A DNA stretch of 62,749 bases, counting the filler. It is 4 parts of 4 records of this genome, joined end to end, with 100 filler letters (N's around TTAATTAATTAA, not from the genome) between each part and the next. Parts side by side here need not be neighbours in the genome. Positions count along the whole stretch, not along the records: positions 28,605 to 39,518 come from SRR20825010_3747; 3 more parts are not named here. The stretch is one strand, 5' to 3'. The position numbers and the translations under genes are program-made. Numbering within the stretch: position 1 is the first letter of the stretch; every line of letters begins with the position of its first letter. Below the pieces are notes generated by a model that searched no databases, was not told the origin of the DNA, and worked only from the letters and a program-made list of their open reading frames with translations. Below are positions 1 to 62,749 of this stretch, piece by piece.

Positions 1-2
1 AC

Positions 3-27
3 CGTAGCCGGATTCGCCAGAATTCGG
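3..27. repeat. Half of a planctomycete REP-like intergenic repeat (GTAGCCGGATTCGCCAGAATTCGG)
   Basis: GTAG-initiated, partly self-complementary sequence just beyond a gene 3' end; resembles, from recall, Rhodopirellula intergenic repeats. Partner arm not in window. Confidence 0.4.
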
Positions 28-59
28 ATCGAGTGCTGCTCCATCGCAACGAGCGCCAC

Positions 60-3000
60 CTATTTCCCGTCCGGCAACGCGACTTGGGTTGGACTCTGCA
101 GGTATCCGATCAAGTCAACCACCTGCTGCTCCGTCATCGGTTGCAACAAACCGCTTGGCATCGGTGATTGCTCGGTCACCGACTCCAGTTCGATGTCATC
201 GTTGGGCAGAACCCACGTCTGGTCCGCAGCGACGATCGTGGTCGTTTGACGTGTTCGCTGGGTGACCAGGCCAACCAACAGCCTTCCATCCACAGTGACA
301 ATCTTGGTCGCACGGTAATCTGCCCCGACCACCGAATCGGGGTCGATGATGTTGTGCAACAGATATCCAAGATCGCTCCGCTGAGCCCCGGTCAAATCCG
401 GTCCGACCTTGTTTCCGGTTCCGAACAATTGGTGACAGTTCGCACACGCGGTTTGAAACAAAGCCCTGCCGGCTGGCAAATCTGCCTGACTCAACCGTTC
501 ACGTGTCAAAGATTGCGTCCAACGGTCGATTTCTTTTTTGCGATCGTCAGGCGTGTCCTTGATTCGCCCCCAAACGTTTTCGACTCGCTCGGTCAACGCA
601 TTGTTCTCAAGTGAAAGAATCGTTCGCACATGAGAAGCGGTCAAAATGTCCTTGGGACGCTTCTTTTGCTCAATCGCAGTTAACAACACGTCGGCGAAAA
701 CGTCCCGGGAACAGAGGAGCCCCACCACGCCCGATCGCCGCGGTGCACGAAAGCGATTCAGGTTGTCGAGCAACAAACTTCCCACTTCGGGCAACTCAAT
801 GGTCGACAATGCCGGAGCCAATTTTGCATTGACGCGAGGATCCTTGATTAGTGGCATTGCTAATCGAACGATGTATGAATCGGCGATGGCATCATCTGCC
901 CCTCTGGTTTCGATCAAACCGCGGACCGCAGCCAATCGTTCCAAGACATCTGCGTTCGCATCACCAGCGATCATCGCCATCTCGCCGACACTTTGGCCTT
1001 CGCCGAACAATGTGTTCAATTTGCGAAGCGTCTCGGCGTGCTTGGTTTGCAACTCTCCGTGAGCCGACAACACGGTTTGAAAATCGCTCCAATCCTCCGG
1101 TCGCTCAGCCTTTCGGACTCCCACGATTCCGGCTGACACACCGTCCAGAAACGCTTCCGCGCATGCCACGTTGGGTTTGCCATCCAAGTCGTGATCACCG
1201 CGAAGCCGTCGAGTCACCGACGTCACCAAACGCGAAAATTCCTTCGGATGCTGGTCGACTCTTTCCGCCAAGGCTCGCGAAATGAGTCGTGTGGTCGTTG
1301 GGATTTGGCACTGCTCACCGCCAAAGAGCAACTCGTCGGGATGCTTCTCCGCACTCGACATCAGGCCGTACCAAATCATCAATCCTTGGTTGTGATCATC
1401 AGCGTCCTCGATGCCAGAATCCAATTCCGTCAAGAAGTCCGCTAAGTCACCTCGCGAACCCAAAGGCAAACGCTGCAGAATCGACGCGAGCGTCAATCGC
1501 ACCGAAGCAACATCGGCCTCCGCATGCGACAGGATATCGCTCGAATAAGCACGGTATTCGTCATGCACCTTCTCCTCGGCTGCCACACTCGCCGACGTAG
1601 GTCCAAACACATCGTCAATCGGCCAGTGTTGCGCCATCAATCGAAAGCACCACGCGCGGACGTGCGGCGATGGATCGGCAACACCTTCGAGCAACGTTTT
1701 CCGAGTCAGTCCTTCGGAAACATTGAGCGTCCAGAGCATTCGCAATCGTTGCTGCGGATCGGTCGAATCGTAATCCTGGAACCATTTGACCAACTCAGCG
1801 TTCAGCTCGCTTGCGTCCGCTCCGCTGGCAACAGCCTCAGCGACCTGCAAACGCGACTGGTGTGAGAACCAACGGTCGTCACCGAGCTGGAACGCGATGG
1901 TTTGCTCAACGTTGATTCCAGATTCGTTCAGCTTTGTCAACCGATCGGCCACGTCGTCTGGCGTCCCGGCTTCGTAACGAATTTGAAAGATGCGACCGCT
2001 GGATCGGTGAACTCCCGAGTGTTCATGGCATTCGCCCAAGTCCGCCCAGTCCAAAACAATCACGTTGCCATCCGGCCCTGCAGACATTTCCATCCCGCGG
2101 AACCAAACATCGTCGCTCAGGAACAGGTCTTTCTCGTGCTTGCCAACATACCCCGTTCCTTGAGGTTCCAGGCGTTCGCGATTCACACGACGCCCATGAA
2201 AGTTCAGCGTGTACAAATCGTCTTGGTACTCGGTCGGCCAAGTCGACTCTTGGTAAATCATCATGCCAACGTGAGCGTGTCCGCCGCCGTAATCGTTCGC
2301 CGCTCCATCGCGTGAGTCTTGCCATTTGCCGGACGTGTCAAAGTGGTAATGATCGGCGTGCTGATCGATCAACTCGTAGGCGTTGGGGTTCGGATCCAAA
2401 GTGAATGGTCGGTGGAAGTGGGCGCCGTGGATGCCATGCCACAGATGGCCGTTGACGGTGTTGATGAAGAACAACTCTCCGTTGCGATCAAAGTCATGGC
2501 CCCAAGGGTTGGTGGTGCCATGGCAGAGCACTTCGAAGTGACGCGTGTCCACGTTGTATCGCCAAATGCCACCTTCAAGTGCCGTCCGCTCCGCATCGGG
2601 TGTTCCTGGCAAGCCGATTCGCCCCGGACAAGATCCACCGCATCGTCCGTACAGCCAGCCGTCCGGCCCGAACCTCAAACCGTTGGCCAGATTGTGATAG
2701 TTCTGCTCCGCGATCGTGAACCCATCCAAGATGACTTGCGGAGGACCATCGGGAACCGCGTCCCCGTCAGCATCAGGAACAAACAACAATTGCGGCGGGC
2801 ACATCAACCACACGCCGCCTCGCCCCACTTCGACGCTGGTCAAATGCTGCACGGAATCCAGAAATACAGATCGTGACTCAGCGACTCCGTCAAGATTCTC
2901 GTCCTTGAACACCAGCACGCGATCGCGTTGATCGTCTCGCCAGGACACCCCACGCTGACCGTAGGTGTAATTCTCCGCGACCCACAGTTGGCCCTTCCGG

Positions 3001-3356
3001 TCCCAAGCCAAATCAATTGGGTTTTGCACGTCCGGTTCACTCGCAAATACCGTTGCGGTGAATCCCTCGGGCATCTCCAGCGAATCGGCTGCTTCTCGCG
3101 GAGACAACAGAGGGGGCCCGGCGAGCTTGCCGTCGGCGTTTAATTCTGCGAGAGGTTCCGTGTTGATTGGGGTGGGGAAATCATCCGCCGCCGCGGGCAA
3201 ACCCAGCACAACGAACGTGAACAAACAGCTCACCCATGTCCACTCACGCGTTTGGCGGGATTTCGGCGTTTGCTGAGCCCAGCCGTGCTGTGTCCCCACC
3301 CGTGCAATTTTTGCGTGATCAACGTAGAACATGTATGTCATTTTCGTTTCGAACAA
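60..3356 (-). CDS. PVC-type heme-binding CxxCH protein (putative membrane-bound dehydrogenase propeller + helical repeats + cytochrome c)
   Basis: N-terminal FASEPDVQNP..WDRKGQLWVAE, NGLRFGPDGWLYG and TTNPWG motifs; C-terminal GRALFQTACANCH..VGPDLT heme-c domain; hydrophobic signal ending AAA-D. True start probably slightly internal to the ORF call. Confidence 0.88.
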   Translation of the reverse strand: MFETKMTYMFYVDHAKIARVGTQHGWAQQTPKSRQTREWTWVSCLFTFVVLGLPAAADDFPTPINTEPLAELNADGKLAGPPLLSPREAADSLEMPEGFTATVFASEPDVQNPIDLAWDRKGQLWVAENYTYGQRGVSWRDDQRDRVLVFKDENLDGVAESRSVFLDSVQHLTSVEVGRGGVWLMCPPQLLFVPDADGDAVPDGPPQVILDGFTIAEQNYHNLANGLRFGPDGWLYGRCGGSCPGRIGLPGTPDAERTALEGGIWRYNVDTRHFEVLCHGTTNPWGHDFDRNGELFFINTVNGHLWHGIHGAHFHRPFTLDPNPNAYELIDQHADHYHFDTSGKWQDSRDGAANDYGGGHAHVGMMIYQESTWPTEYQDDLYTLNFHGRRVNRERLEPQGTGYVGKHEKDLFLSDDVWFRGMEMSAGPDGNVIVLDWADLGECHEHSGVHRSSGRIFQIRYEAGTPDDVADRLTKLNESGINVEQTIAFQLGDDRWFSHQSRLQVAEAVASGADASELNAELVKWFQDYDSTDPQQRLRMLWTLNVSEGLTRKTLLEGVADPSPHVRAWCFRLMAQHWPIDDVFGPTSASVAAEEKVHDEYRAYSSDILSHAEADVASVRLTLASILQRLPLGSRGDLADFLTELDSGIEDADDHNQGLMIWYGLMSSAEKHPDELLFGGEQCQIPTTTRLISRALAERVDQHPKEFSRLVTSVTRRLRGDHDLDGKPNVACAEAFLDGVSAGIVGVRKAERPEDWSDFQTVLSAHGELQTKHAETLRKLNTLFGEGQSVGEMAMIAGDANADVLERLAAVRGLIETRGADDAIADSYIVRLAMPLIKDPRVNAKLAPALSTIELPEVGSLLLDNLNRFRAPRRSGVVGLLCSRDVFADVLLTAIEQKKRPKDILTASHVRTILSLENNALTERVENVWGRIKDTPDDRKKEIDRWTQSLTRERLSQADLPAGRALFQTACANCHQLFGTGNKVGPDLTGAQRSDLGYLLHNIIDPDSVVGADYRATKIVTVDGRLLVGLVTQRTRQTTTIVAADQTWVLPNDDIELESVTEQSPMPSGLLQPMTEQQVVDLIGYLQSPTQVALPDGK

Positions 3357-3367
3357 GAAAGATTGAT

Positions 3368-4357
3368 ATGCGGCGAATCGGCAATTTTTCCGATCCCAAA
3401 CTGGCGGACCAATTCAACGACTATCTGCAGACCCTGAAGATCCCTGCGAAAGTCGACCACGACGAAAGCTCCCATGATATCTGGATTCGCGACGAGAAAG
3501 ATGTCGCGACGGCCCGAGAAGCCATGGATGAGTTCAAACAGTCACCCGGTGCGGCAAAGTTTGACGTCACCGCCGAAGCCGCACGCCTGCGAAAGGAAGA
3601 GGAAGCGGAAAAGAAACGCAAACTCGCTTTGCAACAGAAAGCACAGAAGAAACTGCGAGGGACGTCAGGTGCTTTTGGTGGCCGGACTGCAAGAACCGGC
3701 AACATCCCTGTTGTCATCGGCATGATCATTATCTGTGGGATCGCCAGCGTTTCGACGGACTTCAATCCGCAGTTGGATCTGTCAGTGATTCTCGAGCAAA
3801 TCAACTCTCCCCCGGAGGTCCGAGGCGAACAACTCACCGCTCGAGAAAAACTAGTCGTGGCTCTGAATTTTGCGAGCCCAATCGATTATGCGACGACGGG
3901 TGACGCATGGGTCTCGATCAAAAAGGGCGAGATCTGGCGGTTGGTCACACCAGCCTTTCTGCATGGCTCGACGATGCACCTGGTGTTCAACATGATGGCG
4001 TTGTTCACTCTTGGCAGCGTCGTTGAGCGTTTGCATGGCTCGTGGTTTCTTGCATCGTTGCTGCTTGTTTCGCATATCATCGGCATGATTGTCCAAGTCG
4101 TGTTGCCGGACTGGCTCGAAAGCCCCATGGCGGTTGGTGCATCCGGAGCGGTGTTCGGCGTTTTCGGATTCATATGGATTCGACCTCGCTTCCAACCTTC
4201 GTATCCAGTGGGCATCCCGCCGTTCAATGTTTATTTGATGCTCGGGTTTATGTTTGCTTGCATGACACCACTGATACAGGGCATCGCCAACGGCGCCCAC
4301 GTTGGTGGCCTTCTGACCGGGATGGCTGTCGCTGCATTAGCCCCCAAAAGCATCTGA
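3368..4357 (+). CDS. Rhomboid family intramembrane serine protease (GlpG-like)
   Basis: WRLVTPAFLH, HLVFN, catalytic GASG and AHVGG motifs; soluble N-terminal domain. Start moved to in-frame ATG 3368 (MRRIG) to avoid overlap with the divergent gene. Confidence 0.92.
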   Translation: MRRIGNFSDPKLADQFNDYLQTLKIPAKVDHDESSHDIWIRDEKDVATAREAMDEFKQSPGAAKFDVTAEAARLRKEEEAEKKRKLALQQKAQKKLRGTSGAFGGRTARTGNIPVVIGMIIICGIASVSTDFNPQLDLSVILEQINSPPEVRGEQLTAREKLVVALNFASPIDYATTGDAWVSIKKGEIWRLVTPAFLHGSTMHLVFNMMALFTLGSVVERLHGSWFLASLLLVSHIIGMIVQVVLPDWLESPMAVGASGAVFGVFGFIWIRPRFQPSYPVGIPPFNVYLMLGFMFACMTPLIQGIANGAHVGGLLTGMAVAALAPKSI

Positions 4358-4506
4358 CGATCCGTCGTCACAACGTCAAAGCATTCAGGCAGGCCGGATC
4401 AAGCCACTTCAGCGCCGCTCCGGCAGCCAACCTCCGACCGTCGAACGGTTCAGCTAAACTCGTGGGCAAACTCCGTAACTCATGTTTGCTCCCCGTTTGA
4501 CGTCAG

Positions 4507-6039
4507 GTGACCAGGTTGTTGTCGTTTTCACCGAAGATCGCTTTCAATCACATCGCGACGACTTGCCGACTGTTCGCTCCGCTCGCCATCGCAGCGCTGT
4601 TCCTCCGACCAGCACTCGGCGATGATCGTCCCAACGTCCTGCTGATCGTCGCCGATGATCTGAATTGTGCGATCGGTCCCTACGGCGACCCCAACGCGAT
4701 CACACCGAACTTGGACGCTCTCGCGAACCGCGGGCTAGTATTCGATCGAGCCTACTGCCAACAAGCCGTCTGCAATCCGTCGCGTTCATCATTCCTGACC
4801 GGACTCCGCCCCACGACGGTGGGTGTCGATGACCTTCGCAAAAGTTTTCGCGAGACCGCTCCGAACGGTGCGTCATTGGTCACGCTGCCTCAACATTTCA
4901 AAAACCATGGTTACTATTGCCAGGACATTGGCAAAATCTTTCACAACATGGGCGACACCCAAGACCGCCAATCTTGGTCCATGGACGAAGTCTTGCACGC
5001 GGGAACGCATGCTGCCGACACGGTGCATTCCAATACGCCCGTCGCTCTCCGTGCTCGCAAGCTAAAAAAGGCTCCCGCGACCGAGGCGCTCAACGTTCCC
5101 GACACAGCCTACCGCGATGGCCAAATCGCTCGTTTGGCAGCCTCCATCATCCGTGACTACCCCGACGACGCGGCACCATTCTTTTTAGGCGTCGGCTTCT
5201 GGCGCCCGCATTTGCCATTCGTTGCACCAAAGAAGTACTGGGACCTCTACGATCCTGATGAGATTTCATCACCCCAGCTCGAAACCAGTCCGGTTGATGT
5301 CCCCGATATCGCGATGCACATTTCGCGTGAGTTGCACGGATACGATGGAATCCCCAAGGAAGCCGAATTGTCACCGGAGTTGAAACGGCAGCTTCGCCAC
5401 GGCTACTACGCCTCGATCAGCTTTCTGGACGCTCAAGTCGGACTGATTCTGAATGCCCTCGAAGCAAGTGGCCACGACAACGACACCATCGTCGCGTTTG
5501 TCTCGGACCACGGATTCCATATTGGTGAGAAGACCTTGTGGGGCAAAACCAGCAACTTCGAACTCGACGCTCGTGTGCCACTCATCATTGCCGATCCACG
5601 AGTCGACCGAACGCAGCCCCGAACCGATTGCTTGACCGAGTTGGTCGACCTTTACCCAACGCTCACTTCGTTCGCCGGTATCGCAAATGATCTGCCCGAA
5701 AATCTCGAAGGTGACGACCTCTCATCGCTGCTGATAAACCCCAATCTAACGCTCAAGACTGCCGCGTTCACTCAGCACCAACATCCGTTCTATGCACCAC
5801 GCGAGAAGTGGATCGCTTGGGGATACTCCGTCCGAACTGCCGACTGGCGATATACCCAGTGGAGATCTATCCAAGACGACCATGTCATCGCCGAAGAACT
5901 CTACGATCATCGGAACGACCCAAACGAGAGCCAAAACGTTGCCGTCCAATTCCCCGACGTTGTCCAACAACACTCACAAAGGCTGATCAAACATTTCAAC
6001 CTTTCGAAAAAGGCACCTTCGGCGAAATCTGACTTTTAG
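4507..6039 (+). CDS. Exported formylglycine-dependent sulfatase (iduronate-2-sulfatase-like)
   Basis: Signal peptide, PNVLLIVADDL, AYCQQAVCNPSRSS (CxPxR), GKIFH, RPHLPF, SDHG, WGK. Confidence 0.93.
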   Translation: MTRLLSFSPKIAFNHIATTCRLFAPLAIAALFLRPALGDDRPNVLLIVADDLNCAIGPYGDPNAITPNLDALANRGLVFDRAYCQQAVCNPSRSSFLTGLRPTTVGVDDLRKSFRETAPNGASLVTLPQHFKNHGYYCQDIGKIFHNMGDTQDRQSWSMDEVLHAGTHAADTVHSNTPVALRARKLKKAPATEALNVPDTAYRDGQIARLAASIIRDYPDDAAPFFLGVGFWRPHLPFVAPKKYWDLYDPDEISSPQLETSPVDVPDIAMHISRELHGYDGIPKEAELSPELKRQLRHGYYASISFLDAQVGLILNALEASGHDNDTIVAFVSDHGFHIGEKTLWGKTSNFELDARVPLIIADPRVDRTQPRTDCLTELVDLYPTLTSFAGIANDLPENLEGDDLSSLLINPNLTLKTAAFTQHQHPFYAPREKWIAWGYSVRTADWRYTQWRSIQDDHVIAEELYDHRNDPNESQNVAVQFPDVVQQHSQRLIKHFNLSKKAPSAKSDF

Positions 6040-6087
6040 TCCAAGCGTCTATCACCGACATGACCTCTTGTTGACGCTCGGCATATC

Positions 6088-6145
6088 AGCCGCATGGCGC
6101 TAGCCACGGTTTCCATGATCAACCGTGGCAAACGTCAAAATCGCT
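6088..6145. repeat. Palindromic intergenic repeat between convergent genes
   Basis: Perfect 9-bp arms GCCACGGTT (6103-6111) / AACCGTGGC (6121-6129) within a longer imperfect palindrome. Confidence 0.5.
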
Positions 6146-6226
6146 CACCAGGCTGTCCGTAATCAAACGACGCGAGTTCCCTGGATCGCTGAAACATAGA
6201 ACGACCTCAGATTAAACAACTCGGTT

Positions 6227-6727
6227 CTATGAATCCAAAGTGGCGGGAATTCGTTTTCCTCTAACACCAACATCGCCGAGGATTAGCGCAACGATTGCCA
6301 TCATGCCGAATGGGACCCCGAAAGCGACAAGCGGGGACAGAATCGGAATGGAGCACAGAATCGCAGCGAGATAGGACAACGCCCTTTTCCTACCCGCGAA
6401 CATGCTGCGTGCACCAAACCACTGAACAAAATGCACCACGATCGCCAAAACGTAAGCGAGATACCCATTCAATCTCAACGGGTAAGACCGCAATAGATTT
6501 GCCGTCGGCGTCCCGGTCAGACTGATGAACAGAGCAACCGTCGACAAGATCAAGAGCGGCACCGCAAAGCTACGCTCCCGCTCAAACATGCTCTGATCGG
6601 GATCGTTTTCAACGATCTCCGTGCACTCAGGCGGGCTTTGATATGGATTTAAAACGCTGTCACCTGCCGAGCGTTCAATCGTTTTCATCCGTTGGGTCGT
6701 CACGCTCGGTGACGCTCTATCATTCAT
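6227..6727 (-). CDS. Hypothetical membrane protein with NPYQSP motif
   Basis: Three to four hydrophobic segments preceded by LNPYQSPP; start overlaps the stop of the upstream gene. Confidence 0.65.
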   Translation of the reverse strand: MNDRASPSVTTQRMKTIERSAGDSVLNPYQSPPECTEIVENDPDQSMFERERSFAVPLLILSTVALFISLTGTPTANLLRSYPLRLNGYLAYVLAIVVHFVQWFGARSMFAGRKRALSYLAAILCSIPILSPLVAFGVPFGMMAIVALILGDVGVRGKRIPATLDS

Positions 6728-7169
6728 CGCACGTATTCTTCCCGGCGTCGGACTCGGCAGTGTTCAAATTAGCAATCAAATCCTTGAATGCCTTTTGAGC
6801 GGTGTCGATCAATCGCCCCATCTCGAGCTGTGCTGCTTTCATTCGCTTGAGACGTTCCAAGTTTTTCACGTCCCGGCCCGACCGGATGCCTTGCAACAAT
6901 CCGGCCACCGATGATTGCCAGCGACTCGCGATCACGTTGAACTCGTTTCTCAATTGAGTCACCTGGTCCAACGATTTGTGTGTCCGACCCTGCTGATCTT
7001 CTTTTTCGGCCTCAGCGAGCTGACACGCAAACAAATGAAACCCTTTCAATCCGCCGACAACACGTCCGTTGGGCAGACCGCGAATTTCACCGCCGGGCAG
7101 AGATTGCGTCCGCCTCACAGTTGCGAGAACCAGAGCGAACTGTCCGCGTCTCTCATAGTCAAGACTCAT
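6720..7169 (-). CDS. Hypothetical protein (helical/coiled-coil)
   Basis: In-frame ATG at 7169 (MSLDYER) preceded by GGAG; fills the gap in a same-strand gene run. No family recognised. Confidence 0.55.
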   Translation of the reverse strand: MSLDYERRGQFALVLATVRRTQSLPGGEIRGLPNGRVVGGLKGFHLFACQLAEAEKEDQQGRTHKSLDQVTQLRNEFNVIASRWQSSVAGLLQGIRSGRDVKNLERLKRMKAAQLEMGRLIDTAQKAFKDLIANLNTAESDAGKNTCDE

Positions 7170-7320
7170 CTCAGCTCCCGAATTCACGTTCAACAAGTCA
7201 ATCCAAGTTCGACACAAACAGCATACCGTTTTGGCTCAGGTGACCGCATGAAGGGTATTGCGGTTGTCGATGCGGATGGCTTTGGAATGAACCAGGTACC
7301 AAACATCGCCACTGTCGCTA

Positions 7321-7644
7321 TCAAGATGTACCGGAAGCTTTTGCCAGAAGTCGTCGAACTTGCCATCGAAAGGTCAGCCACGAAACCGGCAATCCAGCAA
7401 AAAATCCCGCCAATGCACTCGCGATTCGCATCGCTTGTGTGGGCTGACCCAAACCACCGAGAACACCTCCAATGAAAGCACCTGCGAACGCGCCGGCGAC
7501 GGCCCCGCCGATGGTCGCCACAACGACAAACAGAAACCACGCCAAAGCAATTTGCCCTTCGCCGATCGAATAACCACTATCGGTCAGCAAGACTTCGTTC
7601 TGAGGGGCCATTTCAGACGACTGATACGGACTCGGCTCGTTCAT
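7321..7644 (-). CDS. Small Gly/Ala-rich membrane protein with SPYQS motif
   Basis: ATG 7644 (MNEPSPYQSS) preceded by AGGTG; glycine-zipper-like TM segments GGAVAGAFAGAFIGGVLGG. Confidence 0.65.
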   Translation of the reverse strand: MNEPSPYQSSEMAPQNEVLLTDSGYSIGEGQIALAWFLFVVVATIGGAVAGAFAGAFIGGVLGGLGQPTQAMRIASALAGFFAGLPVSWLTFRWQVRRLLAKASGTS

Positions 7645-7769
7645 CGGAATCACCTGCGATCGAAAATGGAAGTGACAAAGAATACCAATTGTCTTCCATG
7701 CCCGCATGGTGATCCAAAGAAACCTATCTCGTAGAAGAATTGGTCCATGCGGCCAAGCACACTTCACGG

Positions 7770-8693
7770 TCACTCGTCCAGTTCCCACACCCGGACATAG
7801 TCGATCTGCATGCTGGTCGGGAATTCGGTCGCCGGATGTGACTCGTTGGCACGCAAACGATTGTTGCCGAACACCGCGTATGGCTCGCGCAACCCCAGTG
7901 AGATCGCAACGTTCATCTCGCGGTGCCAATACGTGTTCTTTTGCCGCCCGACCTCGATCCCATCGACGTACCAATTGATTTCATCACGTCCAACGTTGCA
8001 TCCATAGGTGTGAAAGTCCTTCCCAGGATCGAATGGAGCGTGATACTCAATCGCTTGGGTCGCTTTAAATCTCACGTCGTTGGGGCGTTGCCAACTTCTG
8101 CCCGCGATGCCGCCGGTTCCGTTGGACAAGATCGCGTGAAGATTGTGATCCATGATCCGTTCGTTTCCCTCAATACGATTTCCACGCTGAGACATCTCCA
8201 CGACGTCAATCTCACTGTAGCGAACCGCCTCTTTCTCGACGATCGTGTCGTCGATTTTGCTGTACATCCAAAACGAAGGGCACACGCCGGGAAATACAGG
8301 CGAACCCTTGATTCTCGCTTCGTAGTATCCGTACGTCCCTACCGCGTAGGACTTCAGCATCGCGGAAGTGAACGGCGTCGGATTTCCGCTTTGATCCCGC
8401 CGAGATGCCTTGGTGTCGTCCTGCCTCAATCGGCGGACCGTTAGCGTGAGCACGCCGTTTGCGGCGACTGCATTTGTTTCATTGTCCCAAGTCCACGCAC
8501 CAAAGTTTTCGGGATTCTTGTTCCACTTCTTCCAATCAACCGAGTCACGATTGAAATCGTCCGATCGATTCCATTTGATCGCCCACTTTTCTCCCGGCTT
8601 CGCGGTCAAGGGTTTGGAATTTCCGTTGGACTGTGACCATGCAAACGATGGTGCACCGAAGATGACCAAGAGCAGCGTGAGAGTACGAAACAT
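7770..8693 (-). CDS. GH16 glycoside hydrolase, kappa-carrageenase-like
   Basis: Signal peptide; SDDFN, YGYYEARIKG, GVCPSFWMYS, catalytic YSEIDVVE (ExDxxE), FHTYG, FPTSMQIDYVRVW. The YSEIDVVE context matches kappa-carrageenases from recall; substrate is inferred. Confidence 0.85.
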   Translation of the reverse strand: MFRTLTLLLVIFGAPSFAWSQSNGNSKPLTAKPGEKWAIKWNRSDDFNRDSVDWKKWNKNPENFGAWTWDNETNAVAANGVLTLTVRRLRQDDTKASRRDQSGNPTPFTSAMLKSYAVGTYGYYEARIKGSPVFPGVCPSFWMYSKIDDTIVEKEAVRYSEIDVVEMSQRGNRIEGNERIMDHNLHAILSNGTGGIAGRSWQRPNDVRFKATQAIEYHAPFDPGKDFHTYGCNVGRDEINWYVDGIEVGRQKNTYWHREMNVAISLGLREPYAVFGNNRLRANESHPATEFPTSMQIDYVRVWELDE

Positions 8694-8760
8694 TTCAGTC
8701 CAACGGATACATCATGGGTCATCGAAATAGAAAGCGAGCCGACAAGCTCGAACGATCTAG

Positions 8761-10455
8761 ATGATACCAAGGAGCCCGTTGAAACAGGCAGTCGCGAAGT
8801 CACAAAGGTGCGGGCAATCCGAAAACCATACTTCGAGGCGAACGAGAACGATTGACTTGGCAAAACTGCTTCGCCGCTCGAGCGCAACCGTTGACTTGGG
8901 AGGATATGATGTGCCGCTCTATCCTATGACTCACCGACAATGTTTGAATGCTGCTTTGATCATGATGATTGACTCGATTCTCCGACAAGCCATTTCAGTG
9001 GGCTTGCTCGGGTGCGTATGTGTACTGGGCACACTCTCGGCCGGTACGGCTTGGGCCGCGAAACCCAATGTGGTGATGATACTGACCGACGACCAAGCAC
9101 CCTGGGCGTTCGCGGAAGCGGTTCGATCGGGGCAGTTTTCGGACGTGCCAATCCCCTCGACGCCGAACATGGATCGTTTGGCGGCCGAAGGTGCCGTTTT
9201 TCGCAACTTCTTTTGCACCACGCCGGTGTGCAGTCCCGCTCGCGCGACTTTGATGACAGGTCGCTACGCCAGCGAACTGGGGATCAAGGATTTCATCCCG
9301 CAACCCGGACACAAACTCTACGATCCCGACTCTCCAGTTTATTTGGATCCCGACAACACCGTGACTTTCGCGGAAGTGTTGCAGCAGCAGGGATACAAAA
9401 CCGGTCTGGTCGGCAAATGGCACCTCGGTGATTGGACAGCGAACGGCGATTCGGGGAAGCATCCGACGCAACACGGATTTGATTCGTTCATGGGATTGAC
9501 TGGAGGTGGAACGACGCCAGACAACCCCGAATTGGAACTCAACGGAAAGGTCCAACAGTTCCAAGGTTTGACCACTGATATCTTGACCGATCATGCGATT
9601 GATTTCGTGGAACAAAACGCTGACCGGCCCTTCTTCTTGTGCTTGTCCACCCGAGCACCTCACGGTCGGTGGTTGCCTGTCGCACCCGAAGATTGGCAGC
9701 CTTACGAAGAGATGGATCCAACGATCCCTCAATACCCGGACCTTGATACGGACTGGGTTCGCAAGAAGATGAAGGAGTACTTGGCGAGCACGTCAGGGGT
9801 CGATCGCAATCTCGGGCGGTTGCTGAAAACGCTCGATGCACAAGAACTGACGTCCAACACCATTGTGATCTTTACCTCGGATCACGGGTTCAACATGGGC
9901 CATCACGGGATCTATCACAAAGGAAACGGGATCTGGGCGACCAAGCAAAAGCCACCAGGCAAATTTCACCAAGGTACCCGAGTGATCTCGGACAAATACC
10001 GACCAAATCTTTATGACCATTCACTGCGAGTACCGGCAATCGTCCGTTGGCCGGGCGTGGTCAAACCATCCGCTGTGATCGAAGCCACCGCATCGCATTT
10101 GGATTGGTTCCCGACACTGTGTGCGATCGCCGGCGATGGCTCATCAGCCAAAGACTTGCCCGGCCGCGACTTGTCGCCGCTGCTGAAGGGTGAACCTCAG
10201 GACGACTGGGACCAAGCCCAGTACTTCGAGTACGACATGATCAACTACGCCGTCGCATCGCTCCGCGGTTATCGCACGCCGGAATACAAACTGATCCGCG
10301 ATCGGCACAATGAAGGCTGCGACGAGTTCTACGACCTAACGACGGATCCAGATGAAACAGTGAATCTGATCCGCAATCCGGGCTCGCAGGCAGTGATCAA
10401 AAGATTGGACGCGAAACTTCGCGCAATGGAAAAGAAATTGGAAGGGCCTCGGTGA
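8761..10455 (+). CDS. Exported formylglycine-dependent sulfatase
   Basis: KPNVVMILTDDQ, TPVCSPARATLMTG, GKWHLG, TSDHG. Real start probably near 8926-8965, ahead of the signal peptide. Confidence 0.92.
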   Translation: MIPRSPLKQAVAKSQRCGQSENHTSRRTRTIDLAKLLRRSSATVDLGGYDVPLYPMTHRQCLNAALIMMIDSILRQAISVGLLGCVCVLGTLSAGTAWAAKPNVVMILTDDQAPWAFAEAVRSGQFSDVPIPSTPNMDRLAAEGAVFRNFFCTTPVCSPARATLMTGRYASELGIKDFIPQPGHKLYDPDSPVYLDPDNTVTFAEVLQQQGYKTGLVGKWHLGDWTANGDSGKHPTQHGFDSFMGLTGGGTTPDNPELELNGKVQQFQGLTTDILTDHAIDFVEQNADRPFFLCLSTRAPHGRWLPVAPEDWQPYEEMDPTIPQYPDLDTDWVRKKMKEYLASTSGVDRNLGRLLKTLDAQELTSNTIVIFTSDHGFNMGHHGIYHKGNGIWATKQKPPGKFHQGTRVISDKYRPNLYDHSLRVPAIVRWPGVVKPSAVIEATASHLDWFPTLCAIAGDGSSAKDLPGRDLSPLLKGEPQDDWDQAQYFEYDMINYAVASLRGYRTPEYKLIRDRHNEGCDEFYDLTTDPDETVNLIRNPGSQAVIKRLDAKLRAMEKKLEGPR

Positions 10456-10610
10456 GGCATCATCTTGGAACGGGGTGATTCCAAAGTGCCAGTTTTCAAT
10501 TGCAAATCGCAAATCAACGTAGGCCAGGTCTTACGTGGCGATCTCGAATGTCCCGGCAAGCCAATGGCTCGCCAAAGCAGCCATACACCCAATTAACCTG
10601 GCTCACTTCG

Positions 10611-12137
10611 TCATGCGAGAATGCCTTGGACCACTTGGGCTGGTTTGACGCCGGTCAGCTTTTGATCCAGACCTTGGAACGGATAGACGAGACTTTGATG
10701 GTCAAACCCGAGCAAATGCAACAACGTCGCGTGGAAGTCTCGCAGATGAACCGGGTCAACCGCCGCGGTGTAGCCCACTTCGTCTGATTCGCCATACGTC
10801 ACTCCTTTTTTGATACCGCCGCCAGCCATCCACAGCGTGAATGCGGACGGGTTGTGATCCCGACCGACGAAGGTCATCTCGGTCCCGCCACGGTTCTCGC
10901 GCATCGGCGTGCGGCCGAATTCGCCGCTCCAAATCACGAGCGTGTCCTCGAGCATTCCGTTGGCCTTCAAATCGGCAAGCAACGCAGCGGTGGGCTGGTC
11001 GACTTGTTTGCACTTGTCCTTGAAGCCTTCGTTTAGCGCTTCGTCTTTTCCGGCACCGTGCGAGTCCCACCCCCAGTCGTAAAGCTGAATGAACCGAACG
11101 CCTTGCTGAGCCAATCGTCGGGCGAGCAAACAGTTGTTGGCGAATGATTCCTTGCCGGGCTCGGCACCGTAGCTGTCCAGGACGTGTTGTGGTTCCTTGG
11201 AGATATCCATCGCATCGGGCACCGCCGATTGCATCCGAAACGCCATCTCGTACTGGGCAATTCGAGTGATGGTCTCAGGGTCCCCAAACGTTTCGTGAGA
11301 AGTTTGATTGAGCCGATTGAGCGAATCCAACATCGCTCGTCGAGCTTCTCGAGTCGTGCCCTGCGGGTCAGAAATATTCAACACCGGATCGCCTTTGGAT
11401 CGACACTGGACGCCCTGGTAAACCGAAGGCAAGAATCCGGAACTCCACAGGGCTTTGCCAACTCGAGGCAACCGGCCGCCCGACAACAACACCATGTAGC
11501 CGGGAAGATCTTCATTCTCGCTGCCCAAGCCCCACGTGACCCAAGATCCGATCGATGGATTGCCCATCCGAGTTTGTCCGGTGTGGACCATCAGTTGCGC
11601 AGGCCCATGATTGAATTGATCTGTCTGCATCGATTTGATGAAACAGATGTCGTCGACCTGTTTTGCCAAATGTGGCATCCGATCGGAAACCCAAGCTCCC
11701 GACTCACCGTGTTGCTCGAACGGATACTGCGGCCCGAGCATTTTAGGCGTGCCTTGGATGAACGCGAAACGCTTGCCCTCCAAAAAGGATTGCGGGCAAT
11801 CTTTGCCATCGAGTCGTCTCAGTTCCGGTTTGTAGTCGAACAACTCCAGTTGGCTGGGGGCGCCAATCATGTGCAAAAAAATGACACGCTTGACCTTCGC
11901 CGGTAGCGGCGGCTTGATCGGGCTGAGCGGATTCGTTGGTGAATGCTGAGGGACCACGACGTTTCGCGCCGATGCCTGGTTCTGCTGCATCGCCATCCAA
12001 ATCGCCCCTAGACCCAACGTGGAATCACGCAGGAAGTGTCGACGCGTCGAGTGTTGCAACGAGCCAGCGTAGAGCTCCGATGCGAGCGATCTCCGCGAAA
12101 CGCTGTTCATTGAATGCATGGTTTGGAAGTCAATCAT
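10611..12137 (-). CDS. DUF1501 domain-containing protein (Tat-exported)
   Basis: TRRHFL Tat motif; KRVIFLHMIGAPSQLELFDYKP, CLLARRL..GVRFIQL, WDSH, GEFGRTP, GRDH motifs. Confidence 0.92.
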   Translation of the reverse strand: MIDFQTMHSMNSVSRRSLASELYAGSLQHSTRRHFLRDSTLGLGAIWMAMQQNQASARNVVVPQHSPTNPLSPIKPPLPAKVKRVIFLHMIGAPSQLELFDYKPELRRLDGKDCPQSFLEGKRFAFIQGTPKMLGPQYPFEQHGESGAWVSDRMPHLAKQVDDICFIKSMQTDQFNHGPAQLMVHTGQTRMGNPSIGSWVTWGLGSENEDLPGYMVLLSGGRLPRVGKALWSSGFLPSVYQGVQCRSKGDPVLNISDPQGTTREARRAMLDSLNRLNQTSHETFGDPETITRIAQYEMAFRMQSAVPDAMDISKEPQHVLDSYGAEPGKESFANNCLLARRLAQQGVRFIQLYDWGWDSHGAGKDEALNEGFKDKCKQVDQPTAALLADLKANGMLEDTLVIWSGEFGRTPMRENRGGTEMTFVGRDHNPSAFTLWMAGGGIKKGVTYGESDEVGYTAAVDPVHLRDFHATLLHLLGFDHQSLVYPFQGLDQKLTGVKPAQVVQGILA

Positions 12138-15103
12138 TTCATCAAGACCTCATCGAGGTTCAAAAGCACATTGGCAACCATCGCCAGGGGATCGCCGGTA
12201 TTCAATTGGCCAAGTTGCTGATGCAGTCCGACCAATTCTTCAAGTTCGCCACCGGAAGGCTCTCGGCACGTTGCACGAACAAAGCCCAACCGGATTTGTT
12301 CTGAAGGATCGTCGGACAACGTTCTCATGTGAGCGGCGAAGGCATTGGCACACTCCGCGAAAGTTTGATCGTTGAGCGTCATCAGAGCTTGGACCGGAGT
12401 GTTGGACCGTAGCCTGCGAGGCGTGCAAAATTCTCGCGACGGAGCGTCGAAGGCCGCGAACATGGGGAACGGAATGCTGCGTTTGGTGTAGGTGTAGAGC
12501 GAACGTCGATAGCGATTCCCGTCATCAACCTTCGCAGTATTCCATTTGTCCCAGGATGCAAACGGAGTCCAAACACCGTCGGGGATGGGTGGATGAACCG
12601 GCGGCCCGTGCATCTTGTCGCTCAACAATCCAGAGATCGCGAGAGCCTGATCGCGAACGGTCTCGGCATCCAAACGGTGTCGGGGCCCACGTGCCAACAA
12701 ACGATTGGCCGGATCCACGTCCATCAGATCATCTCGAACGACACTGGATTGCCGATAAGTCCGAGACAGCACCAATTCGCGAATAAGCGGTTTGAATTTC
12801 CACTGGTGAGTGTCTTTGAAACGCAACGCCAACTCATCGAGCAATGCCGGATGCGATGGTGTCTCTCCGGAAGATCCAAAGTCTTCCTCTGTCGCCACCA
12901 AGCCAATTCCAAACAGCTGAGCCCAAACTCGGTTCACCGCGACTCGCGCGGTCAGCGGGTTATCATCGCTGACCAACCAACGTGCGAGAGCCAACCGCGG
13001 CGGTTGATCGCCGCCCGACAAAGGCGGGAAGGACTGCGGCGTGTCGGGTTGGACTTGTTTGTCCTTCGTCAAAAATAGACCGCGAATGAACACGTGGCTG
13101 GGTCGAGCCAAGTGCGACTCTCGTTCGGCCAAAATCGGTACCGTCGTGGTTTCAATCTTGTCGCGTCGAGATTTCAATTCGGCAAGTTCTTTTCGTTGAT
13201 CCTGCAGGGACTGATCCGTCAATAACGCTTGGAACTCCGGATCGCTCGATACCGCCAAATGCCCTCGACGAGTGACCAACGAGAAAGCGGACAGCAAGTA
13301 GATCCGGTGCTTGATCGTGAATTCGATTTGCGATCCCTCGCCGACAGCCAAAGGTTCCTTCAGCAAGAACGCCGCGGAGCGGGGGTAATGAATGCGTGTG
13401 TACGCGGCGAATCCGTGATTCGATTTCTCGTTGAGACTGCCGTTGGGATCATGGAACGGATCAGGCTCATCGGAAATCACATCGGCGAATTCGATCGGTG
13501 TCGGTTCGCCGCCATCGGCAGGAATCAACTTGGCTTCGACGTGCGAAAGGACAAATCCCCATTCCGAATCGGCAACCGCCTTTTCGGGGTCCAGCGGCAT
13601 GCCCGTAAAACGGATCGCAGTGAGTGAATCGACGGACTTTGGCAAGGAAGACCGAAGTGTGATGTCCGTGTTTCGAGCTACGGTTCCGACGGTGTGATAT
13701 TCGTCATGATTACCGACCGTTTCCACAGCGACCTGGGTGGCCTTGTTGGTCGAAGCCTCCAGGCCGGTCAGCGGTTCCCAACGAGTCTCATCGGAAAGCA
13801 ATTCGTATTCCTGAGACCAAATGTTCCGTTGCAAAGGGCGGATCTGCGAATCGAGCTTGGCCGCTTGATCGTAGTGAGCCGAATCAACCGGCACCTTCAA
13901 CACCGGCCAATCTTCGTCCAAGTCCGAGTCCGTGGTGTTGTTGAAGAACGCCGCGAATTCGTAGTACTCGTCATGTTCGAACGGGTCATACGGATGGCTG
14001 TGGCATTGCACGCATCCAAATGTGACTCCTTGCCAAACTTGCCAAGTCGTGTTGACGCGATCAAGAATCGCCTCGATTCGAAACTCTTCGTCATCGGTCC
14101 CGCCCTCTTCGTTGGATTGCGTGAGTCGTTGGGCGGCGGTCGCGACGTAATCTTCGATGGTGGGATCAGGCAACAAGTCGCCCGCGATCTGGCGAATCGT
14201 GAATTCGTCATAAGGCATGTCTCGATTGAACGCATCGATTACCCAGTCGCGATACTTCCATGCTTTTCGAGGAGCATCGAGTCCGAGACCTTTCGAATCG
14301 GCGTAGCGAATTTGGTCCAACCAAACGCTGGCCCATCGTTCGCCGAACTCGGGACGATTCAGTAGCCGATTGACAGCGTCTTCGTACGCATGTTCTTGCT
14401 GCGCTTCGATCGCCGCCTCAAAAGCGGTCACTTCGTCGGGCGTGGGTGGCAAACCGATCAAGTCCAATGAAGCTCGTCGCAGCCAACGCGTTGGGACTTC
14501 ATCGGCGGCCGGTGAGATGCCATTTTCTTCCAACTTTGCCAAGATGAATCGGTCCGTCGCTTGTCGACACCAATCGACGTTGGCGACATCGGGCACGACG
14601 GGGCGTGCAGGTTTTTCGTACGCCCAGTGCTCGCCCCATTTCGCACCTTGCTCGATCCATCGCCGAATCAGTTGAACTTCGTACTCTGGAAGTGGCGGTC
14701 CGTGTTCCGCGGGCGGCATGATCACCGATTCATCGTCGGTCGTGATTCGTTCGATCACGATCGACTCATCAGGTTCTCCTGGTTCCACCACCCAACCATC
14801 CGGCGGCAGAACCTTGTCGCGATAGACAAACGACAGATCACCTGCCTGCTTCACTCCACCATGACAGGCGACGCAATGAGAGTTGAAAATCGGACGGATA
14901 TGATCGTTGAAATCGATCGTTTCCGGCAAAGCTTCCGCTTGGATGTGCATTGCATCCTGACCGGAATGTTCGCCCTCGTCACCGTGAGCGACCGCGCCGA
15001 ATCCACTCAGCACGCTGAGCAGGCCAACTGTTTTGATCCAATGAGTCATGAAAGCATCGAAGGAACGGTGAGAGGGAAAGGCGGCCAAACAAAAACCATC
15101 CAA
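12134..15103 (-). CDS. PSD1 / DUF1549 / DUF1553 and planctomycete cytochrome c domain protein
   Basis: CVACH and CVQCH heme motifs; HWAY..P, LRRASLDLIGLPPT, GERWASVWLDQIRYADS, NPLTARVAVNRVW, PSHPALLD, RSNTPVQAL. Confidence 0.92.
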   Translation of the reverse strand: MDGFCLAAFPSHRSFDAFMTHWIKTVGLLSVLSGFGAVAHGDEGEHSGQDAMHIQAEALPETIDFNDHIRPIFNSHCVACHGGVKQAGDLSFVYRDKVLPPDGWVVEPGEPDESIVIERITTDDESVIMPPAEHGPPLPEYEVQLIRRWIEQGAKWGEHWAYEKPARPVVPDVANVDWCRQATDRFILAKLEENGISPAADEVPTRWLRRASLDLIGLPPTPDEVTAFEAAIEAQQEHAYEDAVNRLLNRPEFGERWASVWLDQIRYADSKGLGLDAPRKAWKYRDWVIDAFNRDMPYDEFTIRQIAGDLLPDPTIEDYVATAAQRLTQSNEEGGTDDEEFRIEAILDRVNTTWQVWQGVTFGCVQCHSHPYDPFEHDEYYEFAAFFNNTTDSDLDEDWPVLKVPVDSAHYDQAAKLDSQIRPLQRNIWSQEYELLSDETRWEPLTGLEASTNKATQVAVETVGNHDEYHTVGTVARNTDITLRSSLPKSVDSLTAIRFTGMPLDPEKAVADSEWGFVLSHVEAKLIPADGGEPTPIEFADVISDEPDPFHDPNGSLNEKSNHGFAAYTRIHYPRSAAFLLKEPLAVGEGSQIEFTIKHRIYLLSAFSLVTRRGHLAVSSDPEFQALLTDQSLQDQRKELAELKSRRDKIETTTVPILAERESHLARPSHVFIRGLFLTKDKQVQPDTPQSFPPLSGGDQPPRLALARWLVSDDNPLTARVAVNRVWAQLFGIGLVATEEDFGSSGETPSHPALLDELALRFKDTHQWKFKPLIRELVLSRTYRQSSVVRDDLMDVDPANRLLARGPRHRLDAETVRDQALAISGLLSDKMHGPPVHPPIPDGVWTPFASWDKWNTAKVDDGNRYRRSLYTYTKRSIPFPMFAAFDAPSREFCTPRRLRSNTPVQALMTLNDQTFAECANAFAAHMRTLSDDPSEQIRLGFVRATCREPSGGELEELVGLHQQLGQLNTGDPLAMVANVLLNLDEVLMK

Positions 15104-15118
15104 GCGAAGCTGCGAAAG

Positions 15119-16552
15119 TTATGCCAAGATGTCATTAACGACTTTGGATGATTCCACACCGGTCAATTTGAAATCGAGACCTTGATAGCGGTGGGTGAAA
15201 CGCTCGTGGTCGATGCCCAACACGTGAAGTGCTGTGGCGTGTAAGTCACGTACATGAACCGGATTTTCGACGACGTTGTAACTGAAGTCATCCGTCTGCC
15301 CGTATGACGTTCCGGGCTTGATACCAGCCCCGGCCATCCAAATCGTGAAGCAGCGGGGATGGTGGTCGCGACCGGCTTCGGGTGAATCCCATTTGCCTTG
15401 ACCAGCGACTCCGCGTCCGAATTCGCCGCCCCAAATGATCAACGTGTCGTCGAGCAAACCGCGTTGCTTCAAGTCTTTGACCAACGCGGCACTGGGTTGG
15501 TCGGTATCAACGCATCGCGAAACGCACCAGGAACTCAGCCGCGAATGGTGGTCCCAATCGGGATGAAACAATTGAATGAACCGCACGTCACGCTCGGCCA
15601 AACGCCGAGCCAAAATGCAGTTGGCGGCGTAGCTGCCCGGCCGACGCGAATCGGGACCGTACATTTCAAATGTCTCGTCGGACTCATCACTCAAGTCAGT
15701 CAGATCCGGAATGCTGGTTTGCATCCGAAACGCCATCTCATATTGAGCGATACGGGTCTCGATTTCGGGATCCAAAGTTTCAGTGTGGTGCAGGCGGTTC
15801 ATCCCCGCCAATCCGTCCAGCATTTCGCGACGCAATTCCCGTGGAAAGCCATCGGGGTCGTTCAAGTACAGGACCGGATCCTTTGCACTACGCAGCTTGA
15901 CGCCCTGATGTTTGGACGGAAGAAACCCGCTGCCCCAATAATGGTCATAAAGAGGTTGATCACTGGGCCGCTTCATTTTTGAAATCACCACGACGTAATC
16001 GGGCAGATTGCTGTTCATGCTGCCCAAACCATAGCTCGCCCAGGCACCAAAGCTTGGTCGACCGGGGAGCTGGTGACCGGTCAAGAATTTTGTCATCGCC
16101 GGTGCGTGATTGATCTCATCGGTGACCATCGATTTTACAAAGCACAAATCGTCGGAGATTGCACCGATGTGCGGTAGCCATTCGCCAACCAATCGTCCGC
16201 ATTCACCGTGGCGGTGAAACTTTGTGATCGCTGGCAAAATCAATTGCTTTTGGTTCTTGGTCATCCCGGTAAGCCGCTGGCCCTGCCGGACACTGTCGGG
16301 CAGTTCGGTACCGGCCAACTTTGGCAGTTCTGGTTTGTGATCGAACAACTCAATCTGCGAAGGACCGCCGGATTGGGTCAAGAAGATCACGCGTTTGGCT
16401 TTGGGCGAGAAGTGCGGCAGGCTGGACTTCAACTCGCTGGCGGCCAGCTCGTCGCCCAGCATCGCACCCGCGGCGAGGGCACCGAAGTTAAAGCCAGCTT
16501 GCGAAAGGAAGCTACGCCGACCGAGCTGCAGATGGGTTTCTTGGTGATGCAT
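15119..16552 (-). CDS. DUF1501 domain-containing protein (Tat-exported), second paralogue
   Basis: GRRSFL Tat motif just after ATG 16552; KAKRVIFLTQSGGPSQIELFDHKP, WDHH, GEFGR, GRDHHP. Confidence 0.92.
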   Translation of the reverse strand: MHHQETHLQLGRRSFLSQAGFNFGALAAGAMLGDELAASELKSSLPHFSPKAKRVIFLTQSGGPSQIELFDHKPELPKLAGTELPDSVRQGQRLTGMTKNQKQLILPAITKFHRHGECGRLVGEWLPHIGAISDDLCFVKSMVTDEINHAPAMTKFLTGHQLPGRPSFGAWASYGLGSMNSNLPDYVVVISKMKRPSDQPLYDHYWGSGFLPSKHQGVKLRSAKDPVLYLNDPDGFPRELRREMLDGLAGMNRLHHTETLDPEIETRIAQYEMAFRMQTSIPDLTDLSDESDETFEMYGPDSRRPGSYAANCILARRLAERDVRFIQLFHPDWDHHSRLSSWCVSRCVDTDQPSAALVKDLKQRGLLDDTLIIWGGEFGRGVAGQGKWDSPEAGRDHHPRCFTIWMAGAGIKPGTSYGQTDDFSYNVVENPVHVRDLHATALHVLGIDHERFTHRYQGLDFKLTGVESSKVVNDILA

Positions 16553-16631
16553 TGGATCTTTGAATGAAAGGCGGCGTCTTATGGGTGTTTGCCGTGACGT
16601 TTGATCTTTGACATGAATGGAGTGGTGCAAC

Positions 16632-19600
16632 TCATTCACGCGTCATGGCTTCGTCTAGGTTCAGAATCAAACTGGCGGTCGTCATCCAAGCCGCGGTTTT
16701 GGCGGCTACGCTAGCACCGGGCGACTCCATCTGGCCGACGGTGCAAAACTCAATTGCCTGGTCAACGTGATCGCCGTAGTAGTCATCCGTTCGCGTCCAA
16801 ACCGTTCGCAACGCCTCGCGTTCGTTGTGGCTCAGCGGGCGAGACAATACTTGGGTGGAAAGATAATTTGCTTGATCAGCCCAAGCGGATGCGTCGGATT
16901 GCTTCACGAGTGAATCCGCGAATGCTCGGGACGCTTCCAACATGGTCGCGTCATTCATCAACGTCAGTGCGTGCAGCGGAGTGTTCGTGCGTCGCACGCC
17001 GACTTCGCAAACGCGACGCTGAGCACTATCGAACAGAAACGTCGGTGCACTGCTGCGACGCCAAAATGCGTAGATCGTCCGTCGGTACTGCCTTGAACCG
17101 AGACTGGGTTGATAGTCGAACCGTCCCATAGTGATCTCCGCCCATACGCCCGGCGGTTGATAGGGATACACGGGTGGGCCGCCGACGGTTGGATCGAGCA
17201 ATCCCGAGACTCGCAATGCATTGTCGCGAATCATCCAAGCCGGCAAACGGAACCGGGGTGCTCGTGCAAGCAAACGGTTTTCGGGGTCGAGTTCCAACAA
17301 CTCCGGTGAAATGACGCTGCTTTGTCGATACGTTTTACTGGTCGAGATCAGTCGTAGCAGATGCCGCAGATCCCAATCGCTTTCGATCAGTTCCACCGCC
17401 AACCAATCAAGCAATTTTGGATGTGTTGGCAGTTCGCCTTGCAAACCAAAGTCACCCGGCGTTCGCACCAAACCGGCACCAAACATCAATTGCCACATGT
17501 GATTGGCCATCACACGAGCGGTCAGTGGGTTCGCGGGATCGACGATCCAATTGGCCAAATCCAAACGGGTTCGAGTCTTCTCGGCGGGCCATTCCAGCAC
17601 GCTGGGCAGAACGGCTCGTTCAACGACATCGCCTTTCGCATCCCAAACTCCTCGCAACAGCACGTGAGTTTCGCGAGGTTCCTCCCGTTCGCTCAACACC
17701 ATCACCTTGCGAGGCTTGGCTTGCTTCTTCAAATCGGCGAGTTGCTTTTGAGCTCTATGCAATCGCCCGCTGGCGTCCTGGTATTCCAAATCAGCGATTA
17801 AGAATTGTTCCAGCAAACGTTTGCGAAGTTCGTCGTCAATTGGTTTGGCATCTGACTCATCGACGGTTTCGTCATTTCGGTGCTTGTTCAAGGCTTGAAC
17901 CAACTCTGCCTTAGGGGAGCCACCATCCACGCGGCGAACGGTTTCGCCAAACTCCGAACACAACGAAACTCGGAAGCGTCCGATGTTTGCACGGCCGTGA
18001 GTGGAACGTTGACGCATCAAAACGACGAATCGATCGCCGGATTGGACGTCCCATGGTTCGGCAAGCTCATACACACCGACGTGTGGCTGTATCTCTTCGG
18101 CTCCTTCGGTTGTCCAACCGTCCCGAGCGTCGTCGTTGAGCGTCTTGTTGATTTTCGCGTAACGTTTGTCCCATTCTGTTTTGCGTTCTTCATCTGATTC
18201 AAAGTCCGCCTTGGCACGAACAAACTCCAACTGGCTTTCCGAGGGACTGCCGTCTCGACGGCCCATCGCCAGAACGCTGGTTAGCGTGAACTCGCCATTT
18301 CCGTCACGTGAAAACCGTCCGTCAACATGTGATTCGTGCGGGAAGACTTCGATGCGAACCCCAGTAACACGCGGCATGTCATCAGGTACTTGCATGACCA
18401 CGCGGTAGTCGTCTTGGACCGGCTTCGGCCCTTTCGTTTGAACGATGCGATCGTCCTGGATGTCGAATTCGGTCCCTTCACTGCTATTTAACTTTGGCGA
18501 AGGCGTGTGCCACACCGAGTGTTCCGCTGGTGGGTCGCTTTGGAACTCGGACAGCCAGGTATTGAAGCGTTCAACAGCTCGCTGTTTTTCGGCGACTTCA
18601 GCTTTTACGCACTCCTCAACAAACGTCGCAAACTCTTCGGCTTGAGGATCGACCTTGGGCGACTCGAATTCCAGATATGGTTTGGCTCGCATCCCAGCAT
18701 TGCCATCTTCATCAATGCTGTTGAAGAACGCTGACAATGAGTAGTAATCGTGGTGCGTGATCGGATCGAACTTGTGCGTGTGACATTGCACACAACCAAG
18801 TGTCAGCCCCAACCAAACCGTTCCGGTCGTGTTGACTCGATCGATGACATAGTCGATGCGAGATTCTTCGGGGTCGCGTCCGCCTTCGCCATTGGTCATG
18901 TGATTGCGATGAAAACACGTCGCCAGTTTTTGTTCCGCGGTCGCGTCTGGCAACAAGTCACCGGCGAACTGCTCGATCGTGAATTCGTCGAACGGCCGAT
19001 TGTTGGCGAATTGATCGATTACCCAATCACGCCAAGGCCAGTTTTCGCGAGTGCCGTCTTGTTGGAAACCATCCGAATCGGAATACCGCGCGGCATCGAG
19101 CCACCACATAGCCATGCGTTCGGCATGATGCGGTGATTCGAGACAATCCTTGACGAGGCTCTTCCAGACTTCTTCTTTGGTTTCGTCAGTGGCGTCACTT
19201 AGCCGAGCGATCTGGTCGGGTGTCGGCGACATGCCGGTCAAGTCAAACGAAAGCCGGCGAAGCTGTGTGATTGGATCAGCAGGCTGACTGAGTGACAATT
19301 CGTTGTCGGCAAGTTTGTCCGCAACGAACGCGTCGATGGGATTTGAGTCGGACTCCTCGCCATCGGACTCAGGAACCTCAGGCCGAGTCAACTCTTCAAA
19401 AGACCAATGCTTGCCCCAGGGTGCTCCTTCAGCAATCCATTGTCGAATCGCTTCGCGTTCTTTCTCCGACAACGGTTTGCGATGCGAATCTGGAGGTGGC
19501 ATCAACGTGTCTTCATCTTCAGAAATGATCCGAGACCAGATTTCGCTGTTCTCTAAATCACCAGGCTGAACCGCGGCGTATCCGCCACGATCCTCTTTGG

Positions 19601-19937
19601 CGGCCGACTCGACATCCAACCGCAGATCCGCCTCACGGTTGCCTTCGTCAGGACCGTGGCAATGAAAGCATCGGTCCGACAAGACCGGCAAAACATCGCG
19701 GGAGAAAGAAACGTCATCCGCTTGCAGAGCAGTCACGCCGACGAGCGAGGTGAGCATCCAAATAGGCAACGTGAGAAGGATGACATAGACCGGATTGCCA
19801 AAGAATCGAGAACGCTCCGCGGGTGGATGCGGATGCGCTTCAGACAGCTCGGTTGTTCCAAACGAATCCGCACACTCGATCAAGCCAATCGGTGAGTCGT
19901 TCAAACTTCGAAGATCATGGACGATGAGTTCACTCAT
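16632..19937 (-). CDS. PSD1 / DUF1549 / DUF1553 and planctomycete cytochrome c domain protein, second paralogue
   Basis: CFHCH and CVQCH heme motifs; HWSF, WLDAARYSDSDG, NPLTARV, PTHPKLLDWLA, RTNTPLHAL. Start uncertain. Confidence 0.92.
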   Translation of the reverse strand: MSELIVHDLRSLNDSPIGLIECADSFGTTELSEAHPHPPAERSRFFGNPVYVILLTLPIWMLTSLVGVTALQADDVSFSRDVLPVLSDRCFHCHGPDEGNREADLRLDVESAAKEDRGGYAAVQPGDLENSEIWSRIISEDEDTLMPPPDSHRKPLSEKEREAIRQWIAEGAPWGKHWSFEELTRPEVPESDGEESDSNPIDAFVADKLADNELSLSQPADPITQLRRLSFDLTGMSPTPDQIARLSDATDETKEEVWKSLVKDCLESPHHAERMAMWWLDAARYSDSDGFQQDGTRENWPWRDWVIDQFANNRPFDEFTIEQFAGDLLPDATAEQKLATCFHRNHMTNGEGGRDPEESRIDYVIDRVNTTGTVWLGLTLGCVQCHTHKFDPITHHDYYSLSAFFNSIDEDGNAGMRAKPYLEFESPKVDPQAEEFATFVEECVKAEVAEKQRAVERFNTWLSEFQSDPPAEHSVWHTPSPKLNSSEGTEFDIQDDRIVQTKGPKPVQDDYRVVMQVPDDMPRVTGVRIEVFPHESHVDGRFSRDGNGEFTLTSVLAMGRRDGSPSESQLEFVRAKADFESDEERKTEWDKRYAKINKTLNDDARDGWTTEGAEEIQPHVGVYELAEPWDVQSGDRFVVLMRQRSTHGRANIGRFRVSLCSEFGETVRRVDGGSPKAELVQALNKHRNDETVDESDAKPIDDELRKRLLEQFLIADLEYQDASGRLHRAQKQLADLKKQAKPRKVMVLSEREEPRETHVLLRGVWDAKGDVVERAVLPSVLEWPAEKTRTRLDLANWIVDPANPLTARVMANHMWQLMFGAGLVRTPGDFGLQGELPTHPKLLDWLAVELIESDWDLRHLLRLISTSKTYRQSSVISPELLELDPENRLLARAPRFRLPAWMIRDNALRVSGLLDPTVGGPPVYPYQPPGVWAEITMGRFDYQPSLGSRQYRRTIYAFWRRSSAPTFLFDSAQRRVCEVGVRRTNTPLHALTLMNDATMLEASRAFADSLVKQSDASAWADQANYLSTQVLSRPLSHNEREALRTVWTRTDDYYGDHVDQAIEFCTVGQMESPGASVAAKTAAWMTTASLILNLDEAMTRE

Positions 19938-20167
19938 TCAATCTGCGTGACCGGATAGGAGACAAATCAGCGACGGAAGGGAGGTCGCTTTGCGAGTTCG
20001 CTCGCATGATGGCGAGCACTCGTCGAAAGGCGGGGTAGCGACGGCAAGGTCGGAACGAATGATCTCGAAGCCGCTGATCTCGAGGCCGCCGCCACCAGTC
20101 ATTCATTATTGTCAACCGATTCGTCCGTGTCTTGCCGATTCGTTGCATTGATTTGTAAAATCCTCGC

Positions 20168-20932
20168 ATGACAAAAGCACTATCTGACATCAACCACTGG
20201 CGAACCGATCTCTTTGACAGCATTGCCAACCCGATGGCCTGTTTGGAGCTGTTCGATTATTTGCCGCAAGTCTATATGTACGTCAAAGCGGCTGACGGAC
20301 GCTATCTACGGGCCAATCGCGTGGTGTGCCGCGTTGTTGGCGTCGAGGATGAATCGTCGATCATTGGCAAAACCGACCTCGATTTCTTTCCACCGGCAAC
20401 GGCAACTCAGTACATCGAGGAGGATCGACGTGTGGTCGCTTCGGGCGAGACTTTGACGGATCAAATTTGGCTGGTTCCCGACAGCCGCGGTGTCCCTCAG
20501 ATCTATTCCTGCAATAAGATTCCGTTGCTCAATCAAGCCGGCGACGTGGTTGCTTTGGCGGGAGTCAAGCGGCCCTACCATGATTCGGATGCCCCCGAGA
20601 GCGGTCATTTGCGGTTGCTCAAGGTGGTTCAGTTCGTGACACAAAACTATGGCGAACAAATCGCGGTCGCGGACTTGGCACGGGAAGCCAACTTGTCACC
20701 CAGCCAGCTGCACCGCGAATTCATTCGGCTGTTTGGAATCACGCCGAACCACTACATCCGCGAAGTCCGAGTTGGTGTCGCCAGACATTTGCTCGAGTCG
20801 ACACAGGAAGCGATCGGCAGCATTGCCGCCTCCACCGGGTTTTACGACCAAAGCCATCTGACACGGCAATTCAAAGCGTCGACGGGCATCACTCCGACCG
20901 AATACCGACGAACCTACAGCCCTCTTGGCTGA
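20168..20932 (+). CDS. AraC family transcriptional regulator with N-terminal PAS domain
   Basis: PAS-like YVKAADGRYLRAN..IGKTDLDFFP; C-terminal IAASTGFYDQSHLTRQFKASTGITPTEYR AraC signature; divergent from the DUF1501/PSD1 operon. Confidence 0.93.
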   Translation: MTKALSDINHWRTDLFDSIANPMACLELFDYLPQVYMYVKAADGRYLRANRVVCRVVGVEDESSIIGKTDLDFFPPATATQYIEEDRRVVASGETLTDQIWLVPDSRGVPQIYSCNKIPLLNQAGDVVALAGVKRPYHDSDAPESGHLRLLKVVQFVTQNYGEQIAVADLAREANLSPSQLHREFIRLFGITPNHYIREVRVGVARHLLESTQEAIGSIAASTGFYDQSHLTRQFKASTGITPTEYRRTYSPLG

Positions 20933-21251
20933 AGTCTGACGATCTCGCCCAGCTCGCCGCCCCTTCCCAAATTGAGACGGTCACAACAGAAAATGCGACA
21001 CTTTTGACGACAAGCGTTTCAGGTGAATTCTACCGGGCCTAAGACGAACGCCTCTCGGACATCTGCGGATGGTTCATTTGCTTTCAAATTGGTCGTTCAA
21101 TGGTCGCACCGACGCTCGTGAGCACTGCAATCCGTGCAATTGCCGGGATTTGCTGGATTTTGAATGGCGGCGTATCGCATTGGCACACAACCTGCAATTC
21201 CGATGATCCACCGCAACAAGATTTCCCACCAGACTTTTCTTTGGATCCATC

Positions 21252-22718
21252 ATGGCCACTGTCGATCTGCACTCCTCGGTCAACCGCCACCCTCAATCGC
21301 CCCTCAATTGGAGGATGCCGACGAGCGGTGCGGTGCCTCGTATCCGAGTGACTGCATGGTGGACAATGTTGGCGTGCAGCGTCATCGCTTTGGGTACGAG
21401 CAGTTACCTGGCGTACACCTCATTCACCTCGTCACCGGTCGCAGGCTGTTCCGGCGGAAGTGTCTTTGATTGCGGGCATGTGCTGCACAGTCGTTGGTCG
21501 AAAGTTGCCACTGTGCCGGTCAGCGTCCCAGCGATTCTGACTCACCTGTCCGTCATCTCGTTGCTTTTGTTCCGTCCGATCAGCCTGTTCTGGAAACGAG
21601 TTCGCTCGGGTGCTCTGGGCGTTGCGGCTCTGACGGCTGGTGGTGCGGCGTTGTGGTTCCTGGGTCTTCAAATCTTCGCACTTGGTCACCTGTGCCCATA
21701 TTGCTTGGTCGCTCATATCGCCGGATTGGTGTTAGCCGGCACGTATCTGTTCAGCCGTCCGACTCATGCTCCATCGCTTCGATACATCGCTCCCGCCGCA
21801 GCGGCAGGCTTGGCTGTGTTGATCACGCTGCAAGTCGCCACGGAACCACCACCGACATTTGAAGTGATCGAACACACTGCTCAACCGGCGACCTTCAGTG
21901 CTCCTGGAGCAAGTGATGGTTCTGAAACATTCGCCGCACCTGGCGTATTCGAAGCACCGGCCGGCGATGCATCAGCGAAAGGTGAAGTCATCGATGGATT
22001 GTTCGCTCCACCCGAATCGGTCAGCAACATCAATGAAGCAAACCGTTTGCTCAGCCTAATCGCTGAATTCGATGCGGCTCGTTTCGCAATGGCAATGGTG
22101 AACCCAGCGTCGTTGCTTTCGGCGGAAGTGGACTCCGCATCGGACACTCCAAAGACCGCGGAAATCTTGGGTGGTGTTCGATTGACAACCAAAGATTGGC
22201 CGCTAGTTGGAAAGCCGGACGCGGAAATGGTTTTCGTCGAAATGTTCGACTATACATGCCCGCATTGCCAACGGACTCACGAGTCACTCAAGGCCGCCGA
22301 ACAACACTTTGGTGACCGATTGGCCATCATCATGTTGCCGGTTCCACTCGATGGCCAATGCAATCCTGAGATCAAGAGCACGCACGCGTCGCATCGCGAA
22401 GCTTGTGATCTGGCAAAGCTAGCCGTAGCGGTTTGGTTGGTCGACCGAGAAAAGTTTGCCGATTTCCATTCGTTCCTGTTCGAGTCCAAGTCGAACTATT
22501 CGCAAGCGTTGTCGCATGCATCAAAAATGGTTGACGAAGCCAAGCTGAAATCGATCGTCAGCGGTCCGACTCCTACCGAGTACATCCAAAAACACGTGCA
22601 GCTTTACCAGCGTGCGGGCGCCGGAACGATTCCTAAGTTGTTGTTTCCAAAGACAACCACCGTCGGAGCGGTTGAATCGTCTCAATCAATGATCCGGTTG
22701 ATCGAACAACACCTGTAA
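21252..22718 (+). CDS. Vitamin K epoxide reductase (VKOR) family protein fused to a DsbA-like thioredoxin domain
   Basis: Loop cysteines CSGGSVFDC..VLHSRWS, TM helices and LCPYC active site; low-complexity linker; FDYTCPHC and a cis-Pro-like TIP in the C-terminal domain. Confidence 0.88.
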   Translation: MATVDLHSSVNRHPQSPLNWRMPTSGAVPRIRVTAWWTMLACSVIALGTSSYLAYTSFTSSPVAGCSGGSVFDCGHVLHSRWSKVATVPVSVPAILTHLSVISLLLFRPISLFWKRVRSGALGVAALTAGGAALWFLGLQIFALGHLCPYCLVAHIAGLVLAGTYLFSRPTHAPSLRYIAPAAAAGLAVLITLQVATEPPPTFEVIEHTAQPATFSAPGASDGSETFAAPGVFEAPAGDASAKGEVIDGLFAPPESVSNINEANRLLSLIAEFDAARFAMAMVNPASLLSAEVDSASDTPKTAEILGGVRLTTKDWPLVGKPDAEMVFVEMFDYTCPHCQRTHESLKAAEQHFGDRLAIIMLPVPLDGQCNPEIKSTHASHREACDLAKLAVAVWLVDREKFADFHSFLFESKSNYSQALSHASKMVDEAKLKSIVSGPTPTEYIQKHVQLYQRAGAGTIPKLLFPKTTTVGAVESSQSMIRLIEQHL

Positions 22719-22722
22719 AAAC

Positions 22723-22796
22723 GTGGGATAGGTTTCCATCCGGTGGAGCAACCTAAGGCTATCCAGTGCGAGCAAATACTGGGAATGTAAGCCACT
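22723..22796. repeat. Degenerate REP-like pair between convergent genes
   Basis: GTGGGATAGGTTTCCA ... CTGGGAATGTAAGCCAC form loosely inverted arms resembling planctomycete GTGG-type REPs (recall). Confidence 0.3.
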
Positions 22797-22800
22797 CTCG

Positions 22801-23262
22801 TCATACCGCTGCGTCGATTCGCAGGGCGACTTCCGAGACGCAACGCGGCGGACTCGATGCCTCGTCGGATAGCAACTCGATCTCGATTTGATTCTGCCCC
22901 AACAACGGCTTCGAAAGTGGCAGTCGGATTGCTTCGCGGGCGGTCTCTACCGTCAGCCCCACAAGGTCGTTTCCGCCGATCTCCTGATCGTTCAGTCGAA
23001 CCACAAAACGCTGGTTCGGTGCTGGGTCAATTTCGATTGACACCTTATCACCGTCTTCCAATCCAGTGGGGCAATTGAAATGCCGTCGATAGATGGCATG
23101 ATACTCCGACCGGGTTACCTGCCCGGGCACATCATTGCCCGTCGGAACCTCCGATGCACCCGACGTGTCCGGAACGTCCATGCGTTCCGCTCGATGCACC
23201 GACTGGCCATCGCAGAAAATTTCGCGGGTCCAGGGGCGTCGCAATCGAATGCGGTGAGTCAT
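22801..23262 (-). CDS. Hypothetical protein, possible jelly-roll/sugar-binding-like fold
   Basis: Start MTHRIRLRRPW at 23262 avoids overlap with truA; YRRHFNCPTGL, VRLNDQ and NQIEIEL resemble GH2-type beta-sandwich motifs. Confidence 0.65.
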   Translation of the reverse strand: MTHRIRLRRPWTREIFCDGQSVHRAERMDVPDTSGASEVPTGNDVPGQVTRSEYHAIYRRHFNCPTGLEDGDKVSIEIDPAPNQRFVVRLNDQEIGGNDLVGLTVETAREAIRLPLSKPLLGQNQIEIELLSDEASSPPRCVSEVALRIDAAV

Positions 23263-23289
23263 TGAGAACCGGTTCCAAAGAGAAATGAA

Positions 23290-24120
23290 TTGCAAGCCAA
23301 CGATCGCCCTCGCACGTTTCATCTGACGGTCGCTTACGACGGTACCGAATATTGTGGCTGGCAAGTCCAGCCTGAACAGCGGTCGATCCAATCTGAACTG
23401 GAACGCGTCATCCGACCGTTGGCTGGTCGTCCGGTGCGAGTCTTGGGCAGTGGCCGAACCGACGCGGGAGTTCATGCGATCGGGCAGGTAGCTCGATGTG
23501 TATTACCGGTTTGGAAAGCCAACACGGTTGCCCTGCAGCGCGCGATCAACAGCAAACTGCCAAACGACATTCGCGTCAAAGCGGTCCGTGAGACTCGCGA
23601 ACGATTTCATCCCATCGCCGATGCGACGGGAAAGCAGTATCAGTATCTCGTTCAAGTTGGTGGCAGTCGCGATCCATTCGCGAATCGTTTTGTCAATCGC
23701 GTTGGTGGTCCGATTAATCATACGGCAATGCAATCGGCCGCGGCAAAGTTCGTCGGGCGTCACGATTTCAAAGCGTTTCAGGGAACCGGCGCTGAACGAC
23801 CGTCGACCGTTCGTACAATCCATTCAGCTCGTTGGATTCCTCGCGTTGCCACCGGACCAACCGGAGCGGAACTGGAGGGCGAGCACTGGTGTTTCGAAAT
23901 CGATGGAGAAGGTTTCCTCTACAACATGGTTCGCAACCTGATGGGCACGATGCTGGAGGTTGGACGAGGAAAGAAACCGCTTGACTGGATCGATGAGGTT
24001 CTGGCCAGTCGCGACCGCAAAATGGCAGGCCCGACCGCGCCGCCTCAAGGGTTGTTCCTTTGCCGAGTCGACTACCCCGACGAAGTGTTTCAGGTGGAAG
24101 AACCCGACGTGATCGAATGA
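23290..24120 (+). CDS. truA: tRNA pseudouridine(38-40) synthase
   Basis: [24 protein letters not shown] (catalytic Asp), [21 protein letters not shown]. Confidence 0.96.
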
Positions 24121-24278
24121 GCGGACCCATTCGAAACAATGTTCATCAAAACTTCATCGTCATCGACGATAAACCGCGGGTTTTACGGTCGAAACGAGAG
24201 AGTGTGTTCCTTCGCAAAACCGGGTGTTGATTGGTAAACTGACACGACCGGTTCACCTCTCATTGATGCGATGTCTTT

Positions 24279-25793
24279 ATGTCTGCCGAGAGCCCTCCCG
24301 CCTCTGCGCCCATCCTAGATGAAGAGTCCCGTGCACTCGTGCGGCGATCCATCGCTGCCGGTGTGGTGACACTGGACGAGATCAAAACAGTCGTTGCTTC
24401 TCTGATGACTGACGACACTCGGTTCACTCCGCAGCGTCTCGCCGATGGCATGCAGAACGCAGGTTTGCTGACGCGATGGCAATCCAGCAAGTTGCTTGCC
24501 GGCAAGAGCAAAGGCTTCTTTCTAGGTGCCTACAAACTGCTTCGCCCGCTCGGCAAAGGCGGCATGGGGATGGTTTATCTGGGTGAACACAGTGTCATGA
24601 AGCGTCAGATGGCGCTGAAGATCTTGAACTCAGACTCCAGCCGTGACGAACGCCGAATTCAACGCTTTCAAGAAGAGGCTCGTGCATCGGCCCAACTTGA
24701 TCATCCAAACATTGTTCGCGCGTACGACTTCAATCAGTCCAACGGCAAACTCTACATCGTGATGGAATACATCGACGGGATTGATTTGCATCAAGTCGTC
24801 GCTCGCGATGGCGTGATGTCGATCGCCGCCGCGGTCGATGCGATGTATCAAGCCACCGGCGGATTGGCTCACGCTCACGAGCGAGGAATCATTCACCGCG
24901 ACATCAAACCGTCCAACTTGATGCTGCGATCCGATGGCGTGGTGAAGGTCAGCGACATGGGTCTGGCTCGCATCGGATGGTCGGAAGGTTCGGGCGATAC
25001 CAGCAAACGTCGGCTGACCGGAACAGCCGACTTTGTCGCACCAGAACAGGCTCTCAACAGCCACAGCGTCGATGCCAGAGCGGACATCTATTCGCTCGGA
25101 TGCACGTTGTTCTTTCTGCTGACCGGTCGTCCACCGTACAAAGGTGACACCGTGGCACAACGACTGGCTAAACATCAGACCGCCCCCGTTCCCGACGTTC
25201 GCAAGCTGCGTCCGGATTGCCCCGCACCACTGGCAAGTTTGCTGACTCGGATGATGGCCAAGAAACCCGCCGATCGTCCGCCATCGGCAGTGGATTTGAT
25301 CGGCCAATTCGATCGCATCCGCCGCTCGGCCGGACTGAAACAAAAGAACCATCAACCGCTCGCCGCAATCGCGTCGACATCGGACACGACCGACGAAGGT
25401 CAACTTTATCAAGCGACGATGGATGACCAGTCGGTTTTCAATGGTTCAGATGCCGACGAAACGTGGCAGGATTCGAGCGAGTTTGATTTCAGCACGCTGC
25501 CCGATATCGGTGTCGCGACCACACCAAGTGCATTCCCCAGATCAACGTCTGGATTGTCTAGCCCACCGCCGCCGCGTGCTGGCCTGGCATCAAACAATCA
25601 ATCATCCACCGGATCCAGTTCCAATCAAAATCAGACGTTGATGCTGGGGATGGGGTTGGCGATCGCTGTTATCGCCCTGATGACAGTGCTGGGGATGGCC
25701 GTTTACACGATCGCGAAACCGGATGCGCCGGCGGCACCGAAAATCAAAGCCACCGAGAGTGGCAAAGAGATCGTCATCATCAACGGCGGTTGA
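24279..25793 (+). CDS. Hanks-type Ser/Thr protein kinase with C-terminal TM helix
   Basis: LGKGGMGMVY, MALK, HRDIKPSN, DMGLAR (DFG variant), GTADFVAPEQ, DIYSLG; hydrophobic helix near the C-terminus. Confidence 0.95.
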   Translation: MSAESPPASAPILDEESRALVRRSIAAGVVTLDEIKTVVASLMTDDTRFTPQRLADGMQNAGLLTRWQSSKLLAGKSKGFFLGAYKLLRPLGKGGMGMVYLGEHSVMKRQMALKILNSDSSRDERRIQRFQEEARASAQLDHPNIVRAYDFNQSNGKLYIVMEYIDGIDLHQVVARDGVMSIAAAVDAMYQATGGLAHAHERGIIHRDIKPSNLMLRSDGVVKVSDMGLARIGWSEGSGDTSKRRLTGTADFVAPEQALNSHSVDARADIYSLGCTLFFLLTGRPPYKGDTVAQRLAKHQTAPVPDVRKLRPDCPAPLASLLTRMMAKKPADRPPSAVDLIGQFDRIRRSAGLKQKNHQPLAAIASTSDTTDEGQLYQATMDDQSVFNGSDADETWQDSSEFDFSTLPDIGVATTPSAFPRSTSGLSSPPPPRAGLASNNQSSTGSSSNQNQTLMLGMGLAIAVIALMTVLGMAVYTIAKPDAPAAPKIKATESGKEIVIINGG

Positions 25794-25822
25794 AACCCCG
25801 GCAATATTGACTTGTTTTTGTT

Positions 25823-26836
25823 ATGATCAAAACCGCAGTAGCGGGGCGGCCCATGGGTGGTCGGACCGGATCCTTCCCTCCGATGCACAACCGACAGAAT
25901 CTGGTGACCGATAGCTCCGCACAATTGATTTTGGCTACCGGAAGCCGGGCCGGTATGGTCGCGGAGATTCGGTCGGGGTACTACATGATCGGTCGCGATC
26001 GCGTTTGCCAAATCCGGCCGAAGAGCCGCTCGGTGAGTCGAAAACACTGCTTGCTGCATTGGGAAACGCCGGCCGATTCCGAGCCACGGTTCCGAATCTT
26101 CGATCTCGACAGTTCCGCGGGAACGCGAGTCAACGGAACCCGCATTCCGAGTCGGACCTGGATCGAACTCGTCGACGGCGCTGAATTGAGATGCGGCAAA
26201 ATCGCATTTGGATTGGTGATCGAGTCGCGAGAGCAAGCGGCACGCAAACACGTCGCCGTTATCGACCCAAGAGAAGACACGGTGGTGAACTATCGCGGAT
26301 TTGACACCGCATCCGGCTTCGAAGACGAAGATGACGCGAAGCGGGCAAGCCGAGACCATTCGGCGAGACAAGACGATTCAACTCGGGCGGTCTCCGAGTC
26401 GCCCACCGTTTCGTTGCTGCAAGGAGAAGCGTGGCAGGAAGTCGACATCGCATCGTTTTTGGAAGCCGAAGACACCGTCGCTCGCGAAGCACGCTACGAC
26501 GATATTCGCGCCAAAACCTCCAATCCTGAATCCTCACGTCCTGATTCAGAATTCTTCGACCACGACGAAGAATTTATCGACGACGATGCGGCGGAACCGC
26601 CCGATCAAACGCCATCAGGTAGAGGCGCCGCCACAAACAAACGCGGCTCGGGATCGCCCCCCTCTGCAAAAGTAAAAGGTGCAGCCACAACGAGCATTCT
26701 GAACCGAGTCGACTGGGACAAGGTGAAGATATACGCCGCCTTTGCGATGACGATCGCCGTCTTCGTCTTCGGCGGGTATCAAGCGATGCAGTTTTGGCAG
26801 GGTCCGGAAGTTCGAATCGTGGACGGAATCGACTGA
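25823..26836 (+). CDS. FHA domain protein with C-terminal TM helix
   Basis: IGR, SVSRKH and DLDSSAGTRVNG FHA motifs; acidic linker; TM helix near the C-terminus. Start probably slightly internal. Confidence 0.88.
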   Translation: MIKTAVAGRPMGGRTGSFPPMHNRQNLVTDSSAQLILATGSRAGMVAEIRSGYYMIGRDRVCQIRPKSRSVSRKHCLLHWETPADSEPRFRIFDLDSSAGTRVNGTRIPSRTWIELVDGAELRCGKIAFGLVIESREQAARKHVAVIDPREDTVVNYRGFDTASGFEDEDDAKRASRDHSARQDDSTRAVSESPTVSLLQGEAWQEVDIASFLEAEDTVAREARYDDIRAKTSNPESSRPDSEFFDHDEEFIDDDAAEPPDQTPSGRGAATNKRGSGSPPSAKVKGAATTSILNRVDWDKVKIYAAFAMTIAVFVFGGYQAMQFWQGPEVRIVDGID

Positions 26837-26883
26837 CCAGGCCTCAAGCGGATGCACTGATCGCAACTATACTGCTCCGCAAC

Positions 26884-28392
26884 ATGCCATCCGATCGAAC
26901 CTCTAACGACTCATCTTCCACAGGTGACTCCAGCATTCTGAGCGATCGGTCTGGGGCGTCAGACGACCGCGTGGCAACAGTTGGCACTGCCGAGACCATC
27001 GCCAGTCAGTCCAATTGTGGCGAGCCAGTGGTTGGCGATTGCTCCGCATCTTCGGCAAACGCGGACGCTGGATTGACCAGCTCCGGCGAGGCTGTCCCCG
27101 GTCCGGCAATCGCCTATCAGGCTCCTTCGGACATTGAAGCCGGTAACTCTGCTCCCCCGAGCAAGTTCGCCAAAGCGTTTTCGTTTGCCCAGACAGTCGG
27201 CTTTGCCTTTGGAATCGTGGCGTTGCAGATGGGCCAAGGCATTTTGTTGGCCCGACTACTCGGACCGGTCGGCCGAGGCGAATACGCGACGACCGTTCTG
27301 TATGTGCAGATGCTGCTCTACATCGGTTTGTTCGGCGGCGTGGAAGTCATCTGCCGTTACGCCGCCGATCGAACGGTTGAGACGATCAAGCTTCGACGGG
27401 CGGCGATGTGGTTGGGCTTGACCACCGGAGTCGTGACGACTGGATTGGTTGTGCTCTGCAACGTAATCGCGTTGCCCAACGAGAAAGCCTATCTGATGTC
27501 GCTGGGTTGCTTGTGCGCGTTCAGCGTTATCGGCCAACACGTGATGCTGATTATGACCGCGGTCGATCGCGGGGCAGGCGACTTCTCGAAGTACAACGTG
27601 CGTCGATTCGTTTCCGCCGCCGCGTTTCCCGCATTGCTGCTGGTTGCAGCCTTCGTGACCGACGTGACGCTGAATTTGGCTTGCGTGTTGTTCGTCATCG
27701 CATCGGCAATCTCAATGGGCGCCTGTGTGTTCGGACTCCCCAAACTAGCCACGGGTAAAAGCGAACCGCCCGTCAAACAACTTTTGAAAGAAAGCCGCCC
27801 TTACGGCGTTTCCATGTTGGCGACGGACCTTTTCGAACGATTGGATTTGTTGCTCGTGATGTGGTTGGTTCCGCTTCTAACGCAAGGCTTTTACGCAGCG
27901 ATGGTTCCTGTCGTCTATCCGTTGACGGTGATTCCTAACACGCTGGGCATTTACTTGTTCAATACCGCGGCGGATCGCAGCAAACGACTGCGAACATCGG
28001 ACGTGCACCGAATTCTTGGTGGCTCCATCGCGATCCAAACCGTTTCCACCATCGTCTTCATCATCTTGATCGGACCGTTGGTGAAGCTCGTTTATGGCGA
28101 GGAATTTGCCCCCGCGATTGTGTTCGCTTGGTGGCTCGCCCCGGTGTCCGCGATCAAAGGCATCCTGCAAGGGTTGGACAGCTACGTCAAAGGCCGAGGC
28201 AAACCACTCGCACCCATCCGATGCCGCATCGTTGCTTCCCTCGTCATGCTGGGATTGACCGCCGCGTTCGTCGGATCCTATGGCGCGATCGCGATCGCGG
28301 TGGCTGCTTTGGTCGGACAAGTCATCTGTTTGGTATGGCTGTCCGCAATCGTCTACGCCGACGTTCGCGAACAAAACGCGGTGATCGAATAG
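26884..28392 (+). CDS. Polysaccharide flippase (Wzx/MOP superfamily)
   Basis: ILLARLLGPVGRGEY and RLDLLLV..GFYAA motifs; many TM helices; disordered N-terminus. Confidence 0.82.
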   Translation: MPSDRTSNDSSSTGDSSILSDRSGASDDRVATVGTAETIASQSNCGEPVVGDCSASSANADAGLTSSGEAVPGPAIAYQAPSDIEAGNSAPPSKFAKAFSFAQTVGFAFGIVALQMGQGILLARLLGPVGRGEYATTVLYVQMLLYIGLFGGVEVICRYAADRTVETIKLRRAAMWLGLTTGVVTTGLVVLCNVIALPNEKAYLMSLGCLCAFSVIGQHVMLIMTAVDRGAGDFSKYNVRRFVSAAAFPALLLVAAFVTDVTLNLACVLFVIASAISMGACVFGLPKLATGKSEPPVKQLLKESRPYGVSMLATDLFERLDLLLVMWLVPLLTQGFYAAMVPVVYPLTVIPNTLGIYLFNTAADRSKRLRTSDVHRILGGSIAIQTVSTIVFIILIGPLVKLVYGEEFAPAIVFAWWLAPVSAIKGILQGLDSYVKGRGKPLAPIRCRIVASLVMLGLTAAFVGSYGAIAIAVAALVGQVICLVWLSAIVYADVREQNAVIE

Positions 28393-28504
28393 TTCACCTT
28401 ACCGAACGCGGATCGAGTTCCGTCTCGATTGAATGCTTCCTTGCTTAGGAAGGCGTGAACACTAAAAGACGATCTTAGCGGTGCGGCGCAAGCCGCCCGG
28501 TGAG

Positions 28505-28604
28505 NNNNNNNNNNNNNNNNNNNNNNNNNNNNNNNNNNNNNNNNNNNNTTAATTAATTAANNNNNNNNNNNNNNNNNNNNNNNNNNNNNNNNNNNNNNNN
28601 NNNN
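28505..28604. other. Artificial contig spacer
   Basis: N44-TTAATTAATTAA-N44; the linker gives stop codons in all six frames. Confidence 0.99.
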
Positions 28605-28742
28605 ACCCAAGAGCCTGAGACCCAAGAGCCTGAGCCCCAGGAGCCTGAGACCCAAGGCCAACAAACCCCGGCGACCAGAAACCCGAAGGTGGATGGCCCC
28701 AAAGGTGATGAGCTCCAAAAGGCAGCTGAACTCACGACATAA
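28605..28742 (+). CDS. Probable 3' end of a gene with (T/P)QEPE pentapeptide repeats (truncated by contig edge)
   Basis: Three 15-bp units ACCCAAGAGCCTGAG x2 and CCCCAGGAGCCTGAG, read as TQEPETQEPEPQEPETQGQ...ELTT, stop at 28740-28742. Confidence 0.5.
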   Translation, partial: TQEPETQEPEPQEPETQGQQTPATRNPKVDGPKGDELQKAAELTT

Positions 28743-28838
28743 GCAGCCCCAAAACTCGATTGTCGGCGACAACTCGACACAACCCGCGCCGACGCCCGAG
28801 CCAAAACTTAAGCATACTCACACAATTACTGCCATTAT

Positions 28839-28860
28839 TAGAATCAGAATTCTAATTCTA
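28839..28860. promoter_or_regulatory. 22-bp near-perfect AT-rich palindrome
   Basis: TAGAATCAGAATTCTAATTCTA is self-complementary except for one pair and contains a GANTC site. Confidence 0.5.
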
Positions 28861-28917
28861 TTACAAGAAAAAAGAGCACACGTTCCACAATTAGAAATGG
28901 TGGTACTCGTTGAAGGT

Positions 28918-29001
28918 TCTCACTAAGTTTGTTTTTTCTCTCACAAAGCTTGCTTTTATTCTCACAAAGCCTGTTATTTCTCTCACTAAGCTTGTCGCAC
29001 A
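28918..29001 (+). repeat. Four abutting 21-bp direct repeats (core TCTCACWAAGYYTG)
   Basis: Units start at 28918, 28939, 28960, 28981: tctcactaagtttgttttttc / tctcacaaagcttgcttttat / tctcacaaagcctgttatttc / tctcactaagcttgtcgcaca. Confidence 0.95.
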
Positions 29002-29139
29002 CGGCCTTCGCTGGATGCTTGGCTGGCCCAACAGGTGTAAGGAGCGAGGTTTGTGCTCCATCCTCAACAGGGATATCTGGACGGCAACGTAGTGAGACTT
29101 AACGGAAGGCTAACGGGAAACAAGTCACACGAGATGTCC

Positions 29140-29423
29140 CACGAGGTCGTCCGTTCCTGCACATGAAGAGGCACGCGATTATGCCCGCTCGCTTATAGCT
29201 ACTCCCGGTTCCCCGCAATCCCGCAAACACAGAAAGAAGGTGGCGATGATCCGGAAGCCACCGAAAATGGAAAGGAGAAGTGCGTCTGCATAACATCGCC
29301 CCTCCTCACCCGTCCAAAACCGACAAACCGGCGGCAAAGGCGGGGAAGTAAGCTCATTCAATGTCCAAGTCTGACACCTCATGTATCTGCAATGCCGTCT
29401 CAGGCGAGTTTTTCAACGGAATA
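29140..29423 (+). pseudogene. Degenerate 3' remnant of an IS1182-like transposase with putative terminal repeat
   Basis: 29162-29248 translates to HEEARDYARSLIATPGSPQSRKHRKKVAM, resembling the HEEARDxAR...SRxxRKKVEM segment of alphaproteobacterial IS1182-family transposases (recall); GAGTTTTTCAACGGAATA at 29406-29423 resembles their terminal IR. Confidence 0.55.
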
Positions 29424-29459
29424 GGCCAGAAGCGATCATCATTGTTGTGATGGAAGCGC

Positions 29460-32012
29460 TCAAGGCGCTGCACCTCGCTGATATAGATATTGGCGCATTT
29501 TTACCGGGTCCAATGGCTTGTGCAGCACATCAAGTCCGGAGGACGCAAGCGCCCGCAGGTCTTCTGGCGCAGTTGCGCCGGTCACCACCAAAGCCTTCAG
29601 CTTGGGGTACTGCGACGAGATTCCGACATACAGGTCAAGGCCCGTTTTATTGGGGCCCAAACGGTAATCCGTTATCAACAAGTCAGGTGTGCCAAGGTCT
29701 TCCAGTGTTGCCAGGGCCGCTTCATACGAGTTGACGCCGCGAGCCGCATGGCCCCATTGCCGGAACATTTCCACCATGGCTTCCAGGCTCTCGCGGTCAT
29801 CGTCAACCACCAAGATTACCAGCCTTCGTGGACGCGCATCAACCGGCCGGGCTTTCTCGGATGCCATGCCGACAGGGCCTTCACAGGTAAATTTTTGCAT
29901 GGTGATTTGAAACCGCGTGCCCTTGCCCGGCAGGGACGAGAGCGCGATAGGCATGTCCATCAGCTTGCATAAATCGGCGACAATGGATAACCCGAGCCCA
30001 AGCCCGGCAGGGCCGCTGCTCTTTTTCTGCGACAATTGCACATAGCGATCAAATATCAGCTTTTGGTCATCAGCGCCGATACCTTTGCCATTATCCCACA
30101 CCTCAAGCACCACCGTATCGCCGCGCGGCCTTGCCCCCAGAAGCACATGCCCGCCAGGAGAAGCTTTAATGGCGTTTGTGAGCAAATTGATGGTCACACG
30201 TCTCAGGTGCTTTGGATCAGCCCAGACAAACAGGCCGCTGGGAACTATCTTGAGCGTCACATCATGCTGCGCTGCCGTAAGCTGCAGCGTAGTGCCCATG
30301 GTTTCAAAAAAGGCAGCCAGCGGTACCTTTTGCATATCGGCAACAAGCGTATTTGCCTCAAGCTGCGACGCATCCAACATTGTCTCGAGCATCTCGGACA
30401 GGGAGCCAATCAGCTTTTGCTGTTTCGCAGCGATAGCGGAAAGCGCCGGGTCCTGTGCAGCCTTATGCTGAAATGACTGATTGAAGAGGTTGAGCGCATG
30501 TACCGGCTGACGCAGGTCATGGCTGGCCGCAGAAATGAAGTTTGTTTTCTCGACGGCGCTTTTCTCCGCAACCAGTTTGGCGGCATTCGCTTCTTTAGTG
30601 CGGGTTATCACCCGGTCATCGAGCGTTTTGTTCAGTTGGCGCAGATCCCCCGCCAATTGCCGCGCACGGTCATATACAGCACGAGACTGGGCACCGAGCG
30701 CAATTGCATACCCAACGGAAAGGAACAGAAAACCAAACGGCATCAGGTCAGGGAAAGACGAAGGTCGCACATCCACGCTATGCAGATACAAAAGGCTGTC
30801 ATTGACCGCCGTGAATAGAAAAAGAGTGGTAAACAGTAGAATGGCACCTGCCCCGTCCCGTTTACGCCGCCAGGCAACAAGGATAGCCCCTTGCGAATAA
30901 AGAAGTGTCGCCAAGGCAAAAAAGATGAAGGCATCTTGCAACTGTGTGAAAAAGGACACCGGGAGCAATACAACGCTGGCAACAAAGGGTAATGACACTG
31001 CGTAAACCAGCCGCCGAACCAGGCGGGGAAATTCCTTCGGGAACATCGATGCCAGAAAGGTAAAATAAACCGCAGTAGACGAAAACAGGGTCAGATATTC
31101 CAGGGTTTTGGTACTAAAGTGCGGGAAAGCCGGAAATAACTTGAAGGGCATTGTTGTCAGCGTGGTCAAGCGCACGATCAAAACGGCAAGCAGGATACAA
31201 TACCAAAAATGCGACCACTCGGCATCCGACGACAAACTTCGGATAAAATAGGCAAGCTGAAAGGCGAGCAAGGCACAAATAGCGCCCAGCACAAAGAGAT
31301 AAGACAGGTCATACGCCTTGGCACCTTGCTCCAACCTGTCCTGAGCCGCAAAAATGGGGGGACGCAAAATACCTCCGGCGAAATGCTCAAAATTAGAGAC
31401 CGTCATCACAATCTCCACCTCTTCCTGCGCTGGTAGCGGGATGATCCGCTCCAGATAAAACGCCTGAAAACCATCCGGGGTTTCTGTTGGATGCCCGTTT
31501 CCCGCCACCTCGCGGCCATTCACCCAGATTTTATAACTGGAATACGGCGTTTGCAGCTTCAGCGCCTGACGCGGCCCACCAACAGGCAGCAACAGTTTCA
31601 ACCGGTAACTCGCCGCACCAAAGCCAACTGGCCAGTCGGGATCCGTGCTGTTTTCAGCCCTATCGTGCCAGCGGTCAGGGAAGGAGATTGTTTCGCCCCT
31701 ATAGGCGGCATCAAACCCCGCGGGGTCCACCAGCCTGCCGCGTATTACCTGCCATGGGCCCACAACCGGGACAGCGCTGTCCGCATCCCAGTCCCGCAGG
31801 TCAAGGGTGCCAGCGGCGGTATTCTGAGCAGAAACACTCGCTGCACCAAAAAACAACCCGGCGAACACAATATGAAGCATCAACCACAGAGACAAAAAGG
31901 CGCGTCGCTGACATTCAGCAAATGTGCCCGTGGACTTCTTTGATGCCTTACATACCGCCAAAGCCCGCGCCATAACCTGTTTTTTGTGATACTTACGGTA
32001 AAAAGACAGCAT
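29460..32012 (-). CDS. Hybrid sensor histidine kinase: periplasmic sugar-binding-like domain + 7TM-DISM-type TM region + HisKA/HATPase + REC
   Basis: GAASYRLKL..SYKIWVNG jelly-roll, about seven TM helices, ASHDLRQP H-box, NLLTNAIK, DNGKGI, GLGLGL, C-terminal ILVVDDD..LLITDYRL..KP receiver. Confidence 0.92.
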   Translation of the reverse strand: MLSFYRKYHKKQVMARALAVCKASKKSTGTFAECQRRAFLSLWLMLHIVFAGLFFGAASVSAQNTAAGTLDLRDWDADSAVPVVGPWQVIRGRLVDPAGFDAAYRGETISFPDRWHDRAENSTDPDWPVGFGAASYRLKLLLPVGGPRQALKLQTPYSSYKIWVNGREVAGNGHPTETPDGFQAFYLERIIPLPAQEEVEIVMTVSNFEHFAGGILRPPIFAAQDRLEQGAKAYDLSYLFVLGAICALLAFQLAYFIRSLSSDAEWSHFWYCILLAVLIVRLTTLTTMPFKLFPAFPHFSTKTLEYLTLFSSTAVYFTFLASMFPKEFPRLVRRLVYAVSLPFVASVVLLPVSFFTQLQDAFIFFALATLLYSQGAILVAWRRKRDGAGAILLFTTLFLFTAVNDSLLYLHSVDVRPSSFPDLMPFGFLFLSVGYAIALGAQSRAVYDRARQLAGDLRQLNKTLDDRVITRTKEANAAKLVAEKSAVEKTNFISAASHDLRQPVHALNLFNQSFQHKAAQDPALSAIAAKQQKLIGSLSEMLETMLDASQLEANTLVADMQKVPLAAFFETMGTTLQLTAAQHDVTLKIVPSGLFVWADPKHLRRVTINLLTNAIKASPGGHVLLGARPRGDTVVLEVWDNGKGIGADDQKLIFDRYVQLSQKKSSGPAGLGLGLSIVADLCKLMDMPIALSSLPGKGTRFQITMQKFTCEGPVGMASEKARPVDARPRRLVILVVDDDRESLEAMVEMFRQWGHAARGVNSYEAALATLEDLGTPDLLITDYRLGPNKTGLDLYVGISSQYPKLKALVVTGATAPEDLRALASSGLDVLHKPLDPVKMRQYLYQRGAAP

Positions 32013-32082
32013 AGATCAATTTCCCGGTTGTAGTGAATTGCTTTTTGCCGTCTGGTAAAGCTTCACAAAAACCGGGGCATAT

Positions 32083-32709
32083 ATGCCGACTGGCCTAGCC
32101 AAGATATTGATTGCGGATGACCATGCCCTGATAAGAGAGGGTATGGTATCCCTGCTGTCGCGCCTTGATAATATTGGCACCATTTCAGAAGCCGCCGACG
32201 GGAAAACCGCACTGAGTATATTGCAATCTGTCCCTATCAACCTTGCCATTCTGGACATCCACCTGCCCGGCTTGACCGGGCTAGATGTTGCGCGGGAGGT
32301 CAGAAACCGCAGCCTGGATATTCGCCTGATGCTCATGACCGGCGATATCAGCGAAGAGTTGGCCACATCTGCGATCAGGGAGCTATCGCTCGAGGCATAT
32401 CTGTTCAAAAAAAATGACATGCGCCAGTTCGAAACTGCGGTCAAAGCCGTGTTGACAGGCAACGTCTTTTTCCCACCGGAATTAGCCCTTGCCGATACCG
32501 GCGAAGCCACCAGCACCAATTCCTTGAGCGTGCGAGAACGCCAGGTGGTGAAACTCATCGCGGAAGGGCACACGTCAGAATCTGCTGCAAATGTTTTAGG
32601 CATAAGTCCTCACACCGTTCGAAAGCACCGGGAAAATATCAAGCGCAAGTTGGGCCTGGGCACTGTTGCCGAGCTTTCATCTTATGCAATGCGCAACCAG
32701 TTCCTCTGA
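32083..32709 (+). CDS. NarL/FixJ-family response regulator (REC + LuxR HTH)
   Basis: ILIADDH, AILDIHLPGLTG, LSVRERQVVKLIAEG..ISPHTVRKHRENIKRKLG; divergent from the kinase across 70 bp. Confidence 0.95.
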   Translation: MPTGLAKILIADDHALIREGMVSLLSRLDNIGTISEAADGKTALSILQSVPINLAILDIHLPGLTGLDVAREVRNRSLDIRLMLMTGDISEELATSAIRELSLEAYLFKKNDMRQFETAVKAVLTGNVFFPPELALADTGEATSTNSLSVRERQVVKLIAEGHTSESAANVLGISPHTVRKHRENIKRKLGLGTVAELSSYAMRNQFL

Positions 32710-32746
32710 ACTTCACGGCATTCTGAAGTGCCGTTGTGATTTGTAA

Positions 32747-32764
32747 ATACGCACATCTGCGTAT
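32747..32764. promoter_or_regulatory. Inverted repeat ATACGCA-N4-TGCGTAT, candidate operator for the response regulator
   Basis: Perfect 7-4-7 palindrome ending 64 bp before the first gene of the exported-protein operon. Confidence 0.6.
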
Positions 32765-32828
32765 GTACCTGCGCGCGCATGGCTTCCACTATACAGGCAG
32801 AGTTACGGATTAAGTCTCAGGAGCCGCT

Positions 32829-33551
32829 ATGCCTCGACTGCACCATTTCACACCCGCCAAGCTGGCTGCGGCGCTGTTCATCATAGCCGGGTTGATGCTT
32901 CAGCCCCTGATGGGGGCGTCGCCAGTTGCAGCATTCGACGACGTCAAAAAAATCAAGGCCCCAAAGGCCAAGAAGCGCCCAAGCCTTTCTTATAGACCCA
33001 ATTCCGTTCGGGGGGCGCTGAAATATAATGCTCGCGTCGGAATCCTGACCCTCCGGGACGCACGGGTGATGAAGTTCTTCGGCGGAACGGACGATTTTTT
33101 TGCCGAACCCGCGCCACAGGCAATCGGTGACAATCTCTATTTTGAAATGAAATCCAGCCGGCTCTTCAAATCCACGAAGCGCATTGACTGGACCCCCGGC
33201 ACCGAGCTTTCCAACACGCAATTGGCACAGATTGCCAAGCAAAATGGCGTTGATCTGATTTTTGTCGCTGACCTCCAGGCCTTCAATATGCTGCGCGAAA
33301 AAATGGTGTTGGAGAAAAAAGGTGTCGATTACAAAATCATCGTTCGCTTTGGCCTGTTCGGTCAATTGATCGACCCCGGCACCGGGAAAATCCTTTGGGC
33401 AGAGCAGGTCTCCCGCGAATTCAGCGGGTTGAACTCAACGGGCAGAATCAAGCCATATGACTATAGCGGAAACGCGCTTCAGGCCATGCAGGCAGGCTTT
33501 GACGATGTGAAAAAATATATTCGCGCTACAGGACTGGAGTACAGGCCATGA
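32829..33551 (+). CDS. Exported protein, possible CsgG/FlgT/LpoB/DUF799-like alpha/beta fold
   Basis: Signal peptide; VGILTL, IAKQNGVDLIFV and LIDPGTGKILW pattern recalled for this fold group; AGGAG RBS. Confidence 0.7.
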   Translation: MPRLHHFTPAKLAAALFIIAGLMLQPLMGASPVAAFDDVKKIKAPKAKKRPSLSYRPNSVRGALKYNARVGILTLRDARVMKFFGGTDDFFAEPAPQAIGDNLYFEMKSSRLFKSTKRIDWTPGTELSNTQLAQIAKQNGVDLIFVADLQAFNMLREKMVLEKKGVDYKIIVRFGLFGQLIDPGTGKILWAEQVSREFSGLNSTGRIKPYDYSGNALQAMQAGFDDVKKYIRATGLEYRP

Positions 33552-34129
33552 AGAAACAGTTCTCGCTTCTTGCAGCCATTATATTTGCAACAGCCGCAAC
33601 ATTCACACCGCGCACCGCTTTTGCTGACGACGATTTCCTCGACAGCATTTCCCAGCAACTTCGTTTCCGGGAGGCCTACTCCTACCGCTACAAGGTAGAA
33701 CAGCGCAGCGTAGCGGTTGGTGTGGAGACCTTTGGCAAAAAAGAACAGCAACGCATACTGGGCGATAAAACTGGCGATTTTGTTACGCTGGATGTCGCCG
33801 TCACGAACGACACACCAATACGGGTTCACCTGAACGATATTTATGTGGTCTCAAAAGGCAAACCAGCGCGTCAGCAAGACCTGAATTTCGTAGTTAAGGA
33901 TGTCGGTCCGGGCGGCGGAGGCAAAGGCAACCTGCGCATGTCAATTCTGCGCAAGAACCTTTTTGAGAAATCCCTCCATACGGGCGTGATCGAGCCGGGC
34001 GAAACAGTTCAGGGCATCGTTTTCATCAAGAAAAAACACCTGAGGAAATCCGGCACGCTTCATGTCCGTGTCCAGAACCTGCGGCAAGTGGCGTATCTGT
34101 CTTATAAAATTCCATTCCGTGTTGAATAA
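33548..34129 (+). CDS. Exported protein, DUF4352-like Ig fold
   Basis: Signal peptide ending AFA-D; FVTLDVAVTN...IEPGETVQGIVF pattern; ATGA overlap with the previous gene. Confidence 0.7.
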   Translation: MKKQFSLLAAIIFATAATFTPRTAFADDDFLDSISQQLRFREAYSYRYKVEQRSVAVGVETFGKKEQQRILGDKTGDFVTLDVAVTNDTPIRVHLNDIYVVSKGKPARQQDLNFVVKDVGPGGGGKGNLRMSILRKNLFEKSLHTGVIEPGETVQGIVFIKKKHLRKSGTLHVRVQNLRQVAYLSYKIPFRVE

Positions 34130-34141
34130 AGGGGTACTTGG

Positions 34142-34942
34142 GTGACGAAGTTTTCATGCCATAAAAAGGCTGCCTGCGTCCTTGCGGGTATCCTGTTTTG
34201 CTATGGTGTGCCCGTGGGGGCGCACGACTACGGCACAGCAAGCGCTCAACAGCCCGCCTCCCTGCCCGCACCTGAATCGACCGCAATCAACCAAAGCGCT
34301 TTCACGCGGGCTGTCGCGGCAGGGGCGTTGCGAAACCAGGCATTGGTACAGTGGCGATCCTTCCAGCAAACGGGCGATGATGCCAGCCTCGCCAGCACAC
34401 TCAAATACCTCGCCGAGGCGATAGCGCTGGCACCCGACAGCAAAGCCACCTGGCAATTGGCCGCGCGAGTTCATTATTCGCTAAAATATATTCCTGACTT
34501 TAAGGTCGAAACCGTCAACAGCCTTGAAAAACTCGCGCAGCTGGACCCTGAGAACCTTTCTTCGCGCATTCTGTTGGTGGATGAGCTTATTTCCTTGGCG
34601 GAATGGCAGCGTGCTATCCTTCATCTGGAAGCCATATTCAGCATCAACCAGCCAATTGCCGTTGATACAGTGCTTGACCGAATGGTCCTCTGTTACCTGA
34701 AAGCAGAATGGCAAGAACGCGGCGCCGCCTTTTTTCGCGATCAGCTCGCCACGGCCTATGTGAAGGAACCTCTGTTGATTTCAGGCGCTGTCATGGAACG
34801 GCGCATGGGGGACAATACCGCCGCATACGCAAGCTTGGGGCAAGTTCTGTTCAGCCAGACAGCGAGCAGGCCTATGCGGGCGAAAGCGCGGCAACTCAAG
34901 ACCTTCTGGCAGGAAATCGACACCCCCCCAGTGAGGAGCTAA
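34142..34942 (+). CDS. Exported TPR-like protein
   Basis: Signal-like N-terminus; helical repeats AIALAPDSKATWQLAARV and LAQLDPENLSSRILL. Confidence 0.78.
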   Translation: MTKFSCHKKAACVLAGILFCYGVPVGAHDYGTASAQQPASLPAPESTAINQSAFTRAVAAGALRNQALVQWRSFQQTGDDASLASTLKYLAEAIALAPDSKATWQLAARVHYSLKYIPDFKVETVNSLEKLAQLDPENLSSRILLVDELISLAEWQRAILHLEAIFSINQPIAVDTVLDRMVLCYLKAEWQERGAAFFRDQLATAYVKEPLLISGAVMERRMGDNTAAYASLGQVLFSQTASRPMRAKARQLKTFWQEIDTPPVRS

Positions 34943-34946
34943 CGCA

Positions 34947-36662
34947 ATGAAAAAACCGGCTTTTCTTGAACCTTGGTTCTCCACACAGCGCGCTAGAGCA
35001 TTAACTGCCAGTATTATTCTGTGTACTGGCCTCCCTGCCACAGCAGCGGCTGCACTGGAAACGCAAACAACAATCAGCAGTGCCACTTCCGCACAACAAA
35101 CAGGCCCCAAAAACACAACGAACAAATCTGCCGGGAAAAAAACCGCCGAGAAAGAAGATGACGACGAGAAAAGCAAGGCCGAGAGCTTTCAGGAAAATCT
35201 TGAAACCGCAAAAGAAGCTTACGAGAAGGTCGGCGCCGAGATACTGGACGGCAATTATGGCAAGGCACTAGACGGTGCCGCTGACATGGCCAAAGACAAA
35301 TTGATCGAAAAGGCAGAAGATGCACTCAAGAAAAAGAATGAAAATTTATACAAGGCTTACAAACACGGCAAGGACATCAAGGATGACGTGCTGAAAGGCG
35401 ATTACCTGGCTGCATGGGATAAAACCAAAGACGCCGCCTATGACGAAGCCAAGGACTATGTACAGGACAAAGTGATTGAAAAGGTAATTCCCGGCTATGG
35501 TCAATTGAAAGGGGCATGGGATGCGGGCTACGCCACCGGTGAGCTTGTAGGGCAGATACCTATTTCAGCCGACGGCAGAACGGTGAACAGCATGGCAGAA
35601 GCACAAATGCGCCAGAAATTCTTTGGCGCGCAAGATCACGCAACCTCCAAACAGGAAGCCTACAACGAGATAATTCTGGCGTTGGTCGCAAGCGTCAAGA
35701 AAGGCGAATACAAGCTGCCCGACTATATGACCTTCAGCGATGCGCGCGAGATCATTCAGGAAAACATAGACGGTGACCGGCCAGTTTTTGAAGGGTTCAA
35801 AGCCTGGGCTGCGAATGAGCTGAGGGACGAGGATGTTGTCGGTCCAGTCGCCGCGCCACCTGCCAGCCCGGCAGTGACGCCTGAAACGCTGCCCGCCACG
35901 CTGGCCACACACACGCCACCCGATACCACACCCGGCGCCACACCCGACGCCACACCGGCGCCACACCCTGAACCGGTCGAGGAAGACCCGTGGGCGTTGG
36001 ACCCGGCACCGCGACAGGTGATGCCAGCGGCTGAAAACAGCGAGTTCCCATCCCAGCAGGCGGCCCAACCCCCAGCCCAGCCCTCAGCCCAGCCTGAAGA
36101 AGACATCTGGGCCACCGACGACCCCGGTGACAGCGATTTTGTCGAGGCAGAAAGATACCGCCTGCAACAACAGCTCGAGGCAGAGAAAGAGCATGCCCGG
36201 GCGATTGCAGACAGTGCAAGTTACCAGAAATTCGCCGCAGCCGAAGCAGAGCGCGAGGAAGAAGCGCGCAGGAAAGCCGAAAAATCCCGCAAACTTCGGG
36301 AGGGCATGAATGCGCTGGCGCAAGGGCTTGGCCAGATCGCACAGCAAATCCAGCACGCTCAACAAGGTGGCACCCCGCCGCAGGCGACATCAGGCTCAAC
36401 CAGCGCTTCGGGGAAACGCACCTACACCGCCGCAGAAAAGGCCGCTGCCATCTATCAGGCATGCGTGCAACGCACAGGCGACCAAAAAGGATGTCGCAGC
36501 ATGGCTGGCACAGGCGCCAAGCTGGACAATGATTTGTCTCAGGGCAAAATTCCCATGGACTTCATCAAAAAACTCTGCCGCGACGCGGCAGACAGCAACA
36601 AAAACTATGAGCGTTGCGTCTCAGACAAGGTTGCAGAAATGAAACGGCGGATGGGTCAATGA
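34947..36662 (+). CDS. Large exported hypothetical protein (helical N-domain, Pro/Thr linker, coiled coil, four-Cys C-terminus)
   Basis: 571-aa ORF with GAGG RBS and signal peptide; Lys/Asp-rich helical repeats; TPGA-TPDA-TPAP linker; two C-terminal Cys pairs. Confidence 0.8.
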   Translation: MKKPAFLEPWFSTQRARALTASIILCTGLPATAAAALETQTTISSATSAQQTGPKNTTNKSAGKKTAEKEDDDEKSKAESFQENLETAKEAYEKVGAEILDGNYGKALDGAADMAKDKLIEKAEDALKKKNENLYKAYKHGKDIKDDVLKGDYLAAWDKTKDAAYDEAKDYVQDKVIEKVIPGYGQLKGAWDAGYATGELVGQIPISADGRTVNSMAEAQMRQKFFGAQDHATSKQEAYNEIILALVASVKKGEYKLPDYMTFSDAREIIQENIDGDRPVFEGFKAWAANELRDEDVVGPVAAPPASPAVTPETLPATLATHTPPDTTPGATPDATPAPHPEPVEEDPWALDPAPRQVMPAAENSEFPSQQAAQPPAQPSAQPEEDIWATDDPGDSDFVEAERYRLQQQLEAEKEHARAIADSASYQKFAAAEAEREEEARRKAEKSRKLREGMNALAQGLGQIAQQIQHAQQGGTPPQATSGSTSASGKRTYTAAEKAAAIYQACVQRTGDQKGCRSMAGTGAKLDNDLSQGKIPMDFIKKLCRDAADSNKNYERCVSDKVAEMKRRMGQ

Positions 36663-37165
36663 GAACACCTGACCGCATCTGCCGCCTTTGCGGTGACCCG
36701 GGCATGAAACCCGAAAGTCGAGACTGGACAGGCATGGAAACAACCGTCACCTACGCATGCCCAGGCTGTGACAACACCGTCAAGTTTAATGCCCTTAGCC
36801 AGGCCGGGTTAATGTCGGCGCTTGGGCTGATTGTGCTCGCGATCGTGACATTCTTCATGGTGGAAAGTCCGGGTATGTGGGAAACCAGCGATTTTCTGAT
36901 TTATGGCGGAATTCTATTGGCATGTGCATACGTGCCCCTGAACATTTTACTGCCCCACTGGCGCTACCCTATATCCCCTGAAGGCGGAAAACGCGCGCCG
37001 GTGACGCCTGACGACAACAGCCTCCACCAAAGCACAAGCGACCCGCTCAGGCGCAAGATCATCGAATTTGAACGTCACGGGTTCTGGCGCGGGTTTTTAA
37101 CCCCCATCGTTTTCATCGTTATCGTTCTGGCCGCTGCCACGCTTATTGGCATGCTGACTTTTTGA
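36659..37165 (+). CDS. Zinc-ribbon (CxxC...CxxC) membrane protein
   Basis: ATG 36659 overlaps the previous TGA (ATGA); CRLC and CPGC, then three hydrophobic helices. Confidence 0.78.
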   Translation: MRTPDRICRLCGDPGMKPESRDWTGMETTVTYACPGCDNTVKFNALSQAGLMSALGLIVLAIVTFFMVESPGMWETSDFLIYGGILLACAYVPLNILLPHWRYPISPEGGKRAPVTPDDNSLHQSTSDPLRRKIIEFERHGFWRGFLTPIVFIVIVLAAATLIGMLTF

Positions 37166-37223
37166 GAAGCTGCCTTTTTGGTAGCACGCTCCTTTCGCCT
37201 CTCTCTAACTAAAGGTCGTCTCA

Positions 37224-38858
37224 ATGTTTTGTCGGGTTTTGCATATATTGGCTTCTTTCAGCATTATTTTTTTGCTGCCATCGCCACAGGCCGCCGCACA
37301 GTCACCTGACTGGGAAAGCGTATTTTCCGAGTGGAGCAAGAACCACCCCGAACAGGTACAACTATGGGAAAAGGCCAAACAAGACGCAGAAAAAAACGAG
37401 AAGCGGATCAAGGATCTCTCCGACAAGGCCTTCCAGCAGTCTTTTGACGCTGTTTTCGGCAAGGATGTATACAAGCCGTCGGAAGCACTGGGGGTGATGA
37501 AAGCGTTGGAGGCGGCATCGGCAGGCGACTTTCATGCCGCGGGGGAAACCACGAACGCCCTGTTGATCAGCCGCTATATGCCGGTGTTGGGGCAATATAT
37601 TACGGCCATGAACACTCTGGCATCAGGCATACGGTCTGCAGAACAGGTCTGGATAAAAGGGCTGGAGGAAACGCCGGCCTATGAGCGCTTCATAACCATC
37701 TATGCCGAGCGCAAGGCAGGCCGCGGCGCTTATATCCCCAGCTATATGATTACCTATCTGCGCAACAACAAGCTGCTGGGCGGCGAGATCACAAAAATAT
37801 ACAACGACATGCGCGCACGGGAAGACCGCATGTTTGAACGCTGGCAAAGCGACACCTTTGAGATTGAACGTTTGCGGCTCGCCCCTTGGGCATCGCAGTG
37901 GCGGTCAGCCCGTGGCAAGGTGCCGGACCCGCGCCAGATGTTTAACTATTTCCTCTATAATCTGGTCAAGGATGCCAAGCATGTATATCTGGAGCGCTTC
38001 ACCGATGAATATATACGCCCCCTTATCCGCCGGGAGGCCTACAATCAGGAACAGAAGATCGCCCACACCATGGCAGCTGCGCTGCAGAGCATTTCAGCTC
38101 AGGCAGCCTCCGGCGACAACCCGGCTGCGCAGTGTGCCGCCCATGCCAGATCATATCAGGAAAACATAGCTGCCATGAGCGGTAAGAAGCGGGAAATTCT
38201 GTCATTTTATAGCCGCGTAAAAACCGCCTACACACGAAAGTTTGACTCCTACCTCCGATCAGACAACGCCATTCAGGCGGAGCGGCGGCGGCCATTGGAA
38301 GAAGAGAAAGAACGGCTGGAGGCCGACCACAAAAAGGCACTCGCCCTGAAGGAAGAGGCCGATAGGCTAGACGAGCGCCTTCGCAGCATGGGCAGCGAGA
38401 TTTCAAGCATGCGGGCCGTACTCCCCCCCACATCGGATACAAGCGCCCACAACGCGGCGATCTCCTCGCTGAATGCGAAAATCAGCAGCTACAACAGCTT
38501 TCGCTCAAGCGAGTATCTGCCTGCAAAAAGGGCTGCTGACGCAGCGGGCGAAGCCTATAACGAAGCGGCAGACGCCCATGACGCCAAGCAGGAAGCTTTT
38601 TACGGGGACAAAGTGATCGACAGCCAAAACCAGCGTCTGGTCCGCCAGTTCACCCGCATCAGAAAGTCGATGGAATATTTCAACGCGCCGCAACGAACCT
38701 GCCTCAATTTCGCGAAAGTCGCAATGGAGGACAATATGCAGCAACTGATCGGCATGGACCCCGCGCCGGGCATCGCCATGTGCAATGTCTGGGAAACCCA
38801 TCGTCAAGCCGCCTTGAAAAGTGGCAAAGCTAGTCAGGCTGACAACTGTGGCAAATAA
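37224..38858 (+). CDS. Large exported hypothetical protein with long coiled coil
   Basis: 544-aa ORF; signal peptide ending AAA-Q; heptad-rich C-terminal half with several Cys. Confidence 0.8.
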   Translation: MFCRVLHILASFSIIFLLPSPQAAAQSPDWESVFSEWSKNHPEQVQLWEKAKQDAEKNEKRIKDLSDKAFQQSFDAVFGKDVYKPSEALGVMKALEAASAGDFHAAGETTNALLISRYMPVLGQYITAMNTLASGIRSAEQVWIKGLEETPAYERFITIYAERKAGRGAYIPSYMITYLRNNKLLGGEITKIYNDMRAREDRMFERWQSDTFEIERLRLAPWASQWRSARGKVPDPRQMFNYFLYNLVKDAKHVYLERFTDEYIRPLIRREAYNQEQKIAHTMAAALQSISAQAASGDNPAAQCAAHARSYQENIAAMSGKKREILSFYSRVKTAYTRKFDSYLRSDNAIQAERRRPLEEEKERLEADHKKALALKEEADRLDERLRSMGSEISSMRAVLPPTSDTSAHNAAISSLNAKISSYNSFRSSEYLPAKRAADAAGEAYNEAADAHDAKQEAFYGDKVIDSQNQRLVRQFTRIRKSMEYFNAPQRTCLNFAKVAMEDNMQQLIGMDPAPGIAMCNVWETHRQAALKSGKASQADNCGK

Positions 38859-39348
38859 CGGTAGGTATACGCCCCCGGTTGGCGAGATGGAAACTTTGAA
38901 CTTTGTATCAGACATGTCTGCTTTTGCCCCCTACTCGGACAAACACACTCCAAAACAGGAAACGGCACTTATTCCCCGTCAGCGCATCGCCGAGAATGGG
39001 AACTCGGATGACGAAACGGCGCAATCATTTTACAGGGCGCATCGGGACCAATATATCCCCCTCTCGCTCATAATTGGTTTCGCAACCAAATTCGTCCCGA
39101 CCAATAGCAAGCTGCTCTCAAAATTAACCGAAGCCTCGCTCGCCAGAGCGGTAAAAAGTGCCTCCGAAACCGAATATCTCGGCCTACCTGGCCATCGTCG
39201 TTTGCAGTGCATCAGCTTCAAGGCTCTTGGCCGCTTAAAGGACTCACTTAGCTGCCCACACAACGGGACAAAAATCCCCCGCATAGACCCAATATTATGG
39301 CAAACAGCCCTGTCTAGCGTCACCGGCAGCTGGCAGTAGCGATCAAAC

Positions 39349-39467
39349 CAAACTTAGTGAGAAATTCGTGGTTCAAATCAATCTTTCCGATAATCTCTGA
39401 CAAGCTTGGTGATAACCTTCCAATAAGACCGCAGTTTCTGGAGTTGTAAAAATCACCTTATGTGAGA
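39349..39467 (-). repeat. Three spaced, inverted copies of the 28918-29001 repeat motif
   Basis: Reverse strand: tctcactaagtttg (39349-39362, identical to the first 14 bp of left unit 1), tatcaccaagcttg (39401-39414), tctcacataaggtg (39454-39467); spacing 52 and 53 bp. Confidence 0.85.
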
Positions 39468-39518
39468 GCCCACAGCTCGTTGATGTCACGCGTCACAAAT
39501 CACCGGATTCTGCGTCAC

Positions 39519-39618
39519 NNNNNNNNNNNNNNNNNNNNNNNNNNNNNNNNNNNNNNNNNNNNTTAATTAATTAANNNNNNNNNNNNNNNNNNNNNNNNNN
39601 NNNNNNNNNNNNNNNNNN
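39519..39618. other. Artificial contig spacer
   Basis: N44-TTAATTAATTAA-N44. Confidence 0.99.
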
Positions 39619-39733
39619 AACCGAGCGCGATGGAAACCAGACAGCCGCCACGTGTACTACCCGCCAGTCCTCTGGCAATACTGCCACACAGCCCCGCCAC
39701 TACCAGTAAAATGATGAATTCGGTCAGGTCCAT
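39619..39733 (-). CDS. GlsB/YeaQ/YmgE (transglycosylase-associated) small membrane protein, 5' part only
   Basis: MDLTEFIILLVVAGLCGSIARGLAG..GGCLVSIALG; GAGG RBS; truncated by contig edge. Confidence 0.7.
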
Positions 39734-40021
39734 GGTGTTCCTCAACTGCTTCTGATTACTAAAGTATGACTGATTTGAAAACCGCGTAATAAATCACTAC
39801 CTCTCGTAAGCATACTTTAGGTCAGAATGAATGAGCTGTCCAGACGCAGATTTCAAGGCGGAATTCACGACCTGACGACGCATTGGCAATTCATCTCATA
39901 TTTCTGTTTGTTGATCTGAAATACTCGCTCCCGGTATGGCATTTTGTTAGGATGATATCAGACAATAGAGACCCATTGATGTGACCATCCTGATTTTATC
40001 CTGCAACAGAGAGGCCTCACC

Positions 40022-41203
40022 GTGCGTTCATTGGTTCGCCCCATTTCATTTCTGATCACCCTGCTGCTGTTCACTCCATTTATTCAGGCTGAGGAAAATG
40101 CGGATCAGACCGATCCAGCGCTTGTTGCCCCACCCGTCAACACATCCCCCGGAAAAGAGTATTCAGACGACACGCGGATGTTCCAGGGAATTCCCGGACT
40201 GTCCCGCGCTGCCGACGGACGTCTGTGGGCACTCTGGTACGCCGGTGGAACGGGTGAAGGCGAACTGAATTATGTCGTACTCGTCACCAGTGGTGATGAC
40301 GGTAAAACCTGGTCGGGTCCCAGACTGGTGATTGACCCTCCCGGTCCGGTCCGCGCTTATGATCCGGCGATCTGGCATGATCCCAGCGGTCGCATGTGGG
40401 TTTTCTGGGCACAATCCTTTCGCTGGTGGGATGGTCGCAGTGGTGTCTGGGCGATTACAACGGATGATTCCGATCAGGAAAACCCGAAATGGACAGAACC
40501 TCGCCGCCTGTGTAACGGCATTATGATGAATAAACCAACGGTTCTCTCGAACGGAGACTGGTTGCTGCCGGTCGCAATCTGGAAACAGCCCGCGAAAGAA
40601 TCCATCGAACACCGTTTTGATCTGCCTGAAGAACGTGGCGGTAATATCTTCATTTCCAAAGACCAGGGGAAAACATTTCAGCTGCTGGGACAAACTGACG
40701 TGCCCGAACGAACATTCGACGAGCATATGATTGTGGAACGAAAAGACAGCAGTCTCTGGACTCTGGTCAGAACCCGCTACGGAATTGGAGAATCCTTTTC
40801 AACTGACGGAGGTAAAACCTGGTCTGATGGAACTGCGTCCGACATTCCGCATGTGAATGCCCGGTTTTTTATTCGGCGGCTGAAATCGGGAAATCTGTTA
40901 ATGGTCCGACACAACCCCGAAGACAAAAAATCCCGCCGTGATTTGACTGCGTTTCTTTCTAAAGATGATGGAAAAACCTGGGAGGGAGGACTACTCCTGG
41001 ATGAACGATCTGGCGTTTCGTATCCGGATGGAGTTCAAAGCGACGATGGTACGATTTACATCATTTATGATTTCGCGCGGACCCGAGATAAAAAAATCCT
41101 GATGGCAACCTTTACAGAGGAAGATGTACTGGCGGCAAAACCAGTCTCAGATAAAGCACGCCTGCGTGTGCTTGTCAATCAGGCAACGGGGACCCAAAAA
41201 TAA
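40022..41203 (+). CDS. Exported BNR/Asp-box sialidase-like protein
   Basis: Signal peptide; FQGIP; four Asp boxes (SGDDGKTWS, SKDQGKTF, STDGGKTWS, SKDDGKTWE); SYP near the C-terminus. Confidence 0.88.
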   Translation: MRSLVRPISFLITLLLFTPFIQAEENADQTDPALVAPPVNTSPGKEYSDDTRMFQGIPGLSRAADGRLWALWYAGGTGEGELNYVVLVTSGDDGKTWSGPRLVIDPPGPVRAYDPAIWHDPSGRMWVFWAQSFRWWDGRSGVWAITTDDSDQENPKWTEPRRLCNGIMMNKPTVLSNGDWLLPVAIWKQPAKESIEHRFDLPEERGGNIFISKDQGKTFQLLGQTDVPERTFDEHMIVERKDSSLWTLVRTRYGIGESFSTDGGKTWSDGTASDIPHVNARFFIRRLKSGNLLMVRHNPEDKKSRRDLTAFLSKDDGKTWEGGLLLDERSGVSYPDGVQSDDGTIYIIYDFARTRDKKILMATFTEEDVLAAKPVSDKARLRVLVNQATGTQK

Positions 41204-41250
41204 GAGCATCTGTTTTCAAAGCGAGCTGATTCAATCAGGGGAACTGAAAT

Positions 41251-43245
41251 ATGCAGCATTTTTTGTGTTATCTTTCCATCAGTTTCAGCCTGTTTCTGAT
41301 TACACCACTCAATGCAGCAGAACAGAAAAATATACTGATCCTCTTTTCTGACAATCAGAACTGGAACGATTGTGGCTGCTATGGCAAGCCGGTGATCAAA
41401 ACCCCTCACATCGATCAGTTGGCGCGTGAGGGCACCCGCTATCAGTATGCGTTCGCAACCACCGCTTCCTGCGGTCCCTCACGTGGCGTCTTCTACACCG
41501 GACTGCATGTGCACGCTAATGGACAGTACGGGCATCCACACGGCGATCATAATTTTCGCCTGAAACCAAAAGTCCAAACTGTCTTTGCCCTGCTTGATCA
41601 AAATCAGTATCGCACAGGCATGATTGGTAAATACCATCTCTACCCGGAAGACACCACCATTGATTTTCAACCCAAAGTCAGTGGCTACCAGGTCAAAGCG
41701 ATGGCAGACCTGGCATCTGATTTTATAAACCAGAAGAGTGACAAACCCTTTTTTCTGGTGCTGGGATATCACGATCCGCATCCCACTTCGCGCACTCAAC
41801 CGGAATGGGGCGTGAAGGTCAAAGAATCTGGAATGTCACTTACCACCTATGATCCGCAGCAGATTCCTGTCCCCTCGTACCTGCCCGACCGCCCTGAAGT
41901 CCGCGCAGGATTAGCCGGCTATTACCAGCAGATCAGCTATCTCGATGAAGGTATCGGCCGTGTCATGAAATCGCTGGAAGCTTCAGGTCAGGCAGACAAC
42001 ACACTGGTCATTTTCACCAGCGATCATGGGTCCTCTGAACCTGGCGCGATGGCCAATCATTATGATCCCGGAGTGCGAATTCCATTCATCGTCCGTGATC
42101 CCAGGCGGCCCAAGTCAGAACAGGGAGTAGTCTCTGATGCGATGGTCTCTCTGCTGGATATCACTCCGACTGTACTGGACTGGACGAACACCAAGGGACC
42201 AAAATACAAGCTACATGGTCGCAGTATCCTGCCGACGGTAGGCAAAGAACATACGTCTGGTTGGGATGAGGTCTGCCTGAGTCATATATTTCATGAAGTG
42301 ACCATGTATTATCCTATGCGGACGCTGCGAACCCGCGATTATAAACTGATCTGGAACCTGGAATGGCGTTCCAAATACCCGTTACCCATCGATACCCTGT
42401 CACGGGCGACCTGGAATGAAACCCTGCGACTTCAGGAACCTGTTCTTGGCCAACGCAGTGTGCACAAATTCCTGTATCGGGATGAAGTCGAATTATACGA
42501 TCTCAAGCAGGATCCGGACGAGGTAATCAACCTTGCCTGCCAGCCGGAATACCAGGAACTGCGTCAGGAACTCTCTGAGCGACTTCTGGAACATTTAAAA
42601 CAGACAGATGACCTGTGGCTCAAACAGTATACTCTGCCAATCTCATGTGCATCAGAAGTTGAGAAACAAGCATCCGAGTACAAGCCGCTCTTCAATGGTC
42701 ACGACTTAACCGGTTGGACGCTGAAGCGTGCTAATCGAAAGGGATATCATGTCGAAGAGGGGAAACTGGTGTGCCCTGCCGATGGGGGCGGCTTCCTGTT
42801 TACCGAAAAAGAATACGCCGACTTCAGCCTGAAATTTGATTTCAAGCTGTCAAAGGCGGCCAACAACGGGATTGCGATCCGCTGTCCACTGGTAGACCAG
42901 AAGCCTGCTTATGAAGGCATGGAAATCCAGGTGCTCGATAATAAAGGCTATCCAAAAAAACTGAAACCGACTCAATATCACGGTTCGGTTTACGATGTGA
43001 TTCCGGCAAAGCGCGGCGCACTGAAACCGGTCGGCGAATGGAATCACGAAGAAATCATCTGTCGCGGATCAAAAATCACCGTCATCGTAAATGACATACC
43101 TGTACTGCAAACAGATCTGTCTGATATCAAAGACGAACAGGTGCTCACCCGACATCCCGGATTGAAGAATCAGCGTGGTCATATTGGACTGCTTGGGCAT
43201 GGCAGCCACGTGGAGTATAAAAATATTCGCATCAAAGAATTTTAA
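41251..43245 (+). CDS. Sulfatase (sulfamidase-like) fused to C-terminal DUF1080 domain
   Basis: TTASCGPSR, GKYH, HDPH, SDHG, HIFHEVTMYYPMR; then PLFNGHDLTGW..ANNGI..YEGMEIQVLD..GEWN..GHIGLLGHG..YKNIRIKE (DUF1080). Confidence 0.92.
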   Translation: MQHFLCYLSISFSLFLITPLNAAEQKNILILFSDNQNWNDCGCYGKPVIKTPHIDQLAREGTRYQYAFATTASCGPSRGVFYTGLHVHANGQYGHPHGDHNFRLKPKVQTVFALLDQNQYRTGMIGKYHLYPEDTTIDFQPKVSGYQVKAMADLASDFINQKSDKPFFLVLGYHDPHPTSRTQPEWGVKVKESGMSLTTYDPQQIPVPSYLPDRPEVRAGLAGYYQQISYLDEGIGRVMKSLEASGQADNTLVIFTSDHGSSEPGAMANHYDPGVRIPFIVRDPRRPKSEQGVVSDAMVSLLDITPTVLDWTNTKGPKYKLHGRSILPTVGKEHTSGWDEVCLSHIFHEVTMYYPMRTLRTRDYKLIWNLEWRSKYPLPIDTLSRATWNETLRLQEPVLGQRSVHKFLYRDEVELYDLKQDPDEVINLACQPEYQELRQELSERLLEHLKQTDDLWLKQYTLPISCASEVEKQASEYKPLFNGHDLTGWTLKRANRKGYHVEEGKLVCPADGGGFLFTEKEYADFSLKFDFKLSKAANNGIAIRCPLVDQKPAYEGMEIQVLDNKGYPKKLKPTQYHGSVYDVIPAKRGALKPVGEWNHEEIICRGSKITVIVNDIPVLQTDLSDIKDEQVLTRHPGLKNQRGHIGLLGHGSHVEYKNIRIKEF

Positions 43246-43277
43246 GCCTCGTATTTAAATTCTCTCAGGGGAAAATC

Positions 43278-44083
43278 ATGAGTGAGAAACCAGAAAGCCG
43301 TCGTTCCTTTCTCAAACAGTCAGCGGCAGCCACCGTCGCCGCCAGCCAGTTGGCGTCCCTCGTGCCCTCAAAAGCTTACCAGTCAAATGAACGCCTCCGG
43401 ATCGGTATTATTGGACCGGGACGACGTGGATTCGGCTCGCACGTCAAAACACTGATGAAACTTCGCAACGAAAAAGGAGCGAATCTCGATATCACCGGGA
43501 TCAATGACGTCTATTCGGTACACCGCGATCAGGCAGTGGACTACATCAAAAAAGAAACAGGGCAAACCCCTAAAACTTACAAAGACTACCGTGATCTACT
43601 GAATGATAAAGAGATTGATGCCGTCTGTATTGCGACTCCCGACCACTGGCATGCAAAGCAGGTTTTAGATGCCCTGAAAGCCGGTAAACACGTTTATTGT
43701 GAAAAACCGATGACACATCACATCTCGGAAGCTATGGATGTCGTCGATGCCTGGAAAAAATCGGGGCTGGTCGTGCAGGTAGGCGTGCAGGCCACCAGTA
43801 TGCCCATCTGGAATGAAGTCCGTGCCCTGGTTGATGAAGGAAAACTCGGAAAAATTGTCCAATTTCAAGCGGAATGGTTTCGCAATTCCCTGGGGGGGAT
43901 GTCCCGGCATAATGTGATCACCAAAGAAATGACTCCCCAGACTGTCGACTGGAAACGCTGGCTGGGCGTCGAAGAAGGTCTGGCTCCAGACTTACCATTC
44001 GACCGGGCTACTTACGGGCAATGGCGCTGCTACTGGCCGTTCGGCTACGGAATGCTTTCCGATCTGTTTGTCCATCGTATTAC
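43278..44083 (+). CDS. Tat-exported Gfo/Idh/MocA family oxidoreductase (3' truncated)
   Basis: SRRSFLK Tat motif; RIGIIGPGRRG Rossmann fold; IATPDHWH, GKHVYCEKP. Confidence 0.93.
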
Positions 44084-44183
44084 NNNNNNNNNNNNNNNNN
44101 NNNNNNNNNNNNNNNNNNNNNNNNNNNTTAATTAATTAANNNNNNNNNNNNNNNNNNNNNNNNNNNNNNNNNNNNNNNNNNNN
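44084..44183. other. Artificial contig spacer
   Basis: N44-TTAATTAATTAA-N44. Confidence 0.99.
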
Positions 44184-44184
44184 C

Positions 44185-44292
44185 ATGATCGTGAACGGCT
44201 TCTGTAAAGAGGTATTCAAGGAACTGCCCATGGAATTTGCCGTAGAAGCGGGCAAGTTGCTGGAAGTCAGCCTGGAAGGGGCGGTGGGCTAA
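44185..44292 (+). CDS. sufB: Fe-S cluster assembly protein SufB, 3' end only
   Basis: [35 protein letters not shown]-stop is the conserved SufB C-terminus; lies directly upstream of sufC. Confidence 0.93.
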
Positions 44293-44366
44293 CCCCCGCT
44301 CCATCGAAAAACACCCTGAATTAACTCGGGCTGGATTCCCGGCCCAACCGAAAGGCGCATCGACAT

Positions 44367-45122
44367 ATGCTGGAAATTCGTGATCTTCACGCCACCGTGG
44401 CGGACAAGCCGATCCTCAAAGGCCTGAACCTGACCGTTAACCCGGGCGAGGTACACGCCATCATGGGCCCCAATGGCTCCGGCAAATCCACCTTGGCCAA
44501 CGTACTGGCGGGTCGTGACAATTACGCAATCACCGGCGGCGAAGCCCTTTTCGAAGGCAGCAGCCTGGCGGACCTGGAACCGGAAGAACGCGCCCAGGCC
44601 GGCCTGTTCCTGGCCTTCCAGTACCCGGTGGAAATCCCCGGCGTGTCCAACATGGAGTTTCTCAAAGCGGCACTGGAATCCGTGCGCGGCGCCCAGGGCA
44701 AGGAAGAGTGGGACTCGGTCACCCTGCTCCGTCAGGCTCGCGCGGCCTGCAAGCAGGTCAACCTGGATGCCAGCTTCCTCAAGCGCGGCGTCAACGAAGG
44801 CTTCTCTGGCGGCGAGAAAAAACGCAACGAGATCATGCAGATGCTGCTAATGGAGCCGAAGCTGGCGCTGCTCGATGAAACCGATTCCGGCCTCGACATC
44901 GACGCCCTGCAAACCGTGGCCAAAGGCGTCAACTCCCTGCGCAGCCCGGAACGCGGCATTGTACTGGTGACCCACTATCAGCGCCTGCTGGACTACATCG
45001 TGCCGGACTTCGTGCACGTGCTGTCCAACGGCCAGATCATCAAATCCGGCGGCAAGGAACTGGCCCACGAGCTGGAAGAGAAAGGCTACGGCTGGTTGAC
45101 CGGAGAAGAGGAGTCCGCATGA
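44367..45122 (+). CDS. sufC: Fe-S cluster assembly ATPase
   Basis: GPNGSGKST, FLAFQYPVEIPGV, NEGFSGGEKKRNE, LDETDSGLDID. Confidence 0.98.
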   Translation: MLEIRDLHATVADKPILKGLNLTVNPGEVHAIMGPNGSGKSTLANVLAGRDNYAITGGEALFEGSSLADLEPEERAQAGLFLAFQYPVEIPGVSNMEFLKAALESVRGAQGKEEWDSVTLLRQARAACKQVNLDASFLKRGVNEGFSGGEKKRNEIMQMLLMEPKLALLDETDSGLDIDALQTVAKGVNSLRSPERGIVLVTHYQRLLDYIVPDFVHVLSNGQIIKSGGKELAHELEEKGYGWLTGEEESA

Positions 45123-46348
45123 GTCTCTCCGCTTCTGCGCTGGCGCAGGAACTGAAAACCCAAGCGCTGGCCAACGCACAGACTAACGGCAGTGCGGGCG
45201 ATGCCCTGGCCGCCCTGGAAGCCGCCAATTTTCCGGAGCGCAAAACCGAGCAGTGGAAGTACACCTCGCTGCAAGCGCTGGCCGATGGCCATCTCAATGC
45301 AGCCGCCGACGGCGAACTGACTCAGTCACTGCCCGCCCTGTCTGACTATGTGGTAACCATCAACAACGGCCAATTGGTCAACCATAACCTGCCCGACGGC
45401 GTCAGCCTGTCCCACGATGGCCCGGCCATCAACGGTCTGCAGACCCCGTTTGCGTTCTACAACAGCGCCGTTGCCAGCCAGCCCGTGGTGCTCACCGTGG
45501 CTGCCAACACCCGCATCGAGCAGCCCATCCATGTGCAGATTCAGTCTGCCAGCGATGCCCCGGCACACTGCAATCCGCGCCTGGTGGTGGTATTGAATCA
45601 GGGTGCCGAAGCCGCCGTGATTGAGCATTACCACGCAGAAGGCCAGGCCCTGACCAACGCCGTCACCGCGCTGATCACCGCCGACAATGCCCAGCTGACC
45701 CACTACCGCCTGCAGGGCGAACAAGCCAGCAGCCTGCATATCGGCACCCTGATCATCGACCAGCAAGGCGTCAGCAAAGTCGACAGCTACCAGCTGATGA
45801 CCGGCAACCGCCTGCGCCGCAACGACGTACGTGCCCTGGTCAGCAAAAGCGGCGCAGAACTGAACATGAAAGGCATCTTCGTGGTGCGCGACAAAAGCCA
45901 CGTGGACAACCAGTTGTGCGTGGAGCACTCGGTTCCCAATTGTGAATCGGACCAGAACTTCAAAGGCCTGGCCGGCGAAAGTGGCAAAGCGGTATTCAAT
46001 GGCCGCATCCACATTCACCCCGGTGCCAGCGGCACTAATGCCGAGTTGTCCAACAAGAACCTGCTGCTCAATCCCAGCGCTGAAATCAACACCAAGCCGG
46101 AGCTGGAAATCTACAACGACGACGTGAAATGTGCCCACGGCACCACCGTCGGCCAGCTCGATGCCATGCAGCAGTTCTACCTGCAATCGCGCGGCATTCC
46201 CGCAGCCGAAGCCAAGCGCATGCTCAGCCTGGGGTTTGTGAACGAACTGCTGATGACCCTGCCCCACGAAAAAGTCGCCGAGTGGGCCACCCCCTGGCTG
46301 GAAGCCGAGCTGGCGCATACCACGCCAGCGGGAGACCGTGCCGCGTGA
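45119..46348 (+). CDS. sufD: Fe-S cluster assembly protein
   Basis: EQWKYT, AVFNGRI, KPELEIYNDDVKCAHG, FYLQSRGI. Confidence 0.97.
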   Translation: MSLSASALAQELKTQALANAQTNGSAGDALAALEAANFPERKTEQWKYTSLQALADGHLNAAADGELTQSLPALSDYVVTINNGQLVNHNLPDGVSLSHDGPAINGLQTPFAFYNSAVASQPVVLTVAANTRIEQPIHVQIQSASDAPAHCNPRLVVVLNQGAEAAVIEHYHAEGQALTNAVTALITADNAQLTHYRLQGEQASSLHIGTLIIDQQGVSKVDSYQLMTGNRLRRNDVRALVSKSGAELNMKGIFVVRDKSHVDNQLCVEHSVPNCESDQNFKGLAGESGKAVFNGRIHIHPGASGTNAELSNKNLLLNPSAEINTKPELEIYNDDVKCAHGTTVGQLDAMQQFYLQSRGIPAAEAKRMLSLGFVNELLMTLPHEKVAEWATPWLEAELAHTTPAGDRAA

Positions 46349-47556
46349 TGGACATTCAGGCCCTGCGCGCACAATTTCCGATTCTGGATCAACAGGTCAA
46401 CGGCAAGCCGCTGGTCTACCTGGATAACGGCGCCACTACTCAGAAGCCAGTGGCGGTGCTCGAAGCGCTGGATAACTACTACCGCACGGTGAATTCCAAC
46501 GTGCACCGTGGCGCTCATTACCTAAGTGACGAAGCCACCAGCCAGTTTGAAGGCGCCCGAGAAACCGTGGCGACCTTCCTCAACGCCAGTCGCGAAGAAA
46601 TTTTGTGGACCAAGGGCACCACCGAGTCCATCAACATGGTAGCCCAGTGCGTGGCCCGCGAACGCCTGCAACCCGGTGACGAAGTACTGATTGGCACCAG
46701 CGAACACCACGCCAACATCGTCCCCTGGCAGCAGGCCTGCGCCGCCACCGGCGCCACACTGAAAGTGATCCCGCTGCGTGACGACTGCAGCCTGGATCAG
46801 GACGCCTTCGTCCAGCTACTCAGTGAGAAAACCAAAATCTTCGCCATTGGCCATGCCAGCAATGCGCTGGGCACGCTGAACCCGGTGAAAGAGATGGTTG
46901 CCCGGGCGAAAGCCGCCGGCGCCATCACCTTGATCGACGGCGCCCAGGCCGTGGCCCACTTCCCGGTGGACGTGCAGGATCTGGACGTGGATTTCTACGC
47001 TTTCTCCGGCCACAAGCTGTTTGGCCCCACTGGCATCGGCGTACTCTATGGTCGCCGCGCCTTGCTGGAAGCCATGCCGCCCTATCAGACCGGCGGCGAA
47101 ATGATTGAAACCGTCAGCTTCGCAAAGAGCACCTGGAATCAGCTGCCTTACAAATTCGAGGCCGGCACACCGAACATTGCCGGCGCCATCGGCCTGGCCG
47201 CCGCCATTGAGTGGCTGAACCAGCAGGATCGGCCCACCCTGGCCGCCCACGAAGACACCCTGCTGGCCCGCGCCACCGAGCGCGCACAGGCCTGCGAAGG
47301 CTTGAAAATCATCGGCACCGCCACCAGTAAAGTCAGTGTACTGTCCTTTCTGCTGGACGGCGGCCACCCGGCGGATGTGGGCATGTTGCTGGACAAACAG
47401 GGCATCGCCGTGCGCACCGGCCACCACTGCACCATGCCACTGATGGATACCCTGGGCATTCCCGGTACTGTCAGGGCCTCATTCTCGATTTATAATACGC
47501 TGGAAGAGGTGGATCGCCTGTTCGAAGGTCTGGAGAAGGTCAAAACCTTCCTGTGA
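46348..47556 (+). CDS. sufS: Class II cysteine desulfurase
   Basis: YLDNGATTQKP, NVHRG, FSGHK (PLP Lys), RTGHHC; start overlaps the sufD stop. Confidence 0.96.
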   Translation: MDIQALRAQFPILDQQVNGKPLVYLDNGATTQKPVAVLEALDNYYRTVNSNVHRGAHYLSDEATSQFEGARETVATFLNASREEILWTKGTTESINMVAQCVARERLQPGDEVLIGTSEHHANIVPWQQACAATGATLKVIPLRDDCSLDQDAFVQLLSEKTKIFAIGHASNALGTLNPVKEMVARAKAAGAITLIDGAQAVAHFPVDVQDLDVDFYAFSGHKLFGPTGIGVLYGRRALLEAMPPYQTGGEMIETVSFAKSTWNQLPYKFEAGTPNIAGAIGLAAAIEWLNQQDRPTLAAHEDTLLARATERAQACEGLKIIGTATSKVSVLSFLLDGGHPADVGMLLDKQGIAVRTGHHCTMPLMDTLGIPGTVRASFSIYNTLEEVDRLFEGLEKVKTFL

Positions 47557-47637
47557 CATCAGGCACATCTCATTCGGTTTTTTCGCGTTAAACGTCAGGC
47601 CCTCAACGCTGGGCGTTTTATGCAAGGTAGGTAATAG

Positions 47638-47997
47638 ATGACCGTTCAGACATTCCAACCCGGCCAGGTCACCCTTAACCTGACCGAGGCTGCCAACCAA
47701 CAGGCCCTGCGTGAAATCCAGCGGGCCAATGCCGCCGGCATCCGTCTGGATCTGGACGAATCCGGCTGCTCCGGGTTCATGTACACGCTGGACTTCGTGG
47801 AAAAAGCCAAAGACGGCGACAAGCTGTTCGAGATCGACGGCGTGAACCTCTACGTGCCGGAAAAATGGCTGCCCATGCTCAACGGCCTGGTGATCGACTA
47901 CGTCACCGAAGGCGTCAACAGTCTGTTCAAATTCCGCAACCCCAACGCTACCGGCGAATGTGGCTGCGGTGAAAGCTTTACGGTAGACGACGTCTAA
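47638..47997 (+). CDS. sufA: A-type Fe-S carrier (SufA/IscA family)
   Basis: SGCSG and NPNA..CGCGESF motifs; sufA assignment from operon context. Confidence 0.88.
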   Translation: MTVQTFQPGQVTLNLTEAANQQALREIQRANAAGIRLDLDESGCSGFMYTLDFVEKAKDGDKLFEIDGVNLYVPEKWLPMLNGLVIDYVTEGVNSLFKFRNPNATGECGCGESFTVDDV

Positions 47998-48016
47998 CCA
48001 CCAGCCCGGGAAAACA

Positions 48017-48559
48017 ATGGCAGACCAACGCACGGTAGTGGTTCAGCGCGACGTTCCGGCCCGCAAGGTGCCGGACGGCACCCGCATCACCATTCCCAAG
48101 AACAGCTTCGTCAACCTGCGCCAGGCGCTGGGCGGCACATATACCGTCACCATCAACGGCAACATGGCTCGCATCGACGGCACTGACGCCGATGCCATCG
48201 GCCAGGAACCGCTGGAGCTGGATTTTGCGCCAGCCAATGACGACGGCAGCGTGCGCGATGAAGACCTGAACACGGTCCTGGAAACCATCTTCGATCCGGA
48301 AATTCCGGTAAGCATCATGGCCCTGGGACTCGTCTACGGCTGCGATGTAATCCAGCGAGACGGGCAGAATGTGGTGCAGGTGCGCATGACCCTCACCGCG
48401 CCCAACTGCGGCATGGGCCCGGTACTGGTGGGCGACGTGGAAGACCGGCTCGGCAAAGTGCCCAACGTGGACAAGGTGGAAGTGGCCCTGGTGTTCGACC
48501 CACCCTGGAGCCGCGAAATGATCAGCGAAGAAGCCCAGCTTGAGCTGGGGATGTTCTGA
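48017..48559 (+). CDS. sufT: Putative Fe-S assembly protein SufT (DUF59)
   Basis: QALGGTYTV..RIDGTDADAIG N-domain; DPEIP, MTLTAPNCGMG, FDPPW. Confidence 0.9.
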   Translation: MADQRTVVVQRDVPARKVPDGTRITIPKNSFVNLRQALGGTYTVTINGNMARIDGTDADAIGQEPLELDFAPANDDGSVRDEDLNTVLETIFDPEIPVSIMALGLVYGCDVIQRDGQNVVQVRMTLTAPNCGMGPVLVGDVEDRLGKVPNVDKVEVALVFDPPWSREMISEEAQLELGMF

Positions 48560-48565
48560 CAGGAG

Positions 48566-48600
48566 ACGCTGCAGGCTTCACGCAACACGCTGCACGCAAC
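48566..48600. repeat. Five degenerate 7-bp tandem repeats
   Basis: acgctgc-aggcttc-acgcaac-acgctgc-acgcaac in the sufT-sufE gap. Confidence 0.7.
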
Positions 48601-48641
48601 CCCTCCTAACCCACCAAACAGAAGCAACGGAGTTCGACGAC

Positions 48642-49091
48642 GTGTCATTTGATATTCGCAGCATCAAGCTTGGCAAGGACGTGACCGCCGAGGACATTGC
48701 CGAGGATCTGGAGTTTCTGGATGACTGGGAAGAGCGCTACCGCTACATCATTGATCTGGGCAAACAGCTGCCCGAGCTGCCGGACGGTTTGAAAACAGAA
48801 GACCGGTTTGTACGCGGCTGCCAGAGTCAGGTGTGGCTGGAAACCGAATATGACCGCGATGCGGACACCCTGTTTCTGGCAGTGGATTCCGACGCACTGA
48901 TCGTGAAGGGGCTGGCAGCCATCGTGCTGTCGGCGCTCAATCAGCAATCCCCCCAGGGCGTTCATGACTACGACATGGACGGCTTCTTCGACCGTATTGA
49001 CCTGCTCGGCCACCTGAGCCCCACCCGTGGCAACGGCCTGCGCGCCATGGTCGCAAAAATCAAACAACAGGCCGCTCAACTGGCCGCCTGA
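48642..49091 (+). CDS. sufE: Cysteine desulfuration protein SufE family
   Basis: DDWEERYRYIIDLG, VRGCQSQVW, DSDALIVKGL, LSPTRGNGL; GTG start with GGAG RBS. Confidence 0.93.
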   Translation: MSFDIRSIKLGKDVTAEDIAEDLEFLDDWEERYRYIIDLGKQLPELPDGLKTEDRFVRGCQSQVWLETEYDRDADTLFLAVDSDALIVKGLAAIVLSALNQQSPQGVHDYDMDGFFDRIDLLGHLSPTRGNGLRAMVAKIKQQAAQLAA

Positions 49092-49108
49092 ACTGCAGCC
49101 CCTTCTCC

Positions 49109-49187
49109 GTAGGTGCGGCGCTCGAGCCGCGAATCTGCTTGCAACAGCCTTTGTGGGTGCGGTTCGCGCCTCGAGAGGCGCTCCTAC
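49109..49187. repeat. REP doublet (REPIN-like) between convergent genes
   Basis: GTAGGTGCGGCGCTCGAGCCGCGAA (49109-49133) and, inverted, GTAGGAGCGCCTCTCGAGGCGCGAA (49163-49187); each is GTAG plus a GC-rich hairpin. Confidence 0.85.
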
Positions 49188-49193
49188 AAAAAC

Positions 49194-49775
49194 CTACCCC
49201 ACGTCCTGGTTCGCCAGGCACTGCGGCTGCAGCTGAAACAGAAACCGGCATTCGCCCTGCTGCGTACCCTCGCCTGAAACCACATCCTCTGCGGCCAGCA
49301 GCTGTGCCGTTTCCTGAAAATGCTCAGCCAGCCCTTTCACCGCGCCCAAAATCATCGGCGCCATATTACGGTGTGAAAGGTAATGAATTTCCAGCGTGCC
49401 TTCACCGCACTGGCGCACCTGAATATTCGGCGCACTGGCGGCCGGGTCCTTGAGTTTCAGCACCCGCTCATGGATGGTCTGCATATTCAGCAACAGCGCC
49501 TGAGTGCCCCAATCCGCCGGAATCATGGCCTGGTACATGCGCACCAGCGGACCAATCACCCACTCGCCAAAATCCGCCAGCAGGTCGTCCCGGCGCAAGC
49601 CAGTAGCGTTTACCGCTGCCTCCAACAACGCCTCCATTTCCGCATCCGGGTACAGGGCCACCGGCAGGTAGGTTTTTCCGTCGAGCCCGGCACCGGCAAT
49701 CACATCGCCCCAGGCATCCGCACCAAGAAATTCATCCAGATAGGTTTTGAAGTTGGAAACGATGACACCGTGCAT
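49194..49775 (-). CDS. Stand-alone heme NO-binding (H-NOX/HNOB) domain protein
   Basis: MHGVI start, GADAW, YPD, DFGE, proximal His in IHERV, YLSHR (YxSxR heme motif), GAVKGLAEHF. Confidence 0.88.
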   Translation of the reverse strand: MHGVIVSNFKTYLDEFLGADAWGDVIAGAGLDGKTYLPVALYPDAEMEALLEAAVNATGLRRDDLLADFGEWVIGPLVRMYQAMIPADWGTQALLLNMQTIHERVLKLKDPAASAPNIQVRQCGEGTLEIHYLSHRNMAPMILGAVKGLAEHFQETAQLLAAEDVVSGEGTQQGECRFLFQLQPQCLANQDVG

Positions 49776-49952
49776 GGCACGCCCTCGCGATCAGTGCGGA
49801 GAATCCTCACTAAGAACAAAGCAAAAGCCATACCGGAAAACGGGCCTCTGAGCGGCCCGGAAACACCACTGGGCCAAGGGTGCCCAAGCAGTGGAAACAA
49901 CACAGTGTCGGAAACCGTCACATTCTTCCCCTGACGGTCCCGACCGCCGGCG

Positions 49953-51104
49953 TCAGGCCGGCACCGTGCGCAATCGCGATACCGCGTCAGTCACCGACGC
50001 GATAGCGCGCTCGATATCCTCATCCGTGGTAAAACGCCCCACGGAAAAACGAATCGAGCCATGGGCCAAGGAGTCATCTATCCCCATGGCCTTGAGCACA
50101 TAGGAGGGTTCCAGCGACGCGGACGTACACGCCGAACCGGACGACACCGCCACCTGATTCATGGCCGTGAGCAGCATCTCGCCATCCACGCCCTCGAAGG
50201 CCACGTTCAGGTGTCCCGGCAAACGCGGAGCCTCACCGCCGTTCACACTCACACCACCCAGCGCCTGGATGCCTTGCCACAGACGATCCCGCAACGCGCT
50301 GATGCGAGGCCCTTCTTCATCCTTCAATGACTCAGCCAAGGCAAAGGCCTCACCCATGCCCACAATCTGGTGCGTGGCCAGGGTGCCCGAGCGCATGCCA
50401 CGCTCATGGCCACCACCGTGAATCTGCGCGGCCACCTTCACGTCCGGCGAACGGCGCACATACAAGGCCCCGATACCCTTGGGCCCGTAGACCTTGTGAG
50501 CACACACTGACACCAGATCCACCGGCAACGCTTTCACATCGAGGGGCAGCTTGCCCACGGACTGGGCCGCATCGGTGTGGAACAGCACGCCACGCTCCCG
50601 GCACAGGGCACCGATGGCGGCGATATCATTGATCACCCCGGTCTCGTTGTTGGCATGCATGACGCTCACCAGCACGGTGTCATCACGAAGGGCGTCGACG
50701 ACGCTCTCCACGCTCACCTGGCCGTCTTTCTCCGGCTTCAGGTAGGTCACCGCATGGCCCTGGCTTTCCAGCCAGCCACAGGCATCCAGCACTGCTTTGT
50801 GCTCGGTAGCACTGGTAATCACATGGCCCCCGCCGCGAGCATCGAGCACGCCTTTCAGGGCCAGGTTATTGGCCTCGGTGGCACCGCTGGTCCAGACCAC
50901 TTCGCGGGGGTCCGCATTCAACAGGTCGGCTACCTGACGGCGGGCAGACTCCACCGCCTCTTCCGCCAGCCAGCCGTACAGATGGCTACGCGACGCGGGG
51001 TTGGCAAAGGTGCCCTCAGGGCCAAGATGACGGACCATAGCATCCACCACCGCCGGGTCTACCGGAGTGGTCGCCGCATAGTCCAAATAAACGGCATTAC
51101 TCAT
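49953..51104 (-). CDS. iscS: Class I cysteine desulfurase
   Basis: [28 protein letters not shown] (PLP Lys), [18 protein letters not shown]. Confidence 0.95.
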
Positions 51105-51160
51105 GATGGGTATCGTAGGCTGGTATCGGGTTACTTAAGGCCGGCGCTGCCGGCACTCAA

Positions 51161-51625
51161 TCAAAGGCTGCTAACAGGCAAGCGCTGCTGGTGACGATCC
51201 TGACGCTGGGCTACCTGCCGCACTTCCTGGCGGGCCACCAGCTCACCCAGCGTAATACCGCTGAGGAAATCCTGAATCTGGTCAGACAAATCACACCACA
51301 GGTGATGGGTCAGGCAGGTATCCCCTTCCTGGCAATCCCCGTGGCCGCCACAGCGGGTGGCATCCACCGACTCATCCACGGCTGCAATCACCGCCGCCAC
51401 GTCAATCTGTTCACTGTCCCGGCTCAGCTGGTAGCCGCCACCGGGACCACGCACACTGCTCACCAGCCCATTACGGCGTAACTTGGCGAACAGCTGTTCC
51501 AGGTAGGAAATGGAAATACCCTGACGCTCTGAAATATCCGCCAGCGACACCGGCCCGGTCGCTGCATGCAGCGCCAGATCCAGCATGGCGGTTACCGCAT
51601 AGCGGCCTTTGGTCGTCAAACGCAT
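51161..51625 (-). CDS. iscR: Fe-S cluster assembly transcriptional regulator
   Basis: [32 protein letters not shown], three Cys and His (RC..C..CLTH). Confidence 0.97.
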
Positions 51626-51666
51626 ATCCACACCTTTCTTGCGTGTATTAAAAGAGTGAGAGTAGT

Positions 51667-51691
51667 AATCCCGAGCAATTTGGTCAAGTAT
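51667..51691 (-). promoter_or_regulatory. IscR type-1 binding site overlapping the iscR promoter
   Basis: Reverse strand ATACTTGACCAAATTGCTCGGGATT closely matches the IscR type-1 autoregulatory motif and contains a TTGACC -35-like hexamer. Confidence 0.8.
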
Positions 51692-51715
51692 TCTAGCACC
51701 GCATCGCCATTAAAC

Positions 51716-51734
51716 AATAATGATTTTCATTTAC
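51716..51734. promoter_or_regulatory. Candidate Fur box
   Basis: AATAATGATTTTCATTTAC matches GATAATGATAATCATTATC at 14/19 positions, upstream of iscR. Confidence 0.6.
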
Positions 51735-51807
51735 GCGCCAACTATCGCAGATTTCCCGCCCCGCAAGCAACAACTGATCAAACATTACCCAGCCGCACCG
51801 GCAGTGC

Positions 51808-51836
51808 TTGACACCTGCCCCCACCTCGCGGAAAAT
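51808..51836 (+). promoter_or_regulatory. Sigma70 promoter of the tRNA gene
   Basis: TTGACA-N17-GAAAAT followed by a GC-rich discriminator, 14 bp before the tRNA. Confidence 0.7.
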
Positions 51837-51850
51837 TCGCGGCCTCAAAT

Positions 51851-51927
51851 GGCAAGGTAGCTCAGCTGGTTAGAGCACAGCACTCATAATGCTGGGGTCG
51901 GCGGTTCAAGTCCGCCCCTTGCTACCA
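51851..51927 (+). tRNA. tRNA-Met(CAT), elongator type
   Basis: Acceptor GGCAAGG/CCTTGCT, D-arm AGCTCAGCTGGTTAGAGC, anticodon arm CAGCA-CTCATAA-TGCTG, GGTTCAAGTCC T-arm, encoded CCA. Confidence 0.96.
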
Positions 51928-51934
51928 GACAAAC

Positions 51935-51970
51935 AAAAAGGGGCCTGACGGCAACGTCAGGCCCCTTTTT
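51935..51970. terminator. Bidirectional intrinsic terminator
   Basis: AAAAAGGGGCCTGACG-GCAA-CGTCAGGCCCCTTTTT: perfect 16-bp inverted repeat with a GNRA loop. Confidence 0.93.
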
Positions 51971-52215
51971 CGTTTTCTTAAAATGCGTAACGCCTACATA
52001 AACTGATACTGCAAACCGACGGTGTAGGCGTCGACCGTCTCGTCTTCCGCGTCGTAGCGATTTGCTCCACCCCGGAATACGGTAACTCTCCCCCGATTCC
52101 GCCACGAAAGTATCAGCCCTGTAGAATCGAATTACAGAGACGATCAAGCTGTGACAACCTTTTAAAAACGAATGATCGAGGTATAGCGCCGATCATTCCC
52201 TTTCAAGCTGCGTTA

Positions 52216-55200
52216 TCAATCGGTCACAAGGTGGACATTCATCTGATCCGATACATTCAACGTAGCACCATCGACCGCGCTTGTATAAACAGTGTAAGCA
52301 CCACTAGTGCCACTATCTGTCCAGTTATCACTGATGTAAACGTCATCGCTAGAGTCACCTTCTATGGTCAAAGTACCTCGCGCATCGGTCATATCTAAAA
52401 CATCCTGGATACTGAGACCCTGAGAGGCATCGCCAATGCTATTGCTGCCCGTTATCCCCGCATCCAGCACCTCAACATTATCAAGATTCGAGGCCAAGTC
52501 GCTGGCGGAGACGTCCTCACTAAAGCGTAACTGAATGGTATCGTCACCAGCATCGGCATCGATCGCCAAGCCACCATACAATAAAACGTCATTACCAGCG
52601 GATGGAACCACCGCTGCAACCGTAGCGGTAAAGCTGTCTGTAGTCGCTGTGCTGACATCCATGCCATCTACGGTTTCAGCACTGACGTTTACCGTATAGG
52701 TTCCCGCCTTTTGAACAAAGCCCAGATCACCTAACTGGTCTTCATTTAAATCGCTAATTGTGTAGGTGTCACTGAGGTCGTCATAACTCACCTCCGTTGT
52801 TAGCAGGCTACCCTCCGCATAGAAGCTCGCGTATTCGCCTAATCCTGACAGTTCCAGATTGACCAGCTCGTCCTGATCGATCAAGGACGGGTTAACATCG
52901 ATAGTGATCACATCCCCTTCTGTTCCTGCAGCGTTTTCAGGGGCAATGGACAAGCCATCAGCCACAGGATCAACGGTGACGTTAAAATCAATACTCGAGG
53001 ACTCGACGTCAAGTAATGCACTCTCTCCCGTTAAGGCCGTCAGCGTCAACGCAAGCGTTACGCCGCTAACGTTGAGCGGCGGACGCACACCAATGAACGC
53101 CGGCAGCTGCCCCCCCACTATTGGAATAGACCAGCCATTAGCCCCAGCATTGTTGGCTAAAACCGCTGACCCTTCATCGGCTCCGGTATAGACCAGATAA
53201 CCGGTCGGGAGGCCGGTAAGAAGAACAGAGCTAATCGTTTCGGAGCCGTCCGTGTCGACCAAACCGGTACCGGACACATCCAATTCGATTAGCGTATCTT
53301 CATCGCCAGAGACATCATTTGCGGCCAGATCAAAGCCATCGTTGACGGGCAGAATCGTTGCGGCACCTTCTCCGTCATCGGCCGCGCCGGAGGAGCTTGA
53401 CTCAATATTGGCTGCCCCAGTTTCCTGGGTTTGAACCCATGCTTGCAGCTCAACCGAGCCCGTTTGATTTTCTGGAGGTTGATACGTTAAGGCTATGTTA
53501 CTGCCATCGCCGTTTCCGGCAACTTCCCCGATATCAGCGATATAGTAATTACCATCCGGGATACCAGCGACGCCACTAACGGCCTGGGCCGTTAGTGCCG
53601 TACCTTGATATGACAAAGTACCGCCGCTCATACCCGTTTCAGACAGCTGCAGATACAAATTGCCATTTACCACGCTACTGAAGGAACCATCGGAGGAATT
53701 ATCAATATCAACAGTAAAGTTAACCGGCGAATCCTCTCCCACCACCTCATCATTGCTGATGGTTATCACTGAAGGATCCGTCACCGGCGTGACAGGTTCC
53801 GCAACGTTCGCGGTGCTGTCATTACGATCACCACTAGCCGCGTACGTTGTCAGAGTCGTTTCAAAATCAAATGGGGGGGCATTATTATCATTCCAGTCCT
53901 CAGGCAGATTTACTTGTATTGCATCGAGAGCGGCCTGAAGCGCAGCATCACCACCACTTCCAGATACAGTCCATGTATCCACACCATCAGCGACGGTAAG
54001 GGTCATCCCTGAGACACTTGTTCCCGCAGGAAAACCCGTAATCGTAATAGCGAAGTCGCTGCTACCGGTTATTTGGGCATTCAGTGCATCACTGAGACTG
54101 AAGGAGACATCTTCCGTAGCGTTGAACGCGGGATCATCCTCCCAAATATCGATGACAGCCGGCTGGTCAACTTCAGAATTGGTGTCATCAAAGTTTGCTG
54201 GGGTGGTAAGCAGGAAATCATCCGATGAAACCTGTTCACCACCGTCTGCGTCTTCAGTAACGACATTGAACGACAGTGACTCACTCAAATCACTTAGGTT
54301 TGCGGCGGTACCCGTGAGTGAAACCTTCATTTCAAAACTGGTTGCACCACCAGAAAGGCTTGTTCCTGTTGGCCCTCCTGATAACAACCACCGGCCAGTA
54401 TTCGGATCGCCAGGTATGTTGCCAATATAGACGGCGTTTTCAACAGTTACACCAGCGGGCACACCATCCACATAAATCTCGGTAATAACCTCGCTGCCAT
54501 CGTAATCACTGCTATTACCTGCGTTAGCATCAGGGTCCTTGCTCAACGTAGCATTGATCGTTAGTTCAGTATTTTCAGTTGCATGAACGGCCGTGGTACC
54601 CGTGATCGTAGCCGCGCCAGCAGGATCGGAAGTAATACTGTCAATAACCAGAGTCGCGGCATCGGTGACCGCTTCAATACTCAAGGTATGAGTGGTGTCA
54701 GTCCGTTCGGACACAACCGGCAACGATCCATCCGATGACGGGTCTGTAATTTCATAACCCACATCGAAGGAAAAATCGCCATGAAGGTTAGCAGCACCCT
54801 GCACGAAAATGTTGTCAATCGCCGCGCCCGTGATTTTGTACTCGGTACCATCAAGTACAATACCGGGCTCTCCATCAGCTACCGCCTGCGCCAGAGTTTT
54901 CCCTCCCGCACCTAAATACAGCGTGTAATCGCTAGTATCTGCTGCATTCTGATCAATCCATATTGATGTGAGCGTCTCGTTACCATCAACAATCCGGTCA
55001 TCATCTTCACCAGGCACAGCCAAACTAAAGTCCACCTTGCCCAAGGTGTCCTCCTGCAGGTTATTGGTACCGGTTTTAATGGCCTCATCAATGCTGGGAG
55101 CAACCGTAAATTCTAAATCAACACTAGGGTTTGACAGTGAATCCCCGTCATTTTCAGTGGTAATCGCGACCACATTGGCGGTAACCGTGCCACTAAAATT

Positions 55201-58200
55201 AATCGGCAATAGTACTTTCGCCGTTGCCAGTTGATCTTCAGTTAGCAGCCATGTCCTGCCCTCTCCTACGCCGCCGATAAAGGCGCCACCGCTGAGGTTG
55301 AACTGCGCATCCAGACCACTAATGCTCAGGGTTAGCTTTTCTGAACCATCGTCGTCAGTCAGTGCTGAAGCTGTTATCACCTGATTAAGAGAGACACTAC
55401 CAAAGCCTTCAAAGTTTGACCCTGCGGCATCCGCTGCAGCTTCAGTAAACGACGGATCATCTGTCGTTAATGTTGCTTCATCTGCCACCCCTTTAACGAT
55501 GACATCAATACTTTCAACATCCGGCCCGGAAGTACTGGTGACCGCCCCCAGCTCATCGACGGACACTGCCGACACGCCAATAGTAAAGTCTTCATTACTA
55601 TTCTCGGGCGGGCGTATTGTCATCGGAACAGTACGGTCAAAATCTTCTATTTCCACCCCAACGGTGCCATTCCCCAAGCCGTCATCGGTTAATACCAGCT
55701 CAACACCGTCATAGGTAAGCACCGCATCCGCCGGAATACCCGACAGGGTGACCGTAAAGGTTTCTGAGGCGTCGCTATCAGAACTTACCGGACGAATAGA
55801 TAACGGGATATCTGTATCTTCATCCCCTCTTGCTCGCCCGGTTACTGACAATCTCACATCGTCAGCAACGGGGTTTATTGTCCCGGTTAACACCGAGCTC
55901 CCGCCTGACCATGTTGATTGATCATTAGTGTCGGGATCCGTATCGATGGTTTTAACCGACACATTCAGCTCAAAATAACCAGAAAAATGATCAGGCCCCC
56001 TGAATTTGAGCGTATCTAAAAACTCTTCTGGAATTTCAACAGCATCACCGTTAAAGGTTTTGGTGATGAGACCCGTACCGTCGTTATATTGGAACTGAGA
56101 CCCAAGCGCGCTGACGGGGTCACCAGACGCATCCGTCAATGTCGGTGTGAACAGCGCTAATGTTTGCTCACTGCCATCCTGGTCCTGGTTATTCCAGCCA
56201 TCCAATGCAGCTTCCTGGCTCATATCGAACCACACGTCTTCCGTAGCGGTAACCGTATAATCATGGTCACCGCTCATGGTCAGATCATCATTGCCATCAA
56301 CATCACTATCACCAGCCAGCTCTTCCGCGACGGCAGTCACCTCCACCGGAATAGTCAGCTCAGTCTCTACCGGATCACTGGTAACGGCCGCCCCATCAAC
56401 GGTGTTACTGTCTTCGGTAGTCACCGTCACTGTAATGTCTTGATCTACGCTGCTATGGGGAGGAGGCGTGATGGTGAAATCACCCAATACGTCTTCCAGG
56501 TTGTAAGCACCCACGGCGGTAATGGTGTAGTCCGTTCCATCCGTCGATACATTCCAGTCCGCACTAGCTGCAGGGGCTGTTACGTCCCACCCTGCTGGTA
56601 TTTCGAAGGTGACCTTGGTGATCACTTCAGTGCCCGTTCCTGGGTCAGTGATTTCAATACCGTCCATGAAGGCAACAGCGGTGTCTTCAGGCGTCGTCAC
56701 ATTCGACCCGGCAACAAGTCCCACATCCCCTGCAACAGGCATGACATGAAGATTCAGTGTGACGGTATTGTCCGTGGTATCGGCTTCGGCCACACCATTG
56801 ACCGTGCTACCACTATTGCCCGCATTAAACCCATCGCTATCTTTATCTTGTGCATTGATAGTGATGCCAATGTTCTCCAGGTCGCCACTGAAGTCTTCCG
56901 TGGCGCCAATGGTGATATTGGGGAAACTACCGATCTCTCCTGTCTGGCCATTTGTGCCGTTCTTGTCCTGCACGGTGATATCCGCACCGGCAGCCACCTC
57001 CGTGCCGTTGACCAGAATCACGGCACCACTGTTATTTGAGATGGTGATAGAACGCTCTTCTGAGCCATCCAGATCTGCAAATGCCGCCTCAAGAATATCG
57101 TTAACGACAAAGGCGGTGTCTTCCTTAATGGTCACATCGGCCTCAGTTTGGCCGCCATTGAAGGAGAGAGCATCAACATTGGCAACATCCGCTGGCACCT
57201 TAGTATTATCAAAGGTCAGCGCTGCATCATCCGTAACCGCCTGGACATAGACCAAAACCGGCGCAGTGGTCGTTTCTGATCCCGCAGCAGGAATGGGATT
57301 GCCGCTATTATCGACTTCATAACTGGTGACAGCCCCTGTCACCGTGAAGTTTTCATGACTATCCGGTGGCGGCAGAATTTTTAAACCTGCAAATTCAGCG
57401 GACGACATGGAAAGATCGCCACTAGCACCGTTGATGTGCGAACCATCATTGAGCGTAATGGTGATACTGCCACCATCGGCGCTGTCGAACTCGTGCCATA
57501 CCGTTGTGCCATCGGCTTGAAGCAACGTCGCCCCGTCGGGAATACCACTCAATGTGATAACACTGAGCAACTCTGGATTGTCACCCGCATCCAAGCCATT
57601 CAAATCTGACGCATCGGTCACCACAGGCGCGTTAAAACCTAACGACACAGCGGTATCTTCATCCGTCTCAACCGATCCCGCAGTAGCCGTAAAGGTAGGG
57701 GCATCAGAAATCGGGTTGACCGTCACCGTGACCGTCGTAGTCGATACCACACCACCATTTTCCGTAGTAGTGTAGGTAAAGCTATCTTCGCCACTGTAGT
57801 TGGAACCCGGTGTTGGCGTGTAGGTGATCGTGCCATCTGCATTAACCGTAGCGGTGCCGTAAGAAGGCGCACCAAGCCCTGCGGCAGGAATACTGGTATT
57901 CCCTGGGTTAGCATCTGCTGATGAATTGAATGTGACGGATGTGTCTTCATCTGTTTCAACGGCCTGCGTGAGTGCAGGCACATCATCCACCACGGCAACG
58001 TTAAAGCTGCTCGTGGCCACATCCCCATCGCTATCGGTTACGGTGAAGCTAAACGGCAAATCGATATCAGCTGCTGTTGGATGATCCAAGGCACGATCCA
58101 GCGTAAAGCTGTAGCCCGCACTGGACGTTGTGGGATTATTGATGGTAACACTAAAGACAGTTGCATTAGTGCCGTCTTCAGTGGCCGTTAGTGTATGGCC

Positions 58201-61200
58201 ATCCAGACTGATACTATAACTCAGGCTTTCCCCATTAGACGTTAACCCCAGAGCGGTAAGTGCATCCGTGGTAGCCACTGTAAACTCAGTATCAATACTG
58301 TCTTCGGCTTTGGTTACGTCTAGCGAGCCAGTGGCTGTTAGTGAGCCAGGATCCGGATCTGCACCGGTCGGCAAATTCTCCTCGTCTACGCTGCTATTCA
58401 CCGGCGTACCCACCTCGGGCACCGTATCTGTCACGGTGATTTGTTGCGTGGCTGAAGCCGCACTGATATCCCCGTCGTTATCAATGACGCGATAACTAAA
58501 ATCATCTCTCAGTTCGGTATCGTTAGCGGGTTTTATATGGTCCGCAGAATCAATGGGCGTATATGTCCAGCTACCATCTTGTTGAACAGTGAGTTCACCA
58601 AATTGGGTGCTTACCGTCAGCCCGCCATTACCGACCGCCACATTGGTTTGCGCATTCCCGTTAGAATCCGTATAGCTGATGTCGTAAATAAAACCGCCAT
58701 CAGCACCTAACGTATCGTTACCCAACAGGTTATCGCCACCATTCGCCGAGCCGACCGCGGCCGCGCCTTCAACCACACTAACAGCGCTATCGTCGACAGG
58801 TATCGAGGGGATGTCATCTGTCACATTGATGGTCAGCGAACCATCCACATCAGAATCGATATCCGAGACCACATAGTTCACGTTAACAGGAAGGTTATTC
58901 TCTCCATTAGCGATGCCATGATCCAATGGCTGCTCTAGTGTCATGGTGATACTTTGCAGGGCACCAGCGGCATCGCCAGGATTGTTCAACTGCAACGTGA
59001 AGATGGTGTTACCACCAATGGCAGCGGTTAACGTATGCCCATCGGGACTGATGTCAAAATCATCTACCAGCAGATCTATTCCACCGGAACTGAGTCCCTG
59101 ACTGGCAAGATTGGCTTTAGTTGCCTCATCAAAAACAACATCAGCAATATCATCCTGGCCCTTGGTTATACCAAGGTTCACCGTGACTTCATTATCAACA
59201 ATGGCATTAGCGCTACCCAAGCCGTTGATATTTTCTTCATCGATAGCCAGCGTCACCGTGTTATCGGCGGTTGGATCCGTATCAGTAATGATAATTGGCT
59301 GATTGGCCTGATTGGAGATACTTCCGTCGTTATCAACCAAACGATAACCAAAGCTACCGGCATTTGAAGAACCAGTGCCATCGTGTTCATAGCTGGCGTT
59401 CGGGACGAAATTCCAACCACCGTCAGCATTCACCGTTAGAATACCCGTTGGAGTGGTAACCGCCTGAGTCAAAACGAGGGGCAAGAATTCAAAGGTCTGA
59501 GTATTACCTGTCACGTCGGTGTAACTAAAGTCATAAATGGTCGGCGAGCCATCTTCTGAGGGTATATCGTTCCCGATCAGATTACCGGACAACAGGGCGG
59601 TTCCCTCCGGCGCGGTAACCGACGAATCATCCACGGCAACCGGCGTGGTATCCGTTACACTGAGCGGCTGATCCGCCCAACCGCTGACATCGTCATCGCC
59701 ATCGATCAGGTTGTAACTAAACAGGTCATCAACCGCTACACCATTGCTATGTTCAACAGAAGTATTGCTGGTATATGACCAAGTGCCATCACTATGAACG
59801 GTCAGGCTGCCATATTGCGTAGTGACTACTCCGGTATTGCCTCCCTCAGCAACAGTAATGATTTGTTGATCACCATTAATGTCCGCGTAACGAACCTGGT
59901 TTATACGAGCGCCATCGGCTCCTTGGCTGTCGGCCACGCCCCCGGTGATAAGATTAGTGCCACCGCTGGCCGATCCCACTGTGACGCCACCTTCGGATAA
60001 GCTAATACCCGCCTGGTCTACGGCGGTGGGCACATCGTCGTTGACGGTAACGTCAAAACTACCCGTGGCCGTATCACCATCGTTATCGGTGACGACAAAA
60101 TTGAACGGCAAATCAATCTGGGCATCATTCCCGGGTTGGTCGTGATCCAGAACGCCAGAGAGCACGAACGAATAGCCCGCATTGGCAGCTTCGGGGTTTG
60201 TAATGGTCGCGACAAATATCGTATTGCCGTCAGCAGTCGCCGTTAACGTATGGCCATCGGCACTTAGCTCATAGCTCAATGCCTCGTTGTTAGACGTTAA
60301 TCCCAAACCCTGGAAATCGGCTTCAGTGGTAGACACGAACGTCGTATCAACGCCGTCTGCAGACAACCCAATATCCAAACTGCCGGTTTGTGTTAGCGCG
60401 CCATTGTTAACTGAAGAGCCTCCAGCCAGGTTTGCCTCACTGACGCTTGCATCCTCCGGCACACCCACGCTGGGCCCGTCGTCTGTGAAGACAAATTTAT
60501 CCCCTATATCAATAGTCTGGCTGCTACTGGCGCTATCACCATCAGCATCCGTAATGGTTGCGGTACCGGTCAGCGTGATGAGGCCGGCTAACAGGGCTTT
60601 CGTATCGCTACTGAAGTCCGCGCTATTAGCCTCTGCCGTATCATGATCGATGGCCGCATTTTGCGTGAGTGTCACCACGCCAGTAGTCGCATCCACGGCG
60701 ATGGTGAATACCGTATTACCATCCGCTTGCGCCGTAATGGTATTACCGGACAGGGCCACCGTAATGGGCTCTCCATTGCTGCTCAGCCCGGTAGCTGGAT
60801 CGGTAACCGCTAATGCATAATTCCATACGGTGCCACCGTCACCGTCTTCACCTGCATTTGAAGCAGTAACGGAAAAGGCACCGGAAAAGTTCGCCGTGTC
60901 AGTACTGGTACCCGAAGCGGTATCGGCATCATCGGTTGTTAGCGCATTTGGTAACGTGCCCGTAACGCCTGCCGTAATGCTCGGCCCATCATCCTTGAAA
61001 CTAAAACGATCGCCGATAGCAATGCTGCTGGTAACCGTATCGGCATCGCCATCCGTAGCAGCGGCCACAATGTTGATGGCATTTTCAACGATGGTGACTG
61101 CATCATCCGGGTTATTGGTATCCGCGTGCTTCACCGCCCGCTGTTGATCCAGAGTGATCTCGCCGGTGGCGTCATTAATACTGATCGTTAATACCGTTTG

Positions 61201-62748
61201 CCCATCTGCGGTGCCTGTAATCAAGGTGCCATCACCATTGATCGTCAGCACCACCGCCTCATCGGAGGCGGTATCAACCAAACCGCTTGCAATACTACCG
61301 TCTACTTCCAGTGTATAAGTCAACGCGTCAGTGGCAGCAGCACCATCAGCGCCATAATCCACGTTTGAGAACAGCCCGCTGAAGTCAGCACTATCATTGT
61401 TGGCCAGTGTGGTTTCATCGACCTCCAGCGATACTGCGTCACCAGTGTCCTGAGTGATTACCGGAATATCATCGATGATACGCACTGCCAAGGTGTCGCT
61501 GGCCGTGTCGCCATCTTTATCTTCAAGGCTGACCACAAAGCTCTCGAACACATCATCCCGGCCAGCATCCGGGTGGTTCTCATCATCGTTCAGGGTATAG
61601 GTATAGCTGACCACCCCTGTGTTTGCATCATAGCCCGTGATCTCCAGCGTATTACCCAAAGCGGTGGTAATCGTCGGTAACGCCTGGGTGACATTATCAA
61701 GAACCAGGTTCTCGGATGTCCCATTATGGCTAATCGTCAGTGACTCAATCCCATCCGGTGAATTGATCGTAAAGGTACCGTTGGCAGTGACATCGCCCGC
61801 ACCCACTCCGGTGCCATCAACAAGCTTGCTTTCGTTAACCAGAACGTCACCACCGCTTGCCTCTGGCGTCAGGTCAGAAATGCTCACATCTGCATCACTG
61901 ATGCCCACGGTCAGCGTGGCTGTGCTCCAGTCACCATCTGAGTCTTTGAGGGTATAGCTGAAAATGTCCTGTGCATCACCGGGTGTACCGGGATTACGGC
62001 TATAGGTGTAGCTGCCATCGGCATTTAGCTGCAACGAGCCATAGTTACCATTAATGATACTCCCCACGCTGCCTGAAATTTCAGTATTCACTGAGCCTGC
62101 AGTCACACCGGAAATAGTCGCGCCATCGGCCCCGGTTTCGTCCTGCCCCGTCGCATCCGTAATGACATTGCCTGCGATGGGTGCGTAGGAACCTTCTGGC
62201 ACGGTATCGGTATCATCAACGGCTGAAGGCTGATCATCATCAATGTTCACGGTAAAACTGCCTGTGGCCGTATCACCATCGCCATCAATCGCCTGATACC
62301 TGAAATTCAAAGCATGTGTATCCAGCACCAAATGCTGCATTGAGCCTTGCAGCTCAAAGGTGTAACTGCCCTGTCCATTACCATCAACCTGGAGCGTAAC
62401 GGTAAAGACTGGATCCCCAGCCCGGGTGGCGGTGAGGATATTGTCATTAACGGCAACAACAATATCGCCATTGCCACTGGCGGTGAGAACCCCTGCGAGG
62501 GCAGCCTGATCGGCGGTGAAGATAAGCGCATTGCCACCGGCACCCCCGTCAGCACCCAAATCAACATCAAGATTGGTGCTTACAGTCGACGCGTTTGCAT
62601 CTGGGTTGCTGCCCGTTGGCAGGTGCTCTTCATTGAGAACGGCAATGGCTGGCGCAGCACCAATAACCGGCCCATCGTCAAGGAACGTGAAACGGTCGCC
62701 GACATTAACGTTGGCGCTTTCCTCATCACCGTCACCATCTGTCGCGGT
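52216..62748 (-). CDS. Giant T1SS-type repetitive adhesin (LapA/Bap-like; DUF5801/T1SS-143/Ig-like repeats), 5' end outside window
   Basis: The frame stays open past the 62559 ORF call to the window edge (TATDGDGDEESANVNVGDRFTFLDDGP...); recurrent DxDGD, FxDDGP, DGSYTY, PVxD and ED motifs; very acidic; C-terminal RTX-like GNDVL/AGDDTI and LSIQDVLDM..IEGDSSD tail typical of T1SS substrates. Confidence 0.92.
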   Translation of the reverse strand, partial: TATDGDGDEESANVNVGDRFTFLDDGPVIGAAPAIAVLNEEHLPTGSNPDANASTVSTNLDVDLGADGGAGGNALIFTADQAALAGVLTASGNGDIVVAVNDNILTATRAGDPVFTVTLQVDGNGQGSYTFELQGSMQHLVLDTHALNFRYQAIDGDGDTATGSFTVNIDDDQPSAVDDTDTVPEGSYAPIAGNVITDATGQDETGADGATISGVTAGSVNTEISGSVGSIINGNYGSLQLNADGSYTYSRNPGTPGDAQDIFSYTLKDSDGDWSTATLTVGISDADVSISDLTPEASGGDVLVNESKLVDGTGVGAGDVTANGTFTINSPDGIESLTISHNGTSENLVLDNVTQALPTITTALGNTLEITGYDANTGVVSYTYTLNDDENHPDAGRDDVFESFVVSLEDKDGDTASDTLAVRIIDDIPVITQDTGDAVSLEVDETTLANNDSADFSGLFSNVDYGADGAAATDALTYTLEVDGSIASGLVDTASDEAVVLTINGDGTLITGTADGQTVLTISINDATGEITLDQQRAVKHADTNNPDDAVTIVENAINIVAAATDGDADTVTSSIAIGDRFSFKDDGPSITAGVTGTLPNALTTDDADTASGTSTDTANFSGAFSVTASNAGEDGDGGTVWNYALAVTDPATGLSSNGEPITVALSGNTITAQADGNTVFTIAVDATTGVVTLTQNAAIDHDTAEANSADFSSDTKALLAGLITLTGTATITDADGDSASSSQTIDIGDKFVFTDDGPSVGVPEDASVSEANLAGGSSVNNGALTQTGSLDIGLSADGVDTTFVSTTEADFQGLGLTSNNEALSYELSADGHTLTATADGNTIFVATITNPEAANAGYSFVLSGVLDHDQPGNDAQIDLPFNFVVTDNDGDTATGSFDVTVNDDVPTAVDQAGISLSEGGVTVGSASGGTNLITGGVADSQGADGARINQVRYADINGDQQIITVAEGGNTGVVTTQYGSLTVHSDGTWSYTSNTSVEHSNGVAVDDLFSYNLIDGDDDVSGWADQPLSVTDTTPVAVDDSSVTAPEGTALLSGNLIGNDIPSEDGSPTIYDFSYTDVTGNTQTFEFLPLVLTQAVTTPTGILTVNADGGWNFVPNASYEHDGTGSSNAGSFGYRLVDNDGSISNQANQPIIITDTDPTADNTVTLAIDEENINGLGSANAIVDNEVTVNLGITKGQDDIADVVFDEATKANLASQGLSSGGIDLLVDDFDISPDGHTLTAAIGGNTIFTLQLNNPGDAAGALQSITMTLEQPLDHGIANGENNLPVNVNYVVSDIDSDVDGSLTINVTDDIPSIPVDDSAVSVVEGAAAVGSANGGDNLLGNDTLGADGGFIYDISYTDSNGNAQTNVAVGNGGLTVSTQFGELTVQQDGSWTYTPIDSADHIKPANDTELRDDFSYRVIDNDGDISAASATQQITVTDTVPEVGTPVNSSVDEENLPTGADPDPGSLTATGSLDVTKAEDSIDTEFTVATTDALTALGLTSNGESLSYSISLDGHTLTATEDGTNATVFSVTINNPTTSSAGYSFTLDRALDHPTAADIDLPFSFTVTDSDGDVATSSFNVAVVDDVPALTQAVETDEDTSVTFNSSADANPGNTSIPAAGLGAPSYGTATVNADGTITYTPTPGSNYSGEDSFTYTTTENGGVVSTTTVTVTVNPISDAPTFTATAGSVETDEDTAVSLGFNAPVVTDASDLNGLDAGDNPELLSVITLSGIPDGATLLQADGTTVWHEFDSADGGSITITLNDGSHINGASGDLSMSSAEFAGLKILPPPDSHENFTVTGAVTSYEVDNSGNPIPAAGSETTTAPVLVYVQAVTDDAALTFDNTKVPADVANVDALSFNGGQTEADVTIKEDTAFVVNDILEAAFADLDGSEERSITISNNSGAVILVNGTEVAAGADITVQDKNGTNGQTGEIGSFPNITIGATEDFSGDLENIGITINAQDKDSDGFNAGNSGSTVNGVAEADTTDNTVTLNLHVMPVAGDVGLVAGSNVTTPEDTAVAFMDGIEITDPGTGTEVITKVTFEIPAGWDVTAPAASADWNVSTDGTDYTITAVGAYNLEDVLGDFTITPPPHSSVDQDITVTVTTEDSNTVDGAAVTSDPVETELTIPVEVTAVAEELAGDSDVDGNDDLTMSGDHDYTVTATEDVWFDMSQEAALDGWNNQDQDGSEQTLALFTPTLTDASGDPVSALGSQFQYNDGTGLITKTFNGDAVEIPEEFLDTLKFRGPDHFSGYFELNVSVKTIDTDPDTNDQSTWSGGSSVLTGTINPVADDVRLSVTGRARGDEDTDIPLSIRPVSSDSDASETFTVTLSGIPADAVLTYDGVELVLTDDGLGNGTVGVEIEDFDRTVPMTIRPPENSNEDFTIGVSAVSVDELGAVTSTSGPDVESIDVIVKGVADEATLTTDDPSFTEAAADAAGSNFEGFGSVSLNQVITASALTDDDGSEKLTLSISGLDAQFNLSGGAFIGGVGEGRTWLLTEDQLATAKVLLPINFSGTVTANVVAITTENDGDSLSNPSVDLEFTVAPSIDEAIKTGTNNLQEDTLGKVDFSLAVPGEDDDRIVDGNETLTSIWIDQNAADTSDYTLYLGAGGKTLAQAVADGEPGIVLDGTEYKITGAAIDNIFVQGAANLHGDFSFDVGYEITDPSSDGSLPVVSERTDTTHTLSIEAVTDAATLVIDSITSDPAGAATITGTTAVHATENTELTINATLSKDPDANAGNSSDYDGSEVITEIYVDGVPAGVTVENAVYIGNIPGDPNTGRWLLSGGPTGTSLSGGATSFEMKVSLTGTAANLSDLSESLSFNVVTEDADGGEQVSSDDFLLTTPANFDDTNSEVDQPAVIDIWEDDPAFNATEDVSFSLSDALNAQITGSSDFAITITGFPAGTSVSGMTLTVADGVDTWTVSGSGGDAALQAALDAIQVNLPEDWNDNNAPPFDFETTLTTYAASGDRNDSTANVAEPVTPVTDPSVITISNDEVVGEDSPVNFTVDIDNSSDGSFSSVVNGNLYLQLSETGMSGGTLSYQGTALTAQAVSGVAGIPDGNYYIADIGEVAGNGDGSNIALTYQPPENQTGSVELQAWVQTQETGAANIESSSSGAADDGEGAATILPVNDGFDLAANDVSGDEDTLIELDVSGTGLVDTDGSETISSVLLTGLPTGYLVYTGADEGSAVLANNAGANGWSIPIVGGQLPAFIGVRPPLNVSGVTLALTLTALTGESALLDVESSSIDFNVTVDPVADGLSIAPENAAGTEGDVITIDVNPSLIDQDELVNLELSGLGEYASFYAEGSLLTTEVSYDDLSDTYTISDLNEDQLGDLGFVQKAGTYTVNVSAETVDGMDVSTATTDSFTATVAAVVPSAGNDVLLYGGLAIDADAGDDTIQLRFSEDVSASDLASNLDNVEVLDAGITGSNSIGDASQGLSIQDVLDMTDARGTLTIEGDSSDDVYISDNWTDSGTSGAYTVYTSAVDGATLNVSDQMNVHLVTD

Positions 62749-62749
62749 G

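Follow-up and report, generated by a model that had tools for sequence, protein, structure and literature searches.

The segment at 28911-39474 of the window, by which we mean the whole stretch of 62,749 nt of DNA that was analysed, is probably (about 0.78) a discrete 10,564-bp transposon derivative of the Tn7-family type, comprising a two-component system and seven genes without an informative family match, and no transposition genes of its own. It had originally been interpreted as a Tn7-like cargo transposon. This interpretation is supported and largely holds: an empty allele exists, the locus has no Rep or plasmid context, and ends of the same architecture are linked to transposase genes in other elements.

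The window consists of several draft contigs chained by N44-TTAATTAATTAA-N44 linkers. The element lies in the contig at 28605-39518 (10,914 bp), which it nearly fills, so that the flanks measure just 306 bp (left) and 44 bp (right). This contig is identical at 10,914 of 10,914 bases (100%) to an internal stretch of the complete 4.18-Mb chromosome of a marine bacterium, Kordiimonas (G001), in which the element is present in one copy; two adjoining window contigs showed no match when searched against this chromosome. The contig stops at 39518 because of RE-500, a repeat distinct from the element, multi-copy and about 500 bp long, which begins at 39481. RE-500 was considered as a continuation of the element and rejected, as it is multi-copy and has a sharp boundary of its own that falls on the first base past the duplication. 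It is RE-500, and not the element, that presumably resembles a Tn402-type terminus. The features of the locus are the following:

28836-28873, no strand assigned: conserved intergenic palindrome of 38 bp; in G001 and relatives it lies upstream of a TetR-family gene (relatives search, palindrome)
28905-28910, forward strand: left copy of the flanking duplication, ACTCGT (read in the sequence; the empty allele retains a single copy, GCTCGT)
28911-39474, forward strand: the entire element, TG to CA (10,564 bp), without transposition genes (size matched by the skip in metagenome run X3)
28911-29001, forward strand: Tn7R-type end, TGAAGGT followed by four abutting 21-bp sites starting at 28918, 28939, 28960 and 28981 (motif counts; same layout at the tnsA-proximal end of metagenomic Tn7-like elements)
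29084-29097, reverse strand: weak inverted copy of the site, 3 mismatches (counted from the sequence)
29128-29158, forward strand: solo terminal inverted repeat from an insertion sequence (IS) of the rve type, at the place expected for tnsA, 218 bp in from the four-site end
29460-32012, reverse strand: hybrid sensor histidine kinase with 7TMR-DISM_7TM, HisKA, HATPase_c and receiver domains (Pfam/NCBIfam)
32083-32709, forward strand: LuxR/NarL-type response regulator (Pfam/NCBIfam)
32829-39339, forward strand: seven co-oriented ORFs of 240, 193, 266 (TPR), 571, 183, 544 and 172 aa (no informative family match)
39349-39474, reverse strand: Tn7L-type end, three inverted sites (39349-39362, 39401-39414, 39454-39467) followed by GCCCACA (motif counts; a three-site L-type end also occurs in the TnsA-bearing family)
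39475-39480, forward strand: right copy of the flanking duplication, GCTCGT (read in the sequence; empty-allele comparison)
39481-39518, forward strand: start of RE-500, whose terminus abuts the duplication

With regard to the ends, the four head-to-tail sites claimed on the left and the three inverted sites claimed on the right were all recovered at their coordinates on recount. The site sequence TCTCACWAAGYTTG, which we take to be unrelated to Tn7's own sites, occurs in the left array without mismatch at 28918, 28939 and 28981 and with one mismatch at 28960, at an exact 21-bp period. The sites of the right array are inverted and spaced by 52 and 53 bp; 39349-39362 has no mismatch and 39401-39414 has two, while 39454-39467 keeps the TCTCAC core alone (4 mismatches ungapped; 75% as an inverted pair). 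The four-site end on the left measures 91 bp and the three-site end on the right 126 bp. Reading of the termini confirmed that TCTCAC begins at base 8 from a terminal TG at both ends, after the seven bases TGAAGGT on the left and, on the reverse strand, TGTGGGC on the right. The left terminus reads TGA, also in the sister species G013, and not the canonical TGT, which is found on the right. For Tn7-like ends, the terminal sequence expected beyond the outermost site is 8 bp long and ends 5'-TGT / ACA-3'. The weaker inverted copy at 29084-29097 is likewise present, and the flanks ACTCGT and GCTCGT, described as near-identical, do agree at 5 of 6 positions. The duplication can be read as 6 nt with a single change or as 5 nt (CTCGT) with one unexplained G at the right end. 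In the window, the site motif has 6 matches at up to 2 mismatches, compared with 1.17 expected, and none of 100 shuffles reaches 6; in the G001 chromosome, it has 11 matches at up to 1 mismatch, including 5 at the locus, compared with 2 for the reversed-pattern control. The layout is that of Tn7-type ends, with repeated inverted sites of about 22 bp, close-packed on one side and dispersed on the other, one right-end site being weak.

An exact empty site occurs in a natural population, so the element is a real insertion. In the public metagenome run X3, one contig joins 28904, the base before ACTCGT, straight to GCTCGTTGATGTCAC at 39475. The skip of 10,570 nt equals the 10,564-bp element plus one 6-nt flank copy, and the empty allele retains GCTCGT. 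The empty allele that had been predicted thus exists, with exactly the boundaries of the element and one flank copy kept. It is supported by a single contig in a single run, which has a depth of 4.82, 63 nt on its shorter side and no ambiguous letters. The occupied allele is represented in X2, whose contigs bridge both junctions. Among the matches listed for runs X1 and X4, neither a join across the element nor a junction-bridging contig was present, and nothing is drawn from this. The X3 contig and two genomes that lack the element between the same landmarks (G019 and G024) delimit the segment as a discrete unit.

The claim that the element is transposase-less was borne out by domain searches and tblastn. 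None of the nine cargo proteins has a Pfam or NCBIfam match to a transposase, TnsC/TniB or TniQ/TnsD domain, and 12 Tns protein queries gave nothing below E 0.02 in the contig. The solo IS repeat at 29128-29158 is an inverted copy of the repeat adjoining an rve_3 C-terminal fragment 600 bp past the contig end, and may be connected with the loss of the tns genes. As for the cargo, the first four of the seven ORFs have homologues in G013 beside the same right-flank kinase gene, inverted and at 33-55% identity; G004 has two cargo homologues, and G023 and G007 each have the kinase/regulator pair. No TCTCAC sites were found around the homologue clusters of these four genomes.

The conserved 38-bp palindrome, which lies 37 bp from the insertion point, was found in 11 of the 40 relatives searched at 87-100% identity (92-100% in 8 of these 11); it may determine the attachment site or serve as an operator. 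In G019 and G024, the motif is followed, after about 31-55 bp that hold neither TCTCAC sites nor cargo, by the repeat terminus that abuts the element in G001. G013 also carries the four-site end here, in the same orientation and displaced by at most 1 bp, and the DNA inside it is different. The first 53 nt of the left end are identical at 52 of 53 positions between G001 and G013, compared with 28 of 40 alignment columns in the adjacent flank. The distance from the four-site end to the motif is 36-37 bp in both genomes, which are the only two occurrences and may share it by descent. Similarity running through the proposed termini, which according to the original prediction would speak against a transposon, was seen at the left terminus in G013, for the sole reason that this species has the same end there; for the right end of G001 (146 nt), no counterpart was found in G013, G019, G024 or G014. 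Across 401 genomes of the order, the end pattern gave three matches, one of them due to chance, and only G001 and G013 carry the end; a scan of species-representative genomes for two adjacent sites returned 52 loci, of which only that of G001 was retained, the other 51 being unrelated tandem repeats that share only TCTCACWAAG. Rfam and tRNA scans of the locus flanks and of the metagenomic attachment flanks gave no hits.

Relatives that carry transposition genes were found in metagenomes. The search pattern, which retrieved at least 116 loci, demanded TG-N5-TCTCAC three times, and part of the likeness in layout thus follows from the pattern itself; the features that do not depend on it are limited to the adjacent tns genes, the sharp TG boundary, the fourth site and the far end with its three sites. 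Among the loci listed, at least 13 exhibit TG, 5 nt and four abutting TCTCAC sites, with outside flanks that diverge exactly at the TG. In 8 of these 13 (L105, L124, L144-L146, L153, L160 and L162), a TnsA-like ORF starts 90-204 bp inside the end (PF08722, 21.7-28.5 bits, with 7 of the 8 scores under the Pfam cut-off). The following ORF has a weak rve match in L124 and L160 and a TnsB2-like stretch in L153. In tblastn, TnsA2 of G001 shows 30-33% identity to the metagenomic loci, and TnsB2 matches L153 with an E of 6e-7. The sole far end read, that of L162 on one contig, has three spaced sites and lies 5 nt from the R terminus of a neighbouring element. The expectation of a transposase-linked element with the same ends therefore held for the architecture, in the eight TnsA-bearing loci, whose ends have in common with the element the TCTCAC core and the layout, and not the whole site. 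An end of exactly the element's sequence beside a transposase was not found in the 401 genomes of the order, the species representatives or the metagenome loci listed.

G001 itself carries two Tn7-like operons, at 908618-913244 and 930648-935927. Searches by BLAST, inverted 11-mers, direct 9-mers and hexamer clusters revealed no convincing TCTCAC-type ends around either of them. In the first operon, a 197-aa ORF upstream of tnsB has no Pfam match, and this operon may therefore lack TnsA. In the G013 genome, neither a TnsA nor a Mu-transposase-C match was found, and there is no tns gene beside the end.

In the mechanism that we propose for the Tn7-type transposon derivative, a TnsB-type DDE transposase would bind the TCTCAC sites, pair both ends and cut at the TG/CA termini. 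Insertion would generate a short staggered duplication, with the four-site end oriented toward the palindrome 37 bp away, which a TniQ/TnsD-type selector would read as its target, and the element would thereby have come to adjoin the end of a repeat element that was already there. The transposase could act in trans, from one of the two Tn7-like operons of G001, or could formerly have been encoded beside the four-site end, where the solo IS end now lies, and then deleted. That the element moved as a non-autonomous unit has, in our estimation, nearly even odds, whereas gene loss after insertion is a possibility that we hold only tentatively. For movement without its own genes, we infer mobilisation in trans by a partner transposase. 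The most far-reaching version of the proposal is somewhat speculative: the element could be an active natural 'mini-Tn7', in which a resident Tn7-like operon moves a cargo-only element in trans and a TniQ-type selector targets the operator-like palindrome upstream of the TetR gene. Related cargo-only versions with other gene sets would then have reached this site by separate insertions in the two species.

The alternative that survives best, and which we regard as possible although rather improbable, is an immobile relic. An autonomous Tn7-like transposon would have lost tnsA, tnsB, tnsC and tniQ by an IS-linked deletion and have stayed in place since, the empty allele being the ancestral, never-occupied site. 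The position of the solo IS repeat fits such a deletion, as it lies 218 bp inside the end, and TnsA-like ORFs of the related family begin 90-204 bp inside theirs; the single copy of the element and the degeneration of two of the three right-end sites also fit. Decay of this kind has a precedent: passages of PMC11014353 report Tn7-like insertions at glmS in 54 of 203 genomes, with 21 of 203 predicted to be functional. Against the relic stands G013, which has the same end at the same site with other inner DNA. Because this end is also without tns genes, in a genome without a TnsA or TnsB match, two independent losses would be needed. The much stronger conservation of the end (52/53) than of the flank (28/40 columns) is more in keeping with a sequence in use or recently transferred.

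A genomic island unrelated to transposition is far less probable. The segment would have been gained or lost by site-specific or microhomology recombination between short direct repeats, and the arrays would be bound by a regulator, for instance the LuxR-type response regulator that the island itself encodes. Eight identical bases, CTCGTTGA, are indeed present at both junctions, the segment encodes a DNA-binding response regulator, and the locus is variable between conserved flanks across species. However, a crossover within the 8-nt repeat would leave the A of the left flank, whereas the empty allele has G, and neither the segment nor its surroundings encode an integrase or recombinase. Moreover, the arrays are both located at gene 3' ends, away from any gene start that they could control, the homologous cargo of G013, G004, G023 and G007 lacks such sites, and the inverted four-versus-three layout with TG/CA termini matches the ends of TnsA/TnsB-bearing elements. 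Finally, four copies of a site repeated directly about every 21 bp, on a contig of only 10.9 kb, could suggest iterons at the replication origin of a small plasmid or phage replicon, but this is already contradicted by the 100% identity of the contig to an internal part of a 4.18-Mb chromosome, the absence of overlap between the contig termini, the absence of a Rep protein in the contig or its surroundings and the absence of a match among 72,556 plasmid records, a check that came out in favour of the transposon.

Among known systems, the Tn7-type derivative most resembles Tn7 and Tn7-like elements. Passages of 10.1101/154229 describe Tn7 ends as sites of about 21-22 bp behind a short TG-initial terminus, four close together over about 90 bp and three dispersed over about 125-150 bp. 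Our element shares the TG-started terminal sequence and repeated sites, four close and three dispersed, the short target duplication, the four-site end facing a conserved sequence tens of bp away and the insertion directly beside an older element's end. It differs in the absence of tnsA, tnsB, tnsC and tniQ inside, in a left terminus that reads TGA rather than TGT, and in a duplication that looks like 6 nt (5/6) rather than 5. The metagenomic TnsA-bearing elements are alike in that TCTCAC occupies bases 8-13 at either end, with four abutting sites (20-21-bp period) on the gene-proximal side and three spaced sites on the far side; we also count as a likeness that their tandem neighbours lie 5 nt apart. 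In contrast to our element, they encode a TnsA-like protein and, in L124, L160 and L153, a weakly rve/TnsB-like next ORF; their sites match only in TCTCAC and a TTG six bases later, and their termini read TGTCG. Mu and Tn5053/Tn402, whose transposases belong to the same superfamily, also have TG...CA termini, several asymmetric transposase sites per end and a 5-bp duplication. Mu is a phage with three sites per end, and Tn5053/Tn402 has 25-bp inverted repeats and no TnsA.

The decayed Tn7-like islands of Acinetobacter (glmS, comM), to which the counts given above refer, similarly keep cargo between their ends after tns loss. The present case differs, as the two ends look whole, the empty allele is also found in nature, and the end recurs in the sister species with a different cargo. 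The laboratory constructs mini-Tn7 and mini-Tn6022 consist of cargo between two ends, with all proteins supplied in trans (passages of PMC11014353). These are engineered, and our element would be a natural counterpart if it is mobilised in this way. In a literature that mostly excludes subscription journals, no title or abstract describes a natural non-autonomous Tn7-like cargo element, which is no proof of absence.

Surveys of Tn7-like elements begin from core transposition proteins, according to passages of PMC8649781, and transposase-less elements therefore escape them. Gene-based annotation would miss the present element as well. If cargo-only elements move in trans, islands that lack mobility genes could be mobile, and Tn7-family cargo would be undercounted; should the element be an active mini-Tn7, transposase-less islands would be a hidden mobile part of Tn7-family cargo traffic. 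The element offers a compact natural end pair (91 and 126 bp) with a defined occupied/empty pair, and a candidate for a new kind of attachment site, which is an intergenic palindrome and not a protein or RNA gene. The sole other TCTCAC cluster in the G001 chromosome, at 924585-924714, is a degenerate 130-bp structure.

Our analysis supports the original prediction of a cargo element at 28911..39474 (10,564 bp) that lacks a transposase and has ends of the Tn7 type, as judged from sequence comparison, and a natural empty site of this putative element is present in public data. The repeats, termini and flanks that had been described were all found. TCTCAC begins at base 8 of both ends, being preceded by TGAAGGT at the left end and by TGTGGGC, read on the reverse strand, at the right end; the element is flanked by ACTCGT on the left and GCTCGT on the right.

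Features of the element and its ends
28918, 28939, 28960 and 28981: four left sites, TCTCACWAAGYTTG, period 21 bp, with a single mismatch in one
29460-32012, minus strand: hybrid histidine kinase with a 7TMR-DISM membrane domain, inside the element
32083-32709: LuxR-type response regulator, inside the element
Inside the element: seven co-oriented ORFs without an informative family match
39349, 39401 and 39454: three right sites, inverted, at spacings of 52 and 53 bp, with 0, 2 and 4 mismatches respectively

At two or fewer mismatches, the window contains six site matches, compared with 1.17 expected, a count reached by none of 100 shuffles. The complete Kordiimonas chromosome G001 contains 11 matches at one or fewer mismatches, five of which are at the element, and two matches to a reversed control pattern. 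In a preprint on Tn7 (10.1101/154229), TnsB sites are 22 bp each, with four overlapping sites in ~90 bp at the right end and three dispersed sites in ~150 bp at the left end; the terminal sequence is 8 bp, ending in TGT/ACA, and the target duplication is 5 bp. The present element similarly exhibits four abutting sites within 91 bp and three dispersed sites within 126 bp, but it differs from that account in its left terminus, TGA, and in a duplication of 6 nt (or 5+1). By sequence, its ends are of the Tn7 family type and place it in a TCTCAC-end group of Tn7-like elements. We found no description of this group in the literature searched; comparable decayed or cargo-only elements may be present in the supplements of PMC11014353 and 10.1101/154229.

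The window is a pseudo-scaffold of more than one molecule, in which separate contigs are joined by linkers of 44 N, TTAATTAATTAA and 44 N at 28505-28604, 39519-39618 and 44084-44183. The element's contig (28605-39518, 10,914 bp) extends 306 bp past the element to the left and 44 bp to the right. Species-representative genomes were scanned for two adjacent sites, which yielded 52 loci; only one, L037, matched past the 10-mer, its flank matching as well, and its record is the 4.18-Mb chromosome labelled Kordiimonas sp. (G001). This contig and G001 are 100% identical across all 10,914 bases, and neither of the two neighbouring contigs searched (of the other three) matched G001. The element's contig therefore comes from an alphaproteobacterium, which indicates a mixed or contaminated assembly. 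The other contigs carry planctomycete-type families (PSCyt1/2, PSD1, DUF1501 and many sulfatases). The contig starts (28605-28746) within a tandem 15-bp repeat coding for the PEPETQ-like low-complexity tail of a putative gene, which probably explains the left contig break. Positions past 39518 ('extended') continue the window numbering along G001.

Among the element's genes, none encodes a transposase, an integrase or Rep. Searching the contig by tblastn with eight proteins of the G001 Tns operons (seven matching Tns-family Pfam entries, plus an unassigned one) and with four proteins of metagenomic relatives gave nothing below an E value of 0.02. In G001, no transposase gene lies within ~20 kb on either side, the sole trace being an rve_3 C-terminal fragment (56 aa, 27.1 bits) ~640 bp to the right. 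The two serious readings of the element are that it is mobilised in trans and that it is an immobile relic. A solo 31-bp terminal repeat of an rve-type IS is present inside the element at 29128-29158, 218 bp from the four-site terminus, and the same repeat adjoins the rve_3 fragment. As this solo repeat sits where tnsA starts in the related metagenomic family, loss of resident tns genes by IS-linked deletion is a live alternative to an element that lacked them from the outset. Solo copies of the repeat are also found at extended 40075-40105 and 59427-59457 and at G001 1481010-1481050; the related genome G016 carries several related IS-repeat copies with a 106-aa rve_3 ORF.

With regard to mobilisation in trans, candidate sources of transposase are two Tn7-like operons of G001, one at 930648-935927 (TnsA, TnsB, TniB and TniQ) and one at 908618-913244 (TnsB, TniB and TniQ, with an unassigned 197-aa ORF upstream); the ends of both operons were looked for and not found. 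G001 has only one further TCTCAC cluster, located between the two operons at 924585-924714 (~9585-9714 of locus L091). Its 130 bp hold two direct sites, three inverted TCTCAC/TCTCAG sites and a terminal 13-mer identical to the element's left terminus at 12 of 13 bases. This cluster adjoins a fragment of RE-500, a ~500-bp multi-copy repeat, exhibits no flanking duplication, and could represent a miniature relative or a broken one.

The element is a discrete insertion. Comparison of Logan contigs of four public sequencing runs with the G001 locus revealed the predicted empty allele, with G as its variable base, in a single contig of a single run (X3), where the base before ACTCGT is joined straight to GCTCGT. 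This contig has a depth of 4.82, a shorter side of 63 nt and no ambiguous letters. It skips 10,570 nt, equal to the element plus one 6-nt flank copy, and the skipped stretch runs from the right-terminus TG through the left flank copy. As a 31-mer assembly graph is unable to build this join from an 8-nt repeat, the join is taken as real DNA. Deletion of the segment by recombination between the 8-nt CTCGTTGA repeats is conceivable, but no recombinase is present, and the empty allele has G where a crossover would retain A. Contigs of another run, X2, span both junctions of the occupied form. Two relatives, G019 and G024, agree with a discrete insertion at lower resolution: a 38-bp palindrome is followed, ~31-55 bp on, by the repeat terminus found 6 bp past the element in G001, with no TCTCAC sites and no cargo in between. 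Separately, 92 nt located between RE-500 and the IS repeat (extended 39983-40076; L063 2443-2536) are skipped by X2 and X4 contigs, which points to strains differing by an indel there.

It is unlikely that the arrays are regulator binding sites, as both lie at gene 3' ends and their layout matches that of transposon ends. A plasmid iteron origin of the left array is excluded by its chromosomal location, the lack of Rep and the lack of any plasmid match.

The four-site end faces the 38-bp palindrome (28836-28873) from 37 bp away. Of the 40 relatives searched, 11 contain a match to the palindrome at 87-100% identity; in all six loci examined, the same TetR-family gene lies downstream of it, and we infer that the palindrome is a candidate attachment site. 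The mobile DNA just downstream of the palindrome varies by species, being the TCTCAC element, RE-500 or an IS-like gene (G014). On the other side, the right duplication copy directly abuts the RE-500 terminus (39481-39518, continuing to ~500 bp in G001, L061). RE-500 has a sharp terminus and internal 22-bp repeats (GCGTCACA...), and is present in several copies in G001, G013, G014 and G019, with one aligned in G024; other G001 copies are at 2946116-2946615, 2934330-2934509 and 924190-924512. In four of the five other full copies aligned, the match starts either exactly at the element-proximal base or at the next one. This setting is like that of tandem Tn7-like insertions, in which the new element lies between the attachment sequence and an older element and shares the duplicated bases. 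An inverted end stands back to back before many RE-500 copies and presumably resembles the inverted repeats of Tn402/Tn5053. An inverted RE-500 pair encloses ~12.3 kb of ordinary-looking genes without a transposase, possibly another transposase-less element.

The sister species G013, whose flanks are 81-88% identical to those of G001, exhibits the left terminus at the same position to within one base; its array comprises three sites, versus four in G001. Past the terminus are unrelated DNA and the end of a porin-like gene, and then the contig ends. Identity between the two genomes is 52/53 over the first 53 nt of the end, 28/40 alignment columns over the adjoining 37-nt flank and 35/38 over the 38-bp motif. 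TnsA and Mu-transposase-C had no match anywhere in the G013 assembly. Homologues of four G001 cargo genes (33-55% identical) adjoin the same right-flank kinase gene in G013, inverted and with no TCTCAC sites around them. As the end is far better conserved than the flank, the cargo differs and a close relative of G001 has an empty site, independent site-specific insertions of related elements would fit this pair (n=2) better than one ancient insertion.

Metagenomes were scanned for TG, five bases (the third being G) and three TCTCAC units 20-21 bp apart, which matched at least 116 loci, most of them unrelated tandem repeats. Among the matches listed, 13 loci have in common an end that comprises TG, 5 nt and TCTCAC and holds four abutting sites; beyond this end, the flanks diverge from the base before TG outward. 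In eight of these 13, a TnsA-like ORF begins 90-204 bp inside the end; PF08722 scores 21.7-28.5 bits on these ORFs, only one being above the 26.5-bit cut-off. The following ORF shows a weak rve match in L124 and L160. The G001 protein TnsA2 is 30-33% identical to the TnsA-like ORFs, and TnsB2 matches L153 at an E value of 6e-7. The likeness in layout is partly forced by the pattern; the adjacent tns genes, the sharp TG boundary, the fourth site and the three-site far end are unforced. The site sequence of the element is shared with the TnsA-bearing elements only at TCTCAC and at TTG six bases later. One metagenomic contig carries two TCTCAC-end elements in tandem, with 5 nt between the terminus of the first and the next end, the same arrangement as the element beside RE-500; the far end there has TCTCAC starting at its base 8, and its three sites lie at spacings of 44 and 35 nt. 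Outside the four-site end, a flank of ~170 nt, which matched no Rfam family, is conserved in L124, L146 and L160 and suggests a specific attachment site for the TnsA-bearing elements; most copies have GATT at a distance of 15 nt from the terminus.
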